Virus record (IMG/VR): IMGVR_UViG_3300023184_000120 | Coordinates: 1-62,833 of that record | Strand: one strand, 5' to 3' | Length of the DNA stretch: 62,833 nt | Source: a virus | Lineage: Duplodnaviria; Caudoviricetes | Shown here: positions 1 through 62,833 of the stretch, piece after piece | Layout: the number at the start of each line of letters is the position of its first letter | Position numbering within the stretch: the stretch's first letter is position 1 | Made by a program: the position numbers and the translations under genes | The notes under the pieces: generated by a model | The model's database searches: none | The model's input: only the letters and a program-made list of their open reading frames with translations | What the model was told of the DNA's origin: nothing

Positions 1-4
1 AAAC

Positions 5-21
5 GGGGAGTAACTCTCCCC
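5..21. repeat. GGGGAG-N5-CTCCCC palindrome, intergenic copy
   Basis: GGGGAG TAACT CTCCCC read directly; one of seven copies. Confidence 0.85.
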
Positions 22-47
22 ATTCTTTTACATCAAGGAGTTTCATT

Positions 48-1154
48 ATGTGTTTAATTATTACTGGCAAGTCTTCCAAAGTTCGTTCAACCCTGCTCAA
101 CACGCACGGGCTACTGAGCGACATCTTCACATCCAACCCTGACGGCATCGGCTTTATGTACGGCACTGCCAAGGGACTGAAGGTTACCAAGACTTTGCCT
201 AAGAATCTTGGCGATGCTACTGCATTCATTCAGCGCTTGCCTAATGACGATCGTGAGATTGCCATTCACTTCCGCTGGACTACGCACGGCAAGACTGACA
301 TGATTAACTGCCATCCGTATGATGTGATTCCTGGCTACATCGCCATGATGCACAACGGCATCCTGCACACAGGCAATACTGCTGACAAAACCAAGTCAGA
401 TACGTGGCACTTCATCAATGACTACTTGCACACCGCTGTGTCTGCGTCACCTGACCTCGTGTATGACAAGGGCTTCGTTGATATGCTCGAGGAGTTCATC
501 GGCAACAATCGCTTTGTGTTCATGAATGGCGAGGGTCGTATGCAACACGTCAACTTCGATCAGGGCATCGAGCACGAGGAACTGTGGTTCAGCAATACCT
601 ATGCGTGGTCTCCATCACGCCTGATCCCCAGCTACAAGAGTGCGACACTCAAGTCATACAGTTACACGAGCAGCTACGGCAGCTACATGGACGACGAGTA
701 CGACGAGATGTACGACTACAACGCAAGCTTCGGTATCAAGCCCCGCTTGGTCAGCGCACACAGCGCCAACTACGACGAGACAGCGTATGACTTTCCTGAT
801 GACGAGGATGGCTTCGTTCAGCCTACCCCTGACGACATTGCCTGTGCGTTGACCGAGGCTGACGTAGAGACGATGGAGGTATGGCTTGACCAGATGCCTG
901 CGTACACAATCACTACGCTACTGCACTGCTATAAGCCTTCGCCTCTGAGCTACACACATCGTGATGACTTATGCTTTGCCGAGCAGGGCATCTACGATAT
1001 GCTGATGGAGGGCGATGCGTCTGGTCTTATCAGTTCAGTGACCAAGTCGTATGGCTCAGTCGGCATCGTTGCCGAGGTGATGTGCTACTACCTGCAATGG
1101 GATGTACGCACACCTGTATCGTTCAAGCCAACATTGCCTGCACTGTTGACTTGA
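48..1154 (+). CDS. Class II (Ntn) glutamine amidotransferase with acidic/Tyr-rich C-terminal extension
   Basis: N-terminal M-C nucleophile; NPDGIG, HFRWTTHG, NCHPY, MHNG, SDT and WFSN motifs; AAGGAG RBS upstream. Confidence 0.9.
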   Translation: MCLIITGKSSKVRSTLLNTHGLLSDIFTSNPDGIGFMYGTAKGLKVTKTLPKNLGDATAFIQRLPNDDREIAIHFRWTTHGKTDMINCHPYDVIPGYIAMMHNGILHTGNTADKTKSDTWHFINDYLHTAVSASPDLVYDKGFVDMLEEFIGNNRFVFMNGEGRMQHVNFDQGIEHEELWFSNTYAWSPSRLIPSYKSATLKSYSYTSSYGSYMDDEYDEMYDYNASFGIKPRLVSAHSANYDETAYDFPDDEDGFVQPTPDDIACALTEADVETMEVWLDQMPAYTITTLLHCYKPSPLSYTHRDDLCFAEQGIYDMLMEGDASGLISSVTKSYGSVGIVAEVMCYYLQWDVRTPVSFKPTLPALLT

Positions 1155-1160
1155 TGTGTA

Positions 1161-1184
1161 GCGGGGGTTCGCCCCCGCATTTTT
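1161..1184 (+). terminator. Intrinsic terminator-like hairpin
   Basis: GCGGGGG-TTCG-CCCCCGC followed by ATTTTT, just after the GATase stop. Confidence 0.7.
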
Positions 1185-1202
1185 AACCCAAGGAGAAACT
1201 AA

Positions 1203-1352
1203 ATGAAAGTCAAAGAACTGATCGCGCACTTACAGCAGTGCGACCCCGAGACGGAGGTCTACACCTTCGACGACCACGAGATACACGCGATCGATTATGT
1301 CGATGCAAGCATGACCGAGTGGGTACACCTTAACTTAGGAGAACTGCAATGA
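1203..1352 (+). CDS. Small hypothetical protein (49 aa, MKVKELIAHLQQCDPE...)
   Basis: Translated by hand; AAGGAG RBS; ATGA overlap with next gene. Confidence 0.75.
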   Translation: MKVKELIAHLQQCDPETEVYTFDDHEIHAIDYVDASMTEWVHLNLGELQ

Positions 1353-1501
1353 AATTTGAAGTACGCAACCATAACGACACGCTGCTTGGCGTGTTCGACA
1401 ACGTGCATGACGCACTCAAGGAAGCCATGCTGTACAGGCACACAACGTGCAACCCAGCGTATGTAGATGAAGTAAAGGAGGAAGAAGAAGATGAAAGTTA
1501 A
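1349..1501 (+). CDS. Small hypothetical protein (50 aa, MKFEVRNHND...)
   Basis: Translated by hand; AGGAG RBS; coupled to neighbours. Confidence 0.7.
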   Translation: MKFEVRNHNDTLLGVFDNVHDALKEAMLYRHTTCNPAYVDEVKEEEEDES

Positions 1502-1673
1502 AGACAGCATTGCGCTACACCTGCGCTGTATCGAGGCAGACCTGCGGGACTACCTAGACAACCCTGTTGAATACAGGGCAAACAACACGCATCACATTGC
1601 AGACGTACACACCCTACTGCTCGATGTGATGGATAGATTAGGGATATCACTAACAGAAGGAGAGTCAGAATGA
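1491..1673 (+). CDS. Small hypothetical protein
   Basis: ORF track; AAGGAGG upstream; coupled array. Confidence 0.7.
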   Translation: MKVKDSIALHLRCIEADLRDYLDNPVEYRANNTHHIADVHTLLLDVMDRLGISLTEGESE

Positions 1674-1849
1674 CACCAGAAGAAATACAAGCACGCTTCG
1701 GCAAGGAAGCATTGGAGTCGTTATACGACTGCATCATGCAGAACCCAGTACACGCCTTGGCTGACTGGATTCTTTCGTACCACACCGAGGAGCAGATAGC
1801 TGAGTGGGTTCTTGGTTTGATAGCCGATGACATGGAGGACGAGGCATGA
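1670..1849 (+). CDS. Small acidic hypothetical protein (59 aa, MTPEEIQARF...)
   Basis: Translated by hand; AAGGAG RBS; ATGA overlaps on both sides. Confidence 0.7.
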   Translation: MTPEEIQARFGKEALESLYDCIMQNPVHALADWILSYHTEEQIAEWVLGLIADDMEDEA

Positions 1850-1938
1850 TGACACCATGGGAAAAACTAGAGAGAGTAGTACTTTTAGTTGCAGTAATTG
1901 TACTAATAACGGATCTTTTTTATTGGAGACCCTATTGA
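1846..1938 (+). CDS. 30-aa single-pass membrane peptide (MMTPWEKLERVVLLVAVIVLITDLFYWRPY)
   Basis: Translated by hand; GGAGG RBS; hydrophobic core. Confidence 0.65.
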   Translation: MMTPWEKLERVVLLVAVIVLITDLFYWRPY

Positions 1939-1964
1939 CTTCTGTCTACTCTTGGACAAATAAT
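1935..1964 (+). promoter_or_regulatory. Sigma70-like promoter with a 16-bp palindrome in the spacer
   Basis: TTGACT-18 nt-AATAAT; TGTCTACTCTTGGACA at 1943-1958. Confidence 0.55.
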
Positions 1965-1984
1965 ACTCACTCAAGGAGAAAATA

Positions 1985-2203
1985 ATGAACAACCCACCCT
2001 ACGACACAGGTAAGGTCAAGATCGGCTTGCTATACACCCAACCTCCCCCTGAATGTACCCCTGAATCCGATTGGGTTCAGGGTGTGCTGCTTGGTGACAA
2101 GCGGGTAATGGACGACCTCTTGCTCACCACCATACAGTCCATCGGACTTATCGCTTTCATTGTCATCGTCATGCTACTAACTGGAGGAACCTCAAATGCC
2201 TGA
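1985..2203 (+). CDS. Small protein with C-terminal transmembrane helix
   Basis: AAGGAG RBS; hydrophobic IGLIAFIVIVMLL. Confidence 0.75.
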   Translation: MNNPPYDTGKVKIGLLYTQPPPECTPESDWVQGVLLGDKRVMDDLLLTTIQSIGLIAFIVIVMLLTGGTSNA

Positions 2204-2858
2204 CATTCAAACTGCTTTCAAACAAGCGCTTAGCAAAACCTTACAACAGTGGGATGACGATGGGGAGACAGTCTCCCCACCTTCTACTACTATCAACACT
2301 ACTGTCAACAAAACTGTATCAACTCAGGAAATTCCCATGAAAAAAACTTTTGGCGTAACAAACAACGTCTCACGCGTAACCTTCCAATACATCAAAGACA
2401 ATCCCGGCTCCACGCGAAAAGAAATCATAGAAGCACTGGAGCGTCAAGATTTCAGATCAGACTCTGTGTCTAGCCTGATTGCACAGTTACGTCGCAACAA
2501 CATGGTTCACGAAACCAACAACTTGTACTACGCCGACGTTGACGAGTACCGCCCAATCAAATCGCTCAAGGCCATCAAGAAAATGGAAGCCAAAGCTGAG
2601 CCTGTGCCTAAGCGCAAGTACACTAAGCGTGACGTAACAGGCATTGGTGCGTTGTTGAAGGAGCGGCTAGAGAATATGCCTGCGCCTAGCCAAGCCGCAT
2701 TGGATGCCTCTGCTGCTTTTTCCACGGCTCCTGCACCACAGCGCAGAGCTTTCGTGTCCCTTGTACGCACACGTTCGCCCGAAGATATTTTGAAGGACAT
2801 GACTGTGTATCAGGCGCATGAGTTGTATGTCCACTTGAAGCATATGTTTGGAGGTTAA
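2196..2858 (+). CDS. Putative winged-helix DNA-binding protein
   Basis: YIKDNPGSTRKEII...SVSSLIAQLRRNNMV pattern resembles a wHTH; basic C-terminal half. Confidence 0.55.
   Translation: MPDIQTAFKQALSKTLQQWDDDGETVSPPSTTINTTVNKTVSTQEIPMKKTFGVTNNVSRVTFQYIKDNPGSTRKEIIEALERQDFRSDSVSSLIAQLRRNNMVHETNNLYYADVDEYRPIKSLKAIKKMEAKAEPVPKRKYTKRDVTGIGALLKERLENMPAPSQAALDASAAFSTAPAPQRRAFVSLVRTRSPEDILKDMTVYQAHELYVHLKHMFGG
2262..2278. repeat. GGGGAG-N5-CTCCCC palindrome inside a CDS
   Basis: GGGGAG ACAGT CTCCCC, encodes GETVSP. Confidence 0.85.
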
Positions 2859-2859
2859 G

Positions 2860-3111
2860 ATGAAAGATAAAAACACACCGGCATTTCCGTTGGTCGCAGA
2901 AGATCATACGGGCATGATGATAAACATGGGCATGTCTCTGCGTGATTACTTTGCGGCTCAGGCATTGCCCACTGCGGTGAAGCTAAACACACAGCAGTAC
3001 AACAAGGAACTTGGTGAAGCATGGTTTTGGGACGATGAAGAAGACGCCGAGTTTGCAGCAAACGTTGCGTACCAACTAGCAGACGCTATGCTGAAAGAGA
3101 GGCAAAAATGA
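2860..3111 (+). CDS. Conserved phage hypothetical protein (GMSLRDYFAAQA family)
   Basis: PAFP...GMSLRDYFAAQAL...AYQLADAML motif, common in proteobacterial phages. Confidence 0.8.
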   Translation: MKDKNTPAFPLVAEDHTGMMINMGMSLRDYFAAQALPTAVKLNTQQYNKELGEAWFWDDEEDAEFAANVAYQLADAMLKERQK

Positions 3112-3275
3112 ACTCAACTCAACTGCAAGCCGAATTGATTGAGGGTCTGACCCAAGAGATAGCCGAGACCATTGAAAAATACGAAGGCGCGATACACGTT
3201 TCAACTGTGCTGGGCGTGTTGGACACAATCAAGCACATCCTACTTTTAGAATCAGTAAAGGAACACAATGAGTGA
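3108..3275 (+). CDS. Small hypothetical protein (55 aa, MNSTQLQAEL...)
   Basis: Translated by hand; ATGA overlap; fills the gap in the operon. Confidence 0.65.
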   Translation: MNSTQLQAELIEGLTQEIAETIEKYEGAIHVSTVLGVLDTIKHILLLESVKEHNE

Positions 3276-3462
3276 CGCAAGTTTCAACAAAGAAGACTTT
3301 GACCGCATCTTTAGTATGCCTAAGAATGAGATCAAAGAGGACTACCCAATGATACGCAACGCTGTGCTTGAAGAGGTAGCGCTAGAGTTCGATGCCATGC
3401 GCATTGCCTTTGGCGACACAGCCCATAGCTTTGCCACGTATGTGAGGGACATGAAATCATGA
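3268..3462 (+). CDS. Hypothetical protein
   Basis: ORF track; RNAVLEEVA motif; coupled. Confidence 0.7.
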   Translation: MSDASFNKEDFDRIFSMPKNEIKEDYPMIRNAVLEEVALEFDAMRIAFGDTAHSFATYVRDMKS

Positions 3463-3716
3463 AAGGCAACGGCTCTTTTAGTGTTATGGATAGCAACAAC
3501 TTTGCAGTTAGCCCACAGCGAAATTTTACAAAGTGGTTAAACAAGCGAGGGTTTATGTGTTGGAAATGTCAGAAAGACAAACCCCGTCAAGGCGGCTCAG
3601 AAAAGATGATGGGCAAAGGCATTGAGGGCATACGCAGATTCATCTGCCAAGAGTGTGTAGAAGCTAAACAAAGGAGCATTGCGGCATGCCAAGACCCAAG
3701 CCTCCCGAACCCTTAA
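3459..3716 (+). CDS. Putative zinc-ribbon protein
   Basis: CWKC...CQEC pair. Confidence 0.6.
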   Translation: MKGNGSFSVMDSNNFAVSPQRNFTKWLNKRGFMCWKCQKDKPRQGGSEKMMGKGIEGIRRFICQECVEAKQRSIAACQDPSLPNP

Positions 3717-3895
3717 CGCCAAGGTACATACGAATGTCTGACTCTGAGTGGGAAAAGTTCCAAGAGATGGGGGGCGCTGACTGGCTACGCCGTGTCATGC
3801 GCACTCGTCCAAAGAACTACTACGCAGTGTTTGAGCGTCCAAGCAATCCTGCTGATAACATATTTATAAATCAAAGGAGAGAGATCAATGACTAA
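3686..3895 (+). CDS. Putative ribbon-helix-helix-like DNA-binding protein
   Basis: MPRPKP...YIRMSDSEWEKFQEMGGADWLR pattern; AAGGAG RBS. Confidence 0.55.
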   Translation: MPRPKPPEPLTPRYIRMSDSEWEKFQEMGGADWLRRVMRTRPKNYYAVFERPSNPADNIFINQRREIND

Positions 3896-3903
3896 GGTAC
3901 ACA

Positions 3904-4206
3904 ATGGCAGCAACACCTGAATCCAAAGTCAAGAAGCGGGTGCGTGAGATGCTAGACAAGCTGGGCATCTACCACTTCATGCCACCAGCCAACGGCTTTG
4001 GTCGGGCAGGTATTCCGGACATCATAGCCTGCATGGACGGACACTTCATAGCGATCGAATGCAAAGCTGGCAGTGGCAAGACAACAGCCCTGCAAGACCT
4101 TGAACTCAATCGCATACACAACGCAGGCGGAACAACATACATTGCACGGGAGAGCAACATAGATGAACTACAACAACTACTCAGGGAGAAAAGAAGTGGC
4201 TTATGA
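3904..4206 (+). CDS. VRR-NUC domain nuclease (possible Holliday junction resolvase)
   Basis: PESKVK...GIPDII...IECK...TALQ motif. Confidence 0.85.
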   Translation: MAATPESKVKKRVREMLDKLGIYHFMPPANGFGRAGIPDIIACMDGHFIAIECKAGSGKTTALQDLELNRIHNAGGTTYIARESNIDELQQLLREKRSGL

Positions 4207-4483
4207 AGACATGATGACCCAAGAGGAGCTTGAGCGCAGAGTCAAGGGTATGTCTGATGAGGAACAGGCACACTTCAAACTACTCATACACAAGCTAGTA
4301 ATGTGCTACGGCGAAGGCAGGGCGCAAGCTGTCGTCATAGTGGGTCGTGCCGAAGATCAGCTAGCAGGAGTCGTTACCCTAAACTGTAATGAGATGGAGG
4401 CGTCGCAACTCATGTTGGCGGCAAACGATTTTTTCGGCTTTCTAAACGTCCTAGACGCACCACCCAAGGAGAATTTTAATTGA
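4196..4483 (+). CDS. Hypothetical protein
   Basis: ORF track; start moved to GTG after GGGAG (uncertain). Confidence 0.65.
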   Translation: MAYEDMMTQEELERRVKGMSDEEQAHFKLLIHKLVMCYGEGRAQAVVIVGRAEDQLAGVVTLNCNEMEASQLMLAANDFFGFLNVLDAPPKENFN

Positions 4484-4686
4484 ACGATTGCCCAAACTGT
4501 GAGTACCACAAGAACCGAGCCGCCCGATGGCGAGCCGAAGCCTATGCGCAAGCAGGGCATGACGTCATTGAGCGCCCTTGGGTTGGGCTGACGGATGAGG
4601 AATGGCTATCGCTTGGATGCAAGTCCGTTGAAGAAGTACGCATCGGTCTCGCTATTCAAGCCAAACTCAAGGAGAAGAACGCATGA
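4480..4686 (+). CDS. Hypothetical protein with WVGLT...AKLKEKN module
   Basis: ORF track; C-terminal module shared with 34707..34934. Confidence 0.7.
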   Translation: MNDCPNCEYHKNRAARWRAEAYAQAGHDVIERPWVGLTDEEWLSLGCKSVEEVRIGLAIQAKLKEKNA

Positions 4687-4952
4687 CACAAGACGAAATT
4701 ATCAACTTGATTGAGGCCAATGGCCTGACCCTGCATGGCGACATTGAACACTTTGCTGCGCTTGTTGCCGACCACGTGTATGCAAAGTATTTGGAAACAC
4801 CTGAGCCCAAACAGTCAGGCACGATCTCAATAACTATGCCTGTGCCCATTGGATACCTTTGTGAGAACGCTGTGGGGCACAAATACTTCAGATGGAAGAA
4901 ACCGCCTAGCACGTACAAACCAATCCCACTTTACACGAAGGAGAAGAAGTGA
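4683..4952 (+). CDS. Hypothetical protein
   Basis: ORF track; AAGGAG RBS; coupled. Confidence 0.7.
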   Translation: MTQDEIINLIEANGLTLHGDIEHFAALVADHVYAKYLETPEPKQSGTISITMPVPIGYLCENAVGHKYFRWKKPPSTYKPIPLYTKEKK

Positions 4953-6919
4953 GTGCACCATACAAACAAATTATTACAGTTGACCTAGAAACCTACTGGG
5001 ACACCAAGGAAGGTTACACGCTCAGCAAAATGACAACAGAGGAGTACATACGTGACCCAAGATTCAAAGCCTTTGGAGCCTGCATCCATGAGTACGGATC
5101 AGACAAGCCAACACAGTGGTACAGGGGAGAAGAGCTGCCTCGCATCTTGGCTTGCTATCCTCAGTCTACTACTGCTGTTCTGGCTCATAACGCTCAGTTC
5201 GATATATCTATATTGGAATGGGTATATGACTGGCATCCAAGCTTTATCTTTGATTCTCTCTCCATGGCTCGTGCTCTACGGGGTGTTGAGGTTGGCAATT
5301 CATTGATGAAGCTGGCACAGGACTTCGGCCTGCCTCCCAAGGGCACTGCTGTGTACAACACCAACGGCTATACAGAACTCACGCCTGCCATGGAGAAAGA
5401 GTTAGCCGACTACTGCGCACACGATGTGTACTTGTGCGAGGAGATATTCAAACGCTTGGCCAAGGGCTACCCATCCAGTGAACTCAGGCTCATCGACATG
5501 ACGCTGAAGATGTACACGCGCCCTGTGCTGCAGCTTGACCCCAACATGCTGACCGACGCCATACTAGACGAAAAGGAAAAACGTGAAGCCCTATTACAGA
5601 AGCTCGACGTGGTGGAAACTGCACTGGCGTCGAATCAGCAGTTTGCTGCACTACTTACGAAACTCAATGTGGTTCCGCCAACCAAGACAAGTAAGACGAC
5701 TGGGAAAGAGACACTCGCACTCGCTAAAAGCGATGCCCTATTTCAAACGCTACTCAACAGTGAACGTGAAGACGTTGCCCTTCTATGTGAAGCGCGTCTT
5801 CGGGTTAAATCTACCACGGAGAGAACCAGAGCACAGCGATTCCTTGAGATCAGCCAAAGGGGTGCGCTCCCTGTTCCGCTTTCTTACTACGGTGCGCAGA
5901 CGGGTCGGTGGACAGCAAGCAAGGGTTCGGCCATTAACATGCAGAACCTCAAGCGAGGCTCGTTTCTACGCAAAGCGATAATGGCTCCCGCTGGCCACCA
6001 ACTCGTCGTCGGCGATTTATCGCAGATTGAGCCACGAGTTCTCGCATGGCTTTCAGACTACACAGACATGTTGGAAATCTTCAGGGCCGGTGGTGACCCT
6101 TACGCCGCGTTCGGTGCGCAGATGTTTAACATACCCGGACTTAGTAAAGAATCTCACCCTGACCTTCGGCAGTCAGCGAAGAGCGCGTTGCTTGGCTGTG
6201 GATACGGTCTTGGCTGGGCATCCTTCGCATCTCAACTTACTACGGGGTTCCTAGGCGCACCGCCAGTGCGATACGAGGCGGATTTTGCGCGGCAACTTGG
6301 CGTAAGCAAGAAGAAGGCGATCGAGTTCCTGAGTTGGCAAGACACCGAAGCCAAGCTTAGGGATATCCCGCATACCTGTAGCCTGTACGAGTTAGCCATG
6401 CATGCCGTTGCATCCAAGCGCATCATTGATATCTACCGAGCTACAGCGTACCCTGTTGTGGGCTTTTGGCAGATGTGTGAGAGACAGATTGAGTCGGCTT
6501 TGTACGATGGCAACGACTACACATACAAGTGCTTGACGTTTCGCAAGGGTCGTATAGAATTACCCAATGGAATGAGCTTGCACTACCCTGCTCTGAGACG
6601 AGAGAAGGATGAGAAGGGTAGAGACCAGTGGGTTTACGGCGCCGATGCAACCAAGTTGTATGCAGGCAAGGTAACAAACAATGTCACGCAAGCGCTGGCG
6701 CGTATTGTGATGACTGACGGAATGCTACGGGTATCCAAAAGATACTTCATAGCAGGCACAGTGCACGACGAATTGATCGCTGTTGTACCTGATGCCGAGG
6801 TAGAGGAAGCTAAGACTTGGGTCTTGGCGCAGATGACTATGGAGCCAAGCTATATGCAAGGCATACCATTGTCCGCTGACGGTGGCGCGCATCGTCGTTA
6901 TGGGTTAGCAAAAAACTAG
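4949..6919 (+). CDS. polA: Family A DNA polymerase with 3'-5' exonuclease domain
   Basis: Exo motifs DLET, HNAQFD, YCAHDV; TGRW; motif A DLSQIEPR; motif B RQSAKSALLGCGYG; motif C TVHDE. Confidence 0.95.
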   Translation: MSAPYKQIITVDLETYWDTKEGYTLSKMTTEEYIRDPRFKAFGACIHEYGSDKPTQWYRGEELPRILACYPQSTTAVLAHNAQFDISILEWVYDWHPSFIFDSLSMARALRGVEVGNSLMKLAQDFGLPPKGTAVYNTNGYTELTPAMEKELADYCAHDVYLCEEIFKRLAKGYPSSELRLIDMTLKMYTRPVLQLDPNMLTDAILDEKEKREALLQKLDVVETALASNQQFAALLTKLNVVPPTKTSKTTGKETLALAKSDALFQTLLNSEREDVALLCEARLRVKSTTERTRAQRFLEISQRGALPVPLSYYGAQTGRWTASKGSAINMQNLKRGSFLRKAIMAPAGHQLVVGDLSQIEPRVLAWLSDYTDMLEIFRAGGDPYAAFGAQMFNIPGLSKESHPDLRQSAKSALLGCGYGLGWASFASQLTTGFLGAPPVRYEADFARQLGVSKKKAIEFLSWQDTEAKLRDIPHTCSLYELAMHAVASKRIIDIYRATAYPVVGFWQMCERQIESALYDGNDYTYKCLTFRKGRIELPNGMSLHYPALRREKDEKGRDQWVYGADATKLYAGKVTNNVTQALARIVMTDGMLRVSKRYFIAGTVHDELIAVVPDAEVEEAKTWVLAQMTMEPSYMQGIPLSADGGAHRRYGLAKN

Positions 6920-6930
6920 GAGAAGCAGTA

Positions 6931-7230
6931 TTGAAGTTACCAACAAAAATAAGAGTAGGTAGGCGGTGGTACAGCGTGGAAGTCATTGAAGCTATGATCG
7001 ATAAGACTTACATGGGGCGTGTGCATTATGACGCGCAGCACATTCGTATCGGTACACGCAACCACACAGGCAAGCCGTTCACAAAGCACGAAGTCGGTGA
7101 TACCTTTTGGCATGAGCTTACGCATGCAATCTTGCATGACATGGACAGCCCTTTGTATCGTGACGAGCGTTTTGTATCGGCGTTTGCAACACGGCTTAAC
7201 AGAGCCATTAACACAGCGAAGTTCGAATGA
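6931..7230 (+). CDS. Small HExxH zincin-like metallopeptidase-fold protein
   Basis: TFWHELTHAIL followed by DERFV. Confidence 0.65.
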   Translation: MKLPTKIRVGRRWYSVEVIEAMIDKTYMGRVHYDAQHIRIGTRNHTGKPFTKHEVGDTFWHELTHAILHDMDSPLYRDERFVSAFATRLNRAINTAKFE

Positions 7231-7892
7231 AAAAACCAGCATGGTCACACAGCAGCCTTAAAGATTTTGAAGGTTGCCAGCGCAGGTATCACGAGGTCAA
7301 GGTCTTAAAGAAGTACCCCTTCCAAGAGACTGAAGCCACGCGGTACGGCAATCAGGTACATCAGGCGATTGAAGACTACATCAGGGATCAAAAGCCTATA
7401 CCGCCTGAGTACGAGCAGTTCCAGCCTGTCGTGGACGCCATGCTCAAGAAGCCCGGAAGAAAGCTAGCAGAGTATGAGATGGCGCTACGCGCTGACCTTA
7501 CGCCTACTAACTGGAAAGCACCTGATGTTTGGGTGCGGGGCATCGCTGACATTCTGATCGTTGACGACGAGAATCTTACGGCATGGGTGGGCGACTGGAA
7601 GACCGGCAACAACAAGTACCCCGACAGGGATCAGCTTGTACTAATGTCGCTCATGGTGTTCCAACACTTCCCACACATCCGTAAGGTTAACTCTGCGTTG
7701 CTGTTCATCGTAAAAAATGATATGGTGAAGATGCAGATGACACGCGATCAATCTGAAGCCTTCTGGTGGAAGTATCGTGAGCGTACTGCGCGTCTTGAAG
7801 CATGTTTTGAGACAGACGTATGGAACCCAAATCAAACCCCACTATGCGGCTGGTGTCAGGTCACTGGCTGTGAGTTCAACCCTAAGCATTAG
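7227..7892 (+). CDS. PD-(D/E)XK exonuclease (RecB/Cas4-like)
   Basis: WSHSSL..F..C, G..VH, GIADIL, DWKTG, QL; C-terminal CxxC...C cluster. Confidence 0.88.
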   Translation: MKKPAWSHSSLKDFEGCQRRYHEVKVLKKYPFQETEATRYGNQVHQAIEDYIRDQKPIPPEYEQFQPVVDAMLKKPGRKLAEYEMALRADLTPTNWKAPDVWVRGIADILIVDDENLTAWVGDWKTGNNKYPDRDQLVLMSLMVFQHFPHIRKVNSALLFIVKNDMVKMQMTRDQSEAFWWKYRERTARLEACFETDVWNPNQTPLCGWCQVTGCEFNPKH

Positions 7893-7900
7893 GAACAATC

Positions 7901-8134
7901 ATGGCCACAAGAAACTATCGGTCAGAGTACGTTAACTACCAAGGCAAACCCGATCAGATCAAGAAGCGAGCAGAGCGCGTTAAGGCTCGCCGGATGATGG
8001 AGAAGACGGGAGCAGCCACCAAGGGTGACGGCAAAGATGTGGATCACATCACGCCCATGCGCTCAGGCGGCACATCAGCCAAAGGTAACTTGCGTATGCG
8101 TAGCAAATCTGCCAACAGAGCAGACAATAAATAA
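7901..8134 (+). CDS. Small HNH-motif protein
   Basis: DVDHITPMRSGG...NLR...NR. Confidence 0.8.
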   Translation: MATRNYRSEYVNYQGKPDQIKKRAERVKARRMMEKTGAATKGDGKDVDHITPMRSGGTSAKGNLRMRSKSANRADNK

Positions 8135-8148
8135 TCCTCGGAGAAGCA

Positions 8149-9708
8149 ATGGAAATTGTAGAAGACAGAGCACTTATCTTACGAACAAGGAACCCGCACA
8201 AATACTCAATCATCCCTAAGAGCAAAGCCATGCTTCGTGCAGACGGAGGCTATGATGTTGCTGTGTACTGGGGTCTTGATGAAGCGCGGGTCTTGCGTAA
8301 CCTAGGTGTAAAAGATGTACCTTCGCCTATCACTAGGCGCTACGATTGGCCGGGGCGATACACGCCAATGGCTCATCAAATCGAGACGTCAGCGTTCCTC
8401 ACGCTGTACAGAAGAGCCTTCGTGTTTTCCGAACCCGGCACGGGCAAGACACTGTCTGCATTGTGGGCGGCTGACTACTTGATGAAGTTAGGTAAGGTGC
8501 GCAGGGTTCTCATTCTGTGCCCCTTGTCCATCATGCATAGCGCATGGATGGGTGACCTTAACAACAGTATTATTCATCGCTCTGCCGTTATCGCGCACCA
8601 TGCTCAGGCTAGTCGGCGCATTGAGATGATCCAGCGTGACTACGAGATTGTGATTACCAACTACGAAGGCTTGAACCTGATTGCCGACGAGGTGCGTAAC
8701 GATGGCCGCTTTGACCTTGTGATTGTTGACGAAGCCAACGCATACAAGACACCCACGACACGCAGATGGAAGTCTCTTAACTCAATCCTTACGCCAACCA
8801 CGTACCTGTGGATGATGACGGGCACACCAGCGTCTCAGTCACCAGTGGATGCGTATGGCTTGGCTAAGTTGGTTAACCCTGATGGTGTGCCTAAGTTCTT
8901 TACTGCGTGGCGCGACAAAGTGATGAACAAGGTGACGCTGTTCAAGTGGGCGCCCAAGGCTGATGCCAAGGACAAGGTGCATGAGGCTCTCCAGCCAGCC
9001 ATTCGCTATACCAAAGCACAGTGCCTAGACTTACCGCCTGTCATTACCATGACGCGTGAGGTGCAGTTGACCCCGCAGCAAGCCAAGTACTACAACCTTC
9101 TCAAAGAACGTATGCTTGTGCAGACCGCAGGGGAGACCATCACAGCAGTCAATGCCGCCGCTGGTGTGAGTAAGCTGTTGCAGATCAGTTGTGGTGCGGC
9201 CTACACAGACGACAAGGAAGTTGTTGAGTTTGACTCTGCCCCTAGGCTTGCGGTACTGGAGGAGATACTGGAGGAGACTGATCGCAAGGTCATCATCTTC
9301 GCCTTGTTCCGTAGCACCATCGACACCATCAGCACATACCTCACCAAGAAGGGCATTGTCAATGAGTGCATCCACGGGGACGTAACGCCAAGCAAGCGTG
9401 GGCAAACGATCAATCGCTTCCAGACTGAAGCTGACCCGCGTGTACTGGTCATGCAGCCTGCGGCTTCTGCTCACGGCATCACGCTGACTGCCGCTGATAC
9501 TGTGGTGTTCTACGGGCCACTGATGAGTGTTGAGCAGTACATCCAGTGCTGTGCCCGTGCTGACCGCAAGGGGCAGGACTCAGACAAAGTTACTGTGATC
9601 CACATTCAGGGTAGCGCGATTGAGAGGAAGATGTTTAGTGCGTTGGCAGGGAAAGTTAGCGATAACTTACTTCTTACCGACATGTTTGAAACTGAAATTA
9701 AATCATGA
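8149..9708 (+). CDS. SNF2-like superfamily 2 helicase
   Basis: GTGKT, DEAN, TGTP, HGITLT and RADRKGQ motifs. Confidence 0.92.
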   Translation: MEIVEDRALILRTRNPHKYSIIPKSKAMLRADGGYDVAVYWGLDEARVLRNLGVKDVPSPITRRYDWPGRYTPMAHQIETSAFLTLYRRAFVFSEPGTGKTLSALWAADYLMKLGKVRRVLILCPLSIMHSAWMGDLNNSIIHRSAVIAHHAQASRRIEMIQRDYEIVITNYEGLNLIADEVRNDGRFDLVIVDEANAYKTPTTRRWKSLNSILTPTTYLWMMTGTPASQSPVDAYGLAKLVNPDGVPKFFTAWRDKVMNKVTLFKWAPKADAKDKVHEALQPAIRYTKAQCLDLPPVITMTREVQLTPQQAKYYNLLKERMLVQTAGETITAVNAAAGVSKLLQISCGAAYTDDKEVVEFDSAPRLAVLEEILEETDRKVIIFALFRSTIDTISTYLTKKGIVNECIHGDVTPSKRGQTINRFQTEADPRVLVMQPAASAHGITLTAADTVVFYGPLMSVEQYIQCCARADRKGQDSDKVTVIHIQGSAIERKMFSALAGKVSDNLLLTDMFETEIKS

Positions 9709-9715
9709 AAGGGGG

Positions 9716-9758
9716 TTGCAACCAATTGAATTACGTGTAAACTGTCCAACCTTAGACA
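9716..9758 (+). promoter_or_regulatory. Promoter-like sequence with adjacent 16-bp palindrome
   Basis: TTGCAA-16 nt-TAAACT; TGTCCAACCTTAGACA at 9743-9758. Confidence 0.5.
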
Positions 9759-9779
9759 ATAATTAAACAGGAGAAGCAA

Positions 9780-10181
9780 GTGTCAGAAGACTTAGTACCG
9801 CTAGACAAGCTAGCAAAAATCTACCGCAAACTGCGTAGCAAGATTGCCGACCTAACCCAAGAGTACGACACGCAAGTCGAAGTGCTCAAGGCGCAACAGG
9901 AAGAGATCAAGAACGCAATGAAAGACCAGATGAAGACGATGGGCGTCACATCTGTACGCACTACCGAGGGCACTGTCGTGCTGTCTGTAAAGACGCGTTA
10001 CTCCACACAGGACTGGGATGAATTCAAGAAGTTCGTCATAGCCCACGAAGCCATCGAGCTTTTGGAGAAGCGTATTGCACAGACCAACATGAAGCAGTTC
10101 TTGGAAGAAAACCCCGGGGTCGTACCGCCCGGACTTAACTCAGCCTCTGAGTACGATATCTCTGTACGTAAACCAACTTAA
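9780..10181 (+). CDS. Conserved phage coiled-coil protein (replication/recombination module)
   Basis: Coiled-coil N-terminus, DWDEF..FV and PPG motifs; position before SSB-like gene. Confidence 0.7.
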   Translation: MSEDLVPLDKLAKIYRKLRSKIADLTQEYDTQVEVLKAQQEEIKNAMKDQMKTMGVTSVRTTEGTVVLSVKTRYSTQDWDEFKKFVIAHEAIELLEKRIAQTNMKQFLEENPGVVPPGLNSASEYDISVRKPT

Positions 10182-10193
10182 ATGGAAATCAAA

Positions 10194-11165
10194 ATGAGCA
10201 ATATTGCAATGTTCAACCCCTCAAATGTGCCGTCGTTCGCTAAGAACGCGGCTTTGTCTGCAACTACTTTGGCCTTGGCTGGCGGTGTCAACACCAGTGC
10301 CGGCATGAAGCGCGTTTCCATCAAGGGTGGCGTGTTCCGTCTGCTTGCTGGTGGCAAAGAGGTTGCCGCTATCGATGAGCGCTTCTTGGATGTGATCGTG
10401 GTCAAGGCTGCCCCCAAGGTCAGCCGTATCTTCTACGCAGGCTCCTACGACAAGGACGCGGCGGCTGCACCCCCTGACTGCACCTCTGGTGATGGTGACA
10501 AGCCCGATGCAGGCGTGAGGAACCCACAGGCTTCTAGCTGCGCCGCTTGCCCACAGAACATCGCTGGGTCGGGCAATGGTAATAGCCGTGCTTGCCGTTA
10601 CCAACAGCGTTTGGCTGTGGTTTTGGCTAACAACCCTGAAGGCGATGTGTTGCAAGTTACTCTGCCAGCTACATCCATCTTTGGCAAGGAAGAAGGCGAC
10701 AAGCGCCCACTACAGGCATACGCCCGCTTCATGGCGGCTCAGACTCCCCCTGTTAACTTGGATGCCATCGTGACCCGCATGAAGTTCGACACCAAGGCTG
10801 AGTCTCCCAAGCTGATCTTTGCACCTGTGCGTTGGTTGACTAATGACGAGTACGAGATTGTGCAGACTCAGAGCACATCAAAGGATGCTGAAAAGGCTGT
10901 ATCTTCAACCCCTGCGGCTGTGGATGGCGTTACTGCCCCTGCTCCGTTGGCTCTAGAAGGCAAACGTCCTATGGGCAAGATGCTGGATGAAGACGAGGCC
11001 GAAGCTATGGCTGAAGTTAAAGCCGCTAAGCCCAAGAAAGCCAAGGCGGTTGAGGTTGAGGCCGAAGAGGAACCCGAAGTTCGCAAGGCTCCTGCCAAGG
11101 TTGAAGCCGCCCCAGCTAAGAAGAACAAGCTGGCCGACATCGTTGCTGATTGGGACGATGAGTAA
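10194..11165 (+). CDS. Putative single-stranded DNA-binding/annealing protein
   Basis: Four-Cys site (C...CAACP...C), Ala/Lys/Glu-rich linker, acidic WDDE tail; replication context. Confidence 0.55.
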   Translation: MSNIAMFNPSNVPSFAKNAALSATTLALAGGVNTSAGMKRVSIKGGVFRLLAGGKEVAAIDERFLDVIVVKAAPKVSRIFYAGSYDKDAAAAPPDCTSGDGDKPDAGVRNPQASSCAACPQNIAGSGNGNSRACRYQQRLAVVLANNPEGDVLQVTLPATSIFGKEEGDKRPLQAYARFMAAQTPPVNLDAIVTRMKFDTKAESPKLIFAPVRWLTNDEYEIVQTQSTSKDAEKAVSSTPAAVDGVTAPAPLALEGKRPMGKMLDEDEAEAMAEVKAAKPKKAKAVEVEAEEEPEVRKAPAKVEAAPAKKNKLADIVADWDDE

Positions 11166-11172
11166 CTAAATC

Positions 11173-11220
11173 GGGGGGAACGTCGTGCAACATGCTTGCG
11201 GACGAGCGGCTAGTACCCCC
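11173..11220 (+). other. Structured intergenic RNA element (GC stem with GAA/AGUA loop)
   Basis: GGGGG-GAA...AGTA-CCCCC enclosing a CGTC/GACG and GCAA/TTGC stem. Confidence 0.5.
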
Positions 11221-11231
11221 ACCTTAAACAC

Positions 11232-11525
11232 ATGGCGTACTCACAAAAAATAATTGACGAGGTAGCGAAGACACCCAAGTCTCTGGGCAACCAGCTTGGG
11301 CGTTGGGCGATCCATCTTGACTTTCCGGTCACGAAGATTGCCTATGCTCTGGGCGTCTCAAGGCAGACTGTTTACAACTGGTTCACTGGCACTGAGGTGT
11401 TCGTGGCCTATCGTAACCGCGTCGAATTCTTAACTCACATAATGAAGACCTCACGCACAGCGGACGAGGCATGGAGAAAAATATGTACGGAATACAACCT
11501 CGATCCCTCACCACGCAAGAGCTAA
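11232..11525 (+). CDS. Cro/XRE-like helix-turn-helix regulator
   Basis: VTKIAYALGVSRQTVYNWFTG. Confidence 0.85.
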   Translation: MAYSQKIIDEVAKTPKSLGNQLGRWAIHLDFPVTKIAYALGVSRQTVYNWFTGTEVFVAYRNRVEFLTHIMKTSRTADEAWRKICTEYNLDPSPRKS

Positions 11526-11665
11526 TTCGGTTTAGCGCTGAACTCATTGAACTTGATACCGGACTGCCCAAGGAGTGGCAACTAGAAGTTCTTAGACGCT
11601 TGACTGTGATGGCCCCACCTGACGGGTCAACAACTAAAGACACACGCCAACTCGAACTCTTCTGA
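11483..11665 (+). CDS. Small hypothetical protein ending in QLELF
   Basis: GGAG RBS; C-terminal QLxLF resembles a beta-clamp binding motif. Confidence 0.6.
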   Translation: MYGIQPRSLTTQELIRFSAELIELDTGLPKEWQLEVLRRLTVMAPPDGSTTKDTRQLELF

Positions 11666-11679
11666 CCGCAAGGACTTGA

Positions 11680-14574
11680 ATGACTCCGCTTGAGTTTTTA
11701 GCGGTTGTTCTGCCGCCGCCAGAATTTGGTCGGTACTGCGTAGCAGAACTAACTAGGACGAAAGAGCATGTCTTTGTTGACTCGCTCGATCAGACAACAA
11801 CGCCAATCAAAGGTTGGCACGATAGCAAGTTGGATGTTTACTTTGCCTTGGCTACCTTTGGCAAGGAAGACAATCGGCAAGCTACCAACGCAAGGTATGT
11901 AAAGTCCCTGTTCATCGACATGGATGGATACGCATCGAAGAAAGATGCCGCCCTTGCGCTCAATGCGTTCTTGGAGAAGACTGGCCTTGATGCCTTGGGT
12001 ACGCCCTATGTGGTGGGTTCTGGTGGCGGGTTGCACTGCTACTGGCCGCTACTCACTGCCGTTCCTATTGATTCGTGGAAGCCGGTGGCTGAGAACTTTA
12101 AACGCCTGTGCAAGCAGGAGAACATGGCCATCGACATGACCGTGACGGCTGACGCCGCCCGAGTCTTGCGTGTGCCTGATACCACCAACTTCAAGAAGAA
12201 GTACGCAACGCCGCGCCCTGTGCGCATACTGACTGAAGGCGATGTGTTCAGCTTCGAGGGGCTGGCAACTCTCATCCGAGAGAAACTGACAGGCTCAGTA
12301 TATGAGCCTGTAGCTATGCCATCACTTGACTTGCCCGGCCAGCGCCCAGCCAAGGCAACGCCCTCGGCTACGACAGTTAAGTTGTATGAGAACAGCATAA
12401 CCAAGTTCAAACCTATCTGGCTTGCTACGCAGAATGGTCGTGGCTGTGGTCAGTTAGCGAACTACGTGGAGCATGCAACCGAGGACGGCATGGAGCCGAT
12501 TTGGAGAGGCTTGCTGTCATGGACAAAGGTTTGTGAGGACGGCAACAAGGCGGCGGTGTGGCTAAGCAAGATGCATCCGTATGAGCCTGAGCGCATGAAC
12601 CAGAAGCTGCAAAGCATCAAGGGGCCATACCCCTGCGTCAAGATGGACTCAGAGAACCCCGGAGTGTGCCAGTCGTGCTCACACTGGGGCAAGATAACCA
12701 ACCCCCTGATCTTAGGGCGCGAGTTGTCTGTTGAGGTGGAAGAGAAAGAGATCGAGGTCAAGCTGACAAGTGACAGCACAGTCACTGCGAAAGAAGTCGT
12801 CAAGGTCATGCGCCCAACACCGCCACGGGGTTACGCCTACGGCACGAACGGCGGCGTGTTCATGGAGCGCATAGTAGAAGATGACGAGGGCGTCAAGTCC
12901 AAGAAGCAAGTGATGCTGTTGCCCTACGAGTTGTTCGTGGTGGACATCCTCAATAGCAACAACGACCACACTGTGCACCTGATTGCGCTCAGACCTGAAG
13001 GGGCGATAAACGTAACCATGCCGCAGAAGGCGGTGGTCAGCAAAGACGAAACGGTGAAAGCACTGGCAAGCCAAAACATAGTGGCGGCTTTTGGTGCCAA
13101 CAATGACAAAAACTTATTTGAATATGTGAGGGCATGCGTGGAAGAATCTAGCACTAACAAAGTACCAATCAAAGTTCCCGATAGCTATGGTTGGCAACCT
13201 GACAACTCGTATGTATTTGCGGGTCGTATCTTCACTAAGGGTAAACCCCCAGTCAAAGTCCCAATGCCGGGCTTGGAGAACATCACCAAGAACACCGAGC
13301 CTCGTGGCACTATGGAGCAGTGGCGCATCTTCATAGAGATGATGATTGCCAAGAAGATGTGGGATCACCTAGCCGTTTTGCTTGCGGGTGCTGGCGCACC
13401 TTTCATGCGCTTCACAGGTATCTACGGCATGACATACCACTGTGCCAGTACCGAATCTGGTACGGGTAAGACGCTTGCTCTGGAGGCTGCAGCATCGGTC
13501 TGGGGACACCCAACCCACTACCGCACAGGCAAGAGCACATCTCCTGTGGCTATGCAACAGCGCTTGGGTCTGCTCAACAGCCACCCGCTTATCACTGACG
13601 AGATCACATCCAAGAACCGAGACGACTTCGAGTGGTTGCCTGAGTTCCTATTGGACATGACCGAAGGCCGTGGCAAAGAGCGTATGGAGTCTGGCTCCAA
13701 CAAAGAGCGCCTGAACTTGTCAACTTGGATGACCAACGCTTTGATGTCATCTAACACCCACATCGTGGACTATTTGACTGGTGGCCGTACCCATTCATCT
13801 GAGGGTGAACTGCGCCGCTTGCTTGAGTTTGTGCTTGAGGACGAGTTGTCTTGGGAGCCACACGAGATTGAGATCATCAAGTCCTTGCAAGCCAACTATG
13901 CAGTAGCGGGCTACGCCCTGTCTCAGTACCTTGCTGACAATGTGGATCAGTTCCCTAAGATGGTGGGCGAAGCCGTTGCCGGTATGTACACTGAGTTCAA
14001 GGCGACCAACGATGAGCGCTTCTGGATGGCAGGGGTTGGATGCTCTATATGCGCCCTCAAAGCGTTTAAAGAGCTAGGCGTGGTGGACATACCCTATCGC
14101 CCTATTCTGAACTCCTACAAGAAGGCTGTGGACTACATGCGAGCCAGTATGAAGAGCAGTGTGCGCACCGCTGTGGATGTACTGAACTCCTACACCCGTG
14201 ACAACTATGGCAGTTTCGTAGTTATTAAACCTAGCAAGGGCGGCCTCATGGCTGAACTGGGTAGCGGCAAGGACATTGACTTGACCATCACACGCAACAA
14301 GGTGTTTGGGCGGGTGGAGCATGAGCCGATCCCCAACCACATCGACTATTTCATCGAGGAGCAACTGCTCAAGGCGTACTGTGCCACCATGAGCTTTGGA
14401 TATTCATCCTTTAAGCGCCAGCTTGAACAACTGTACAACGTAGAGTATCTTAAGAAAGATATGATGGCCAAGACCAAAGGGCCACAGATGCGGGTCACAG
14501 TTATGAAAATCAGACGTGAGATTATTGAAGCCGATGAAGTACTCCTCACTGCGCCTTCCGTGGGAGAAAGTTGA
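11680..14574 (+). CDS. Primase-helicase fusion (AEP/RepB-like primase, DUF927-like domain, P-loop ATPase)
   Basis: FIDMD, SGGGLHCYW, RVLRVP.T.N primase motifs; Cys cluster; SGTGKT Walker A; ITDE Walker B. Confidence 0.85.
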   Translation: MTPLEFLAVVLPPPEFGRYCVAELTRTKEHVFVDSLDQTTTPIKGWHDSKLDVYFALATFGKEDNRQATNARYVKSLFIDMDGYASKKDAALALNAFLEKTGLDALGTPYVVGSGGGLHCYWPLLTAVPIDSWKPVAENFKRLCKQENMAIDMTVTADAARVLRVPDTTNFKKKYATPRPVRILTEGDVFSFEGLATLIREKLTGSVYEPVAMPSLDLPGQRPAKATPSATTVKLYENSITKFKPIWLATQNGRGCGQLANYVEHATEDGMEPIWRGLLSWTKVCEDGNKAAVWLSKMHPYEPERMNQKLQSIKGPYPCVKMDSENPGVCQSCSHWGKITNPLILGRELSVEVEEKEIEVKLTSDSTVTAKEVVKVMRPTPPRGYAYGTNGGVFMERIVEDDEGVKSKKQVMLLPYELFVVDILNSNNDHTVHLIALRPEGAINVTMPQKAVVSKDETVKALASQNIVAAFGANNDKNLFEYVRACVEESSTNKVPIKVPDSYGWQPDNSYVFAGRIFTKGKPPVKVPMPGLENITKNTEPRGTMEQWRIFIEMMIAKKMWDHLAVLLAGAGAPFMRFTGIYGMTYHCASTESGTGKTLALEAAASVWGHPTHYRTGKSTSPVAMQQRLGLLNSHPLITDEITSKNRDDFEWLPEFLLDMTEGRGKERMESGSNKERLNLSTWMTNALMSSNTHIVDYLTGGRTHSSEGELRRLLEFVLEDELSWEPHEIEIIKSLQANYAVAGYALSQYLADNVDQFPKMVGEAVAGMYTEFKATNDERFWMAGVGCSICALKAFKELGVVDIPYRPILNSYKKAVDYMRASMKSSVRTAVDVLNSYTRDNYGSFVVIKPSKGGLMAELGSGKDIDLTITRNKVFGRVEHEPIPNHIDYFIEEQLLKAYCATMSFGYSSFKRQLEQLYNVEYLKKDMMAKTKGPQMRVTVMKIRREIIEADEVLLTAPSVGES

Positions 14575-14740
14575 GAAAGGGCAGGGGTTCTTTGTCCCCT
14601 GCCTAGACACCGAAGCCATGAAAGAGTGGGGCTTGAAGAAAGCTTTTTCTCTCAGAATACTAGATGCCCACGCTAGCGTGGGCATCCTTAACGGCAAGCT
14701 AGGTGTTATGTTTTACCGGAAGCCTCAATCCGTTTCATAG
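14534..14740 (+). CDS. Hypothetical protein, last gene of the + arm
   Basis: LPWEKVEKGQGFFVPC; overlaps the primase end and the convergent giant gene. Confidence 0.6.
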   Translation: MKYSSLRLPWEKVEKGQGFFVPCLDTEAMKEWGLKKAFSLRILDAHASVGILNGKLGVMFYRKPQSVS

Positions 14741-17700
14741 CTTTCTCAAACTTGTCCGCCACATCTTGGCGTGCCGCATCGATTTTATCTAGCCTTGCAC
14801 GTTTCTCAGCCCCTGTCATGTTCTTCATGTTATTGATGCGGTCAACATCAGTGCGAAGCTTACCCATGACGTTTTGGTAGTTACGTGCTAAAGCTGCTGA
14901 TGCAACTAAAGCCCGGTTGTCTTCTAAGAAATCCCTAGCTTCCTGCCCCTGACCTTTCTTTCGCATGTCGTCAAAGGTAGCCTTGGCTTGCATAGATTCG
15001 CTTGCCATGCGGTACATAACATCAGAATCAGCACCCCCGTATTTCTTTTGGAATGAACTGCCAATGAACGGCAAGTCTGAGACACGCTTCTCAGCAGGTT
15101 CGCCACGAGTTTTTTTACGGAACAAACCATCAGCCGCGCCCATAACAATCAAAGGCAACTGACCAAAGTAACCTGTGGCAAGGTGTTCAATCTGCACAGG
15201 AGAAAATCCGGGCAACACTTTGCTCAACATCTTAGCCGCTTCGGTCGTAGTTTCAGAAAACCGCTGTTGTGGCGACAGCTTCTCCATACGCGCCGATTCA
15301 ATAGCTGAGTCGTTAAAAAAGCGCTTGTTGCTGTAGACCTCAAACGCGGGTTTAAAAATCTGCGGCACACCTCTGGAACTGTAGCCCGGCACTGACTGTA
15401 AGAACATGTCACGCAGAGCTTCCAACTGCTGGACGCCATCAACTTCAGCTTTCATAGCGTCAGATGCGGCAACAGCCAAGGAAAAGAACCAACCAGCCTC
15501 GTAAGGGATAGGCAGCTTCAATGGCTCGTCAACGCCCGGTAAGTGCAGGAAGAAGTTAGTGTAACGATCCTTTGGTTTAGCGTTCTTGTAGTACTCGTCA
15601 TCGTCCATAGCCATGGCGTAGACAATACCTGTAGCCACCAACAGCAATGCGTTGTTAAAAAACTTCTGCTGAATCTGCATCTGTTCTTCAAACGGCATCT
15701 GGCCACGGGCTGCTTTGTACAACACGTTCAAGCCTTGGATCTGCGCATTAAAGAACGGAATCAAACGGCTGGCGTACTGCACTGTGGGTGACAGACCGCG
15801 CTTGTAAAAGTTCATTGACTCGCGTACAGCCAAGTCAGCTTCCACTTCAGACAGTCCGTTTCTACGTGCGTTTTCATACACCAGCGCACGGGTGGCAGCA
15901 TCAGCACGCATTGCGTAACGGTCTGTTGCGGCAAACACTTTATCCAAAACGCTCTGGTCTTTACCGCTTGCCAACTGCAAAGCCATTTTAGCAACGTCGT
16001 CTGGGTCACCAGTGAAGATGCCACTCTGGATCAGACCCTTTTTAATCATCTCTTCGTTGATCGGGCTTTGTCCACGGCTGGAAGCTACAAACTCTTTACC
16101 AGCTTTGACCACCGCTGTCAGGGGGTTGTAGTCCAGACCACCCGTAAACGCTGCGGCCATTGGGTCACGAACCAACTGACGCGCAATATAGATTGGCATG
16201 CGAGTCACGCCAGAGCGCAAGATGTCACCAGCAATACCGCCAATCTTCAAGAACGCGGGAAGCGTCAGGTGAGCGCCCTCCAAGCTCTTCACAATTAACT
16301 CGGCAGGGATACCGCCCATGACGGTGTCACTAGTTTTAACTCGTAGCCAACGCTCGCCCTTGTCGTCTGGTTTGTCGGGATTAGGCTCTTGGTTAAAGCG
16401 AATAACGTCTGGGGACGCGGGGCCCATACCAATATGGATAGGCATAGCGCTAGTCGGCTTGCCGTCTTTGCCCACAGGCCCCTTACCTTCGCCAATCTTT
16501 TGGAACGCATACGCTAGATTCTTGGTAGCCAAGTTTGTCAGCGCCTTGTCCATGATGAGCAAAGAATTGCGTTGCAGTGTTTCGGTGATTGGTAGGATGC
16601 GAGTCTCACCGCCCACTAGTTCTTTCAGGTACGGCTGACGACGAATGTCGCCAATCGTTACAGTCACCTCATCGCTAAACACCAACTGCGCCATACCATT
16701 CTCGTTGACACGATAGAACGGTATGAAGTCACCCTCTTTCAGCAGTCTGTCAGCTTCAGCTTTGGTAATAGCGCCGGTTGATGCCAAGAACTTAATCTGG
16801 CCTTCGTTGTACGCGTTGTATGCAGAACGGGTTGCCTCCAGTGCATTTTTAAGTTTAGAGTCGGCGTTGGCTGCGGCAAGCGCGGCTTTAAGTTTTTCCT
16901 CTGTTACACCAAGAGCACCTAGGTCTAGCTTGGCCACGCCCTTGTTCATTGCACGTTGGGCAATCATGTAGGTGGTAGCTATGTTGGCTTTGGCTTCTGG
17001 ATCACCCATTGGAATGTCTGCAACAGACTTGAACACATCAAGCGCGTTATCCTTGTCAATAGACCTGACACCTTTAAAACCTTTTTCGTCGGTGTACAAC
17101 TCCATCGGCCCCTTTTGGAGCGAAGCATTTAACATTGCCATCTTCTGGTCGGCCATGACAATGTGTGACATAGCCTGAGTAAACAGCATGTCGTCGCCAA
17201 TCTCTTTGGCGCCAGCTTTCAAAGCTTCGCGCAAACCAGCGCGCATATCAACCAACTCCATTTCAGCTTGAAGAAATGGCTTAGTGCCAAGTTGTTCTTT
17301 CCAAGTTTTCTTCTTGGACATGATGTCTTTGGCCAAGTCAACCAGCGCATTCTCCTCACCATACTGCGCAGCCCGTGCGTAACGTGGCGTCTCTTCTGGC
17401 TCGATCATCTCCAGTACTGGTGGTTGGTCAGCTATGCGGTTGGGGATATCAACAGTTCCAAGCTGGCTTCTGCTGTCAATAAGCTTTTCTTCTGGCGCAA
17501 CAGTTTCAATGTCAAAAGCGGCGTTTACTTTCTTGGCAATTTTAAAAATGTCTGCCTTTGGAGAAACATGTTGCAGCTCCAACGCTTCTCGCACGCTCCA
17601 CAGCCACTCATACATGGTTGTTTCGTCTTGGTTGGTGTCACCGTCTGCGTAATTAACAGCCTGTTGACCTAGTGCTTCTTTTGTAGCTTTGCGCAACGTT

Positions 17701-20700
17701 TTAACAATCTTGTCGTCAGCGTCAAATTGAATATTTTTTAATTCATGTTTTTTATCAAGCTCTTGTATAAGCCCGTAAAACTGCATAGAGTTTCCGTCAG
17801 CAACAGCACGCTCACGCGCTTTAGGGGTCATTTCAGGCGCGTAAATAGTGTCAGGTAAAGACAAGTCAATTGCAGTAAAGTCGGCGTTAACTTCAATGCT
17901 AGTAACAACCGTTGCGTTTTTAATTGTGGCATTTAACCTAACTAGGCTAGTTTCTTCGTAGTTGTCGGTAACCTCAACACTGTTAATTACCGCGTTGTCT
18001 GCCAGCACCAACACTGGTTTAGTTCTGTCTTCTCCACCAAACCTAACCACGGCAACATTTCTAACTTTTGGCAAATGAACAACCGCATTGCCAGAAATAT
18101 TGGCCACATTCAATGTTTCTAAATTTGGTAAGTACACAGCATTGTTTATAAAATGAATACTGTCGGCGGTGCGCACACTGTCGGCAGGAACTTCAAAGTA
18201 CGTATCTTGTATGTAATAATGAAACGTACTACCACTTACAAAACCGCGAGTGCCGAGGAAATGGCCTTCTTTTATGGCTGCTTCTGTTGATTCATTTAAT
18301 TTTTTACCAACGGCGGCAATTACGGCATCGGTTGGTTCTGGGCGCTCTACAAAATTTTCGCCGTCAATAGCCGAAAAATCTAACAATCGCTTTATGGCAT
18401 ATGGATTAGCATCGCCGGTTGAGCTGTCTACGTAAGAACCCAGCTTCATCAAGAACGGCACATCAAAATCTTTTTCGCCTTTTAAAATGCTTGTCAACGC
18501 TTGCTTGCGCTCCAGCGTATCAATGTATTGTTTTGAACCCGTAAACTTTTTACTAGACAAAAAGTCTTTGGCAATCAGTTCTTGTTCGTTTGTAAGACCT
18601 TGAGACTCGGTGTTGCCACGAACTTCACCAACAGAAGTTTTACCATCCATACGCACAGCAACTTCTGGTTTGCCATTCTTATAGTAGATGTAAAAATCAC
18701 CCTGTTCAATATGTCCTTTAGCCGTTTGTACGTCACCACCAGTGCACCAAGATGTGTTTGCCGCCCCAGCGTTTAATTCTTCCGCTGCTTTTTGAATGTC
18801 TTTTGCGTTTGCGTAAATTTCGGTGTAGTAAGAATCTAAAAACTTTGCGGTCTCGTCAATTGTTGTCAGCTTTGGTTCGCCTTCAATTTCTAAACGAGCG
18901 TTCTCCATTTCAAGCACATCCGCTTGCTCGTTTGTAAGTTTTAAAACGCGAACTGCATTGGGCTTAACTTCTTCATCAAATAAATCCGCAAATGTACGTG
19001 GGCGGGCTTCCCCGGCGTTTACAGCATTTGCTATTTGCCGAAGTTGTTCGCCAAGATTAACAGGGCGTGCTGGTACACGAGCAGGGCGTGCTAATACACG
19101 AGCAGGGGCTCTTACAGGGCCTCTTCGTGCGCCTCTTTCAAAAATTTCTTTTTCCCAAATTGCTTGAAGTTCTGCCGAAAGTTCTGCGCGGTCAACGGGC
19201 TGTCCGTTTCTTTCAAACAAGTTGGGGTTGTCTGCGCGTTTCATTTCAAAACGCATACCGCTAAACGTCATGTCTTCTGGCGTCATCAAACGCACACGCA
19301 CTTCTGGTCGCTCAGGCAATAGGTGTTGGTCAAACTTTTGCCAGCCGTCTTTCTTAGCGTTGTTTTCTGCGTTGCGGTCAGCCATTTCCTGCATGCCTGC
19401 AAGGAACGCTTGCTTGAGTGGTAAACCTTCACGCAACTTACGAATGACTTCGCCCGCGTCTTTGCTACTAATAAACGCCAAATTGTGCGTATTGTCTTTA
19501 CCAATCTCGGCAAGTTTCAAACGTCCTGTTTTGTCTGACAGTACAGCGTACTTAGATGCGGCCTTAGCTACCAAAGCCTGTTCAACGTACGTGTATTCAG
19601 GCGTATTTAAAAGGTCGTAGACAAGTTCGCTCAAGTCTTTACGTCGCTTGTCTGTAATTTGTTCGGCTAACATATTCCCCAGATTACTGCCTTCTTTTAT
19701 GGCCAAGTTAATATATGTTTGTGCGTCAGCCTCTACGTAGTGCAATGGGTTGTCTTCATCAAACGGTTTGCCGTCCGACATAATAATTTTGGTGTTTTTT
19801 GACAGCTTGTCCTCATCAACACCGCTTATGTATTGCGAGGGGTACAGCCCCATGTTATCAAGCACGGCCTTACCAATCCGATCAGCGTCTTCCGCTGTGC
19901 GGTCTTTCTGTTTGATCTCTGGGCCAAACTGCTCGGCAAACTGCTTCATCGAGTTACTGCCCGTATGTAGCGCGGCAATGTCTTTCTGTGCCAGCTTACG
20001 GGATACCGTCCGCTCAACGCCTGCGGTGCGTACACTGGATGGGATCATCAACGCATCAACAGACTGAAGTGCTGCACCAAACATAGTCTCTGGACGCTCC
20101 ACACCCAACAAGCGCATGATGATGCTCTTGAAGCCAGCCCATGCGTCAGACAGACGCCACTTCTTACTTTGCAGTTGTTGCTGTAAGGTGCGGTTTGACA
20201 TGACTTCAGCGGCAAACTCAGACAGACTACCTTTGGCAGATGCGCTGGTAATCTTCGGATCGTTCTTAACCGCCGCATACAGTGCCTGCAACTCACGCTT
20301 GGCAACAAGTTGTTGCTTGGTCAGCTTGCTTTCGTCCATCTGCAACACACGTTCAACTGCGGCGTGTGTGCCTTCGTGCAACAGAATCTCTTGTGACAAA
20401 CCGCCGTTGCGGCTCAAACTAATACGGCGGCTAGTAGCGGAACCCAGCACGGCTTTGCCGTTCTCGTCTGTTACTTGGCTCTGAATCGACACACTGGTGT
20501 CGTCAAGCATATCTGCTAGGCGTTGTGCCACGGCACGGTTGACCTGCGATGTAGCAGGGTCGTTGGCCATGTCAATAAAGGCGGCGCGCAAATCGTTGTC
20601 CTCCAACGCACGTACTTGTGCCGCTGTCAGGTCTGGACTTGTTGACTCTACGCCTCGGGCGTACTCTTCGCCTTCTCGTGGGTTGTACACATCTTCCATA

Positions 20701-23700
20701 GCAGAAGTCTTGCGAGTATCTTCGCCATAAACTTCTTCTTCAGTTATCTTACGTGGGCGGCCACGAGGTTTAGGTTCAGGCGCTTCTACTTCTTCAGCCA
20801 CTATTGATGTGTCGTTGCGATACATCTTACGCATTTGCTCTACCAGCTCACGCTTGACCGACGCCAACTCTTTGGTAAAGCTCTTGATTTCGGCAGCAAG
20901 ATTGGTTATCTCTTGCTCAGAAGGAAGCGCAACTGTCTCTCTGTAATCTTTACGAGTTATTCTGTTTTTCTGTAACTTTAGTCTTTCTTGAATGGCTTTA
21001 AAACGCTCAAGTTCTTTTGTAGATTCGTCCAGCTTGGTTGTAAGTTCAGCTTCACGTCTTTCAAGGATGTACTGGAACTCAGCTTGGCGCTCAGCTTCAA
21101 TCGCTGCTTCTTGTGCAGTAGTAAGCTCTTTCTGGCCAGCCCGAATCTTTTCTGCATAAGCGTTGGCTTCTGCCACGGCTTGCTTGACTGTTGGAGACTT
21201 AATAGTGCGCTGCTCAACCAACGGCTGTCTAACGGAACCAACATTACGTTTGGATTCGTCTGTGCCTGTACGGAACTTGGCAGGAGCACTGGTAGTCTGA
21301 CGAGCGCCAGCCGACACGCGGCCTTGCAGAGCAACAGCCAGCCTAGCTTTATCTGCTGTGCCAGTATTGATCTCCGTGTTAACCGCGTCAATCTGACCGT
21401 TCAAGCGCTCAACTGTTTTGGTCTTACCTTCTTTAATGGCATCGTCGCGCTGAATTGTCAGGGCAGCTAATCGGTCTGTGGCTTTGCCCAACTCCTGTAC
21501 CTGATCGATGTACTGATCGAGTGTGTCCTGCTCTTCAATGCTTGCGGCACGAACTTCTGGCTCAGCACCAAGTGTTTTTCTAAGCGGCACATTACGCGCA
21601 CGCATAAAGTTAATAGCGTTTTCAAGTGTCTCTTTGCGCACAGACAGGCGGCTTTGCAAACGAATAGCCGCACCCATACCTTTAAACGCCTGTACGTTTT
21701 GTTCGCCCCCAACATACGAACCGGACTTCTTTCTAGCAGCAGTGACCTTAGTCGCGGCCTCAGTTAATTGTTTGTCAATGTTGCCAAGCTCAAGAACCAA
21801 CGATAACAGGGGCTTGTTGTACAGATCATTTTTGTATTTGACTTCACTGGCAGCATCGGCTGTTAGCCCACGTTCACGGGCATCTTGTTCGGCAGCGCTA
21901 AGCGCGCGGACTTGCACACTTTTTTCCGCTTTGTATAAATCGTAGGTAGGGTATGTGCGTAAAAATGCCGCGCCTGTATCCGGGTCTGCTGCACTTTTTT
22001 CGTAGGTGGCTTCTGATCGATCCCCAAAACCAGACATCGCCACGTTCCAACGGCGGGCACGTTCGTCAGATATTTGTTGCTCCAACTGCTGTACGGAACC
22101 CACTTTAGCGCCTTTTACAGCCTGCGCTTTGTCTGCGGCAGTCTGGCGTTCTTTAGTTTCGGCTTCGCCAACTTCAGCTTGTGCTGTGCGCACGGCTTCT
22201 TGCAAACGTTTGATCTCATCTTGAGCAGCAGCGTTGGATTTAGCTAGCGGATCAGTAGTAGCTTTGAGTTCAGCCAAACGCTGCTCACCCACCAGCACTT
22301 TGATCTGCGTACGTACTAAATCCAAAGCGCCTTTAGTCTGAACAAGTTCTGCTTTGGCTTCTTGGTACAGCGCCAACAAGTCGTCTAACTCTTTAAACAG
22401 TTTTATTTCTGGGGCGCCGCCTCGGGCACGCACACCAACGCGGTTAGATTCTTTAATCAAGTCGTCTTTAGCCTGTTCGTACGCCCTAATACGCCCATTT
22501 ATGTCGCTAGCGTCTAGCTTCAGATTGTTCATCTTCAGCACCATGTTCTCAGTGTTAGTCTGGAACGCGGTCAACTCTTGGTTTTCTTTCAAAAACTTAG
22601 TCCAGTTCTTGATCTTGCTCATGCGGACAGTGGTTGCCTTGCTGTCTTTCAGCATCTGCTTCAGGCGCGGCAACGCCCTGCTCAGGAACGCACGGACTGG
22701 GGCTAGGTTTTTATCAGACTGCTTCATGTCTTGCTTGAGCTTGCGAACATATGGGCTGTTGATAAAGCGCTGGAATGCCTCAACGTCTGGTCGTGCGCCA
22801 ATGTCTAAACTTGGGCCAGCTTCAATACCGCGGCGTTCAGCTTTCTGTACACGGCTACGCTCATCGGCTGCGCCAAACAAAGGCAGTTGACCAGCTTGCT
22901 CATCCCGAACAGTCTCAGATAAACGGACTAATGGCTCCAACTCAGCCTGTAAAGACAGCGGCACAGCTTCAACGCCTTTGCCGCGTATGGTGCCTGACAC
23001 CAGTTTGCGTTTGCCCGTAACAGGGTCTATACGGTAAACAGGCTCGTTAATATCTTGCCCACGTTTCTCAACCTTAGCTCTGCCGGGCACACCCTGTGTG
23101 CGCTTGTCTTCTTCTGGCTGGGCTACAAAGCCGGGCAACTTGCCGGGTTTGCCTGTACGCTCCAGACGCTCACGCTGAGCAAACATCTCAGTCTGAGATA
23201 CAGACGCGGCTTGTCCGGGGACAACCCCAGTAATACTATCAACATCTTTCTTAAATTCTTTTGTTGGCGTTGTGGTGCTGACCTGCGCTTGTGTTTGTTT
23301 TGTTGGCGGGAAGGTCTGAAGGTTTACGGGACGGCCAGCGCCTTTGCGCGGCACGCCCTCTGCTCCGCTCTCAATCTTCGTCAACTGCTGGTCAAGTAGT
23401 GTGAGGAAGCCCTGCGACTCCGAGACATTCTGGCGTGTGCCTTGATCTGTAACCTCAGACGTAGCTTGCTTGAGCGTCGTGTCTGCTTGGGGTATCACTT
23501 GCTCTGCACGGCGCAAGAACGCCTCGGCTTCTGGAGATAAGTCAAACACAGACAAAGCGCGGTTGATACGGCCTTTTAAATTCTCAGGCGTTATGGGGGC
23601 GCCAGACTTCTCAGAGCGTGGGTACAGACGGAACTCTTTTGCTGGCTCACGCGTAACAACGCGCTTAGCTTCTTCTGCAGGCACAACTTCTTCGGCTGTA

Positions 23701-25712
23701 GGCAACGTGCCTTTTTCTAAGGGTATACCCTGTAAGCGTTGTTGTAGCTGGCCAAATGCGGCAGACGACGTTGGCGGCGCTTCTTTGTTTCCAAATAACC
23801 CCAAGTTCTCAGTCATTGGAGAAGGCGCACGTTTTATACGCTGTAGTGCCTGCATCTCAGGCGTCATACGTTCACGCAGTGCGGCATCTTCTGCGGCACG
23901 GGCTTCAGCCGCACGGCTAGCTTCAATGGTAGCCTGTTCCTGTTCTTCCAACACACCAAGACGTTGCTGATTAGGTTGTGCTGTTTTAGCCGCTTTTTGC
24001 AGGCGCATTTCTTCTAACTGCAGATTCAACCCGCCATACACTATCTCTTCTGCTTTTTTCTGTGCGATTGCTTGTTTTTCTAAATCTTTACGTGGCGCTA
24101 CCAAAAGTGGTAATGGTGTACGTGTTTTTACTAACTGCCCCGCCATGTACGGATCAGCCATTAAGTAATCTATGTAGACACTTAAGTCTTGTTTCTTAGT
24201 GTCTTTTTCAGTGGCCATAGCCACACGCTCGGGCACTTGCTGTTTAGCCAAACCAATACGATCTTGTGCGTACTTTGCCGCGTCCGTTGGCGGTGTTGCA
24301 AAGGGGTCTTCAGCGCCCACTTCTGTAGGCGTAATCCTTTGTTTGCCTGAAATTTGTTTTTGTTGCGCAGCTTGTTCAAGCGCGTACTCTTCGGGCGACA
24401 TGCCAGATACGCGCTGCTCTTCTCTAGCCGCTAAAATTCTAGGCTTGAGCGTGTTCCACTCTTTAATCAACGCCTTGGTTTCGTCGGAATTGCGTAAGTC
24501 TTTTTTAGCTTTTTGGGCTTCTTTTTTAGCGGCTTCAGCGGCAATATCGCCTTCCGCTACGGTAACGCTACCTGCAACGTCCAGTTCTTTAATTTGTTTT
24601 TTAACGGCTTCCAAACGGCTATCTACGTCTAGCGCATACTGAGAGCTGTTCTTTTTAATTTCTTCAGCTTTGGCAAGTGCTTCAGCTTCTTGCGTGGCTT
24701 GCAGTCTAGCTGCGGCTTTTGTTTGCTTATCGCGTTCAGTGTCTTCTGCTTTAATCTGCGTACGGGCGGCAGACTTGTCAGCAAACCGGCCAGCACCGCC
24801 TAGCAAACCTAACTTGGACACTTCAAAAGCTGTATTGCCATAGTCGGCAAAAGCTTCTTCGTCGAACAAAGACTGCCCAGCTTGCGCACGCTGAAGAAAC
24901 TGTTGTGTTACTTCGGTTGGGATTTCAAACGCAACGCCTTTAGCTGTACCTTTACCCAAGGTTTTGAGGAAGCCTTCGTCTGCCAACTTAGCAGCGGCAA
25001 GCTTTTCGGCTTCGGCAGTAGCGCCTCTTGTCAGTAACTTTTCAATGTTGGGGCCAAAGATGGCTTTGGCAATGCTGCGACCCATAGGGATCAGCATGGT
25101 GGCTACGTCCAAACCAGCGGCGGGAATTGCAAACGCGGCGGCTTTAAAACGATTGACGTCTACAGGCTCACCTTTTTTGCGTTGCTCTTCGGCTTGGGCT
25201 TCTAAAAAATCACCGTATTGTTGGGCAAATGATGGGCCAAATGCGCCAGCCAAAGCACCGTAAGGACTCTTTGTGGCAATACCAGCGGCTCTAGCTGCGG
25301 CTGCGGACTCTGCAATTTGAGGCGCTTGTTGCGCTAAAGCGTTGGGAATTTGGCGAAGGTACTCGCCAATAGCTGATGGTAAACCTTTTTCTTCGTACGC
25401 TTTGGTAACTTCTGTCCAGCCGGGCTGTTCGCCGTAGCTTGCTTTGATGGCTTTCTGACGCTCAATACCAGCTTCAGCGGCTTCGTTTCCACCTGTTAAA
25501 GACGCTAGACCTGTGCGCTGTGACGAGAAAAGCTGTTCTGCACCCTGCCCAACACTTTCAAAAAAACCGGGACGTTTCTTTGGGGCTTCGGTTGACTCTC
25601 CACCAAATGCTTCGGGGTATTTTTGGTAGGCGGCCTGCATGGCCGTTACATAAGTTTCGCCCTCCTTCACGGGGAAAAACGATCCGTCAGGTAATTTGAT
25701 GTAATTAGCCAT
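14706..25712 (-). CDS. Giant (3668 aa) polyvalent, probably virion-ejected protein with zincin metallopeptidase, WCT/PcfJ-like and LPD38-like C-terminal domains
   Basis: LLHEGTHAAV...LSEFAAE; NTSWCTG...GDFYIY...EVAVRM..GEVRG; IPFFNAQIQG...KLPIPYEAG; long coiled coils; last gene of the virion operon. Confidence 0.75.
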   Translation of the reverse strand: MANYIKLPDGSFFPVKEGETYVTAMQAAYQKYPEAFGGESTEAPKKRPGFFESVGQGAEQLFSSQRTGLASLTGGNEAAEAGIERQKAIKASYGEQPGWTEVTKAYEEKGLPSAIGEYLRQIPNALAQQAPQIAESAAAARAAGIATKSPYGALAGAFGPSFAQQYGDFLEAQAEEQRKKGEPVDVNRFKAAAFAIPAAGLDVATMLIPMGRSIAKAIFGPNIEKLLTRGATAEAEKLAAAKLADEGFLKTLGKGTAKGVAFEIPTEVTQQFLQRAQAGQSLFDEEAFADYGNTAFEVSKLGLLGGAGRFADKSAARTQIKAEDTERDKQTKAAARLQATQEAEALAKAEEIKKNSSQYALDVDSRLEAVKKQIKELDVAGSVTVAEGDIAAEAAKKEAQKAKKDLRNSDETKALIKEWNTLKPRILAAREEQRVSGMSPEEYALEQAAQQKQISGKQRITPTEVGAEDPFATPPTDAAKYAQDRIGLAKQQVPERVAMATEKDTKKQDLSVYIDYLMADPYMAGQLVKTRTPLPLLVAPRKDLEKQAIAQKKAEEIVYGGLNLQLEEMRLQKAAKTAQPNQQRLGVLEEQEQATIEASRAAEARAAEDAALRERMTPEMQALQRIKRAPSPMTENLGLFGNKEAPPTSSAAFGQLQQRLQGIPLEKGTLPTAEEVVPAEEAKRVVTREPAKEFRLYPRSEKSGAPITPENLKGRINRALSVFDLSPEAEAFLRRAEQVIPQADTTLKQATSEVTDQGTRQNVSESQGFLTLLDQQLTKIESGAEGVPRKGAGRPVNLQTFPPTKQTQAQVSTTTPTKEFKKDVDSITGVVPGQAASVSQTEMFAQRERLERTGKPGKLPGFVAQPEEDKRTQGVPGRAKVEKRGQDINEPVYRIDPVTGKRKLVSGTIRGKGVEAVPLSLQAELEPLVRLSETVRDEQAGQLPLFGAADERSRVQKAERRGIEAGPSLDIGARPDVEAFQRFINSPYVRKLKQDMKQSDKNLAPVRAFLSRALPRLKQMLKDSKATTVRMSKIKNWTKFLKENQELTAFQTNTENMVLKMNNLKLDASDINGRIRAYEQAKDDLIKESNRVGVRARGGAPEIKLFKELDDLLALYQEAKAELVQTKGALDLVRTQIKVLVGEQRLAELKATTDPLAKSNAAAQDEIKRLQEAVRTAQAEVGEAETKERQTAADKAQAVKGAKVGSVQQLEQQISDERARRWNVAMSGFGDRSEATYEKSAADPDTGAAFLRTYPTYDLYKAEKSVQVRALSAAEQDARERGLTADAASEVKYKNDLYNKPLLSLVLELGNIDKQLTEAATKVTAARKKSGSYVGGEQNVQAFKGMGAAIRLQSRLSVRKETLENAINFMRARNVPLRKTLGAEPEVRAASIEEQDTLDQYIDQVQELGKATDRLAALTIQRDDAIKEGKTKTVERLNGQIDAVNTEINTGTADKARLAVALQGRVSAGARQTTSAPAKFRTGTDESKRNVGSVRQPLVEQRTIKSPTVKQAVAEANAYAEKIRAGQKELTTAQEAAIEAERQAEFQYILERREAELTTKLDESTKELERFKAIQERLKLQKNRITRKDYRETVALPSEQEITNLAAEIKSFTKELASVKRELVEQMRKMYRNDTSIVAEEVEAPEPKPRGRPRKITEEEVYGEDTRKTSAMEDVYNPREGEEYARGVESTSPDLTAAQVRALEDNDLRAAFIDMANDPATSQVNRAVAQRLADMLDDTSVSIQSQVTDENGKAVLGSATSRRISLSRNGGLSQEILLHEGTHAAVERVLQMDESKLTKQQLVAKRELQALYAAVKNDPKITSASAKGSLSEFAAEVMSNRTLQQQLQSKKWRLSDAWAGFKSIIMRLLGVERPETMFGAALQSVDALMIPSSVRTAGVERTVSRKLAQKDIAALHTGSNSMKQFAEQFGPEIKQKDRTAEDADRIGKAVLDNMGLYPSQYISGVDEDKLSKNTKIIMSDGKPFDEDNPLHYVEADAQTYINLAIKEGSNLGNMLAEQITDKRRKDLSELVYDLLNTPEYTYVEQALVAKAASKYAVLSDKTGRLKLAEIGKDNTHNLAFISSKDAGEVIRKLREGLPLKQAFLAGMQEMADRNAENNAKKDGWQKFDQHLLPERPEVRVRLMTPEDMTFSGMRFEMKRADNPNLFERNGQPVDRAELSAELQAIWEKEIFERGARRGPVRAPARVLARPARVPARPVNLGEQLRQIANAVNAGEARPRTFADLFDEEVKPNAVRVLKLTNEQADVLEMENARLEIEGEPKLTTIDETAKFLDSYYTEIYANAKDIQKAAEELNAGAANTSWCTGGDVQTAKGHIEQGDFYIYYKNGKPEVAVRMDGKTSVGEVRGNTESQGLTNEQELIAKDFLSSKKFTGSKQYIDTLERKQALTSILKGEKDFDVPFLMKLGSYVDSSTGDANPYAIKRLLDFSAIDGENFVERPEPTDAVIAAVGKKLNESTEAAIKEGHFLGTRGFVSGSTFHYYIQDTYFEVPADSVRTADSIHFINNAVYLPNLETLNVANISGNAVVHLPKVRNVAVVRFGGEDRTKPVLVLADNAVINSVEVTDNYEETSLVRLNATIKNATVVTSIEVNADFTAIDLSLPDTIYAPEMTPKARERAVADGNSMQFYGLIQELDKKHELKNIQFDADDKIVKTLRKATKEALGQQAVNYADGDTNQDETTMYEWLWSVREALELQHVSPKADIFKIAKKVNAAFDIETVAPEEKLIDSRSQLGTVDIPNRIADQPPVLEMIEPEETPRYARAAQYGEENALVDLAKDIMSKKKTWKEQLGTKPFLQAEMELVDMRAGLREALKAGAKEIGDDMLFTQAMSHIVMADQKMAMLNASLQKGPMELYTDEKGFKGVRSIDKDNALDVFKSVADIPMGDPEAKANIATTYMIAQRAMNKGVAKLDLGALGVTEEKLKAALAAANADSKLKNALEATRSAYNAYNEGQIKFLASTGAITKAEADRLLKEGDFIPFYRVNENGMAQLVFSDEVTVTIGDIRRQPYLKELVGGETRILPITETLQRNSLLIMDKALTNLATKNLAYAFQKIGEGKGPVGKDGKPTSAMPIHIGMGPASPDVIRFNQEPNPDKPDDKGERWLRVKTSDTVMGGIPAELIVKSLEGAHLTLPAFLKIGGIAGDILRSGVTRMPIYIARQLVRDPMAAAFTGGLDYNPLTAVVKAGKEFVASSRGQSPINEEMIKKGLIQSGIFTGDPDDVAKMALQLASGKDQSVLDKVFAATDRYAMRADAATRALVYENARRNGLSEVEADLAVRESMNFYKRGLSPTVQYASRLIPFFNAQIQGLNVLYKAARGQMPFEEQMQIQQKFFNNALLLVATGIVYAMAMDDDEYYKNAKPKDRYTNFFLHLPGVDEPLKLPIPYEAGWFFSLAVAASDAMKAEVDGVQQLEALRDMFLQSVPGYSSRGVPQIFKPAFEVYSNKRFFNDSAIESARMEKLSPQQRFSETTTEAAKMLSKVLPGFSPVQIEHLATGYFGQLPLIVMGAADGLFRKKTRGEPAEKRVSDLPFIGSSFQKKYGGADSDVMYRMASESMQAKATFDDMRKKGQGQEARDFLEDNRALVASAALARNYQNVMGKLRTDVDRINNMKNMTGAEKRARLDKIDAARQDVADKFEKAMKRIEASGKT
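19061..19107. repeat. 21-bp tandem duplication (about 2.2 copies) within the giant gene
   Basis: CAGGGCGTGCTGGTACACGAG / CAGGGCGTGCTAATACACGAG; encodes PARVLAR-PARVPAR. Confidence 0.8.
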
Positions 25713-25782
25713 TGCTAGTATTCGAATTTTTTTCGGCCACGCGAAACCGATTTAAATGCGCGTGTAACAATTATGCCGTGTT

Positions 25783-27480
25783 TTAACGTGAACGTACAGC
25801 GTTAGGGTTTACCGCATTGTCACTATACAGTTGTCCTTGACCGCCGCCAGCGGACGGCATACTTGCCATGTAAACTTCTGGTGTTGGGTACTTGGCTTTA
25901 AATTCTTCGCCTTTGGTTGTGTATTTACCGCCGATTGTAAGCGTTGTGTCACCAGCCATTTTTTCGTAAGCTGCTCGAGCGTTAAACATAAGTTTCTCTT
26001 GCTGAGTCAAATCGTAACCCTTGCGCAAAGCGCTTTCGGGAGAAGCTGAACCCAATTTTTCAAGGTAGCTAAGCTGACCCATAGTGTGCGCTTGTGCGCC
26101 AGCAACCGCAGATTGAATTCGGCCTTGGTTTTCTGTACTGGTTTTCCAAATCTCTCTAGCCGTCTGTGCATTGGTGTCTGCCACTTTTGTAAGCAAACCG
26201 ATACCCAATTCATCCATTTTGTTTTCGCTGTCAGCAATACGCTGCTTTAAAAGCAACAGTGTTTTGGTGTCGTCTTTGTCTTCTGCACGACGCGCTTGCT
26301 CAATATCGCCGCGCATTTTCATGTTTTCGCGTTCCATCTTTTTGATGTCTTTAAGCGCGTCGCCGTACTCTTTAACCGCAGGAATAGCTTCCTTCAGATT
26401 CTGCAAAGCATATTGTGAAGACCCGCCAGCGATGCCAAGGCCCGCCATAAAGATCGCCAGCCCAGCGGCTTTATCTTTTTCACCACCAGTAGCGGCGTCT
26501 TGTTTATCAAGCAGCTTCTCCAAACCTTCAAACGCTTTAGTCTGTGGTTTACTTTCTTCAAAAGTTCGAAGCAAGTCTTCGCCCTGTTTGGTCTGCCTGT
26601 CTCGAGCAGTAGCTAGTTCCATTTCAGCAGGGCTGTAATCTACAAACTTACCTGCTTGTTTTACCGCATCTTCTGCAGAAATAACTTTTGGAATAGAAAT
26701 AGAGCCTAGTCCTTGCTGTGCAGCAGGTGGGGGTGGTGGGGGCGGAGTGCCGCCCGCATCTATTGCTTTGCTCTGACCATAAGGAACAATTGGTGCAGGT
26801 TTAGGCGCAGTGGTAGTAGAGACGGGGGCTTCACCGCCACCAGCAACAGCTTCATAAGCTGCAATTGCTTCTTCTCTACTTGCAAATTTTTTGTTTGCCA
26901 AAGATCCAGCAATTGCTGGGTTGCCTCGTGAAGCCGAAGGAATATCTAACCACCATGACTGGCCACCATCGGTTGTGCGTACAAGTTGTTCACCTTTACC
27001 AGCAAACTTTTGAACAGCGCCCCCACCAGACATACGCATCACACCACCACCATCTTGGGCGTAATTGAACATGCCGCCCGTGTTGCCCATATTGTCTAGG
27101 CGTTGTGTTGTAACAGGTGCGTTGGTGCTTTCGTCAAAGCCTGCAATACCGCCATCAGCCAAGTGCCGCATGTTGGGTGCAGGGATACGCGCTATGCCTT
27201 GGTTTTCTGGTAACTGTGTTTGAGCCATTACAGGTGCAGGAGCCATCCCTGCAATGTCCTGATCTACAACCGTGGGTTGCTGTCCGGGATTTCCCTGTGC
27301 CGCCAAGCGCAAAGCTTTGCGGCGGTTTGACTCTGCGTTGGCCAGCGACACAATATATATGTCGTTTTTGTGCATGCGTGCGTAGTCCTGCAACGCGGAG
27401 TCAGGTTGAAGCTTAGCCAGCGTCTGAGTAATCAGATCGGCGTCAGGTGTGCCAATAGGAGTTTGTTGTGTAAAAGCCAT
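25783..27480 (-). CDS. Putative internal virion/ejection protein
   Basis: Low-complexity and coiled-coil segments, one hydrophobic Gly/Ala stretch; position between tail genes and giant gene. Confidence 0.55.
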   Translation of the reverse strand: MAFTQQTPIGTPDADLITQTLAKLQPDSALQDYARMHKNDIYIVSLANAESNRRKALRLAAQGNPGQQPTVVDQDIAGMAPAPVMAQTQLPENQGIARIPAPNMRHLADGGIAGFDESTNAPVTTQRLDNMGNTGGMFNYAQDGGGVMRMSGGGAVQKFAGKGEQLVRTTDGGQSWWLDIPSASRGNPAIAGSLANKKFASREEAIAAYEAVAGGGEAPVSTTTAPKPAPIVPYGQSKAIDAGGTPPPPPPPAAQQGLGSISIPKVISAEDAVKQAGKFVDYSPAEMELATARDRQTKQGEDLLRTFEESKPQTKAFEGLEKLLDKQDAATGGEKDKAAGLAIFMAGLGIAGGSSQYALQNLKEAIPAVKEYGDALKDIKKMERENMKMRGDIEQARRAEDKDDTKTLLLLKQRIADSENKMDELGIGLLTKVADTNAQTAREIWKTSTENQGRIQSAVAGAQAHTMGQLSYLEKLGSASPESALRKGYDLTQQEKLMFNARAAYEKMAGDTTLTIGGKYTTKGEEFKAKYPTPEVYMASMPSAGGGQGQLYSDNAVNPNAVRSR

Positions 27481-27482
27481 GT

Positions 27483-28526
27483 TTAATCCTGACCCATTCT
27501 ATAAATAGCTAACTCAGCCAAACCAGCAGGACGATCACCAACGGATCCGCCTTCCGCAAACATACCTAGCTTGCTTGCTCCAATTGCCGCCGTGCCCAAA
27601 CCCGCCGCCTGAGACAACATTGAAGGGGGTGTCTGGTATATAGATGAAGACTGCTGAGTCAATGGCAAGCCGCGCAGAATGTCGGACATGAAGCCCATCT
27701 GTTTGTATGGCGAGTTCTGGTAATTCAGGAAGTCCTGATACTGATTGTTCAGAATGTTCTGTTGTTGCTGTTGTTGCTGCAAACCATACTGGTTCTGCAT
27801 CTGGTTGATGCCCATGTTCTGCTGGTACTGAGTGTTACCCAACTGACCCAAAGCATTTGCGCCTGTCAGCGCTGTTTGTAGACCTTGAAGTCCCAAGCCT
27901 GCGCCAAACTGGCCTTGTTGTGCATTAAGGTTAGCCGCCGCTTGAGTAGCCCCCTGCTCTTGGTTGAACTGCCCCATGCCTTGGGTATACGCGGCTTGCT
28001 GGCCTTGTGCGTAAATATCACCTAATTGACGGTTTAAATTGCCCCTAGCTTGGCCACGCATCAGATAGTCACCACTACCCCCAAACGCGCCTGCACGGGC
28101 GGCTTGGGCACCTTGGGCTTGACTGGCAATAGCCGCTTGACGCGTTGCATCTTGCTGTTGGCGTGCCACCACATTGTTCATGTAGGGCGACATGTAGCTC
28201 TCGGCCATGCCGGGGCTTGTAAACGATTTAGTTTGGAATGGGTTGTATGTATACCCAGTATTGAGCGCACCCAAGCCAGCGGAACCCGCCATAGCCGTTG
28301 CATCTTGCAACTGGGGAGAACCCTGCATCAATGCCGCATTGTCATAGGACATCTGCTGTAAAGGCGCAAACTGCGCTTGACGCTCACCCATGTACTGCTG
28401 ATATGGGTTCTGTGAAGGGTCAGTGTAGCTTTGCGCGGCGCCCAGCAGGTTTTCGACATACGGCTTGGCGTAGTCGGGGATTGAGGTTTGCGATATTTGC
28501 TGTTGCGAGAGTTGTGGTTCAGCCAT
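27483..28526 (-). CDS. Putative DNA pilot/ejection protein (Gln/Ala/Gly-rich)
   Basis: YMSPY, AGAFGGS, poly-Q coiled coil, C-terminal GLG hydrophobic segment. Confidence 0.6.
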   Translation of the reverse strand: MAEPQLSQQQISQTSIPDYAKPYVENLLGAAQSYTDPSQNPYQQYMGERQAQFAPLQQMSYDNAALMQGSPQLQDATAMAGSAGLGALNTGYTYNPFQTKSFTSPGMAESYMSPYMNNVVARQQQDATRQAAIASQAQGAQAARAGAFGGSGDYLMRGQARGNLNRQLGDIYAQGQQAAYTQGMGQFNQEQGATQAAANLNAQQGQFGAGLGLQGLQTALTGANALGQLGNTQYQQNMGINQMQNQYGLQQQQQQQNILNNQYQDFLNYQNSPYKQMGFMSDILRGLPLTQQSSSIYQTPPSMLSQAAGLGTAAIGASKLGMFAEGGSVGDRPAGLAELAIYRMGQD

Positions 28527-28536
28527 GATCTATTCC

Positions 28537-31461
28537 TTAAGCGGGAAGATATTTGTCAGCGCGGCTGTTGGCCGCTACTTTGTTTTTGCCGGTGGTTGCA
28601 CCCCGCGCACGTTGCACACGATCCATCATGGCGTAAAGCTTCTTAGCGCCTGCATCTGTTGAGCCGTTACCTAACTCAGACACGATACGCGCAGGCACTA
28701 CAAACTCACCATCGGCAAGGCGTGCGGGTTGACTCTTAGCGCCAATCGTTGCGGGGATGCTGTCAGACACGCCATCACCGGGGCCTTTGAGCAAACGGCC
28801 ACCATCAGAGTAGCCACCCAATGTGCCAAGACCGCCACCAGAGTAGGGCATACCGCCCATAGCGTAAGCGCGTTGCAAGCCACCAGCAGCTTCGCCGGAA
28901 CCACCACCGTCACCACCACCTTGTGTGGTATCTATTTGGCTACTTGCAGCGGCGGCATCATCGGCTTTCTTTTTATCAGCTTCTGTTTTAGCTTTGGAAC
29001 CTGCGCGGAAGTCAGCGTACACGCTAGAAAGGCTTCGGTTTGTAGCGTCAGCGATCTGTTGGGCAGAAAGGTTGTTGGCTATTGCCCAGTCATACAAGGC
29101 TTGGCCAGACAGGGGGGTATCTTTTAAGGAACTCTTAATGTCATTCAATGACATGCTGTACGTCACGTTACCTTTGTCGTCGCGTCCGGGGGCTATGTAG
29201 TCAGGATTAGGATCCATCTTACCGGTGGCTTTATTGTATATGTATGGCAGGTTGCCCCTTGCCGGGTAGCCCAGCACTGCTGTAGCATAGTCTTGAGAAA
29301 GTTGGCCATCAAAACTGGATTTAGTGGGGTATGCGGCACCGGCTTTACCTGTAAGGTAATCGTACGCGGCTTTGGAATCACCACTCAAGCGGTTAACGTA
29401 TTTTTGAGTAAACTCTTCGGGGGTGTATGTTGGTGATGTGTAGCCCAGACTGCCACCACCTTTTTCATACATATCACGCAGGTTTTTAGAACCCGTGAAA
29501 CCGCCAACTGGGATGTTGGGGATACGTGGTGAAGATGTGATCGTGCGGTTAGGGTTAACCGTTGCGCCACCGCCAATTTGCGATGGGCCTGTGTTACCAG
29601 ACACACCTACGGGCAACGATGTTGCTGGCGCAGTATATAAATTTGTGGGTGTATCTTCAACAGTGGACGTATGCTGTGTTGCGTCTACATTTTTAACAAT
29701 TAACCCATTTTCTAAATGGTAGCCAGACGGTACTATTACGTCGTTACCACCACCGCCTGTAACTGTGGTTACTTTTGCTTGTGGCCCCATTAACTTAGAA
29801 GCTTGGTACAAGTCTAAATTAGATACTGGTGATCCCGTTTGTAGCCCCGCATAGTCTCTAAAGTTATTGTAAATATTTTCAGCCTTGGCGTATGTATTCA
29901 TTACATCTTTGTTGACTGCATCCTTGTACCATTGGGTTTTACGGTCAGCATCAGTTACCTCGCGGCCAAGAACATTTCGCACCCATTCATCAGCAATGTT
30001 GCTAGCATCTGCGGAAGAATACCCTGTGTACCCTTTTTGCGCATCTGCAAGGGATAGGCCAAAATTTCCTGTTTCTTTGTTTGCTTGCGCCCCTCTAATG
30101 AAGTCAGCATACATAGTGGCGCTGTCTTGATTTCCCGAAGTAAGTTGCTGTGTCCAATAAGCCATACCGTTGGGATCAGGATCACGTCCCAGTACATTGC
30201 GATAAACGGTAGCAACGGTAGCTGCGGCTTGTTCGGCAGTTGGGCGTCCTGTAGTTGTGGCCCCGGTTGTAGTTGCACCCGTTGCATTAGCCAAAGTAGC
30301 TAAACCGTTACCTGTAGTTGTAGTTGCGGTTGTATTTGCGGGTTGTAACGCGGCTAAGTTGGCGTTTGCAATGCTTGCGCGTTCTGCCTGCTCTCGACCA
30401 ATACGGGCTATAGCATCGGCGGGTGATTCTGTAGTAGCGGTAGCAGTATTAGCTTGCTGTGCGGGGGGTGTAAACAAGTTAATACCCAAACCAGCCAAAC
30501 CAGAAGTATCAAAACCTTTGTATGTGCTAGCTACATCTGCGGCGGTAATTTTGTTTGTTTGGGCAAGGTCATTAACTTTGCTGTAATCGCCTGCGGCATA
30601 AGCAGCATCTAGTTGGGTTTTGACATCACCACCAATTTCATAGTGCTTAACATCACCACCGCCAGCCAACGCAACAATACCGCCGCCATCTTTGTAACCA
30701 CGGTAGGGATCAGAGAAGCTTCGGCCACTTGTGTTAAACACGCCAGCATCGGTATTGGCAACATCTACAAACTGACGGCCATCCCAACGTTTCTCACGGA
30801 TTCTGCCGGGGCTTTGTACGGGTGCAATTTTGGTAGTTGTAGGAACCATCTGGTCAGCAACAATAGGGGCCGCTGCCGCTGCCAAAGGCATCATATTTTG
30901 TTTGGCAAAGTTCATTGCCGCTGAACCCGAATCTGTAACAGCCCCTAGACCCGCCCCAAGTTTGCTAACCATAGAAGTATCAGCAAGACGTTGTGACGCC
31001 ATTTTTCCAATTTCTTCTTCGCCCAGTTGTCCACTAGCAATTTCGGCGGCTTTATCTCTTGCAAGTTCGCTTGTAATTTGGCTAGACAACGCGCCTTCTC
31101 CAGCGCCCATTAGACTTGCGCCCAGACCCGCACCACCATATGCGCCCAAGCCAGCCATCAAGCCTTTGGACAAGCTACCTGTAGCTAATGCTGTTACACC
31201 TCCAACAGCCGCGCCTGCCATACCCGCAGACATCAAACCAAAACCAGCGGGGCCAAGGGCAAAACCTGCCAACATCGGCAACAACGATTTAAGAAAGTTA
31301 GCTTCGGGTAAACCCGTCTTGGGATTGATTGTGAGCGAGCCGCCATGTTTCATGGCCAAAGCTTGTAACCCCTGCACTTCGTGGGGGGTCATGTGGACAA
31401 GCATTGAATCGCCATTGCGACCCTTTGATGCCATGTGATCGGCTAGTACGTGCAGGCTCAT
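28537..31461 (-). CDS. Putative internal virion protein with TINP.TGLPE N-terminal domain, DUF4214-like repeats and GPGDG.SDSIPA C-terminal domain
   Basis: GRNGDSMLVHM...TINPKTGLPEA; VYRNVLGRDPDPNGMAYW; GPGDGVSDSIPA...RLADGEFVVPA. Confidence 0.6.
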   Translation of the reverse strand: MSLHVLADHMASKGRNGDSMLVHMTPHEVQGLQALAMKHGGSLTINPKTGLPEANFLKSLLPMLAGFALGPAGFGLMSAGMAGAAVGGVTALATGSLSKGLMAGLGAYGGAGLGASLMGAGEGALSSQITSELARDKAAEIASGQLGEEEIGKMASQRLADTSMVSKLGAGLGAVTDSGSAAMNFAKQNMMPLAAAAAPIVADQMVPTTTKIAPVQSPGRIREKRWDGRQFVDVANTDAGVFNTSGRSFSDPYRGYKDGGGIVALAGGGDVKHYEIGGDVKTQLDAAYAAGDYSKVNDLAQTNKITAADVASTYKGFDTSGLAGLGINLFTPPAQQANTATATTESPADAIARIGREQAERASIANANLAALQPANTTATTTTGNGLATLANATGATTTGATTTGRPTAEQAAATVATVYRNVLGRDPDPNGMAYWTQQLTSGNQDSATMYADFIRGAQANKETGNFGLSLADAQKGYTGYSSADASNIADEWVRNVLGREVTDADRKTQWYKDAVNKDVMNTYAKAENIYNNFRDYAGLQTGSPVSNLDLYQASKLMGPQAKVTTVTGGGGNDVIVPSGYHLENGLIVKNVDATQHTSTVEDTPTNLYTAPATSLPVGVSGNTGPSQIGGGATVNPNRTITSSPRIPNIPVGGFTGSKNLRDMYEKGGGSLGYTSPTYTPEEFTQKYVNRLSGDSKAAYDYLTGKAGAAYPTKSSFDGQLSQDYATAVLGYPARGNLPYIYNKATGKMDPNPDYIAPGRDDKGNVTYSMSLNDIKSSLKDTPLSGQALYDWAIANNLSAQQIADATNRSLSSVYADFRAGSKAKTEADKKKADDAAAASSQIDTTQGGGDGGGSGEAAGGLQRAYAMGGMPYSGGGLGTLGGYSDGGRLLKGPGDGVSDSIPATIGAKSQPARLADGEFVVPARIVSELGNGSTDAGAKKLYAMMDRVQRARGATTGKNKVAANSRADKYLPA

Positions 31462-31495
31462 AGTTGCCTCTCAAAATGGGGGTTGTTTGATAATA

Positions 31496-32143
31496 TCATG
31501 CTGGGAGCGCAGACACAAATGAAAGTGTGGCTACAACCGAGGCTGTTGATGGTTTAGTTGGGGTGCCAGACGCCGCATACGTCGGTATAGTAAAAGTTGC
31601 AATCGTGGGCGACCAATAGATTTGAACATAATCACCCGCACCCATAGACAAAAAGTAGTTCCAGCCTTTGATGTCATGGGATGGATCACCGGGGTTTTTA
31701 CGAGCGGGAAGTCCAAGCACCCCCGTAGAACCCACAATGTCCGTGCCATTTTGCTTTAGCCAAATATACATGTCTTGCGGTGCGTTATCTAAGTTCTGTA
31801 TCTGCACACTAAACTGCAAGTTGTAAATGCCAGCGTTTTCTACAGTTATTTTTGACCCCGTTTGTAGCGACACTGCGTTAGAAAAGTCTGTGTTGGATAA
31901 CGTAAGCAGCGTGGCTGTATTGGCAGTTGTTGACTGGCTTGTGTAGCTAGAAAACGCCCCGTATGGAAACGCAATGTATTTACCGCCAGCGCCGCCAAAC
32001 AACTCTGTTAAAGCGTTCTGCAATTGATTAAAGTACAAACGCAAAATGTTAGTGAATTGATCCTGATAGCGCTGTTCGTACTCTTTCGTCCCAAGCGGTA
32101 AGCTAGGCGGTGCAGGGTTAATGATGCGGTTAGTTGTTGCCAT
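31496..32143 (-). CDS. Tail-associated structural protein with beta-sandwich (C1q/TNF-like) C-terminus
   Basis: LRLYFNQL helix, then ITVENAGIYNLQFSVQ...GDYVQIYW. Confidence 0.55.
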   Translation of the reverse strand: MATTNRIINPAPPSLPLGTKEYEQRYQDQFTNILRLYFNQLQNALTELFGGAGGKYIAFPYGAFSSYTSQSTTANTATLLTLSNTDFSNAVSLQTGSKITVENAGIYNLQFSVQIQNLDNAPQDMYIWLKQNGTDIVGSTGVLGLPARKNPGDPSHDIKGWNYFLSMGAGDYVQIYWSPTIATFTIPTYAASGTPTKPSTASVVATLSFVSALPA

Positions 32144-32154
32144 CAGGGTTTACC

Positions 32155-34263
32155 CTATCTCCTGCCGTCAGGACGAATGTCAATTCTAGGAGCGCCAAGC
32201 TGCCAAGCGGTGTTAACTTGGTTTGACTCTACTTTAAAGATCATCTGACGACCGCGCATGCGTGTAAATATCTGGCCTGTAAACTCTTCGGTAATGTCGT
32301 ATGCACTGCTACTGGATACGGGTTGACTTGCGCTACTTGTTCTACCGGAGCCGGAGTTAGTCAAGCCATACAGCGTCATGGTTACTACGGGTACAGCACC
32401 ACTTGGGGAGTTAGAAGAGTCAGAGAAAGTCAAGTCCGGCAGCACGCGCCAGACGAACCCAAAGTTATGGCCGTCACCAATATCAAACTCAGATGAACTG
32501 ATATAAGCAGAAATTGCAGAATTAGTGCCCGTTGTATTGTCATTGATTCCGTCCTCATGGAAGACCAAGTTACCGGTAAGGGTTGAACTGTTATAAGGCG
32601 CGGCGACGGGGAAGGGCAGCAAGCCCGAGTCAAGCCAAGCAGTGCGGCTCATTGTGCCGTAGTACCAGACTTTTTCAAGGTAGTTGTACACCACATACTT
32701 ATCAACTGCGCTGCTACCAGAAGAGCAATAGAACCACCAGACCTCGTTGAAACCTTCGTTTGTACCGCAGAAAACTTGCAGTGCTTGCTCTTGGTTTAGG
32801 TCTTGGAATACGTAACGGCGCAAGTCACAGTTAAGCGTGTTAATGCGGCCATCGTAGGCATAGAACTTATCCACGCCCATCCAGTAAATAATGCCTGATG
32901 CAATTACAGCCGAGTTAGGACTCATGATTGAGATGTTGTCACCAAGAAGTTGTGGTGCCCATACGTAAGGAGGGCCGAGGTACTGGAGCGAGTAAACGCT
33001 GGAGTCTGTAAATATCACAATCTCTTGGCGAGTCTGAACCGTGGTCACAATCTGTGAGCCGTGAGATAGCCGGGTAAACCCTGCTTGGTTTGTAGCGTCT
33101 GGCGTCCAGTTGTAGGGGTCGTTCTGCCCAGACCAGCGGATTAGCATCGGGTCAATAGATGACTGCCCATAATCGTTACAACCAAACGCAATGATAAATC
33201 TTGACGAATCTGACACTGTTAAGTTGTTTTGTACAACAGGCACATCAACAATCAAAGACACATACACCCCTGTGCCAGTAGAAGATGTATTAACGACTGC
33301 CCCTGTAGAATCAAGCAAATTAAATGTCAAGCCACTTACGTTGTATGCGTAGTACGTAGTAGCCGCAGAGATACCTGTAGGTAGTGAGGAGGTAGCAGCA
33401 AACTGAAGAGCTGCGCCTTCTGTGTATTCAATAGTAGATGTAACAACCGTAGGTGAAGCGTTTGTAAACGATACCGTGCCGCCTAGCGTATTAAGCAGTA
33501 CACCGCGAGTGCTTACGCCGTTTGCCGCAGTCCAGTAATAAATACCATACCCACGTGGGCCGTACACTAAATCTTGGCCGTAGTTAATCTGGTTCCATAA
33601 ACGCAGGGCTGACGTTGAGGCTACACCATAACCCCATGTACCAATGGTTCCAGATGCCGGAGGAGGACTACCCCAAGACCCCGCGCCCCAGCCAACTAAC
33701 GGTACAGGAATAGCAGGGCCAACACCAATTTGATACGCAGCTACAACAGAAGCACCGCCTGTAGCGCCTGATGCAACCACCGTTGGGGAAGTTGAAATTG
33801 TGTATGTATTGGCTGTTAAAACCGTGACTTGAAACTGTGCATTAAGGGTCGTAGCATATGTGCCAGTAGCCCCAGAAAACGTAACAAAATCGCCCGTTAA
33901 ACAGCCATGATTTGTGTCTGTAACCGTAACAGTGGTCGTGCCATTTCCAGCAAACGTAACATCACCAGCGGCAGTTGTAGACCGGATAGGCGTAATGTCA
34001 AAATAAGCACCGCCTTGCTCAATGTAGAACTTAAGGTTTGTGCCTACGCCAATATAGTTAGCGCCAGAAAGAGACGACCAATTCCACAGTGACCTGCAAA
34101 CGCCTTGGTATGTGTAGCCTGAAATGGGTTGCCAGCCGCCAATAACTTCTGGAGTGCCTTGACGAAAACGCACTTTGTCGCACTCATACCAACCGCCCTC
34201 GGTGGTATATCGCGTGTTTTCGCGATTCACACCCGGCTTGAACAAAACTTTTTGTAATGGCAT
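32155..34263 (-). CDS. Tail nozzle/packaged-DNA stabilisation protein (P22 gp10/T7 gp12-like)
   Basis: Beta-propeller-like content, IRWS.Q, YWMG...FY.YDG, C-terminal DIRPDGRR; position. Confidence 0.7.
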   Translation of the reverse strand: MPLQKVLFKPGVNRENTRYTTEGGWYECDKVRFRQGTPEVIGGWQPISGYTYQGVCRSLWNWSSLSGANYIGVGTNLKFYIEQGGAYFDITPIRSTTAAGDVTFAGNGTTTVTVTDTNHGCLTGDFVTFSGATGTYATTLNAQFQVTVLTANTYTISTSPTVVASGATGGASVVAAYQIGVGPAIPVPLVGWGAGSWGSPPPASGTIGTWGYGVASTSALRLWNQINYGQDLVYGPRGYGIYYWTAANGVSTRGVLLNTLGGTVSFTNASPTVVTSTIEYTEGAALQFAATSSLPTGISAATTYYAYNVSGLTFNLLDSTGAVVNTSSTGTGVYVSLIVDVPVVQNNLTVSDSSRFIIAFGCNDYGQSSIDPMLIRWSGQNDPYNWTPDATNQAGFTRLSHGSQIVTTVQTRQEIVIFTDSSVYSLQYLGPPYVWAPQLLGDNISIMSPNSAVIASGIIYWMGVDKFYAYDGRINTLNCDLRRYVFQDLNQEQALQVFCGTNEGFNEVWWFYCSSGSSAVDKYVVYNYLEKVWYYGTMSRTAWLDSGLLPFPVAAPYNSSTLTGNLVFHEDGINDNTTGTNSAISAYISSSEFDIGDGHNFGFVWRVLPDLTFSDSSNSPSGAVPVVTMTLYGLTNSGSGRTSSASQPVSSSSAYDITEEFTGQIFTRMRGRQMIFKVESNQVNTAWQLGAPRIDIRPDGRR

Positions 34264-34266
34264 CGG

Positions 34267-34710
34267 TCAATCCAGTAAAGCGCACTCGGCCGTGCGGCGT
34301 TTAAACAGACCCGGCAGTACCTTACCGCCACCTTTAGTCCAGAGCATCAGTTGTTCTTTTGCCCCTTCCCAATCATTGGCGTTGATTTTCCTCTTTAACG
34401 TGGAAGTCTGCAAGCGTCCTGTGCCCAAATTATAGGCGTAGTCCACTATGGCATTGCACTTACGAACGTCTGTAATCAGGCCCGGACAGTTACGCAGAAC
34501 ACCCGGTAGGTACGTATGCTCAAGCTCAATCATCAAAAGCGCCCGTGCCGTGGGTTCATCCATCGGTGGGTCTTCCAAAGTTACCTTGCGTTTGTCTGCG
34601 TAGTAGGTAGAACCGTACCCAATCGTAGCCACGCCAGCCGGACATAAATACGGCTTAGACCTGAAGCCCTCAAACTGACGGCATAGACTGGCGGCTAACT
34701 CTAGGTTCAT
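34267..34710 (-). CDS. Endolysin, GH24 lysozyme
   Basis: FEG..PYLCPAGVATIGYG, YNLG, W.K.GG..LPGL..RR..E. Confidence 0.92.
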   Translation of the reverse strand: MNLELAASLCRQFEGFRSKPYLCPAGVATIGYGSTYYADKRKVTLEDPPMDEPTARALLMIELEHTYLPGVLRNCPGLITDVRKCNAIVDYAYNLGTGRLQTSTLKRKINANDWEGAKEQLMLWTKGGGKVLPGLFKRRTAECALLD

Positions 34711-34934
34711 GCGTTTTTTTCTTTGAGTTTGGCTTCGGCTAATTCAATCGCTATCCATGTATTGCCTTCGGCTTTGTAGCTTAACGTTTCCACTTCATCT
34801 TTTGTCAGCCCAACCCATGTGCGCTGTGCTACTAATTCAGCAAATTGTTCAATGACAGGATCATGCCAATTAGTGTCGTGGTTTGGATTGTTACTGGCTA
34901 CTTTCCACATATGCTCAATTTCATTTCGTGTCAT
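34707..34934 (-). CDS. Hypothetical protein with WVGLT...AKLKEKN module, inserted in the lysis cassette
   Basis: Similar to parts of 4480..4686 and 4683..4952. Confidence 0.7.
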   Translation of the reverse strand: MTRNEIEHMWKVASNNPNHDTNWHDPVIEQFAELVAQRTWVGLTKDEVETLSYKAEGNTWIAIELAEAKLKEKNA

Positions 34935-35429
34935 TTACAAACCCCTTTTAGCCAATGTACGATCCAAAAACCAGAAATTTATTGTCCCACCCAGCAACGC
35001 TGAGAAGTCGGGCGACATGAACAGTTTAAACACTTCAGTTGCATCAAGCCCTGAGTTCATGCTTGACCACGCATACCAGATGTGAATAAACGTCCAGATC
35101 AGCAGAATCCAGTAAGTCACAACCGGACGCACAGAAGCTGACAGACTAGCCGCCCAACCACCAGCGGCTTTGACCATTGTGGCTTGTTGTTCTATGGCAG
35201 ACTGAAACGCATCCATAACGCCAACATCTACTGCGGCTTCCCGTTGAGCGCCAATCTCGGCTAACTTCTGCTGACCACGCAGTTGTTCAAGTTCGCACTG
35301 ACGGGCAAACATATTTAGCTCGTGCTGGCGCTCGTTCTTCTTGTCAAAGAACTTTAGGACTTCAGGAGCCAGACGGAACACACCGCCAAAGATGGAGCCT
35401 AGCAAGCCCCCAGAAAGAATGTCTAACAT
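34935..35429 (-). CDS. Putative holin (3-TM type)
   Basis: N-terminal amphipathic segment, SVRPVVTY, two TM helices, FWFLDR; upstream of endolysin. Confidence 0.65.
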   Translation of the reverse strand: MLDILSGGLLGSIFGGVFRLAPEVLKFFDKKNERQHELNMFARQCELEQLRGQQKLAEIGAQREAAVDVGVMDAFQSAIEQQATMVKAAGGWAASLSASVRPVVTYWILLIWTFIHIWYAWSSMNSGLDATEVFKLFMSPDFSALLGGTINFWFLDRTLAKRGL

Positions 35430-35698
35430 TTGTGATCCTTGTGTTTAGGTCTATCGTCATCTGCCATTAATTTGATACCACTGAGGAAGCCAATCATCCC
35501 GCCTATCAAGGTGCTGAATGCTGGACTGAGCATCTTGAATATCTCGTGATTGTCGATTTGCTTGACGTAAAGGCCATACAGAAAGGCAAACACCATGCCC
35601 AAAACGGAGATGCACAGGGTGCTGGTTACCATGAACGTCACATAGAACGTAAGTTTTTCTTTCGTTTCCATCTGTGGGTTCTCTGGTTTCTTGGTCAT
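35423..35698 (-). CDS. Two-TM membrane protein (lysis-associated?)
   Basis: Two hydrophobic helices. Confidence 0.65.
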   Translation of the reverse strand: MTKKPENPQMETKEKLTFYVTFMVTSTLCISVLGMVFAFLYGLYVKQIDNHEIFKMLSPAFSTLIGGMIGFLSGIKLMADDDRPKHKDHKC

Positions 35699-35985
35699 TT
35701 CTTTTCACGCTCAAGTGCATCTTTGTATCCATGTACAACTTTAGCCCGCAACCATGTGGAATCTGCTGAACCTGACCACTCTGCAAGATTGTTCCAAATG
35801 ACTACGTATTCCGTTGACTTGCAATGATCTGCGTTCTGATCCAGCCACGCCATCATTTGTTTGTGCCGTTCGGTCGGGTCGTGGACTGTGTAGCCTATCC
35901 CATAGAACTCGCGCACATGACAGCCATTCTTGGCTACGGCCCCGACCAGCCCCAACAGCAACAGTAGCAGAAGGAGCCAGCGCAT
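35695..35985 (-). CDS. Secreted/periplasmic small protein
   Basis: MRWLLLLLLLLGLVGAVA signal peptide; two Cys. Confidence 0.65.
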   Translation of the reverse strand: MRWLLLLLLLLGLVGAVAKNGCHVREFYGIGYTVHDPTERHKQMMAWLDQNADHCKSTEYVVIWNNLAEWSGSADSTWLRAKVVHGYKDALEREKK

Positions 35986-35990
35986 TCATT

Positions 35991-36857
35991 TTAGAACGTG
36001 ATAGAACCAGAGGCTGTAAATTGGTAGACCCGAAAGCCTCCAGCCACAGTGATTGTTGGTGAGCCTGTTGTGCTTGTTGCGGCTATGAATGTGTCTGGAT
36101 AGCGGAGGATGACGATACCGCTACCGCCATTGCCTGATGAAGTGCTACCACCTGAACCAACGCCACCAGAACCACCCCCAGTATTTGCTGAAGCATTTGA
36201 AGTGTTGTTTGCGCCTACTGATCCTGCTGAACCACCACCTACCCCACCAGAGCCAGCAGTACCACTTCTTGCACCCCCACCTCCACCACCAGCATAAGTG
36301 GTCACTGTGCCACTAATAGCCGATGCAATTCCAGCACCACCATTTCCACCTACTTGTGGAGACCCATTTATTCCAACAGTCCCTGCTCCACCGCCACCGC
36401 CACTAGCATATCCTGCGGCTGTAAGGTCATTACTACCACCATTATTTCCTTGCCCTGTTATGCCTGTACCACCAACATAAAATGTTCCACCAGAACCTGA
36501 ACCACCACCAGAGCCACCATTTGAAGCGGCTATAGGGCCAGTATTTGGACTTCCACCACCACCGCCTGTAGCAGTAATATTGCCAAAAACAGAGTTACTA
36601 CCAACATTACCACTAGGGCCAGAAGTTCCTCCACCTCCACCACCAACAGTTACAGTAATTGCAGAACCAATAGTTATTCCAGAAAATCCGGCCAATAACC
36701 CACCAGCACCGCCACCACCGCTGTAACTACCACCACCTGTCCCGCCACCAGCAACGATCAAATACTCCACATTCTGTGGAGGCAGTCCTGTCCAGTTGTT
36801 GTCTTTGATGGCTTGGCTTGCCTGAGACAGCGTGTATATGCCGCTATATTGAGCCAC
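35991..36857 (-). CDS. Glycine-rich domain tail/adhesin protein, paralog 4
   Basis: VEYLIVAGGG...GGSGIVILRYP...FTASGSITF. Confidence 0.75.
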   Translation of the reverse strand: MAQYSGIYTLSQASQAIKDNNWTGLPPQNVEYLIVAGGGTGGGSYSGGGGAGGLLAGFSGITIGSAITVTVGGGGGGTSGPSGNVGSNSVFGNITATGGGGGSPNTGPIAASNGGSGGGSGSGGTFYVGGTGITGQGNNGGSNDLTAAGYASGGGGGAGTVGINGSPQVGGNGGAGIASAISGTVTTYAGGGGGGARSGTAGSGGVGGGSAGSVGANNTSNASANTGGGSGGVGSGGSTSSGNGGSGIVILRYPDTFIAATSTTGSPTITVAGGFRVYQFTASGSITF

Positions 36858-36858
36858 G

Positions 36859-37206
36859 TTAGACTCCTTGAGTTACTTCAACCCATGACAATGTTGGCTC
36901 GTCCCATTTGTACATCTTGCCATCTGTCGGCATAGGTGTGGGTGCTTCCCACAGATATGTCTCAGCACTTTTAGTCCATGATGCAAATGGTTGTGGAGGG
37001 GCAAAGCCTGTTCCATCCCATGTGTATGAAATCCCAGCATAGTTTTTATGGAGAGGTCTGCCCTCTGGATGCTGATTACCATGCGTGTTATACGAGGTTT
37101 TCACCCATTCACTTGGATCACCCCAGTGTCCTAAAGCCAAAGTCTCGGCATCAATCACAATTACCTGATCTACGATGCCATTAGTTACATGAGCGTAGTG
37201 CGCCAT
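36859..37206 (-). CDS. Small protein typically accompanying Gly-rich fibre genes (assembly factor or structural)
   Basis: MAHYA, TSYN, KNYAGI, F.PPQPF.SW, WEAP.PMP, Y.WDE. Confidence 0.65.
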   Translation of the reverse strand: MAHYAHVTNGIVDQVIVIDAETLALGHWGDPSEWVKTSYNTHGNQHPEGRPLHKNYAGISYTWDGTGFAPPQPFASWTKSAETYLWEAPTPMPTDGKMYKWDEPTLSWVEVTQGV

Positions 37207-37843
37207 TTTGAGTCCTTTCAGTGTTCAAAAAATATTTCCATTCAGCCATTGTTTTGGCATTCTTGCTAGAGTTGCAACTCAAACATAATGGTTGCAGATT
37301 TCCAATGCTGTGTCTACCACCACGAGCAACAGGAATGATATGGTCAATTGTTACTCTTTCCGTTGTACCACAGGCAATACATGGGGAAGAATACAATTTA
37401 ATCAATTCTTTTTCACTGACCTGATACACACCATTTGAGCGTTTTCTAGCCCTGTACTTGTGTGCTTTTTCAGCCATCTTTGGCAAATGTTGTAACCTGT
37501 AGCGTTCTAAAGCACTTTTAATTGCTTCAGGATTTTGCAATTTCCAAGCATTTTTAACCGCTCTACGATGCTCAATGTTTTCCGCATATTGCCGTCTACC
37601 CGCTTCACGGGATTTTTCAGGATTATTCTTACGCCACTTTTTTAAGTGTTCATATTGTTCAGGTCGATGCGCTTTTTGATAAGCCGCCCGTTTAACTTTG
37701 ACTGTTTCTTTGTTGTCAATGTAATACTGCCGACCATAAGCCTTTTTACATTCTTTACAAACGGCTATAGGTTTGTTTCTGCACAAATGAAACAAGTCAA
37801 CTGATTTCTCAGTTTGGCATTTGGTACAAGTCTTTGTTTCCAT
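37181..37843 (-). CDS. HNH homing endonuclease
   Basis: CTKC/CKEC zinc finger; CIACG..DHIIP..GG..NLQPLC..CN..K. Confidence 0.9.
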   Translation of the reverse strand: METKTCTKCQTEKSVDLFHLCRNKPIAVCKECKKAYGRQYYIDNKETVKVKRAAYQKAHRPEQYEHLKKWRKNNPEKSREAGRRQYAENIEHRRAVKNAWKLQNPEAIKSALERYRLQHLPKMAEKAHKYRARKRSNGVYQVSEKELIKLYSSPCIACGTTERVTIDHIIPVARGGRHSIGNLQPLCLSCNSSKNAKTMAEWKYFLNTERTQNGALRSCN

Positions 37844-38721
37844 CAGAAAGTTACCGTTCCGCTAGAAGTCCATATATAAATTTGGTAGTTGTCAGCATAC
37901 AAGATCTGTGGTGAACCAGTTGTTGCAGTTGGTGCTGATTGTGTTGCAGGGTAACGAATAATTACGATGCCAGAACCGCCAGCAGCTCCAACTTTTCCAT
38001 CGTAATAATCACTTCCTCCACCACCGCCTCCACCAGAGTTAGTTGTTCCAGAAGTAGCAGCTATAACAGTAATACCACACCCACCATTTCCACCGCCACC
38101 ACCACCACCAAGTGCGGGAATTCCTGCGGTAAGTTGCCATTGACCACCACCACCACCTCCAGCATAAAAAACACGCTGACCAGTAATAGTTGAGCAAAAT
38201 CCTGTACCACCACTTGCGCCAACTTGAACAGCCGCAGTTGCATTAAGGCCAACAGATCCTGCACCACCACCACCACCACCTCCACCAATATAAGCTGTAG
38301 AAGCACCAGTTCCACCAGCGTTTCCTTGCCCTGATGTTGCAGATCCACCAGCAGAACCTGAGTTTATTGCTGCAGAACCACCACCTCCAGAGCCTCCAGT
38401 TGCACCAGTAGCAGTACCTGAGTTATTTCCACCACCACCACCTCCTGTAGAAGTAATACTTGAAAATACAGAACTTCCACCATTTCCACCAGCATCACTA
38501 ACAGCCCCACCAGTACCTCCTGCACCAATAGTAATGGTCAATGCAGTACCAGTAGCAACAGCAAAGCCAGCCGCAGTCAAAAGACCACCCGCACCACCAC
38601 CGCCTCCTACTCGACCACCACCGCCACCACCACCAGCAACCACTAGATATTCAACAGTCGTAGGCGCACCAGATAAAGGATTAAATGTTGCAGAAATAAA
38701 ACCACCTAAGTTACTACTCAT
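37843..38721 (-). CDS. Glycine-rich domain tail/adhesin protein, paralog 3
   Basis: VEYLVVAGGGGGG...GGSGIVIIRYP...SGTVTF. Confidence 0.75.
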   Translation of the reverse strand: MSSNLGGFISATFNPLSGAPTTVEYLVVAGGGGGGGRVGGGGGAGGLLTAAGFAVATGTALTITIGAGGTGGAVSDAGGNGGSSVFSSITSTGGGGGGNNSGTATGATGGSGGGGSAAINSGSAGGSATSGQGNAGGTGASTAYIGGGGGGGGAGSVGLNATAAVQVGASGGTGFCSTITGQRVFYAGGGGGGQWQLTAGIPALGGGGGGGNGGCGITVIAATSGTTNSGGGGGGGSDYYDGKVGAAGGSGIVIIRYPATQSAPTATTGSPQILYADNYQIYIWTSSGTVTF

Positions 38722-38729
38722 GTTATTCC

Positions 38730-39626
38730 TTAAAAGGTGATTGAACCGCTAGATGTAAATGTGTAAACAGTCCATCCAGTAATAGATGTTTTTGTTCCAT
38801 TGGTTACGCTTGCAGCATCAGCAAATGTGCTTGGGTAGCGAATGATGACAATGCCAGAGCCGCCTGCGCCAGAAGTCTGTGCGATACTTGCACCACCTCC
38901 ACCTCCACCTGTATTTGCAGTTCCATTGGTAGCGGCAACAACAGTAGGATGAGAAGAACCTGTGCCACCAGAACCACCGCCACCAACTCCACCAACTCCA
39001 AGAGTTCCTACGTTGTGAACAGCCCCACCACCACCCCCTGCGTAGGTTGTAACTGTTCCAGATATAGCACTAGCGATACCTGCACCGCCTCTACCACCAT
39101 ACCCTGACGACCCATCTGCCCCATTAAGCCCAACAGTTCCTGCGCCACCACCACCGCCTGTACCATAGGCTGTACTAGTATCTGTAGTAGAGCCTGAACC
39201 ACCAGTATTTCCTTGTCCAGATATTCCACTAGCGGGCGCTGTTTTTGTAGTCACATAAGCAACGCCACTACCGCCACCGCCAGAACCACCTGAACCTGCT
39301 GTTACTACTCCAGAGCTACCATAGCCACCACCAGTAGCAGAAATGGAAGAAAAGACAGACGCTACACCTGCTCCTGCTTGGACGTTATATGCTGAGGCTG
39401 ATGCGCCACCACCACCAACAGTAACTGTAATGGACGAGCCAGTAGCAACAGGCAATATGCCAGTTAATAATCCACCAGCACCCCCTCCTGCTCCAAGACC
39501 AGAACCGCCCCCTGCGCCTCCAGCAACAACTAAATACTCAACCCAACCAGTTTTCTGCGTACCACTCCATGCCTTTTGTCTAAGTGCTTGGTTTTGTTGT
39601 CTGAGAGTAAAAAGACCCGTTGCCAT
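38730..39626 (-). CDS. Glycine-rich domain tail/adhesin protein, paralog 2
   Basis: VEYLVVAGG...GGSGIVIIRYP...SGSITF. Confidence 0.75.
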   Translation of the reverse strand: MATGLFTLRQQNQALRQKAWSGTQKTGWVEYLVVAGGAGGGSGLGAGGGAGGLLTGILPVATGSSITVTVGGGGASASAYNVQAGAGVASVFSSISATGGGYGSSGVVTAGSGGSGGGGSGVAYVTTKTAPASGISGQGNTGGSGSTTDTSTAYGTGGGGGAGTVGLNGADGSSGYGGRGGAGIASAISGTVTTYAGGGGGAVHNVGTLGVGGVGGGGSGGTGSSHPTVVAATNGTANTGGGGGGASIAQTSGAGGSGIVIIRYPSTFADAASVTNGTKTSITGWTVYTFTSSGSITF

Positions 39627-39635
39627 TTTTATCCC

Positions 39636-40508
39636 TTAGAAAGTAATCGTGCCAGAGGCAACGAATCTGTACACACGCCAAAAGCCTGTGACATAAGTTT
39701 CTGGTGAGCCTGTTGTGGATGTAGCAGGGGCTAAGTAAGAGGGATAGCGGATGATTACGATTCCAGAACCGCCTGTGCCGCCCAAGAAATTAACTGTGTC
39801 ATTAGATGAACCACCACCACCGCCAGAGCCTGTATTTGCTATTCCAGCATTGCCTACACCACCATTTGGTGTTCCTGCATTGCCACCTCCAGCAACGCCA
39901 AACTCAATAGAACCCCCGTTGTAAGTGCCACCGCCACCACCGCCAGCATATTGAAGTGCTGAACCAGAGATAGAAGAATTAGTGCCTGTGCCACCACTTG
40001 CGCCTTTAGTAGCTGTTGCGGCTATGCCCACTGACCCGCTTCCACCGCCACCACCAGCGGCATAATTTGGTGCAGAAAACAATCCTGCCCCACCAGCAAA
40101 TCCTTGCCCAGAAGTTCCTGCACCGCCAGAAGTTTGTCCAGAAGTACCACCACCTCCACCACCGCCAGAGCCGCCTGTTGACCTAGGGTCTCCACCAGCA
40201 CCACCTCCACCACCACCGCCTGTTGCAGTAATAGAACTAAAAACAGAATTTGAGCCGTTAGCACCATTATTTAATGTACTTGCGCCACCAGCACCAATAG
40301 TTATTGTGTAAGAAGTTCCAATAGTGACAGAAAGACCCGTAGCGGTTAACAGACCACCAGCACCACCGCCACCTCCAGTACCATTTCCAGCTTGAACGCC
40401 ACCACCACCACCCCCGCCAGCCACGACAAGGTATTCCACCGCTGTGACAGGGTAGTTAATGCCGTTAAGCCCAGCAGAGACAATGTTTCCCGTATATCGG
40501 AGTCCCAT
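39636..40508 (-). CDS. Glycine-rich domain tail/adhesin protein, paralog 1
   Basis: VEYLVVAGGGGGG...GGSGIVIIRYP...SGTITF. Confidence 0.75.
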   Translation of the reverse strand: MGLRYTGNIVSAGLNGINYPVTAVEYLVVAGGGGGGGVQAGNGTGGGGGAGGLLTATGLSVTIGTSYTITIGAGGASTLNNGANGSNSVFSSITATGGGGGGGAGGDPRSTGGSGGGGGGGTSGQTSGGAGTSGQGFAGGAGLFSAPNYAAGGGGGSGSVGIAATATKGASGGTGTNSSISGSALQYAGGGGGGTYNGGSIEFGVAGGGNAGTPNGGVGNAGIANTGSGGGGGSSNDTVNFLGGTGGSGIVIIRYPSYLAPATSTTGSPETYVTGFWRVYRFVASGTITF

Positions 40509-40519
40509 AAGACCTCCAA

Positions 40520-40891
40520 TTAGGTGATGGCTTCAAATGATGCTGTCATTTCAATGGCGCTGGATGTTCCAACAGTCACTACTATTGATTGGCTTTCACC
40601 GCAATAAAACGCCGTGGTTTTATCTACAACGATCAATGAAGCATTAGGAGGAACGCTGACTTGGTATGCAATTCGATACGCTGTACCGCCGCCGCCCGTT
40701 GCACTATTAACAGACACCGTTACAGTCGCCGCGCTAGAAGTCACATTAGACGCAACAATGTTGTCAATCTTGTTAACCGTACCAGACGCAGGAGTTAGAG
40801 CCGTCCATGTCGTAGCCCCCGTAGTAGCTGGGATTAAATACGATGTGTTGCCGTAAATACTCGTTACATTAACTATGTTTGGGTTTGCCAT
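40520..40891 (-). CDS. Virion structural protein (tail fibre-associated)
   Basis: MANPNIVNV; Thr/Val-rich beta protein; context. Confidence 0.6.
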   Translation of the reverse strand: MANPNIVNVTSIYGNTSYLIPATTGATTWTALTPASGTVNKIDNIVASNVTSSAATVTVSVNSATGGGGTAYRIAYQVSVPPNASLIVVDKTTAFYCGESQSIVVTVGTSSAIEMTASFEAIT

Positions 40892-40900
40892 GTTATCTCC

Positions 40901-41446
40901 TTAGAATCCAAAAATCATCGCCATTGCGATGGATTTACCTGTTGATACACCGCCAAGATTGGATAGTGCTGCTGCTGCCGTTGTAGCATTTGTACCGCCA
41001 TTCGCAATTGGCAAAACACCACTTACAAAATATGGAGCTACTTTGACATAGTCTATACCGTTATAGTACACGAATACTTTTTCACCCACAGCAACCGAGA
41101 CACCTGTCTGACCGGCTGCTTTAAAAGTCACCGCGCTGGTAGCGCCTGCGTGATCCACCATGTACAGTTTGCTGTAGCTGGGGCCTGTGATTACTTTGGT
41201 AACAGTTTGTGTGCCGGTGATACGAATCACCATGTATTGGGCTGTTGTGCTACCAATATTGTTTCCTGATGCACTACCTGTGGTGTTAGCCAAAGTAATA
41301 GCGCCATCACCCGCAAAAGACAACGTGCCTGCGATGGAAATGTCCACGTAGTCAGAAATACCGTAGTTGACTGTGTCGCCCCACGTACCAGAGAGCGTTC
41401 CCTGTGTGGGGGTGACTAAACCCAGAAGAGTCGTTGTAGCTGCCAT
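40901..41446 (-). CDS. Tail fibre proximal protein
   Basis: SGTWG.TVN, LPIANGGTNAT fibre motif, C-terminal GKSIAMAMIFG. Confidence 0.6.
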   Translation of the reverse strand: MAATTTLLGLVTPTQGTLSGTWGDTVNYGISDYVDISIAGTLSFAGDGAITLANTTGSASGNNIGSTTAQYMVIRITGTQTVTKVITGPSYSKLYMVDHAGATSAVTFKAAGQTGVSVAVGEKVFVYYNGIDYVKVAPYFVSGVLPIANGGTNATTAAAALSNLGGVSTGKSIAMAMIFGF

Positions 41447-41456
41447 TTAAGTGCTC

Positions 41457-42212
41457 CTAAGTCGTTGCAACCGCAGTCCAACCTGCCGTTTGCGTATTAC
41501 CAATATTCTGCCAGTTTGCGGTCTGCGTGTCATCTATTACATCCCAAGTTTTTCTTACAGATTCGCTTGAAGTAATAGCCGCTGTGTCCGTCACAGTCGA
41601 CACATAAGTCGTAGCCGCTATCTCCGTAGACGTAGCCGCCCCAATCAACTCATCCAAAAACTTGGCAAATGTTGCCGCCACTACTTCATCCGTAGAGGTC
41701 GCCACTGTCTCATTTACAACCAGCCCAAAGTAATCCGTTGCCGCAGTCTCTGCCGTAGAACTTACTGTAGTTTCATCAACTGCTGCATTAAAGAACGATC
41801 CAACAAGCTGTTCTGTTGAGGTGGCAGTTGTCTCAGCTACAGTCCTTGCAAACGTCGCCGCTACAGACTCACTTGTTGCTGTTGCCAAAGACTCATCAAT
41901 CAATTTTGCAAAAGTTGCCGCTACCGCCTCTGTTGTAACCGTAGCTGACGTGTCGTCTACACTAACCGTATACCCCGTAGCCGCTGTATTTGTTTCGCTG
42001 ATGGCCGCAGTCTCTGCAACCGATTTAGCAAATGTAGCTTGAACTGTCTCACTTTCAGAAATCCCAGAGGTTTCATCCCTAGATACAGCAAACGTGGCGG
42101 CTGGATCTTCAGCCGTAGATGTGGCAACGGACTCGGATACGCTATCGGTAAAGGCAGTTATACCGCCCCATCCCGCAGCCCCCCAAGTGCCGTCGCCCCA
42201 TGCGTAAGCCAT
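41457..42212 (-). CDS. Thr/Ala/Glu-rich repetitive structural protein
   Basis: About 21-aa repeats (ET.A.ST.E.VAATFA..V); WG-rich N-terminus. Confidence 0.6.
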   Translation of the reverse strand: MAYAWGDGTWGAAGWGGITAFTDSVSESVATSTAEDPAATFAVSRDETSGISESETVQATFAKSVAETAAISETNTAATGYTVSVDDTSATVTTEAVAATFAKLIDESLATATSESVAATFARTVAETTATSTEQLVGSFFNAAVDETTVSSTAETAATDYFGLVVNETVATSTDEVVAATFAKFLDELIGAATSTEIAATTYVSTVTDTAAITSSESVRKTWDVIDDTQTANWQNIGNTQTAGWTAVATT

Positions 42213-42213
42213 T

Positions 42214-42792
42214 TTACGTCAGTGAGCAGGAGTACGAAACCGCAATAGTGTCACCTGAAACAACTGATTTAGAGCTACTAAAATCACCAGCAGAGAACAG
42301 CGTTCCTGTGGTGTTGTCAATTGTTGCAGAGCCGCCAATATTGATAAAGCAGCCAGCCACAGTGCCTGTTGAGGTGATGGCAAACGATGAAGCCGCAGAA
42401 GTAGATTTTGTGCAAGTTGTACCGCTTACAAAAGCCGCAGCACTGAATGTTGGGGTTTTGCGATTGCCAGTGTACGTTGGGGCGTTAGCCAAACCAACTT
42501 CCAACCAGCTTGCGTGAGAAGCCTGCGTATCGGCAATCACGGCTGTACCCGTACCTTTAAGACCCATAACCACTGCGCCAGCGGCTGAGTTACCAAGGAT
42601 GGTGTCTAGCGTCAGGTTCTTGCCCACAGTTGTGACCAAGTTCTCAATAGCGTCTTCCCACTTTACGTTACCGTCTTTGTCATAGCAAACGGCATAGTAG
42701 CGGCCTTCAATGGTCGCGGTATCAGAGGGGGCGGTGTTGTAGCTGCAGGATGCTTCGCATTTATCTGCGGCTGAAATTTTATCAATAGTCAT
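42214..42792 (-). CDS. Virion structural protein
   Basis: KWED...NLVTTVG, GTLFSA, GDTIAVSY; context. Confidence 0.6.
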   Translation of the reverse strand: MTIDKISAADKCEASCSYNTAPSDTATIEGRYYAVCYDKDGNVKWEDAIENLVTTVGKNLTLDTILGNSAAGAVVMGLKGTGTAVIADTQASHASWLEVGLANAPTYTGNRKTPTFSAAAFVSGTTCTKSTSAASSFAITSTGTVAGCFINIGGSATIDNTTGTLFSAGDFSSSKSVVSGDTIAVSYSCSLT

Positions 42793-42801
42793 GGTGACTC
42801 C

Positions 42802-43227
42802 TTAGTTAGAAGAACGTATTAACGAAGTGGTTGCGCCGTTGGTCGGCATGGTGATGGTGAACGTAGTTGTAGAAGTCTTATCTGAGCCAAAGTCTAAAAC
42901 GGCTATGGATGGCTTACCGGCAACGGTATCGTTATAAATCAGGGCACACCTTGCTGTTAATGCGGCAGTCCAAGATACGTTAGGAAACCCGACATAGGCC
43001 GTGTACCCTGAAGATGATACCGTGATGGGTGTCAAAATAGACCCCCCTGCTGTGTACCCAGTAGCAACAACTTGTCCCGGTGTACTCACAGAATACGCCG
43101 TTGTTGTTTCGTTTAAATTAGCAGAAGCCGTGTACAGGGCAATTTTAATAACGTCAGTCGTCAAGTCGTGTATGCCTTGATACAACTGCGCTTTAAAACT
43201 TGTAGTTTGGGTTTGGACAATCGCCAT
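42802..43227 (-). CDS. Virion structural protein
   Basis: TSFK..L, KIALYT, GYTAGG, ALIYN, VLDFG.DK. Confidence 0.65.
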   Translation of the reverse strand: MAIVQTQTTSFKAQLYQGIHDLTTDVIKIALYTASANLNETTTAYSVSTPGQVVATGYTAGGSILTPITVSSSGYTAYVGFPNVSWTAALTARCALIYNDTVAGKPSIAVLDFGSDKTSTTTFTITMPTNGATTSLIRSSN

Positions 43228-43228
43228 A

Positions 43229-43900
43229 TCAAGTTACCTTCTGACGGAACTGACCAGAACGGTAAGCGTCTTGACGCTCCATACCATCACCCAAACGTTT
43301 TGCAAGTGCCAAAGCTTCCATGAACTTCTGGTTGTACAACTGCATCATGTCAGTCTCACCCTTCATGTAGGTGTAAGCCTCAACCAAAGATGCGTACAAA
43401 AGCACCGTGTCAAAGTTATCGCCTAGCCATGTTTGGCCATCTGCTGCTACCGTAATAGACTCGGGGTAGTAGTAATAATGCAACTCAACGCTATACGATG
43501 AGTCTGGTGTGGGGCCAAGAATAAACGACAGTTCGTCTGAAATAGTAGTACCAGACACCGCAGGGCCAAACAAAGCGTAATATTTTGGAATAGCTGTATC
43601 TGTTGGCTGTGGGTACGCTTGGCGAATAAAGTTAACGTCTTTGTTCAGCAAATACTCGTACTCACCACTGGCGTTGATAATTGCCATAGAGTACACCGCC
43701 AAGAAATCCAGTGGGCACTGCAAATACTTATTGTTCACCGTGGTCACGCCTGTCACGTTCTTGCGGATAGACGGAAACTGCACCGAGTTATAAATGCGCT
43801 GCTCAGCCTGAGTCACGAAGACAGGAATCTCCGCCACGAAGCTTGTCTCCGTGTTCTCCGTGTACGCTTGAATAGCGTTGCTGAGTGCGGTGTAATTCAT
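43229..43900 (-). CDS. Head-tail adaptor/tail tubular-like protein
   Basis: MNY..L, AEQRIY, PKYYA, GPTPD..Y.VELHY, LLY.SL.EA; start set at MNYTAL. Confidence 0.65.
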   Translation of the reverse strand: MNYTALSNAIQAYTENTETSFVAEIPVFVTQAEQRIYNSVQFPSIRKNVTGVTTVNNKYLQCPLDFLAVYSMAIINASGEYEYLLNKDVNFIRQAYPQPTDTAIPKYYALFGPAVSGTTISDELSFILGPTPDSSYSVELHYYYYPESITVAADGQTWLGDNFDTVLLYASLVEAYTYMKGETDMMQLYNQKFMEALALAKRLGDGMERQDAYRSGQFRQKVT

Positions 43901-43907
43901 GTATACC

Positions 43908-44153
43908 TCAACCCATAGGGCCGCGTGACATAACACCTTTGGTAGCGCAGCCTGTGCCGCGCATCTTGATGCCGGATGTTTTAGTAGGCTCGTTACCGGC
44001 AGATTTGCTGATGTTGCCAACGCTCACATCAAAGTTGTCAAGCTTGCTGCGATTAGCGCCAGAACCGGGGTTCTCAGATATACCTACAGGCGCGCCACTC
44101 ATGGTGTGGGGCTTGGCGTATGCGGAAGCTGGAAGATTGTTAATTTTGGCCAT
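43908..44153 (-). CDS. Small basic hypothetical protein
   Basis: KTSGIKMRGTGCATKG..SRGPM. Confidence 0.7.
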   Translation of the reverse strand: MAKINNLPASAYAKPHTMSGAPVGISENPGSGANRSKLDNFDVSVGNISKSAGNEPTKTSGIKMRGTGCATKGVMSRGPMG

Positions 44154-44154
44154 G

Positions 44155-44349
44155 TTATTTCCCCTGATTTGCAGCGCGGGACAGATTACGTCCTAAACGC
44201 ATGCGGTCATCGGTTGTGGGGCCGCCCTTTTTCAACTTCAAAGATGTACCTTTGCCGCCCGTGTGTTCTTGCTTGTCGTGCTGCTTGAACGCTTTTTTAA
44301 TCAGAGCAACGTTTTGCTTCTTGTCTGACTTCATGTCTTCTTTTGCCAT
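44155..44349 (-). CDS. Small Lys-rich protein
   Basis: IKKAFKQHD..EH, LKKGG, GRNLSRA. Confidence 0.7.
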   Translation of the reverse strand: MAKEDMKSDKKQNVALIKKAFKQHDKQEHTGGKGTSLKLKKGGPTTDDRMRLGRNLSRAANQGK

Positions 44350-44358
44350 ATTAAGCTC

Positions 44359-44748
44359 CTATGAAACTGTTACTGTAACTGTACCAACATTTGTCGTTGC
44401 CACCAAGTAGTTGGGGGTCAAAACTGCATCAAAAATACTAGCCCCGCCAACCGGTGCCCACCCCCATTGAGTATCTCGTGATCCACCAGTCAAACTACCG
44501 GTAGCACTGACCCCTGCCGTCACGTACGTTGTGTCCTTGCGTGGGTTACGCACTGCCTGTGGATCATCAACTGGATACATACCGAGCAATAACTGTGGTT
44601 GGTCGGGATCAAAACAAGTAGAACACACAAGCAAATTATAAATCTTAGTCTTCTGTATCTCTTTACGAAGCGCTGTCAATTTGAATTGCTGACCGCAACG
44701 ATCGCACATAGCAATACTGTTTTTACCAGAAGCAAAACGATTACCCAT
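44359..44748 (-). CDS. Zinc-binding virion morphogenesis protein
   Basis: CDRCG...VCSTCFDPDQPQL...DPQAVRNPR. Confidence 0.65.
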   Translation of the reverse strand: MGNRFASGKNSIAMCDRCGQQFKLTALRKEIQKTKIYNLLVCSTCFDPDQPQLLLGMYPVDDPQAVRNPRKDTTYVTAGVSATGSLTGGSRDTQWGWAPVGGASIFDAVLTPNYLVATTNVGTVTVTVS

Positions 44749-45208
44749 GCGCCACCTCAAACTTATTCTTCTTACGTATGTTGTCTACGCCACGCAAAAA
44801 CTGAAGGTTGTTTGGTACATGTAACCCCGACACAAGTTTACCCTGCAGTGGGATTATGTGGTCAACATGCCACGGTTCTTTGTTGTTACGCGCCAGCATA
44901 GCCGCAACCGAGTAGTAACATTTAATCTTCAACCGGTCAAATGGGGAAAGCCACGCAGGTGTGCGCTGTTTAACCACTTTTTTGCGCATCGCACACAAAA
45001 AGTTTATTTTGCCTTTGTTTGCTTGTCTGTACTCTCGTTTTTGCGCTAGGCTTGCTTCTCGTGTAGCGAGATATGCAGCCCGTTTATCGGCAATAATTTT
45101 CTCTTTGTTAGCCGCCCTATAAGCGCGTTTAACCGCTGCAATACGGGCTTTGTTGGCCTCGTAGTACGCCTTGTGGTACGCAGTGTCGGTAACGCGCTTT
45201 GACTTCAT
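44741..45208 (-). CDS. HNH endonuclease
   Basis: RTPAWL, WHVDHIIPLQGKLVSGLHVPNNLQ...N..K.N. Confidence 0.88.
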   Translation of the reverse strand: MKSKRVTDTAYHKAYYEANKARIAAVKRAYRAANKEKIIADKRAAYLATREASLAQKREYRQANKGKINFLCAMRKKVVKQRTPAWLSPFDRLKIKCYYSVAAMLARNNKEPWHVDHIIPLQGKLVSGLHVPNNLQFLRGVDNIRKKNKFEVAHG

Positions 45209-46134
45209 GTACCGCTACCTATAAATTGCTGGCGTGGTACAAATCGGACGCTTGCTTTTTCTCTGTCTTCGTCTGATGCCAACTGCCAAGCTTCATCGTA
45301 TTGTTGTTTCAAGACAGGCAGGCGCTCAGCGCCGCCCTCAATCTTAAGAGCCAAGTAGTAGGCCAAGCCTGCCACCATACAGGGCAGGAAGCGGAAAGGC
45401 ACATCCATCGTGCGTACACCCCCGCCAGCATCATCAATCCGGCGCATGCGCCAGTAAACAAACTGATACGTTGTGCTGTTGTCTGGGGTAGGCCAGAGGG
45501 TCACAGAGGGTAGATTTTGTGTATATACAGCGGCGGCAGTTGAGTGCGCCGCGGCAGTCGTGCCGTTCTGCCCACGGAAGCAGTTGTAAAGCGCGTTGCC
45601 AGAGATGTAGCCATACTGAACAGTCTCAGACTCAATCAACAAGAACCCTGTAGCGGGTAATCCAGCCACTGAAGTCAACGTAATTGTGGTGTCTGTTGCA
45701 GAAATACCACCATTTAATGTAGTCCCTACGGACGATGTTTGACCATCTAAACGCTGAAACCACACCTGAATAGGGCGGGCTTGCTGTAATTTGTTTGGGA
45801 TCGTGGCATAGGTAGAAACACTGATACGCGTGATGGTCAGGTCAGCCTGCGTAGATGCGCTACCCGCGCCCGTACGGATTACATGCTCAAGTAGATCCAC
45901 TGTGTCTACAGGCAGTGCGTAGGTGTTCAGACCCGGAGTCAGGTTAATTGTCCCCTGCTCAAACGTCCACATGTTCACACCACGGTTTGCCCAGTCTGCG
46001 AAGAGTAAATTAAGCGAACGACGGGCTGTACGCAAGTCGTAACCCGTGCGCAACTCTGAACCAGCGCGTTCAAACGCTTCCTCAACCAACTCAGTGAGGT
46101 CAAGGTTAAACGCTGCGGTTCCTGAAGTTGTCAT
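45205..46134 (-). CDS. Head-tail connector/head completion protein
   Basis: EEAFERAG, ARRSLNLL..WANRG, LWPTPD, FLPCMVAGLAYYLA. Confidence 0.65.
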   Translation of the reverse strand: MTTSGTAAFNLDLTELVEEAFERAGSELRTGYDLRTARRSLNLLFADWANRGVNMWTFEQGTINLTPGLNTYALPVDTVDLLEHVIRTGAGSASTQADLTITRISVSTYATIPNKLQQARPIQVWFQRLDGQTSSVGTTLNGGISATDTTITLTSVAGLPATGFLLIESETVQYGYISGNALYNCFRGQNGTTAAAHSTAAAVYTQNLPSVTLWPTPDNSTTYQFVYWRMRRIDDAGGGVRTMDVPFRFLPCMVAGLAYYLALKIEGGAERLPVLKQQYDEAWQLASDEDREKASVRFVPRQQFIGSGT

Positions 46135-46307
46135 TTCATGCCTTTAAGGGTCTGAGCCAGACGCGCACGCTGCCCCATCTTACCGGGTTTTTTTGCAGCG
46201 GCGGCTAGCTTCTTTGCAGGAATCGGTTCACCTTTTTTAGCGCCAAGAGCAGAGCGCAAAGCACCGGGCTTCTTGATTGCGTCTTTAATCCAGTTCTTGG
46301 TAGCCAT
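46131..46307 (-). CDS. 58-aa Lys/Ala-rich basic protein (MATKNWIKDAIKKPGALRSALG...)
   Basis: Translated by hand, absent from the ORF track; coupled on both sides. Confidence 0.75.
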   Translation of the reverse strand: MATKNWIKDAIKKPGALRSALGAKKGEPIPAKKLAAAAKKPGKMGQRARLAQTLKGMK

Positions 46308-46540
46308 TATCTAAACCCCGCCGTTTTCTTTGCAATCGTTTTCGGTTGCGCTACGAATTGTTGTCCGGCTTTTTTGCCAGCACGTTTTGCACGCGTTGTC
46401 GCAGCGTACTCAGCAGGGCTGAGACTTTTAATCGCAGCACTAGGAAGGTATCGCTCACCCGTGTCAGAAGATTTTTTACCACTTTTGGTTCTCCATTTCT
46501 GGTCGCCCCAATCCTTCAATGATTTCTGAGGCGCTTTCAA
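46307..46540 (-). CDS. Small basic protein
   Basis: QKSLK.W..QKWRTKSGK, GERYLP. Confidence 0.75.
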   Translation of the reverse strand: MKAPQKSLKDWGDQKWRTKSGKKSSDTGERYLPSAAIKSLSPAEYAATTRAKRAGKKAGQQFVAQPKTIAKKTAGFR

Positions 46541-46812
46541 TCTCGGTAACCCCCACCTGCCGCCTTGTACTTCTTAGCAACAAGCTGTGCTTTGCGGGCT
46601 GACCATTGACCTGCCCCTGTACCTTGCGTAGCCGCCGCTTTTACCTGAGACACAATCTTCTTACGAAGACTTGGCTTTGTGTAATTGCCAGCCGCATTCA
46701 CCTTCCCACCCTCTTTGTACTGGGTAAAGTCAGTATCGTCCCGCCGGGCTTTCTTGACGCCCTTGGGCATTTTAGAGGGGGAGATGTCCCCCATCCCACG
46801 GCTGGCCATCAT
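46537..46812 (-). CDS. Small basic protein
   Basis: YKEGGKVNAAGNYTKP, GQWSARKAQ, GGGY. Confidence 0.75.
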   Translation of the reverse strand: MMASRGMGDISPSKMPKGVKKARRDDTDFTQYKEGGKVNAAGNYTKPSLRKKIVSQVKAAATQGTGAGQWSARKAQLVAKKYKAAGGGYRD

Positions 46813-46816
46813 GGTC

Positions 46817-47278
46817 TTAGCAGGCTTTGCCGCCCCTGTTCATAGCAATCATTGTGCCTTTGGTTTTGCCTTTTGTAGCAACACCATCAGCACGTGCAGA
46901 AGCAGAACCACCAGCAGCCATTTTTTTCATGCCGCCTTTTTTCATGCCCATCATTTGTTTTTTGTCTGTCGCCATGTCAGCTTTAGAGCCTTCTTGTGCG
47001 CCTTTTTTCTTAGCCATCATTGCCATGAAGCCGGGATTCATCTTAGCCATAGTATTACCACCTTCTTTAAAAAAAGCCATTTTTCCGTGATCGGTTTTAG
47101 GCTTGTTCACCTTCTGAATATCTGGACGGGTTGCCCCGCCAGAACCAAACTTCTTACCCTTGTCCGCCTCGTTGAAATCTTTTCCAACGCTTTGCGGAAT
47201 TCCTACCTTCTTGGCAAACGCAGGGTTATGCGCTATAGCCGCCATGAAGTTGTGTTGTTTTTTACTTGTCGATGGCAT
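46817..47278 (-). CDS. Lys/Met/Gly-rich basic protein with repeated xxxGG motifs
   Basis: MPSTSKKQHNFMAA; five hydrophobic-x-x-GG motifs; RADG.ATKGKTKG. Confidence 0.75.
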   Translation of the reverse strand: MPSTSKKQHNFMAAIAHNPAFAKKVGIPQSVGKDFNEADKGKKFGSGGATRPDIQKVNKPKTDHGKMAFFKEGGNTMAKMNPGFMAMMAKKKGAQEGSKADMATDKKQMMGMKKGGMKKMAAGGSASARADGVATKGKTKGTMIAMNRGGKAC

Positions 47279-47465
47279 CGTCTTTCTTTCGCTTAAAAAG
47301 CGTGCTGAATTCTTTGCCGGTGGCCATCTCGTATATACGCATCAAGCCAACAACCGCGCCAATAAATCCAAACACAGGTGAAATTACCTCAAAGAAAGTT
47401 CCAACAGTTGTGAATATTGCCACAACATCTAGTACATTTTTTACGTTGTCTGTATGCTCAGTCAT
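47262..47465 (-). CDS. Small membrane protein (holin-like)
   Basis: Two short hydrophobic segments followed by RIYE. Confidence 0.55.
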   Translation of the reverse strand: MTEHTDNVKNVLDVVAIFTTVGTFFEVISPVFGFIGAVVGLMRIYEMATGKEFSTLFKRKKDDAIDK

Positions 47466-47466
47466 A

Positions 47467-47724
47467 TCAACATTTCCATCTTGCAAGAGCAGCCGCCTTA
47501 CGGGTGGGCTTACCCTTCTCGTCTTTCATAGGGCCGGGCATACCTGACATGCGTGCGCAGAACGAGTCTTTGCGCTTACCGCCTTGGGGCTGTGGAGCCT
47601 TCAGGTTACTACCTGTAGCCGCGTTGTACTTAGCCCTGCCTTTGGCAGTCAAGCCCGCCCCCTTGGATACGGGCAATTTCTCACCTCTTCCAACTGATAG
47701 GACGGGGCCTTTTTTCTTAGCCAT
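47467..47724 (-). CDS. Small basic protein
   Basis: GLTAKGR..YN, RKDSFCARM.GM, AL.RWKC. Confidence 0.75.
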   Translation of the reverse strand: MAKKKGPVLSVGRGEKLPVSKGAGLTAKGRAKYNAATGSNLKAPQPQGGKRKDSFCARMSGMPGPMKDEKGKPTRKAAALARWKC

Positions 47725-47995
47725 AGAACACAACCGCTGTAGTTGTTGCCGATACTACCGCAGAGATATTGGTACTGCATTTAATACCTTCTCCGGGGAA
47801 TACCATGTAAATAGAACCCGCCGCCGCTGGCGCAGTAAAAGAGAACATGGCTGTGCCGCCTGTGCCGTCATTTAATACAACTGTTGCGCCTGTTGAATAG
47901 CTAATCGAGACACCCTTAATACGGGCTGGGCCAGCAAAAATAGTGGTAGTTGCATTAGCTGCCGCCGCGCCTGATTTAACGTCTGTTTGCATCAT
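47717..47995 (-). CDS. Small virion structural protein
   Basis: MQTDVK, PGEGI, C-terminal VFYG; AAGGAG RBS. Confidence 0.65.
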   Translation of the reverse strand: MMQTDVKSGAAAANATTTIFAGPARIKGVSISYSTGATVVLNDGTGGTAMFSFTAPAAAGSIYMVFPGEGIKCSTNISAVVSATTTAVVFYG

Positions 47996-48010
47996 AATTA
48001 ATCTCCTTGT

Positions 48011-48030
48011 AAATGGGGGCCAAAGCCCCC
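48011..48030 (-). terminator. GC hairpin, weak terminator-like
   Basis: GGGGGC-TTTG-GCCCCC followed by ATTT on the - strand. Confidence 0.45.
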
Positions 48031-48038
48031 TAGACTAA

Positions 48039-48503
48039 TTACTGTTGTTGGGCAGGTTGGGCTTGATTGCCGCTTGCGTCACGTACAGCGTAAGTGATAA
48101 CAATAGTTGCAGCGCCAGTAGTTAAGGAAGTACCAGCCAGTGTATAAGTAATGAATGTGTCTGTTGAACCAACATTCAACCAACCACCGGGAGTTGTTGC
48201 ATTAGCGCCCAAAGCCACGCTACCCACACTAGTAATAGTGCCTGTGGTAGTAAAGTCTGTACCACCAATGCTCAATTTGCAGGTTGTAGCTGCGCTAAAA
48301 ACAGTAGTTGTAACAACTTTAACGTCAATGATTTGTGAACCAGCAGGAACGGCAATAGCGTTACCGGTCAATGTGCCAAACACAACGTCTGCTGATTGAG
48401 AAACTACTGTGCAGCCAGTGTTGCGTGTTGTAGCGGCTGTTGTGCCAGTGGTGTTTTTGGTTGTACCAAGCAGCCAAGGGCCTAGGTGTGTTGCGAATCC
48501 CAT
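48039..48503 (-). CDS. Capsid-associated (decoration-like) protein
   Basis: Thr/Gly-rich beta protein immediately downstream of the major capsid gene. Confidence 0.55.
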   Translation of the reverse strand: MGFATHLGPWLLGTTKNTTGTTAATTRNTGCTVVSQSADVVFGTLTGNAIAVPAGSQIIDVKVVTTTVFSAATTCKLSIGGTDFTTTGTITSVGSVALGANATTPGGWLNVGSTDTFITYTLAGTSLTTGAATIVITYAVRDASGNQAQPAQQQ

Positions 48504-48510
48504 GATATTT

Positions 48511-48585
48511 CCTTACATACAAGTTAAGTGCATCAATCTGTATGTCGTCAGCCGGGACTGTTTGATGCACCGGAAAGCCCGGATT
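48511..48585 (-). ncRNA. Candidate structured cis-regulatory leader (interleaved helices)
   Basis: Three complementary pairs: CCGGG/CCCGG, GTGCATCAA/TTGATGCAC, ACATACA/TGTATGT next to the RBS. Confidence 0.5.
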
Positions 48586-48601
48586 AAAGTCAATATACAC
48601 C

Positions 48602-48630
48602 AAAAGAAAAGGGGGCACAAGGCCCCCTTT
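48602..48630 (-). terminator. Intrinsic terminator after the major capsid gene
   Basis: AAAGGGGGC-CTTGT-GCCCCCTTTTCTTTT on the - strand. Confidence 0.8.
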
Positions 48631-48649
48631 ACATATTTCCGAAGAAATA

Positions 48650-49561
48650 TTAGGACGAACCGGGTGAACCGAAGACACCCAATGGGTCAGACCAACCAAA
48701 ACTATAACGCTCACGTGCTTTGTAGCGAACGTTTCCAGTGTCGAAGTCTCCATCCATTGACGTAGACAGTGCCATACGCTCGAAGTGCTTCAAGCCGTTA
48801 GGTACGTCAGTTGTCAAGAACCAGCCGTTTGTGTCGGTCAGGTAGTGGTTGATTGTGTAACCATCAGGAATTGAACCGTTGTTCTTCAACGCGTTGATGT
48901 CGTTGTCTGTTGTACCAACACGCAGGCTGGTTTCGAGCAAACGAGTAGCAACGAACTGAAGTGCTGGAGGCACGATCAATTTCTTAGGCTTAGCAGCGAT
49001 CAACAGGCCACGCTCATCAGTCCAAGCGGCGATCTGAATCACAGCGTTTTCCAACGATGTTTCATTCAAGTCAGCATTGGTTGAAGGACGATTGCTGTTA
49101 GTACCACCAGACACCAATGGGTGCGCTGTAGAGAACAGAGCAACACCATCACCACCGGGGTAGGCTGCGCTGAAACCGTTGTTTAGAACGGATGCAGCTT
49201 TAACCTGCTTGGTGTAAGCCATAGCACGAGCCAAGCCCTTGGTGTAGCGAGCAGACAAGCTGTCGTACAAGTTATCTTCAACCGCTTCTTCAGTGATTGA
49301 GAAACCCAAGGCGATGGTTTCGTGGTTATAGCGAGCCGTGAACGCTTCTTGCGCATTGTCATAAGCAATGGCTGAACCCTCGTTCTTGACTGGAGCAGCA
49401 GAGAAACCAGAAAGTTTGGTCTCTTCTTCAAAGCTACGCTCAGATTTCTCTGTTTCGTAGAGTTCTTTGTGCTCTTCGCCGTAAGTAGCGTACTGCAAGC
49501 CAAACAAGGCGTTGAGGCCCGGGAGCAGTTCTTTAAGTAGTTGTGCGCGTGAAATTGCCAT
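48650..49561 (-). CDS. Major capsid protein
   Basis: MAISRAQLLKELLPGLNALFG, K.EG.AI.YD, TEEAVEDNLY, ARERYSFGWSD; strong codon bias; context. Confidence 0.88.
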   Translation of the reverse strand: MAISRAQLLKELLPGLNALFGLQYATYGEEHKELYETEKSERSFEEETKLSGFSAAPVKNEGSAIAYDNAQEAFTARYNHETIALGFSITEEAVEDNLYDSLSARYTKGLARAMAYTKQVKAASVLNNGFSAAYPGGDGVALFSTAHPLVSGGTNSNRPSTNADLNETSLENAVIQIAAWTDERGLLIAAKPKKLIVPPALQFVATRLLETSLRVGTTDNDINALKNNGSIPDGYTINHYLTDTNGWFLTTDVPNGLKHFERMALSTSMDGDFDTGNVRYKARERYSFGWSDPLGVFGSPGSS

Positions 49562-49574
49562 AGTAATTTACTCC

Positions 49575-50399
49575 TTAAGCAATGCTGGTGCCAGCATAAT
49601 ACTGATGCTGACCAAAGTTGATTTTGACCAGAATCTCTGGGTACTGCATCAACACAATGTTAGTGTTCAATGTAGCAACAGGAGCTTGATTCAAAATAAA
49701 CGATGTAGCACCGGCGGCTGCGGCGGTGTCAACGAAAGAACCGGAAGAAACGTATTGACCGTTTGAATCCAGCGAGCCAACGTCAGTACCGACAGGTAAC
49801 GCAAACGGCAGAGCCGAGCAAGTTACAGTAGCGGTAGAAATGCTGGTATACGTCACAGTTCCAAGTGAAACAGCCGTATCAGGCACCAAACCAAGCACGC
49901 GAACGGGCAAAGATGATGTGGTAGCGGGTGTATCGCTAGGGGCCAACGCTGCGTTCTTAGAGTCGCCAGTTGCAGTGTTACCTGTGTTGTTAATCATGGC
50001 CAAATTCTGACCAATCATTGCACGGGCACCAGAAGCAACAGCAGTAGTTGCAGAGCAAACCACAACCTTAAAAACTGCATCGGGATCATCACTGACAATG
50101 GCTACTGCATCGCCAGCCGCAGTAGATGCGGGCCAGTATTGCGAGAAGGTCAACTGTTTAGTGACAGGGTTTGTAAAACGGCATCCTAAGAAGACACCTG
50201 TTTGATTGCCTGCTGTGCCAGTAGACACAGACAAACGAACGATTTCACCACGAGACAAGCCTACGTAATCACCGTAGAAAATGTTTGTAGCGTAAGCGTT
50301 AGTAATCGGATACTCACGAGTAGAACCCGCAAATACCTGACCTCCGATCAAGTTGATCGGTTTTAGCCCGTAAGGGGCGTCAATAACCGGATAAGCCAT
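49575..50399 (-). CDS. Capsid cement/minor head protein
   Basis: APYGLKP, IFYGD.V, GVF.GC, V.DDP motifs; immediately upstream of MCP. Confidence 0.6.
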   Translation of the reverse strand: MAYPVIDAPYGLKPINLIGGQVFAGSTREYPITNAYATNIFYGDYVGLSRGEIVRLSVSTGTAGNQTGVFLGCRFTNPVTKQLTFSQYWPASTAAGDAVAIVSDDPDAVFKVVVCSATTAVASGARAMIGQNLAMINNTGNTATGDSKNAALAPSDTPATTSSLPVRVLGLVPDTAVSLGTVTYTSISTATVTCSALPFALPVGTDVGSLDSNGQYVSSGSFVDTAAAAGATSFILNQAPVATLNTNIVLMQYPEILVKINFGQHQYYAGTSIA

Positions 50400-50411
50400 T
50401 TAAAGACTCCT

Positions 50412-50870
50412 TTATTTAGAACCTGAACCAAATCCTTGTCCGCGACTTGATGTTGACTTGCGGTCAGCAAACAAGGGCATCCGAGGGTCGTTATTTCGCA
50501 TGAAATGATTGTCAACTGAATCCATCTGGTTTTGGGCTTGCTTGTTGTAATACTCAGCGCGGGCTTGGATGCGTTCCTTGGGGGCTTTGCAAAGCATCAG
50601 CCCACCAATTTCCACATTGCCGTTTGCGTTGTTGCCAAACAAAGCCAATTCTGGATGATCCACTGCTTTCACCGGCTCATAACCATCGCGCATCTGTAAA
50701 GACACGTTGTTGGCTAATGGCTGACCTAGCACGTGAGTCGCTACCCAGCGAAACTCGTAATCTGGATCAGGTGTCGGATCGGGCAGGTTGCTCGGTGGTA
50801 CGTATACCGTACGAGCAGATTTATCGCGTGATTTAGTGTCACGATTTGAGCGGTCAATAGTTTCAGCCAT
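50412..50870 (-). CDS. Conserved head-module protein
   Basis: PPS.LP.P, FRW, R.GYEPV, IGGLMLCK. Confidence 0.65.
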   Translation of the reverse strand: MAETIDRSNRDTKSRDKSARTVYVPPSNLPDPTPDPDYEFRWVATHVLGQPLANNVSLQMRDGYEPVKAVDHPELALFGNNANGNVEIGGLMLCKAPKERIQARAEYYNKQAQNQMDSVDNHFMRNNDPRMPLFADRKSTSSRGQGFGSGSK

Positions 50871-50871
50871 T

Positions 50872-51822
50872 TTAATTCTCCAACTTTGCTACTTGAACAG
50901 CGTATTGCTGTGGGGTTAAACCAAATTTTTTCGCTAACGCTACTTGCGTTTGAGTTAGCCTAATTTTTCCTGCACTCGTAGAACGAGATACAGAGGCAAC
51001 CACTGTCGTAGGTCGTTTTTGAACCTCACCAGACCTTGGCTTGTCATTTGCTTGACCGAATAAATCCGGAAAAGTTGACTTCATGCGACCATCAATTTGA
51101 TCGAAATATTCAGCAGAGCGGGGATCCACTCCGTTTGTGACTAGTTTTTGGTGCAGCCCTAGTGCGTAGCTGGTGTATTCCTCAAACCCTTGCTGTCCGA
51201 ACCACTGGTTTTTTGCCTGCCAGCGCAGAGTTTTTTCGTCCGGTTCAGCCCTTGAAGGTTGGGCTTGAGTAGTTTGTACCTCAAAATTTTCTTCCTGTAA
51301 AGGGGTAGGACGATAATTTTTTACTTGTTCAGCACGAATCTTTGCGTCCATCACAGCTTCTTGGGCTTCAATGATGGCATCTGTGTCGAACGATTCTTGT
51401 GCTGCTTTGAGTCTGCCACGGGCTTTATCCAGCTCACTTTCGGCCTTTGACTTAGCACCCTCAATGATGGCTTCTTGCCCTGTGTAGACGTTTTGCTTGA
51501 GGCGTTTGTTCTCCTCAATTAACTGCTGTGCAAGACGCTCAAGTTCTTGCTTCTCACGCATTGTTGCTTCTTTGACACGGCGCTCGTCATGACGGGCGTG
51601 GGTCAGCTCTTTAATGCGCCCCTTGACTTTGTCAGAATAAGACTCGATTTCTTCATCGGTCGGATCAAGCACTTCCCGGTCTAGGGGCTTGCGGCCCCTG
51701 TCACGCTCGGGCGTGTCGTCTTCGATTTCAATCTCTATCTCGCCTTCGCCTTCTATTTCAAACTCCACGTTTGATGTTTTTTTGTCCTCGACTTCGTCGG
51801 GGAACTTGTACGGTTCAGCCAT
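50872..51822 (-). CDS. Capsid scaffolding protein
   Basis: Acidic N-terminus, long coiled coil, W..KN.WFG, C-terminal LT..QVALAKKFGL...Y. Confidence 0.7.
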   Translation of the reverse strand: MAEPYKFPDEVEDKKTSNVEFEIEGEGEIEIEIEDDTPERDRGRKPLDREVLDPTDEEIESYSDKVKGRIKELTHARHDERRVKEATMREKQELERLAQQLIEENKRLKQNVYTGQEAIIEGAKSKAESELDKARGRLKAAQESFDTDAIIEAQEAVMDAKIRAEQVKNYRPTPLQEENFEVQTTQAQPSRAEPDEKTLRWQAKNQWFGQQGFEEYTSYALGLHQKLVTNGVDPRSAEYFDQIDGRMKSTFPDLFGQANDKPRSGEVQKRPTTVVASVSRSTSAGKIRLTQTQVALAKKFGLTPQQYAVQVAKLEN

Positions 51823-51832
51823 ATTCTTCCTT

Positions 51833-52264
51833 TCAAGCGCGGGTTAAGCCGCGGGGGTCTTGCACAACAGCATCAACTTGGTCGTCGTTGATGAGACGGA
51901 ACTCTTTACCAAAGATTTTGAATCTTGTACCGGAGTAAGTACGTACTAACACAAAGTCACCCTCTTTACACCATGCTCCGTTGGGGAACTTGGCGGTGTC
52001 CTTGTACGCATCGGGGCCAACTTTTAAGACAAACAGCACCGTGGTGGCGTGTTCTTCTTGGCGCATAAACTCAACTGGTTTATACAGGCTTGATCCTGCA
52101 ATTCTTTCGTCAACATCTGGCACAGCGCAAAGAATCTTCCAACCCGTGGGGATGGGGAGTTGCGTGGCTTTTTGTTCATCGCTAGAGTCAGGTTCAGGTG
52201 CATCCAAAGCTTGGATGGGGTCAGGCAGTGCAAAAGCACCGGGGGTTAGATCAATGTCACTCAT
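51833..52264 (-). CDS. groES: GroES-like co-chaperonin
   Basis: P.PTGWKIL, VLKVGPDAY, WCKEGDFV..R.YSG, EFRLINDD.V.AVV. Confidence 0.85.
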   Translation of the reverse strand: MSDIDLTPGAFALPDPIQALDAPEPDSSDEQKATQLPIPTGWKILCAVPDVDERIAGSSLYKPVEFMRQEEHATTVLFVLKVGPDAYKDTAKFPNGAWCKEGDFVLVRTYSGTRFKIFGKEFRLINDDQVDAVVQDPRGLTRA

Positions 52265-52451
52265 CTGATTCTTCAACTTTCTGCGCAAGGTCAATTAAAT
52301 AGCGCTCTGCGAGGGCTAGACCCTGAATAATCCCGCAGAGTTTTTGGTACTCTTCAAAAGTACGGCACGAACCCCCAGCCAAGTCATCGGCATAGTTGTT
52401 CATGTCAGTGCGTATTTTTTCACGTAATACGCGTACGAAGTCTTGGATCAT
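52257..52451 (-). CDS. Small head-module protein
   Basis: L..G....FEEYQ..CG.IQGL motif, between portal and GroES. Confidence 0.7.
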   Translation of the reverse strand: MIQDFVRVLREKIRTDMNNYADDLAGGSCRTFEEYQKLCGIIQGLALAERYLIDLAQKVEESDE

Positions 52452-54955
52452 GATTTAGGTTCCGTTTTGGGTTGGTTGCGTAACGTGTGCTGCAGTGCCG
52501 TAGTGCGTGCTTGCAAATCCATTTGCTTCTGGTTCTTTGCGATGTCAGCGCCCATTTGAATACCGGATCGCTCTTGCTCAAATTGTTGCTTGGCTTGGCT
52601 TTCTTTGATCTGTGCGCCAACACGCATAGATTCCAATTGCAGTTGACCGATGACTTTTTGTTCTTCCAACTCTTGTTTGTCGGAAGCGGCGGCGGCATCC
52701 ATCATCAACTTCTGTTTTTTCAACTCCAGCTCTTGGCCTTTAAGTTGCAACTCCTGCATCTGCAACTGCAACACGGGGTCTTGGGCTTGTTGCTGTGCCT
52801 GCATCTGAGCCGCCTTGGCTTGATCTTGTTGCAATACTTGTTGCGCGGCTTGAGCCATCATGCCCGACAAAGCAATCTCCACTTGCGGTGGCAACTTCTC
52901 GTCTTCGGGCGGTAGGGGCATACCCAGTTGTTGCTCGATCTTCTGACGCATCTGGTAACCAACGTGCTCTGCAATGTGCGCAGTGATTGCACCCATGATC
53001 TTGGGGGCTTGTGGGTTTTGGCCAATGAACTGCTGAATCAGGGGGTCTTGCAAGAGCATCATGTGCACTTGAATGTGCGAAGTATGGTCTTGATGCAAGA
53101 ACGCTTTCATGGGCTTACCCTTGAGCGTATTTTGATTTTCTTGCACTGGGTCTGTTGGCTTTTGATCGTCCTCAATGGGCACGAGTTTTTCGGCGTTCTT
53201 GATGCCCAATACGTTAAGCATGCCCCTGTGAAGTTCTGGCAAGTTGTAGATGTCCGGAGCCATCTGTGCCATCTGAATGACCGCTTGGTACTGAATAACG
53301 CGCTGAGACATGGTCGCAGCGTTGGGGTCTGACACGGGGATCACGTCCACCAAGTCGTAGTCGGCTTTTTTAGCTTTGCGAGTACCGTACTCGGGTGTGT
53401 ATGTGTAATCAGCGTCGGTGTAGTCGCGGATGATGTTCTTCAAGAGCTTAAACTCTTGCTTCAGGGCAAAGTGCACACGAGCCTGCACCGCAGTCATTAC
53501 TTTCAGTTGTCTTTCTAACAACGCAAGTGTGGTTCCCACGGGGGCCTGCGCAGACATATCGCTGACTTTCATGTCAGCAGTTGCGGCAAAACGCCTGCCT
53601 TCATCAACAATAGTCTGCATCAAGTTAAACAGCGTCTGGCTTGGCTCCTTGTATGGAAGCGGCAAGATGTTGTCGCGGATTGTGCCCGAGCCAACGTCTA
53701 CGTCTCGGAACTCTCCGGGGGCGATCGGTGTGTCGTCACCCTTGATGCGAAGACCCCGTGTCTTGAGTCCGCCGGGCAAGTTGCTGAGTGTTCCTGCATC
53801 GACAAGCTGGCGCATGAGGGATGTAGCGGATTTAGCAAAGCCTCCGATAAGATGGAACAGCCCGAAGCCGTAAGCTCCAAAACCCGGAATATATTGGTAG
53901 TGCACAAAGTGCTGGCGCTTGAGGCGAAGGTCATCTTCTTCCTTCCAGTTGCGGCGAATTGACAGGATGTCGTTAGAGCCTTTAATCAACGTGACCACGT
54001 ACGGCAGCATGATGCCGGTCTCTTCACCTGCGTCGTCTTTGTCTTCGTAACCCTCAAGGTTTAAATCAACGTGGCACTCATACAGGGTGTAGCGGTCGTC
54101 GTTCAAGTCACTAAAGCCTGTCTCTTTGTCCTTGGCTTTCTGAATGTCTGTCAGGTCTTTGGGCGAGTCTGGCAAGTCAATGTCAACGTAAAACCCAACT
54201 TGCTGGAGCTTAATAATCTCGTTCTTGGTCTTACGCATCACGTGTGTAATGCGGTAACAAGTATCCAAATCTGTTGTGCCGTACGGCAGATACATATCTT
54301 CCGCAGGAATAAACATCGACACCTGACGTCCCAAATTGGGATCGTAGTAGACCTTCTTAAACGCTGAGCCTGTGGCCGGTAGTGACCAGAGCATGCGCTC
54401 GTGTTCAGCGCGGTACTCCGTCATGACTTCCGTCAACTCGTAGTTCATGTCGTCTTCAACGTTAGACGCAACTTCTTTCATCTCTGGCGTTTCTTTGCCG
54501 ATGAGTTTGCTGCGCACAGGCCCTTGGGCTGGGAACGTCTCAGTGATTGTCTCTGCTTGAAAGCGCACAACGGCTTCTGTAATCATGGGGTGGAACACGC
54601 CGCATGCGCCGTTCCACGGTTCTGTTCTTTCCTCTATTTGAAGGCCAAGTAGTTTCAACCCATCAACGTAGGTCTTCTCCCAGTCCTTGCGGCCATTCTT
54701 GTCGTTGTCAATGTCAGACACCAAGTCCCCAGCCAACGACTGCAATGCGCCGTCTTTTATATACTCAGCCAAGTTGTCATCGAAGCCTTCTTCGGTGTCG
54801 TCCTCTCCGGGCTTGAGGCTAATCTCCATGCCGTCCATACCAATGGTAACTTCTTCGGGATCAACGATCTCGATCTCCAAGGGGGACTCTTGCTCGCCCA
54901 ACGCGTCAATGCCCAGTGGTTGTTGGTACAGCGCTTTGTCGATGTTCGTTGCCAT
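52448..54955 (-). CDS. Portal protein (P22-like, long Gln-rich C-terminus)
   Basis: GSAFKKVYYD, GFYG-like GFGAYGFG, LVDAGTLSNLPGG, PLPYKEPS, APVGTT; follows TerL. Confidence 0.88.
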   Translation of the reverse strand: MATNIDKALYQQPLGIDALGEQESPLEIEIVDPEEVTIGMDGMEISLKPGEDDTEEGFDDNLAEYIKDGALQSLAGDLVSDIDNDKNGRKDWEKTYVDGLKLLGLQIEERTEPWNGACGVFHPMITEAVVRFQAETITETFPAQGPVRSKLIGKETPEMKEVASNVEDDMNYELTEVMTEYRAEHERMLWSLPATGSAFKKVYYDPNLGRQVSMFIPAEDMYLPYGTTDLDTCYRITHVMRKTKNEIIKLQQVGFYVDIDLPDSPKDLTDIQKAKDKETGFSDLNDDRYTLYECHVDLNLEGYEDKDDAGEETGIMLPYVVTLIKGSNDILSIRRNWKEEDDLRLKRQHFVHYQYIPGFGAYGFGLFHLIGGFAKSATSLMRQLVDAGTLSNLPGGLKTRGLRIKGDDTPIAPGEFRDVDVGSGTIRDNILPLPYKEPSQTLFNLMQTIVDEGRRFAATADMKVSDMSAQAPVGTTLALLERQLKVMTAVQARVHFALKQEFKLLKNIIRDYTDADYTYTPEYGTRKAKKADYDLVDVIPVSDPNAATMSQRVIQYQAVIQMAQMAPDIYNLPELHRGMLNVLGIKNAEKLVPIEDDQKPTDPVQENQNTLKGKPMKAFLHQDHTSHIQVHMMLLQDPLIQQFIGQNPQAPKIMGAITAHIAEHVGYQMRQKIEQQLGMPLPPEDEKLPPQVEIALSGMMAQAAQQVLQQDQAKAAQMQAQQQAQDPVLQLQMQELQLKGQELELKKQKLMMDAAAASDKQELEEQKVIGQLQLESMRVGAQIKESQAKQQFEQERSGIQMGADIAKNQKQMDLQARTTALQHTLRNQPKTEPKS

Positions 54956-54963
54956 GTGTGTTC

Positions 54964-56505
54964 CTAGTAGTATTCGTATTTCCTGCGGCGAAAGATCTCA
55001 AGGTCATCTTTCTCATCCGTGTCCAAACTGATAAAGCCGCCTTGCCTAAAGCGCAGCAGCGCCTGTGTTGTCGTGTCCACGTAGTCGTCATGCTCCCCAA
55101 CTGGGAACGCGGCCATCTCTTCAATCACTTCCCGTGCCCAGCGTGTATCGGGTGCCCAGACTTTACCTGAACTGAACAAATCTGCAACCGCGTTGACACG
55201 CACCATCTTGTCGTTGCCCCTTGATGGGCTAAATTCTTGGACTGGGATCCCCAGTGCCCTAAGTTCTTGGATCAGTGGTGCGCCAGCCGCCTTTTTCTCC
55301 ACAATGAACGCGTCGGGTTCCCACTCTTTGTACTGTTTGAGCGCAACGACCTTGAGTTCGGGAAAAGCCATCCGGTCTTTGAACGCATCCAAAAGAATAA
55401 GCTGTGGTGAATCATTTTCTTCCTCGTTGTAGAAGATGCCCCACGTGGTGCAGGCTGAGTAGTCGGAGTTGTTCTTGGTTTCAAACGCCGTATCCCAAGA
55501 CTGAATGACGTATTCGCACTTTGGCGGGTCGTCGTGCTCCCAAATACGCCACATTTTACGGCTCACAATGGCCGAGTTCTCGCTTGTAGGCTGCTGCATG
55601 TACTGCGCGTTCCAATAACGCGGGTCAATACTGGCTTTTGTCGATTTCAACGCCTCAAGTGACCACTGCTCTGGCCATAGGGACTTCTCGTCGTCTTCGT
55701 TCTCGTTCAAAATGGCCGGCAACTCCACAATCTCCCATGGAACAGCCTCTGGATTCTTAGTCTGGTAGTCAATCAGGCGCCCAGTCAGGTCTAACAGCGA
55801 CCAACGGGTCATCACAATGATAATCCCACCGCCCGGCATCAAACGCTGCAAGGGGCCAGTCTGGAACCAAGACCAAGCTGTATCAAACGCGAGTCTAGAG
55901 TTGGATTTTACGTCCTGCTCCGAGTGAGGATCATCAATAACGAACAGATCAGCACCACGACCAGCAAGAGCGCCCCCGACACCAGCAGCGTAGTACTGAC
56001 CGCCAGCGCTTGTAGACCACTTACCGGCAGCCTTCTGGTCATCTGCCACCATAGTGTTGGGGAAAACTTCACGGTAATCCTCCGAATCGATCAAGTTCCT
56101 GATGCGCCGCCCAAAATCTTCCGACAAACCCGCAGTGTGCGTGCCCATAATGATCTTCTTCTCAGGGTACTTGCCTAAAAAATAAGCAGGGAACAGGTAT
56201 GAGGAGAACTCAGACTTACCCATACGAGGCGCGATGTTGATAATCACGCGCTTTTTGCGTCCTTCAACCACATCTGTGAAGATTTTGGCCAGCTTCTTGT
56301 GGTGTGGGCCGATCTTAAAGCCCGGATATACGGCAGTAGCGAATCCCAACATGTTTGTTTTAGCCGCCTGCAGTTTGGCGCGGGACTCCCGAAGCTCTAG
56401 GTCATTAAACAACTCCATCTTTTCTTTGACGCTCATGTGCGGCAGAGCCTTGGCCATAGCCTCTAGCTCAAGTTTGGTCAGTGTTGTGAAGTTTTCAGGC
56501 TTCAT
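54964..56505 (-). CDS. terL: Terminase large subunit
   Basis: APRMGKS Walker A, GRGADLFVIDDP, MTRW, SWDTA, DYSA, IVEKKA, HDDYVD. Confidence 0.95.
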   Translation of the reverse strand: MKPENFTTLTKLELEAMAKALPHMSVKEKMELFNDLELRESRAKLQAAKTNMLGFATAVYPGFKIGPHHKKLAKIFTDVVEGRKKRVIINIAPRMGKSEFSSYLFPAYFLGKYPEKKIIMGTHTAGLSEDFGRRIRNLIDSEDYREVFPNTMVADDQKAAGKWSTSAGGQYYAAGVGGALAGRGADLFVIDDPHSEQDVKSNSRLAFDTAWSWFQTGPLQRLMPGGGIIIVMTRWSLLDLTGRLIDYQTKNPEAVPWEIVELPAILNENEDDEKSLWPEQWSLEALKSTKASIDPRYWNAQYMQQPTSENSAIVSRKMWRIWEHDDPPKCEYVIQSWDTAFETKNNSDYSACTTWGIFYNEEENDSPQLILLDAFKDRMAFPELKVVALKQYKEWEPDAFIVEKKAAGAPLIQELRALGIPVQEFSPSRGNDKMVRVNAVADLFSSGKVWAPDTRWAREVIEEMAAFPVGEHDDYVDTTTQALLRFRQGGFISLDTDEKDDLEIFRRRKYEYY

Positions 56506-57076
56506 CTGTCTTCTCTTGCGTCACATCAACCACATCGATCACACCCATGAACCTGTTGAGCTTGTCTTTAATGCGTGTCTCTAGCTCTACGTCCGACATG
56601 GTTTCTTTTTTGACCTCAACCCGTTCAGTAAACAGCGCCACCTCCGTCACCGTCCCCAACATCTGCAATGCTTTAAGGCGTATGCGTGCGTCTGGATGTT
56701 TGACTTCGTCTAGGATCTTAGCCACTGCGTAGCCCCTAAGCTCTCTGGCCTGCTCGACAAACGCCCAATCGTAGGCAGTGAGCATACCCACTAAATGCTG
56801 CACCGCAGCAGGAGCCTTAATGTTAGCAAGCGCTTGCTGTGTGTTCTGTGGTGGCTGGCCTGTGACTAAAGAAGCAAAGGAATTCCTTGCCGCCTGAGCG
56901 TCTGCCTTGGACTCTGCTTCATCGTCGTCTAGCTCTAACTCTTTTAGCCAGTTTGCCGTTTGGACTTGTGCGTCAATGATGTCTGCTGGCGCTGCGTCAG
57001 CAAAAGGCAACGGCGTAGCCGTGGTCATATCGACCACGCTTGGTTCAAACTCGCCGTTAATCAAATGTTCTAGCAT
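56495..57076 (-). CDS. terS: Putative terminase small subunit
   Basis: Directly upstream of and overlapping TerL; RLKALQMLG...V.LF motif. Confidence 0.65.
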   Translation of the reverse strand: MLEHLINGEFEPSVVDMTTATPLPFADAAPADIIDAQVQTANWLKELELDDDEAESKADAQAARNSFASLVTGQPPQNTQQALANIKAPAAVQHLVGMLTAYDWAFVEQARELRGYAVAKILDEVKHPDARIRLKALQMLGTVTEVALFTERVEVKKETMSDVELETRIKDKLNRFMGVIDVVDVTQEKTDEA

Positions 57077-57142
57077 TGCGTAGGTTGGCGCCGGAGCTGC
57101 CCCTGCGGGCGCTCACTTGGCGCTTGTTGCCTCGTTGCAGTT

Positions 57143-57172
57143 AGTGTACACTTCTTTTCGGCAATGGTGCAA
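57143..57172 (-). promoter_or_regulatory. Sigma70-like promoter for the packaging/structural operon
   Basis: TTGCAC-18 nt-TACACT on the - strand, about 65 bp upstream of terS. Confidence 0.55.
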
Positions 57173-57218
57173 GTTTTTGTTCTGTTGCTTCTCCTTGATG
57201 GATGGTTGCCATCCTCTT

Positions 57219-57253
57219 TGCCCCACTAGTTGACGCTGGTGGGGCATTTTTTT
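57219..57253 (+). terminator. Intrinsic terminator-like hairpin
   Basis: TGCCCCACTAG...CTGGTGGGGCA followed by T7. Confidence 0.6.
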
Positions 57254-57262
57254 ATATAGTAT

Positions 57263-57278
57263 TGTCCAACGTTTGACA
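57263..57278. promoter_or_regulatory. 16-bp operator-like palindrome
   Basis: TGTCCAACGTTTGACA, matches copies at 1943 and 9743. Confidence 0.55.
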
Positions 57279-57512
57279 TGGTACCTTAGAAATTTTTTAA
57301 AATTTTATGGGGGGTGGGGTGTTGCGGTCAGGAATTTGAAAAATTGGATTTGTGGTTATGAAACAGTGTTTATAGCCGCTAGCTACCACGTTCTCACATA
57401 GGGGAGTGGGGGATGGGTGGGGTTCTTTGTATTCAGATATAGCCCCCAAAGCAGAATAAAGTACCCATTTGGTAATATAGAGACATCGGTTGGGAGATAG
57501 CCCAGCCGATAC

Positions 57513-57529
57513 GGGGAGACATTCTCCCC
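57513..57529. repeat. GGGGAG-N5-CTCCCC palindrome, intergenic
   Basis: GGGGAG ACATT CTCCCC. Confidence 0.85.
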
Positions 57530-57562
57530 GATACAACCATTAGTCAATTCAAGGAGAACACC

Positions 57563-58033
57563 ATGACTAAAGCTAAAGCAATCACACTTTCATTCGAGCA
57601 ATTCGCAGAGGGCTGTGGCAGATCAGATGGCATGACACTCAACGCAAGTGATGAGTACCACAAGCAATACCTACGGCTAGACTCTGACGGCAAGGCGAAC
57701 TGGGAACAACGCTATGTGTGCAACTACATTGTCGGCTACACCGATTCACGCAAGACCATGCCAAGCATGACGCTCAAGCAAGCAACTGATGCCTTCGGCA
57801 TGAAGCGCACAGAACGCTCACGCAACGAGGAACTAGCCGTCAATGCGGGCAAGGCAAAGTTCCGCTACCACATCAGTCGCCCTGAGAAATCAAGTGGCAA
57901 GAAACCTGTGGTGCGCTTCACCGCAGAGCAACGCACCGCTTGCGACAATGCCTTGGCATCTTTCCCTGCTACCAAGCTTGCAGATCAGATCAAGATGTTG
58001 CGTGCTTACCTGACTTCTTTAGAAGCTCAATAA
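57563..58033 (+). CDS. First early gene, hypothetical protein
   Basis: AAGGAG RBS; first ORF of the + arm; flanked on both sides by the palindrome. Confidence 0.75.
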   Translation: MTKAKAITLSFEQFAEGCGRSDGMTLNASDEYHKQYLRLDSDGKANWEQRYVCNYIVGYTDSRKTMPSMTLKQATDAFGMKRTERSRNEELAVNAGKAKFRYHISRPEKSSGKKPVVRFTAEQRTACDNALASFPATKLADQIKMLRAYLTSLEAQ

Positions 58034-58036
58034 TCT

Positions 58037-58053
58037 GGGGAGACTTTCTCCCC
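58037..58053. repeat. GGGGAG-N5-CTCCCC palindrome, intergenic
   Basis: GGGGAG ACTTT CTCCCC. Confidence 0.85.
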
Positions 58054-58145
58054 GATTCTCCAGATCACCGCAAGGGCGAGGCTCTTGCGGTGTTTCTTTT
58101 CCTGTCCAATTCGTTTCACTCAATAATCTCAAGGAGTCAATAATC

Positions 58146-58244
58146 ATGAGCAAACAACACCTTTCCCTCATCAAACAGATCATGTATCACGCATATCGTG
58201 AGGCGTGCCGTAACAACCGCCCCATGTCAATCATCATTCGTTGA
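58146..58244 (+). CDS. 32-aa peptide (MSKQHLSLIKQIMYHAYREACRNNRPMSIIIR)
   Basis: Translated by hand; AAGGAG RBS. Confidence 0.55.
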   Translation: MSKQHLSLIKQIMYHAYREACRNNRPMSIIIR

Positions 58245-58256
58245 AAGGAGATCGTC

Positions 58257-58496
58257 ATGCGTAACCTCATTCAGCCCATCACAAAAGAGCGTGGCACTAT
58301 TCGTGTCGGTGGCTTTGACTACCATATGCAAACCATCAGCTACGGCTCACAGAACCACATCCATGTCTTTCGCAAGCAAGCACCGCACAAGCGAGGGCTT
58401 GTCTTCCTCAACGCACAGGAATACATAGCATGGATGAACAATAGTGCTCAACTAAAGCTGCCTTTTGGGGAGACTTCCTCCCCAACTGCACTATAG
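58257..58496 (+). CDS. Small early hypothetical protein
   Basis: AAGGAG RBS; ORF track. Confidence 0.7.
   Translation: MRNLIQPITKERGTIRVGGFDYHMQTISYGSQNHIHVFRKQAPHKRGLVFLNAQEYIAWMNNSAQLKLPFGETSSPTAL
58467..58483. repeat. GGGGAG-N5-CTCCCC palindrome inside a CDS
   Basis: GGGGAG ACTTC CTCCCC, encodes GETSSP. Confidence 0.85.
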
Positions 58497-58499
58497 TGC

Positions 58500-58860
58500 G
58501 AGATTATTGAGGCAAAAAACAAGACACGGCCAAATGTCCAACACTACAACCCGTTGACTAATTTGCGTGTAACCCTCTAACCCGCATGAACACTAGCGTT
58601 GCGCAAAAACTGTCCTTTCTATCTATCTATATAATATATAAATAGATATAGATATGTATGTATCAGGGGGTGAGCATTTCCGCTTTCTCAAAGACTTTCT
58701 TTTTTTGTTTGGCTATAGCCGTTCAGAAATAAGGTAGATACATCGGACACTTTTCGTGCTAAGCTAGCACTGGTGCGGGTTCAGAACCTACACGCTTCTT
58801 AGTCCACGCCCTGTAGTGTTGGACATTTGGCCGCCCCTCAATTTTGGAGTCAATAATCTC
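58500..58860. repeat. 130-bp imperfect inverted repeat around an AT-rich core, candidate replication origin
   Basis: Arms 58500-58629 and 58731-58860 align without gaps (92/130 by hand count); perfect 22-bp core at 58527-58548 and 58812-58833. Confidence 0.8.
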
Positions 58861-59565
58861 ATGTACGAAACCTACATCAAACTTACGCCTAACGAGTTAC
58901 ACAACCGCTTGGTCGAGCGCAAGCTACACGAATCCGAGATCGAACGCATCAAGGCAGAGGTAGCTGACCTCAAGGAATCCTTGCGGGTGAGCAGAATAAC
59001 CAAAACCCAGCGGGAAGCCGAATGGCTTAAGGTGCTGCAACCCCTGCGCTACGAGATCAATAATGCCAAGGTTGGCATGAAATACGGCGGGGAGAAAGTC
59101 TCCCCAGAACGGGCGCTAGCTTTCAGCGAATACATACGCATCATGGAGAAGCTCGTGGCTATGCTCGATGCCCCATCGAAGGCACTCGATCACACGCCCA
59201 TACAGATAGCCCGTGACAAGGGACTGCCCAACGATGGCGAGCACTGGACAGACTGGATACCGGCACGGGTCAAAGACAAGATAGCCTTGCTGTTTGACGC
59301 AGTACCCATCACACCAAGGGGCAAGCGCAAGATACCCTTCCAACGCACGATGCTGCCCCACCAGCACGAGACAGCCAAGGTGAGATTATTGACCAAGACA
59401 AGAAAGGAGATGGAATCCATCATGCGTCAAGCTGGAATCCAGCCTACGCAAGCACGCTTAGACAAGATAGCCAAGATGAAGCGAGCACTCAAGATTATTG
59501 AGGCGCTCGATAAGAACGAAGCAGTGCCAGCTACATGGACAAAACTAAACCTAGGGGGGGACTAA
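58861..59565 (+). CDS. Helical, basic early hypothetical protein
   Basis: GGAG RBS before ATG 58861; HWTDWIP motif. Confidence 0.75.
   Translation: MYETYIKLTPNELHNRLVERKLHESEIERIKAEVADLKESLRVSRITKTQREAEWLKVLQPLRYEINNAKVGMKYGGEKVSPERALAFSEYIRIMEKLVAMLDAPSKALDHTPIQIARDKGLPNDGEHWTDWIPARVKDKIALLFDAVPITPRGKRKIPFQRTMLPHQHETAKVRLLTKTRKEMESIMRQAGIQPTQARLDKIAKMKRALKIIEALDKNEAVPATWTKLNLGGD
59089..59105. repeat. GGGGAG-N5-CTCCCC palindrome inside a CDS, spacer inverted
   Basis: GGGGAG AAAGT CTCCCC is the reverse complement of the ACTTT copies; encodes GEKVSP. Confidence 0.85.
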
Positions 59566-59584
59566 CTACTGTCAACAAATCTTT

Positions 59585-59601
59585 GGGGAGACTTTCTCCC
59601 C
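59585..59601. repeat. GGGGAG-N5-CTCCCC palindrome, intergenic
   Basis: GGGGAG ACTTT CTCCCC. Confidence 0.85.
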
Positions 59602-59664
59602 GAAATGTTCGGCGCTTGGGCAATGCCGTTCACCATCCGCAACCTGCCTACAAGGAGAATCAAA

Positions 59665-59907
59665 ATGAAACTATCCGTAACCATGCTTGACAACAACACC
59701 AAGAGTGCCGTCATCAATGTCGGAAAAAACAACGGGTATATCGAGGCTTTTGTGTGGGAGGGTATTTTGAGCCTCTACGTGTTTAACAAAGAAGGTGACG
59801 TAGTGCATAACTATGCCATCACAGCCAAGGACTTGCGTGCAGAAGGCGGTTGCACTACGCCTAAGTTCGAGCCTGCACAAGAACACTACGAAGGAGAATC
59901 AAAATGA
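59665..59907 (+). CDS. Early hypothetical protein
   Basis: AAGGAGAATCAAAATG start context. Confidence 0.7.
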   Translation: MKLSVTMLDNNTKSAVINVGKNNGYIEAFVWEGILSLYVFNKEGDVVHNYAITAKDLRAEGGCTTPKFEPAQEHYEGESK

Positions 59908-60182
59908 ATTATGAAGGACAAGCTAAAGAGTGGATACAAGACGCACCGCAAATAGACATCCATATTGGGCGGTTCACGCTCAGATTCAAATTGACCATCG
60001 ACAGAGATTGGGGCTGGGCTTGGGAGTATATGAGTTGGCTTGTGCCAGACGATTTCCGAGGCTCGCCTGAGGAGGAGTATTTCTTCGAGCTTTTTGATGA
60101 TTCAAACGCCAGTACGCACGACATGGATTTCATTGACGTACTACTCAAAGAAATGAAAGAGAAACCATTTAAAGGAGAGTGA
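59904..60182 (+). CDS. Early hypothetical protein
   Basis: Identical AAGGAGAATCAAAATG start context; coupled. Confidence 0.7.
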   Translation: MNYEGQAKEWIQDAPQIDIHIGRFTLRFKLTIDRDWGWAWEYMSWLVPDDFRGSPEEEYFFELFDDSNASTHDMDFIDVLLKEMKEKPFKGE

Positions 60183-60493
60183 GCATGGGATTAGATATCA
60201 ACATCCTTAGCGTGCATCGTGCCGTTACTACAAAGCCAGCCGATGCCTACCTCGGCTCACGCTATGACGCAAACCCAAGATGGAAGCAAGTCGCCTACGA
60301 TCGAGACGCTTGGGACTTGCATGAATTACTTGCCAAGCTATATCACAAACAAGGAGGGACACAAGAGGAATTTAACAACGTGAATGTGCGCTTGTACAAG
60401 CGTGACCTACACCTGTTCTATGCACCACTAGCCGAAACGATTTTCGAACACATGAAGCAAGGGCGAGTCGTGTACGCCGAATCTAGTTTTTAA
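60179..60493 (+). CDS. Early hypothetical protein
   Basis: MGLD..., FNNVNVRL, V.Y.SSF pattern seen in small phage proteins. Confidence 0.7.
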   Translation: MSMGLDINILSVHRAVTTKPADAYLGSRYDANPRWKQVAYDRDAWDLHELLAKLYHKQGGTQEEFNNVNVRLYKRDLHLFYAPLAETIFEHMKQGRVVYAESSF

Positions 60494-60508
60494 CCAAGGA
60501 GAAAGCAA

Positions 60509-60727
60509 ATGACCAAAGTCAAACACCTGTCCAACACGCAGCTTGTACACAAGCTCATGAGCAACCCCAACCCGCTGATGCAGGCGTTCGTGATCGAAGC
60601 GATACGACACTACGCAGACCAAACCAAGCTCTCACCATCATGGTCAAGCCAAGGGTTCATAAGCGAAGCCGCATGGCGTGCGTGTGCTGAAGAGGCACTG
60701 GAAGCAATCAACAACAGGAGTAAATGA
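60509..60727 (+). CDS. Early hypothetical protein
   Basis: AAGGAG RBS; LMQAFVIEAI..YA...FIS..AW. Confidence 0.7.
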   Translation: MTKVKHLSNTQLVHKLMSNPNPLMQAFVIEAIRHYADQTKLSPSWSSQGFISEAAWRACAEEALEAINNRSK

Positions 60728-60728
60728 G

Positions 60729-60902
60729 ATGAAACTAACAGTAATCAAAACAAACGATGGGTACATGGTCGAGGATGACACAGGCGACTACATCCATGAC
60801 ATCAACGGCAACAACCTGTTTGATACCCACTCTGAGGCTGAAGATCTGATGCACACACACCTCATGACCTTCGGCACAGATTCAGATAACGGAATGGAGT
60901 AA
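60729..60902 (+). CDS. Small acidic hypothetical protein
   Basis: AGGAG RBS; start moved to MKLTVIK. Confidence 0.6.
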   Translation: MKLTVIKTNDGYMVEDDTGDYIHDINGNNLFDTHSEAEDLMHTHLMTFGTDSDNGME

Positions 60903-60905
60903 AGC

Positions 60906-61145
60906 ATGAGAGTAGTCCGTATTCGTATACACGGGAGATACACAGCCCCATTCAATAACCCGTTCACGGCTAACGCTGTGGTCATGCCAGTTGAGTTATC
61001 CGACTCGATGCGTGATGAGGTACTCAAGAAGTACAAGGATGCCCACTATGTGTTCGATGCAGGCAACCCAATCGTGGGCGAGCACAACACGTTCGAGGTG
61101 TATTCGTTCGATGTAATAGATGACATGGAGGTATCGCTAGCCTGA
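60906..61145 (+). CDS. Early hypothetical protein
   Basis: GGAG RBS; ORF track. Confidence 0.65.
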   Translation: MRVVRIRIHGRYTAPFNNPFTANAVVMPVELSDSMRDEVLKKYKDAHYVFDAGNPIVGEHNTFEVYSFDVIDDMEVSLA

Positions 61146-61179
61146 GCAACAGGCGTGTTAGTTAGTGTGTTAGTTCATT

Positions 61180-61201
61180 CGGGGACTTGTCCCCGATCTT
61201 T
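61180..61201 (+). terminator. Hairpin with CUUG tetraloop before the amidoligase RBS
   Basis: CGGGGA-CTTG-TCCCCG followed by ATCTTT. Confidence 0.45.
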
Positions 61202-61223
61202 ATAAATCAAGGAGAAATAATAT

Positions 61224-62833
<1,610 letters not shown>

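Follow-up and report, generated by a model that had tools for sequence, protein, structure and literature searches.

Repeated hairpins at the early-gene ends of a freshwater podophage clade co-vary with one domain of the protein g1

What is the role of a short palindrome that recurs seven times among the early genes of a phage and nowhere else in its genome record, and which protein, if any, reads it? The window analysed here, a stretch of 62,833 nucleotides from a virus of the Caudoviricetes (IMG/VR record IMGVR_UViG_3300023184_000120), holds seven exact matches to GGGGAG-N5-CTCCCC, starting at positions 5, 2262, 57513, 58037, 58467, 59089 and 59585 (Table 1), against an expectation of zero; 100 shuffled sequences gave no match, and a scan of the window that allowed one mismatch added no site. 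All seven lie in the plus-strand early region, which runs from 57.5 kb to the end of the record and then from 1 to 2.3 kb, and none occurs in the remaining ~55 kb. A sequence-only reading of this DNA had proposed a non-random palindrome family confined to the early region, and the exact and one-mismatch scans, set against the shuffles, bear this out. It had described the sites as 6-bp arms around a 5-nt spacer; the arms are indeed perfect, but at five of the seven sites they are 7 bp long (GGGGAGA/TCTCCCC) and enclose a loop of 3 nt. Predicted RNA folding energies of the window hairpins range from -11.8 to -15 kcal/mol. The inverted spacer that had been noticed at 59089 is genuine, AAAGT being the exact reverse complement of ACTTT. 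Three copies had been placed inside coding sequences: the one at 59089 is truly internal to its gene, g4, but the one at 58467 falls in the last codons of its ORF, and the ORF that contains the copy at 2262 has an alternative ATG at 2337. The absence of U-tracts, also claimed, is true of the other sites but not of 5-21, which carries ATTCTTTT and was flagged as terminator-like. Repeats of ACTATCAAC near H5 and H7 are not enriched within the window.

Table 1. Hairpins and associated features of the early region, in window coordinates.
Feature	Position	Strand	Remarks
Candidate extended -10 element, TGGTAATAT	57470..57478	+	About 35 nt 5' of H1; putative host-RNAP early promoter; consensus match only
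H1 hairpin, GGGGAGA-CAT-TCTCCCC	57513..57529	+	Leader, 33 nt 5' of g1 start codon; position kept in 7/7 aligned relatives
g1, first early gene, 156 aa	57563..58033	+	N-terminal domain (about residues 1-105) a candidate hairpin-specificity factor; C-terminal module swappable
H2 hairpin, GGGGAGA-CTT-TCTCCCC	58037..58053	+	3 nt past g1 stop codon
Strong intrinsic terminator, 12-bp stem plus TTTCTTTT	58066..58102	+	12 nt past H2
H3 hairpin, GGGGAG-ACTTC-CTCCCC	58467..58483	+	Final 10 codons of ORF 58257-58496; loop flipped at the relatives' orthologous site
H4 hairpin, GGGGAGA-AAG-TCTCCCC	59089..59105	+	Inside g4 (58861-59565), in a variable linker; inverted loop orientation
H5 hairpin, GGGGAGA-CTT-TCTCCCC	59585..59601	+	19 nt past g4 stop codon
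Degenerate or off-type eighth copy, TCGGGGA-CTTG-TCCCCGA	61179..61196	+	Upstream of amidoligase gene; full family hairpin here in relatives
H6 hairpin, GGGGAG-TAACT-CTCCCC plus ATTCTTTT	5..21	+	Between amidoligase gene and ORF 48-1154; identical copy at the orthologous site of relative L212
Ordinary intrinsic terminator	1161..1178	+	After ORF 48-1154
H7 hairpin, GGGGAGA-CAG-TCTCCCC	2262..2278	+	66 nt into winged-helix ORF 2196-2858; orthologous copies in relatives L206 and L212

The source is a lytic freshwater podophage with no detectable RNA polymerase of its own, and no repressor or integrase was found among the genes scanned. The copies at 5 and 2262 had been read across a join of the window's two ends, but the ends of the record form no true join: it is linear with about 0.5 kb missing, and ~490-515 bp separate the window end from the window start in 10 of 10 relatives. 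In relatives the site at 5-21 is intergenic and lies close behind the amidoligase stop codon (about 17 nt in L212, read by eye). The early hairpin region adjoins the terminase genes and a likely genome end. Among isolates, Pelagibacter phage HTVC027P has the most similar terminase, with 53% identity; its genome of 41,383 bp has a different gene order and no repeated hairpin family, and the available text of the literature on HTVC023P-type phages has nothing on promoters, hairpins or RNA polymerase. The DNA of the early region matched none of 50,697 phage records. GGGGAGA-N3-TCTCCCC was also sought in 185,579 species genomes, where it occurs in at least 120 stretches; of the 80 matches listed, 79 are single sites in unrelated taxa, and none of the 80 suggested a host.

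Hairpins at early-gene ends are a clade-wide feature. In relatives, comparable early-region hairpins, 3-10 per locus and at the same gene boundaries, were found in 47 of 50 loci centred on g4 and in about 49 of 79 centred on the terminase. In a complete relative of 61,887 bp all six hairpins fall within 24,992-30,933 (6 kb), and in another of 65,655 bp all five fall within 5,104-7,833 (2.7 kb). Each lineage has its own stem, changed in concert at all copies in a genome, with orthologous positions and flanks kept; stems include GGGGAA-CTTG, GGGGAG-ATTT, GGGGAC-TCA, TGGGAC, GTGGAC, GTTGACA, CGATTCA and others, and at least six hairpin specificity types were seen. The loops vary among copies and are flipped, that is reverse-complemented, at orthologous sites. 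H4 is confined to a close sub-clade, where its stem matches the type of each genome. Gene content varies between H2 and H3 and between H5 and H6.

The placement of 123 hairpins from 25 lineages ties them to the ends of cistrons. Ninety-six are intergenic, 7 overlie a stop codon and 6 fall in the last 15 codons of a gene, and the median hairpin has the previous stop 9 nt away and the next start at 55 nt. The share of T behind the hairpins, read in the sense direction, is 0.34 against a background of 0.205, and a strong U-tract is found at 22 of the 123 in the sense direction compared with 11 in the antisense direction. Of the features of an intrinsic terminator, the GC-rich stem-loop at a gene 3' end is present and the U-tract is restricted to a minority (22/123; 1/7 in the window). 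By a strict rule, a strong terminator stands 5-21 nt past exactly one hairpin, usually the one behind g1, in 15 of the 25 lineages. In relative L223, at the site orthologous to the ordinary terminator at 1161-1178, a family hairpin is itself the terminator stem and replaces the ordinary one. The sequence-only reading had argued against terminators, an argument that is not borne out, given the short distance behind stops, the sense-strand U-tracts and the stem swap at the L223 site. Over 57000-62833 no Rfam family reached threshold (the sole match, NsiR1, scored 24.8 bits against a gathering score of 39), and no tRNA gene was found. The candidate extended -10 element in front of H1 keeps its TGnTA core in 5 of 7 aligned sequences, and the pattern search gave no second conserved match; sigma-70-like promoters are not enriched in 56900-62833, where 2 were found and 6.9 expected.

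It is formally conceivable that the palindromes serve the DNA in some way outside transcription, marking the first-entering DNA for internalisation, pausing of injection, partition-like localisation or protection from host defence, most of them roles that the sequence-only reading had proposed. We give this very little credence. One point alone speaks for it, that the hairpins keep to the stretch beside the terminase genes and a probable genome end. Such roles explain neither the placement at stop codons nor the exchange with a terminator stem, the early genes scanned showed no protein related to partition or defence, and the record, linear with about 0.5 kb missing, does not define the genome ends.

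Comparison of the early proteins with the hairpin types singled out g1, the first early gene, which is flanked by hairpins in 27 of the 33 sequences in which its ORF was found. The g1 proteins of 12 of 12 loci that share the window's hairpin type are 66-88% identical to that of the window, whereas for the other two types the 21 loci with a g1 match give 39-53%; the identities of TerS, g3, g4, g8, g10, g11 and g12 overlap fully between hairpin types. On a tree of the g1 N-terminal domain the hairpin type changes twice, the minimum, and the clade of the window's type has a support of 100, compared with 5 changes for the g1 C-terminal module, 5 for g3, 6 for g10, 7 each for TerS, g8 and g11 and 8 for g4. 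In the AU test TerS rejects monophyly of the window's hairpin type, but congruence of g4 with hairpin type is not rejected (p = 0.13), so that the contrast with g1 owes something to poorly resolved trees and to many near-identical rows. Among the proteins tested, g1 is the only one with a phylogeny congruent to hairpin type, which favours the binder that the sequence-only reading had named first; the other candidates it put forward gained no support, including g4, with its 8 changes, even though the AU test does not reject congruence there. H2 is always of the type of its genome, even beside a swapped g1 C-terminal module. H1 lies only 33 nt from the region encoding the g1 N-terminal domain, and the co-variation could also reflect linkage to a 'master' hairpin combined with gene conversion, and not recognition.

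The predicted structure of g1 is all-helical (pLDDT 85). Neither this model nor that of g4 (pLDDT 90.5) has a Foldseek match at E <= 0.001, and the fold comparison for g1 gave no known fold (best VIA Z 4.6, with the C-terminal module barely covered). No Pfam family, and hence no recognised DNA-binding family, was found in 21 homologues of g1, nor a PHROG family, and a search of the g1 profile against PDB sequences reached a best E-value of 0.087. By eye, and without support from Pfam, the C-terminal modules show a strand-helix-helix arrangement that resembles ribbon-helix-helix dimers.

Do the hairpins need a dedicated protein at all? They might be ordinary stem-loops that act as terminators, attenuators or 3'-end stabilisers, move with early cassettes and are homogenised by recombination in the manner of the PeSL, an explanation that we judge distinctly unlikely. 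The PeSL (promoter-early stem-loop) cassettes of T4-like phages are repeated terminator-like stem-loops between early ORFs that border variable cassettes and likewise have a lineage-specific consensus (PMC4122927). The hairpins here share with them the position between early ORFs and the lineage-specific stem, and their cistron-end positions, the U-tracts at 22 of 123 copies, the variable gene content between H2 and H3 and between H5 and H6 and the off-type hairpins at distal sites are all consistent with such an origin. Breaks in homology between relatives, too, often lie in hairpin-bearing gaps, within about 10-70 nt of a hairpin, although any gene boundary would give the same. However, the PeSL composite joins its stem-loop to a sigma-70 promoter (PMC4122927), and no promoter half was found here, where the conserved unit is 16-17 bp only and the flanks beyond it lack conservation, with merely A-rich and T-rich trends; such a unit is short for homologous conversion. 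The retention of the genome's type by H2 beside a swapped C-terminal module also speaks against this explanation, as does the congruence of the g1 N-terminal domain, which is perfect, unlike that of every other gene tested. The available text on the PeSL describes no co-varying protein (PMC4122927).

The main rival to the account that we favour keeps g1 as the binder and places its action on duplex DNA. As a dimer, g1 would use the 17-bp palindromes for operators or roadblocks, regulating its own cassette and either gating early transcription or turning it off. The invariant arms argue for this, together with a spacer that varies and inverts and a spacing that is fixed within each genome (N5 at 7 of 7 sites in the window), as do the tolerance of an in-gene copy and the look of the C-terminal modules, for which no tool gave support; the co-variation with g1 would be accounted for equally well. 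Likewise, among single stem mismatches on the sense strand G-U is no commoner than A-C, in a test that was mixed and in which most mismatches were register artefacts. We nevertheless regard this explanation as unlikely. Placement follows stop codons and not promoters, the early region has 2 promoter-like sites where 6.9 are expected, no DNA-binding family was given by Pfam in the 21 g1 homologues, and every copy is a perfect palindrome, a regularity that sets of natural operators seldom show. Copy-specific extensions of the stem by at least two pairs are present at 16 of 109 copies as against 7.5% in slid controls (p = 0.007), and these extra base pairs, like the swap with a terminator stem in L223, speak for a strand that folds. 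The sequence-only reading had offered extrudable hairpins as one possibility, and in their perfect arms and additional pairs the sites behave as hairpins.

Phages are known that carry many copies of one short site for a protein of their own, and the conserved inverted repeats of phiC31 are a case comparable to the stoperators of cluster A mycobacteriophages. Like the hairpins, stoperators occur in many copies at gene boundaries; they co-evolve with a phage protein and act on elongation rather than initiation (PMC9283540). They are, however, asymmetric, oriented and genome-wide, and are bound by a monomeric HTH immunity repressor, whereas the sites described here are perfect palindromes limited to the early region of a phage in which neither repressor nor integrase was seen among the genes scanned.

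Hairpins may also act as promoters. Early promoters of the N4 type are extruded DNA hairpins used by an RNA polymerase that is injected with the genome, for which the candidate carrier here would be a virion protein of 3668 aa encoded at 14706-25712. N4 has three such hairpin promoters and LUZ7 nine early start sites; their orientation is fixed, bases of both loop and stem are conserved on the template strand, and transcription starts 11-14 nt past the loop centre (PMC4496689, PMC9163698). The geometry fits (a GC-rich stem of 5-7 bp with a 3-nt loop, several copies, early region only), the giant protein adjoins ejection-protein genes, and the early region is poor in sigma-70-like promoters. 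Yet the giant protein matches LPD38 only, Pfam's virion RNA polymerase domain model not being among its matches, and it has no sequence match to solved structures in the PDB; a tblastn search with its first 2669 residues gave no match, and an ESM Atlas search with residues about 2100-3140 no usable one. Among 120 listed of 244 homologues LPD38 stands alone except in two with one extra family and two with none, and no RNA polymerase family is recorded; relatives of LPD38 in isolated phages occur in fusions with methylase or RelA/SpoT domains and include nothing N4-like. A scan of every frame outside the DNA polymerase turned up neither the T7-type motif B nor DxDGD. Since no RNA polymerase is detectable, hairpin promoters of the N4 type are highly improbable, although a very divergent enzyme might escape these searches. 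The behaviour of the sites argues in the same direction: loops flip at orthologous sites, so that orientation is not fixed, a strong terminator follows H2 at a distance of only 12 nt, and the hairpins are tied to the upstream stop and not to the downstream start.

The account that we tentatively prefer is that the hairpins are terminator-type RNA stem-loops read by g1, and that they control termination in the early operon in a layout resembling that of lambda N and nut; both the binding and the action at the RNA level are inferred. One stem-loop, of 7 bp plus 3 nt, would form in early transcripts at cistron 3' ends, where terminators sit, and the stem that each lineage has at all its copies would be read by the N-terminal domain of g1. 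From 5' to 3' the operon has a putative host-type promoter, a hairpin, the gene g1, a second hairpin behind it, a strong terminator and then its remaining genes. By binding the hairpins in nascent RNA, g1 would alter the behaviour of RNA polymerase at terminators, our best guess being read-through of the terminator behind g1 and of the hairpin-terminators beyond; the reverse effect, in which termination or shut-off depends on g1, is the alternative. Several findings weigh against this account: g1 belongs to no recognisable family or fold that binds nucleic acids, stem mismatches show no G-U excess, most hairpin copies have no terminator behind them, one conserved copy sits within a gene, and distal copies are off-type or missing in some relatives.

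In lambda a promoter, a leader hairpin, a small first gene, a terminator and the remainder of the operon follow one another, with two copies of the hairpin; N is an arginine-rich peptide, and boxB, accompanied by a boxA element, has a conserved pentaloop that is recognised in a loop-specific manner. The likeness lies in a hairpin in the leader of the putative regulator, 33 nt before g1, a further hairpin 12 nt before a terminator, and a lineage-specific hairpin that co-varies with part of a modular first protein, for which linkage to H1 is a possible cause. Because the layout is that of lambda pL-nutL-N-tL1, binding of g1 to nascent RNA appears the most likely way for it to work. The differences are that 5-10 copies are present here, that the stem is conserved and the loop free and invertible, that no boxA-like flank was found, and that g1 does not resemble N and is predicted to contain a folded helical domain of 100 residues. 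A conserved stem with a free loop is unlike boxB, and fits recognition of duplex DNA at least as well. In T7 the polycistronic early transcript is punctuated by RNase III sites, structures of about 50 nt that are cut by the host enzyme. The early transcript here would likewise be punctuated by similar hairpins, with one on either side of the first gene, but their 7-bp stems fall short of what that enzyme needs, and no nuclease candidate was found, the model of g4 being all-helical. A literature search gave no relevant report of podoviruses in which stem-loops repeated across the early region go with antitermination. The change of stem together with the first protein points to a phage-private control of early gene expression by a protein and its hairpins.

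A stronger version, which we consider somewhat doubtful, is that g1 is the founder of a new class of regulators, in which a helical domain of ~100 residues with a novel fold reads a 7-bp stem, and not a loop, at 5-10 cistron ends. If this is true, the early transcripts of these very abundant freshwater phages would be marked by a 'punctuation code' private to each lineage, and the specificity groups would diverge fast, like the immunity groups of temperate phages. A terminator could then come under control, or be recruited into the regulon, simply by conversion of its stem sequence. Should g1 indeed read stems, the clade would offer compact and naturally diversified orthogonal pairs of protein and hairpin, both for the study of how regulatory specificity evolves and as parts. 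The early region has no assigned functions, and the hairpins with g1 give a testable entry to the scheduling of early genes in a lytic podophage that apparently lacks an RNA polymerase.

Phages of this group abound in lakes and rivers. Contigs from one metatranscriptome and one possible RNA run cover small shares of the early region and show no transcript ends. At least 600 relatives were found in IMG/VR by terminase and 427 homologues of g4 in a protein collection, and parts of the early region are present in runs of 10 studies.

The early operon of an abundant clade of freshwater phages is punctuated by stem-loops that lie at the ends of cistrons and whose stems are specific to each lineage. 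A scan of the 62,833-bp record for GGGGAG-N5-CTCCCC returned seven exact matches, to which allowing one mismatch added no further site, against no match of any kind in 100 shuffled sequences. All seven are confined to a + strand block that starts beside the terminase genes; the remaining ~55 kb has no copy. This bears out the early-region family described in the sequence-only reading. In five of the seven copies the outermost spacer bases pair as well, so that the stem is 7 bp long and the loop 3 nt, and the predicted RNA folding energies of the hairpins are -11.8 to -15 kcal/mol. The inverted spacer reported for one copy is likewise there, AAAGT at 59089 being the exact reverse complement of ACTTT at 58037 and 59585. 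The positions of these and other features are collected in the table.

Features of the phage record, with window coordinates and strand
Feature	Position	Strand	Remark
Hairpin	5-21		only window copy followed by a U-tract
Hairpin	2262 (start)
Hairpin H1	57513-57529	+
Hairpin H2	58037-58053	+
Hairpin H3	58467-58483	+
Hairpin within g4	59089-59105
Hairpin H5	59585-59601	+
Eighth copy	61179-61196		degenerate
First early gene, g1	57563-58033	+	156 aa
Early gene g4	58861-59565	+
Strong terminator	58066-58092	+	fold of H2 plus terminator, -36 kcal/mol
UUCG-loop terminator	1161-1178
G-rich blocks	about 57308-57325 and 57400-57425	+	between small terminase gene and H1
Inverted repeat	58500-58860		arms 58500-58571 / 58789-58860
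Element 3' of H5	59602-59650		~45 nt, non-coding
MCLII-starting protein	48-1154
Amidoligase-domain protein	61224-62831
Asp-rich GAT/GAC repeat	62084-62120
Hjc-like resolvase	3904-4206	+
3668-aa protein	14706-25712	-
Four paralogues	35991-40508	-
Family A DNA polymerase, helicase, primase-helicase		+
Large terminase, portal, major head protein, ejection protein		-

The window is an entire IMG/VR virus record, which is classed as linear and 99% complete. Its nearest isolates by terminase are HTVC023P-type pelagiphages (about 50-53% identity), at least 600 IMG/VR stretches came up in a terminase search, and the public runs that contain parts of the region are labelled as lake, river and viral metagenomes. 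The finding is far from limited to the window, and comparable families with lineage-specific stems occupy the early loci of relatives. In 21 of 80 terminase-centred loci a single 6-N5-6 palindrome recurs at least three times, and its arms are not those of the window. With stems of at least 5 bp and loops of 3-5 nt, and one locus (L043) dropped as a tandem repeat, 220 hairpins were assigned to families in 50 sequences, comprising 49 of 79 terminase-centred loci and the window; the loci without a family appear to be mostly short fragments. Among g4-centred loci the figure was 47 of 50. Lineage stems include GGGGAA-CTTG, GGGGAG-ATTT, GGGGAC-TCA, GGGGAA-AGGT, CGGGTCA, GCGGACA, TGGGAC and GTGGAC, as well as TGTGTCA, GTTGACA (10 copies), GGGGTA, CGATTCA and others. 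Between close relatives the positions and flanks of the hairpins are kept and the stem is swapped at all positions jointly, with off-type or missing distal copies in places (L206, L222, L223, L236 and window 61179). Whole-record scans of two complete relatives placed 6/6 copies within 6 kb and 5/5 within 2.7 kb; a family of this kind is absent from the 41-kb pelagiphage HTVC027P.

Placement was assessed in a hand-picked sample of one genome per hairpin type, with near-duplicates removed (25 genomes, 123 hairpins). Intergenic positions account for 96/123 hairpins; 7/123 lie over a stop codon, 6/123 in the last 15 codons, 4/123 in the first 25 codons of crude ORF calls and 10/123 internally. The median distance from the preceding stop to the hairpin is 9 nt (15 nt or less in 57%), and from the hairpin to the next start 55 nt. 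Such positions are those of a 3'-end element, unlike those of a promoter or operator. Flanks are A-rich from -5 to -3 and T-rich from +2 to +6, downstream T being above background in the sense direction, and at least five T among the eight following bases were found at 22/123 hairpins in the sense direction and at 11/123 in the antisense equivalent. The absence of U-tracts, taken in the sequence-only reading to argue against terminators, stands for six window sites but not for the copy at 5-21, nor for those 22 hairpins across lineages. In L223 (12741-12757; also L225 and L226) a family hairpin itself serves as the stem of a terminator, and the window ortholog is an ordinary UUCG-loop terminator with the same flanks and ATTTTT tail. 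Roles in DNA entry or protection, as proposed in the sequence-only reading, we consider most improbable.

The first cassette has a recurrent layout. The g1 gene, encoding 125-164 aa, comes after the first hairpin, and in 27 of 33 sequences in which the ORF was found by script the start of the next hairpin falls between -4 and +11 nt relative to the g1 stop. Under a strict rule, 15 of 25 lineages have a strong intrinsic terminator 5-21 nt 3' of exactly one hairpin, which is the second in 10, the first of the locus in four and the fifth in one; in several of the other 10 an imperfect terminator was seen there by eye. An extended -10-like element, TGGTAATAT, lies ~35 nt 5' of H1, its TGnTA core occurring in 5/7 aligned sequences, and sigma-70-like sites are otherwise not enriched in the early region (2 found against 6.9 expected). 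Both G-rich blocks upstream of H1 are kept in 7/7 aligned relatives, the second having four G-runs and being quadruplex-like.

Close relatives in the g4-centred set fall into three main hairpin types: GGGGAGA-N3 (12 loci and the window), GGGGAG-N4 (12) and GGGGAA-N4 with C-loops (10). Identity to the window g1 is 66-88% in 12/12 loci of the window type; among loci of the other two types, a g1 match was obtained in 21, with identities of 39-53%. For TerS, g3, g4, g8, g10, g11 and g12, other early or neighbouring proteins, the ranges overlap fully between types. Congruence was measured as the hairpin-type changes required on each maximum-likelihood protein tree, whose rows include many near-copies. 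The g1 N-domain (residues 1-105; 34 rows, 24 distinct) requires two, the minimum; the g1 C-terminal module (34 rows) and g3 (29) require five, g10 (19) six, TerS (30), g8 (21) and g11 (17) seven, and g4 (31) eight. The window-type clade has an SH-aLRT of 100 in the N-domain tree, where GGGGAG-N4 is nested inside GGGGAA-N4. Monophyly of the window's type was rejected by the AU test for TerS and not for g4 (p = 0.13). At least two unrelated forms of the C-module exist, each found in both GGGGAGA-N3 and GGGGAA-N4 types, and despite these swaps H2, 3 nt after the module, is invariably of the genome's type. In distant lineages GGGGAA-AGGT, GGGGAC-N3 and GGGGAA-N3 are each paired with their own N-domain subfamily. 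By these sequence comparisons, hairpin type and the g1 N-domain change together.

Tentatively, and as the likeliest of the readings, we suggest that g1 reads RNA hairpins at early cistron ends and would thereby control termination, in a layout of hairpins, first gene and terminator similar to that of lambda N/nut; that g1 binds the hairpins, which strand form is active and in which direction termination changes are all inferred. Since just 33 nt separate H1 from the segment encoding the N-domain, a linked master copy spread by gene conversion rivals recognition as a source of the co-variation. Cassette-borne terminators homogenised with no factor involved seem to us rather unlikely. The g1 model (pLDDT 85) is all-helical, with five helices in 10-103, a basic linker and two further helices; Foldseek returned nothing at E <= 0.001, the highest Z given by VIA was 4.6, a PDB profile search gave no match and 21 homologues contained no Pfam family. 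The core early protein g4 has 427 homologues, all unnamed, with conserved motifs LPNDGEHWTDWIP and KRKxPFQRT, and an all-helical model (pLDDT 90.5) with no fold match; its in-gene hairpin, confined to the close sub-clade, is situated in a linker rich in indels.

The same pair of g1 and hairpin could instead work on duplex DNA, which we regard as unlikely, if not to be dismissed. Compatible with duplex recognition are variable loops that occur as reverse complements of each other at orthologous sites (CTTG/CAAG, ATTT/AAAT, CTT/AAG), a spacer length that is constant within each genome and no sense-strand G-U excess in imperfect stems. The loop flips are nevertheless not evidence against an RNA role, because perfect-palindrome arms give the same RNA stem after inversion. 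A folded strand is favoured by the perfect arms of all copies, by the interchange of family hairpin and terminator stem at one orthologous site, and by copy-specific extra pairs (at least two, of differing sequence) beyond the core in 16/109 hairpins against 7.5% of slid controls (p = 0.007), one L079 copy extending to a 14-bp stem; placement after stop codons also argues against an operator.

In geometry the sites also resemble the N4 and LUZ7 promoters, which are hairpins with stems of 5-7 bp or at least 4 bp and a 3-nt loop; the two phages have three and nine early starts, respectively (PMC4496689, PMC9163698). Those systems are defined by a virion RNA polymerase, and no such enzyme was found here: outside the DNA polymerase, no six-frame ORF of the window has a T7-type motif B or DxDGD motif. 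The 3668-aa protein was rejected as a candidate, since its sole Pfam match is a C-terminal LPD38 domain (Pfam includes a virion RNA polymerase domain model), it has no match among PDB sequences and it lacks these motifs. None of its 244 homologues has a named function; among the 120 listed, LPD38 stands alone in nearly all, two carry one further family and for two no family is recorded. In phage isolates, LPD38 relatives occur as fusions with methylase or RelA/SpoT domains, not one of them being N4-like. Despite their geometry, the window sites are therefore very improbable as N4-type promoters. We read the giant protein as a probable polyvalent ejected protein, as that term is used in PMC5512222, and not as a polymerase; it has a long coiled-coil-like N-terminal half and a zincin HEGTH motif.

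Positions 62833 and 1 do not form a circular join: in 10/10 relatives ~490-515 bp, the 3'-terminal part of the amidoligase gene, lie between them; hairpin 5-21 is therefore intergenic, shortly 3' of that gene's stop in relatives. Its equivalent in L212 lies about 17 nt after the amidoligase stop, by visual reading of the sequence. The amidoligase-domain protein is followed by the MCLII-starting protein (phrog_25883), Ntn-type amidotransferase-like by eye, and the pair keeps 65-94% identity across hairpin types; the Asp-rich repeat draws unrelated reads from public runs. The + strand block with the hairpins also encodes the small Hjc-like Holliday-junction resolvase (Pfam E-value 1.6e-5), which is of a type that would cleave cruciforms if stably extruded. 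The four adjacent paralogues, three of which are arranged in tandem, each encode about 290 aa and align to one common part of phrog_2295; GC skew in this region is strongly negative.

Several other elements mark the early region. The 9-mer TCAATAATC occurs exactly eight times in the window, seven of them inside 1.5 kb (58027-59501) in both orientations, with several, including those at 58120, 58137 and 58850, between Shine-Dalgarno and start codon; it is repeated 7-8 times in L005 and L023. Between H3 and g4 the non-coding DNA forms a large inverted repeat: two 72-nt arms with 78% complementarity enclose an AT-rich core of 217 nt that contains short repeats resembling ATAGATAT. Relatives keep the first ~35 bases of this stretch, for which an origin, a promoter region and a small insertion element are possible identities. 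Directly 3' of H5, the element GGCG..GGGCAATGCCG..CACCATCC looks like a small structured leader and is retained, with paired changes, where the downstream gene differs between lineages.

Follow-up and report, generated by a model that had tools for sequence, protein, structure and literature searches.

A 361-bp element of two 130-nt inverted arms, set around the most meltable DNA of a virus genome and directly upstream of the gene for a 234-aa protein (P0001), most likely marks, as judged from comparative sequence analysis, either a site of protein-driven DNA opening for the start of replication or a site of control of the P0001 gene. Its anatomy, its conservation, the maintained symmetry of its arms, the fixed spacing of its core sites, its single copy and its linkage to the P0001 gene are directly established. 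The best single reading of these features, which we hold tentatively, is a module of the origin-plus-initiator type, in which the repeat would be a DNA-level nucleoprotein site and one half of a two-part module, the other half being the P0001 gene. Two inward-facing 20-bp recognition sequences, 163-166 bp apart and accompanied by GGACA/TGTCC pentamers, would bracket the most meltable DNA, and a sequence-specific protein, with P0001, a host factor or both as candidates, would bind both arms and open the AT tract. The element would then be a replication origin beside an initiator-like gene, an arrangement known from iteron plasmids and archaeal origins, and transcription of P0001 is probably controlled from these sites as well. 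A promoter or operator role fits the same data almost as well, and the origin and looping-operator readings are not mutually exclusive.

To our knowledge, origins and early control sites have not been described for almost all uncultured phages. The element offers a concrete, testable cis site together with a partner gene from an unannotated family, and its anatomy is kept from near-identical genomes to lineages in which P0001 is barely recognisable. If the element is an origin, P0001 would represent a new family of initiators; if a host factor reads the 20-mer, this sequence would be a highly conserved DNA word, so far unrecognised, of two bacterial phyla, and would hint at which hosts these phages have.

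Genomic context

The window, meaning the whole stretch of DNA analysed, is an entire virus record of IMG/VR, 62,833 bp long, with a rating of 99% complete and 'linear'. When the ends of the record are joined, an ORF starting at 61224 closes at a TAA at bases 16-18, and the record thus behaves as a circular permutation. Genes on the + strand extend from 57563 across the junction to 14574, beginning with small orphan genes and continuing with a family A DNA polymerase, a PD-(D/E)XK nuclease, a SNF2 helicase and a DUF927 primase-helicase. Genes on the - strand extend from 57076 down to 14706 and include the large terminase, the portal, the structural genes and a 3668-aa ORF. The inverted repeat lies about 1-1.7 kb from the divergence of the late and early blocks (57076-57563), in the company of the first early genes. 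The nearest large terminases, at 50-53% amino acid identity, are those of the Pelagibacter phages HTVC027P and HTVC023P and of the lake phage DSL-LC04, and the sequencing runs that contain the sequence are lake and river metagenomes, with no RNA run listed among them. No match was found for 57500-60500 by blastn against GenBank phages or for P0001 by tblastn, and a tRNA scan of the window returned 0 genes.

Anatomy of the inverted repeat

The initial annotation of this DNA described a gap-free alignment of 58500-58629 with the reverse complement of 58731-58860, identical at 92 of 130 positions, and recomputation confirmed this count. Realignment recovered the same blocks of identity that had been named, and an independent inverted-repeat search retrieved the outer 72 nt, which are 78% complementary; within 58630-58679, identity is only 1-4 of 10. 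The gap-free local score of 36.5 compares with 10.7 on average and 13.0 at most in 40 shuffles of 57500-59999, and it makes the repeat the strongest in the whole 62.8-kb genome, the next two (scores of 19 and 16) being copies of a short hairpin motif. When a profile built from 32 arms was run against the genome, only the two arms matched (E 1e-40 and 1e-37; next E 0.47), and no further copies of the arm blocks were found in the genome beyond chance. The proposal that the blocks lie about one helical turn apart did not survive, as their period is about 13 nt (P=0.002 before correction for 20 lags; autocorrelation 0.243) and the match/mismatch autocorrelation at 10-11 nt is 0.02 and -0.04.

The AT-rich tract and the T-run that had been noted between the arms are both present, the former as the richest 45-bp window of the genome (58616-58660, 84% A+T) and the latter at 58700-58706. 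The AT tract had been taken for a central unwinding element, a claim that stands in part: no other 45-step duplex of the genome is as unstable as 58618-58663 (-42.1 kcal/mol vs a mean of -63.8, sd 3.8; 5.7 sd below), but this duplex is not located at the centre of symmetry, since the tract adjoins arm A and the centre lies at 58680. This off-centre position counts against the origin reading.

The four GGACA/TGTCC pentamers of the element compare with 0.57 expected (P=0.003). Upstream of arm A, the hairpin at 58467..58483 is one of 7 genome copies of GGGGAGANNNTCTCCCC, placed at gene boundaries, and in the relatives a hairpin of differing sequence is always found 20-30 nt upstream of arm A (by eye). 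In about half of the close relatives, TCAATAATG replaces GCACTATAGTGC and forms a local inverted pair with GATTATTGA (by eye), which is itself invariant in 40/40 aligned sequences. Two further candidates were rejected. As a T7-like promoter, TGCACTATAG has a single exact copy and 36 matches at <=2 mismatches vs 56 expected, and the frame and length of a small central ORF (58654-58737 or 58658-58732) are unconserved among 50 loci. The features of the element are collected in Table 1.

Table 1. Features of the inverted repeat and its immediate surroundings (window coordinates).
Feature	Position	Strand	Remark
7-bp-stem hairpin GGGGAGA-CTT-CCTCCCC	58467..58483	.	just upstream of arm A
12-nt perfect palindrome GCACTATAGTGC	58488..58499	.	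between hairpin and arm A (by eye)
Arm A, distal to P0001 gene	58500..58629	+	
GAGATTATTGA	58500..58510	+	exact complement of the P0001 spacer between ribosome-binding site and start codon
TGTCC pentamers	58535..58539, 58611-58615	+	two of the four GGACA/TGTCC
20-mer AACCCGCATGAACACTAGCG, pointing at AT tract	58579..58598	+	deepest-conserved block
AT-rich tract	58616..58663	.	adjoins arm A; kept in relatives
GGGGG run	58666..58670	+	invariant in 40/40 aligned sequences
T-rich stretch	58696-58709		after GGGGG run
Palindrome GGCTATAGCC	58711-58720		after T-rich stretch
Arm B, proximal to P0001 gene	58731..58860	-	
GGACA pentamers	58745-58749, 58821-58825		remaining two of the four GGACA/TGTCC
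Degenerate mirror copy of 20-mer, AACCCGCACCAGTGCTAGCT in arm sense	58762..58781	-	163 bp from arm A copy
GGAG ribosome-binding site and TCAATAATCTC spacer of P0001	58846..58860	+	outer end of arm B
P0001 gene, 234 aa	58861..59565	+	

Conservation across related phages

Blocks and spacing persist in close relatives, as the initial annotation had proposed to check. Across 27 distinct close sequences, the 361 bp align with one 2-nt insertion (L046) and no other gap, and among 69 related viral loci the element is present wherever the contig reaches, being weak or absent in the three most distant, and always stands directly upstream of P0001 homologues. A search with the arm 20-mer retrieved 19 viral contigs, all syntenic across 58246-59670 at about 78-88% identity, with both arms present where the contig permits and 3 contigs cut inside the element. 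A search with P0001 retrieved 50 loci. Arms of 128-133 nt, with 86-98 matches, occur in 33 of them and arms of 41-101 nt in 13 (at 52-56% amino acid identity), while three (at 31-32%) have arms of only 14-32 nt and one has too little upstream DNA for its arms to be judged. Identity per 30 nt is 0.80-0.94 within 58500-58859 vs mostly 0.57-0.95 in the flanks; the element is thus more conserved than the flanking coding DNA, and neighbouring genes are swapped in and out among the relatives.

The two arms of one genome resemble each other more durably than the same arm does across genomes, with an identity of 0.58-0.75 within the genome in every lineage vs 0.50-0.71 between orthologous arms (window vs deep lineages), and in three lineages whole blocks have been replaced in both arms together. 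Because likeness within a genome outlasts orthologous likeness and blocks are replaced jointly, the symmetry is maintained, probably by selection for matching arms, by conversion between the arms or by both. The 130-nt arms of this clade are an expanded form of an older, smaller design, in which a distal 20-mer is followed by the AT tract and, after about 100 bp, a proximal inverted 20-mer leads to the gene.

The 20-mer in other phages and in bacteria

The core 20-mer AACCCGCATGAAYACTRGCG (58579-58598) is conserved as sequence, still ahead of an AT tract, down to relatives at 31% protein identity. In the 52-56% lineage it is exact in both arms, inward-facing and 164-166 bp apart; the window has a decayed copy in arm B and a spacing of 163 bp. 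Inward-facing pairs spaced 163-166 bp around an AT tract, with GGACA/TGTCC repeats nearby, are seen in three divergent lineages. The exact 20-mer occurs in 39 viral contigs, 17 of which have a strong P0001 profile match; a further one (L272) is the same clade contig as L022, ending before the P0001 gene, hence 18/39 belong to the clade and the remaining contigs are from other phages. Downstream of the 20-mer, within about 120 nt, 19/39 of these viral loci have a 30-mer with an A+T content of at least 85%, upstream 0/39 have one, and at least three GGACA/TGTCC pentamers lie within 150 nt in 19/39.

One unrelated contig (L249) carries an 18-nt perfect inverted core pair, 164 bp apart, around an AT-rich palindrome, with GGACA repeats outside the pair and a gene start 15 nt past the proximal copy. 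The genes behind the 20-mer in L249, L239 and the L247 group encode proteins of 217-283 aa with an N-terminal CxxC..CxxC, and their profile similarity to P0001 is weak (hhalign probability of 81% for L239, 58% for L249 and 12% for the L247 group). By hmmsearch, P0001-like proteins were detected in L239 (E 3e-6) and in four loci (E about 1e-5) whose gene abuts the motif; in other phage lineages too, then, remote P0001-like genes lie behind the 20-mer, at an unchanged distance. The GGACA/TGTCC pentamers are enriched upstream of P0001 homologues in 14/16 loci tested, these being related loci whose tests are not independent, and their positions shift between lineages, a turnover that resembles that of iterons. 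The literature on the 20-mer, searched as 10-mers and 14-mers, yielded only unrelated matches of the primer type.

In bacteria, the exact 20-mer was found in at least 121 loci vs about 4 expected by chance, as estimated from the size of the collection. Among the matches listed, the bacterial copies belong mostly to Terriglobia and Burkholderiales, and the 114 usable loci fall into 68 clusters by their flanks, with conservation ending at 20 nt. Five bacterial genomes hold 1-10 copies each at <=3 mismatches vs 0-2 for a reversed control. The neighbouring genes are unrelated and share no common function, and several loci are intergenic, upstream of diverse genes. Among the matches listed, an AT tract accompanies the bacterial 20-mer in 1/121, GGACA clusters in 3/121 and P0001-like ORFs in 0/121, and such exact bacterial copies lacking the rest of the module are not predicted by the origin reading. 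Rfam, run over 14 and over 10 of the bacterial loci, placed no family on the motif, the only match being a tRNA next to it in L154; at two loci the encoded tRNA 3' end and the end of the 20-mer overlap (by Rfam in L154, by eye in L114).

The distribution of the 20-mer suggests that something conserved in the hosts reads it, and as the 20-mer is far better conserved than P0001, the latter may not be its reader. As a weak lead, the 20-mer points to freshwater Burkholderiales as candidate hosts. A broader proposal, speculative and rather unlikely as a whole, is that the element and the P0001 family form a module for replication or control that has not been described before and is widespread among phages of freshwater and soil, keyed by an asymmetric 20-bp word that is kept more strictly than the neighbouring protein and also lies scattered in genomes of Burkholderiales and Terriglobia. 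If so, these phages would copy the recognition site of a highly conserved, undescribed DNA- or RNA-reading machine of the host, and two inward-facing copies at a fixed 164 bp would be used to open phage DNA.

The P0001 protein

P0001 is a basic protein (pI 9.8, net +12 over residues 151-210), with a confident AlphaFold model (pLDDT 87) that is all-helical. For its family, one search returned 427 homologues and a second one 319 clusters at 50% identity, of similar lengths throughout. It belongs to no Pfam or PHROG family, and 16 distant members have no Pfam domain above the cut-off. Its best hits were E 0.3 against PDB sequence profiles and E 1.6 against PDB structures by Foldseek; the ESM Atlas gave no usable match, BFVD gave only uncharacterised phage proteins and VIA-align wide gave only generic helical hairpins (Z <=7.5). 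In these sequence and structure comparisons P0001 therefore has no recognisable DNA-binding or initiator fold or sequence. The possibility that P0001 is the small terminase was considered and rejected, as it has no similarity to the annotated small terminase of DSL-LC04; the ORF of 193 aa that lies upstream of the large terminase likewise lacks similarity to the neighbour in DSL-LC04.

Weighing the explanations

Cumulative GC skew, one of the checks proposed for an origin, has its minimum near the element, about 0.8-1 kb to its right, but at 59700 and not at the centre of symmetry at 58680, in a flat basin that spans 58800-60000; the minimum is 2.2-2.6 kb from the switch in gene orientation (57076-57563). 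As support for an origin, the nearness of the skew minimum is weak. The overlap of arm B with the translation start region of P0001 counts against the origin reading, because it is expected of a gene-specific control region, and so do the concerted changes of the arms, which are also expected for a hairpin or for gene conversion. Such a control region would be the promoter-operator of P0001, with the promoter in the AT-rich centre and one regulator, either P0001 itself or a host transcription factor, bound to both 20-bp sites and looping the roughly 165 bp between them, so as to set the timing or the level of P0001 with no role in replication. We consider this explanation on its own unlikely, though a serious contender, as P0001-family genes always have the element directly upstream, with 15-100 nt between the proximal site and the start codon, the spacing of the 20-mers is fixed, the number of copies per bacterial genome, set against the reversed control, is what sites of a host regulator might show, and several of the bacterial copies are intergenic and upstream of diverse genes. 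Nevertheless, a promoter and terminator scan against consensus detected no sigma-70-like promoter in 58500-58860, regulator sites usually agree less strictly than 20/20 over two bacterial phyla and several phage lineages, arms of 130 nt and a duplex instability that is extreme for the genome exceed the needs of an operator, and the bacterial contexts share no gene function.

At the RNA level, a transcript that covers both arms would form a long imperfect hairpin and hide the start region of P0001 (GAGAUUAUUGA pairing with UCAAUAAUCUC), serving as the substrate of a double-strand-specific RNase or as a device for the timing of translation. The predicted hairpin is stable (-150.1 kcal/mol, z -11.7), as is expected for any inverted repeat, and it has 11 perfect pairs over the spacer that separates the ribosome-binding site from the AUG. 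Furthermore, the local partner of GATTATTGA lies 5' in some relatives and 3' in others, a difference easier to reconcile with pairing than with a fixed site for a protein dimer, and double-sided changes exceed the controls: in 40 sequences, deeper lineages included, they fill 262 cells vs 143 ± 8 in shuffles, with 0/500 reaching this number, and the covariation score is 0.134 vs 0.03-0.05 for slid partners. Between deep lineages, then, the two arms do change together, which the initial annotation had listed as evidence that would tell against its reading, together with a loss of conservation in relatives, which is not seen. These double changes cluster in 3 lineages and thus represent few independent events. 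Across the 130 columns of 15 distinct close genomes, 66 are invariant pairs and uninformative, 10 hold some double changes, and pair-breaking variants dominate, with 39 columns vs 2 that stay fully paired by a one-sided change. In the + strand, A·C exceeds G·U in 40/40 genomes (13 vs 4 in the window, 446 vs 150 cells overall), an excess explainable by the C/A-rich composition of the unpaired patches, so that no + strand preference for G·U is seen, and the two strands fold equally well. These patches are C/A-rich on the + strand in both arms, with no switch of strand bias at the centre, and this absence counts against a long-standing bidirectional origin, which might have produced one. Single arms have no shared fold (the consensus of 32 distinct arms reaches -3 kcal/mol in either orientation), and an Rfam search of 57000-60500 at E up to 10 returned nothing inside 58500-58860. 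In deeper relatives the arms stop 43-92 nt short of the start codon, and hiding the start region is therefore not the conserved feature; a hairpin does not need a fixed 20-mer distance or fixed arm lengths, and down to 31% protein identity it is the sequence of the 20-mer that is conserved and not its pairing. The earlier preference for protein-DNA contacts over an RNA hairpin is accordingly supported by the 163-166 bp spacing and by the lack of a G·U bias, but not by the co-changing arms of the deep lineages. On the whole a role as RNA is improbable, and a DNA-protein complex would fit better with the spacing, the directionality of the 20-mer, the instability of the AT tract, the single copy and the linkage to the gene.

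Another symmetric DNA site, be it a packaging or concatemer-processing signal near the genome's left-hand end or the site of a recombinase, is more improbable still. It would agree with a single copy about 1-1.7 kb from the late/early junction, where this gene layout would place the physical ends, and with two candidate binding arms around a central region. Against this, P0001 is unlike the small terminase of DSL-LC04, the usual position of that gene, directly upstream of the large terminase, is occupied by 56495-57076, no integrase or invertase was found among the proteins scanned (a scan that is not exhaustive), and no inverted form appears in 40 aligned sequences or in the contigs of 4 runs. 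The contigs of these 4 runs, which can miss rare forms, hold no strand-changing joint and no molecule ends, and an invertible promoter segment was rejected, given one orientation in 40/40 aligned sequences. The least probable explanation is a functionless relic, that is, a decaying inverted duplication or a miniature transposable element, for which the long terminal inverted arms and the absence of an ORF in 361 bp would speak. The conservation data already contradict it, as the element is conserved above its coding flanks and its symmetry is maintained, not decaying; there is also one copy per genome, no empty site among relatives and no target duplication at the ends (by eye). The remaining probability is kept for a function outside the readings listed here.

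Comparison with known systems

In iteron-type plasmid origins, specific sites flank an AT-rich meltable tract beside an adjacent rep gene, and in the oriV of IncQ plasmids (RSF1010) ssiA and ssiB form an inverted pair. The element shares with these origins the facing, here putative, sites on opposite strands, the AT tract, the gene for a small basic protein and the overlap of sites with the control region of that gene. It differs from iteron origins in having two 20-mers and scattered pentamers instead of tandem direct iterons of 17-22 bp, in a P0001 with no Rep or winged-helix similarity and in the absence of DnaA boxes. Inverted origin recognition boxes flank the unwinding element of archaeal oriC beside orc1/cdc6, and palindromes mark the herpesvirus origins oriL and oriS; these resemble the element, with its putative recognition sites, in an inverted arrangement round an AT-rich core near a candidate initiator gene, and are unlike it in host domain and proteins, while the AT tract here is off-centre and the arms are 130 nt long.

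The operator pairs of lac, gal and ara loop DNA between two sites at a fixed distance of about 100-200 bp around the promoter region. Paired sites at a fixed spacing are common to these systems and to the element, which differs in that its 20-mers are asymmetric and inverted and in that the scan detected no promoter. Among phage leader RNAs, the T4 e gene, the lambda N leader and the T7 early sites have hairpins of tens of nucleotides that hide a start region or serve as RNase III cleavage sites. What recalls these hairpins is the early location and the complementarity of the P0001 start region to the outer 11 nt of arm A; the 130-nt arms, the fixed spacing, the core conserved as sequence and the lack of a G·U bias do not.

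The gene layout resembles that of coliphage N4 (EF056009), with early and replication genes on one strand and the late genes, which close with a giant ORF, on the other. The first 9 kb of N4 have no comparable inverted repeat, with one 24-nt pair inside a gene, and HTVC023P has none either, with a best score of 15.5. A literature search on N4-like phages found no origin of replication with an inverted repeat, the available sections of an N4 review (PMC4496689) contain nothing on a replication origin, and the paper on HTVC023P (PMC9599517) does not mention an RNA polymerase, a replication origin, a terminal or inverted repeat or N4-like phages, the word 'freshwater' occurring once, in its reference list. 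The 3668-aa ORF has Pfam LPD38 at its C-terminus as its only domain match, with no match in PDB sequences or GenBank phages; no similarity to RNA polymerases was found, and a regular expression for a form of polymerase motif B did not match. According to the same sections of the review, short hairpins with 3-nt loops and stems of 5-7 bp lie upstream of the early genes of N4, as promoters of the virion RNA polymerase (PMC4496689). The GGGGAGA hairpins of the window have this N4-type geometry (stem of 5-7 bp, 3-nt loop), and 5 of the 7 copies are intergenic, 25-60 nt before a start codon.

Repeated hairpins and sequence motifs in the early region

The hairpin GGGGAGA-NNN-TCTCCCC occurs seven times in the window, against 0.04 copies expected (see the table), and five of the seven are placed at gene boundaries, where they lie at the previous stop codon or shortly past it, with the next start codon 25-60 nt downstream. 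Comparison with relatives by eye shows compensatory changes in the stem and a loop that alternates between CTT and AAG. These hairpins could be promoter-type DNA hairpins, stabilizers of RNA 3' ends, or recombination joints between gene cassettes that are swapped. The copy at 58037 is directly followed by one of two terminator-like hairpins.

Another recurrent motif is TCAATAATCTC, the outer arm end of the inverted repeat and the spacer ahead of the start codon of P0001, a 234-aa protein encoded directly downstream. With at most one mismatch it is found eight times in the window, against 0.66 expected, the copy at 58137 having come from searches separate from the main motif count. Copies on the + strand form the spacer ahead of start codons, and the P0001 coding region holds two reverse copies, both on local conservation peaks (0.90 and 0.92). 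Within 54000-62400, cumulative GC skew still declines across the leading + strand genes and does not turn until about 59700, a point 2.2-2.6 kb past the switch in gene orientation.

Coordinates of repeated motifs, terminator-like hairpins and the giant ORF
Feature	Position or locus	Strand	Remark
GGGGAGA-NNN-TCTCCCC hairpin	5-21, 2262-2278, 57513-57529, 58037-58053, 58467-58483, 59089-59105, 59585-59601		
TCAATAATCTC copies	58027, 58120, 58137, 58850	+	
TCAATAATCTC copies	58500, 59382, 59491, 14518	-	
Terminator-like hairpins	58066-58092, 57219-57246	+	Early region; strong, 12 pairs and T-run
Terriglobia repeated element with AACCCGCATGAAYACTRGCG	L085, L087, L089, L101, L111, L117		
3668-aa ORF	14706-25712	-	Sole family match LPD38, residues 3372-3550

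Occurrence of arm sequences in other genomes

Among the matches listed, AACCCGCATGAAYACTRGCG, the conserved 20-mer of arm A, is dispersed in Terriglobia and Burkholderiales genomes (L077-L197) with no conservation found in the flanks of the bacterial copies, it adjoins the 3' end of a tRNA gene in two bacterial loci, and among the viral loci (L198-L275) it is also present across unrelated phage contigs. One Terriglobia metagenome-assembled genome carries it midway in a repeated element, with GGTTAC/GTTACC repeat arrays on both sides, an arrangement that resembles an iteron-flanked site in a mobile element. In the metagenome sequencing run X1, from the probable source sample, a second contig (record 2; 4872 nt) has just two stretches in common with the window, 58091-58109 and, apart from a deletion of 5 nt, 58609-58655 in the AT tract, and this pattern of matches suggests another relative whose arms differ.

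Giant ORF and record ends

The 3668-aa ORF had no match among PDB sequences, nor did its residues 900-2300 among GenBank phages. When the ends of the window are joined (62833 to 1), the ORF at 61224-62831 continues across the junction and stops at a TAA (16-18) that is part of the GGGGAGA hairpin (5-21), so the record, though labelled "linear", is a closed circular permutation.
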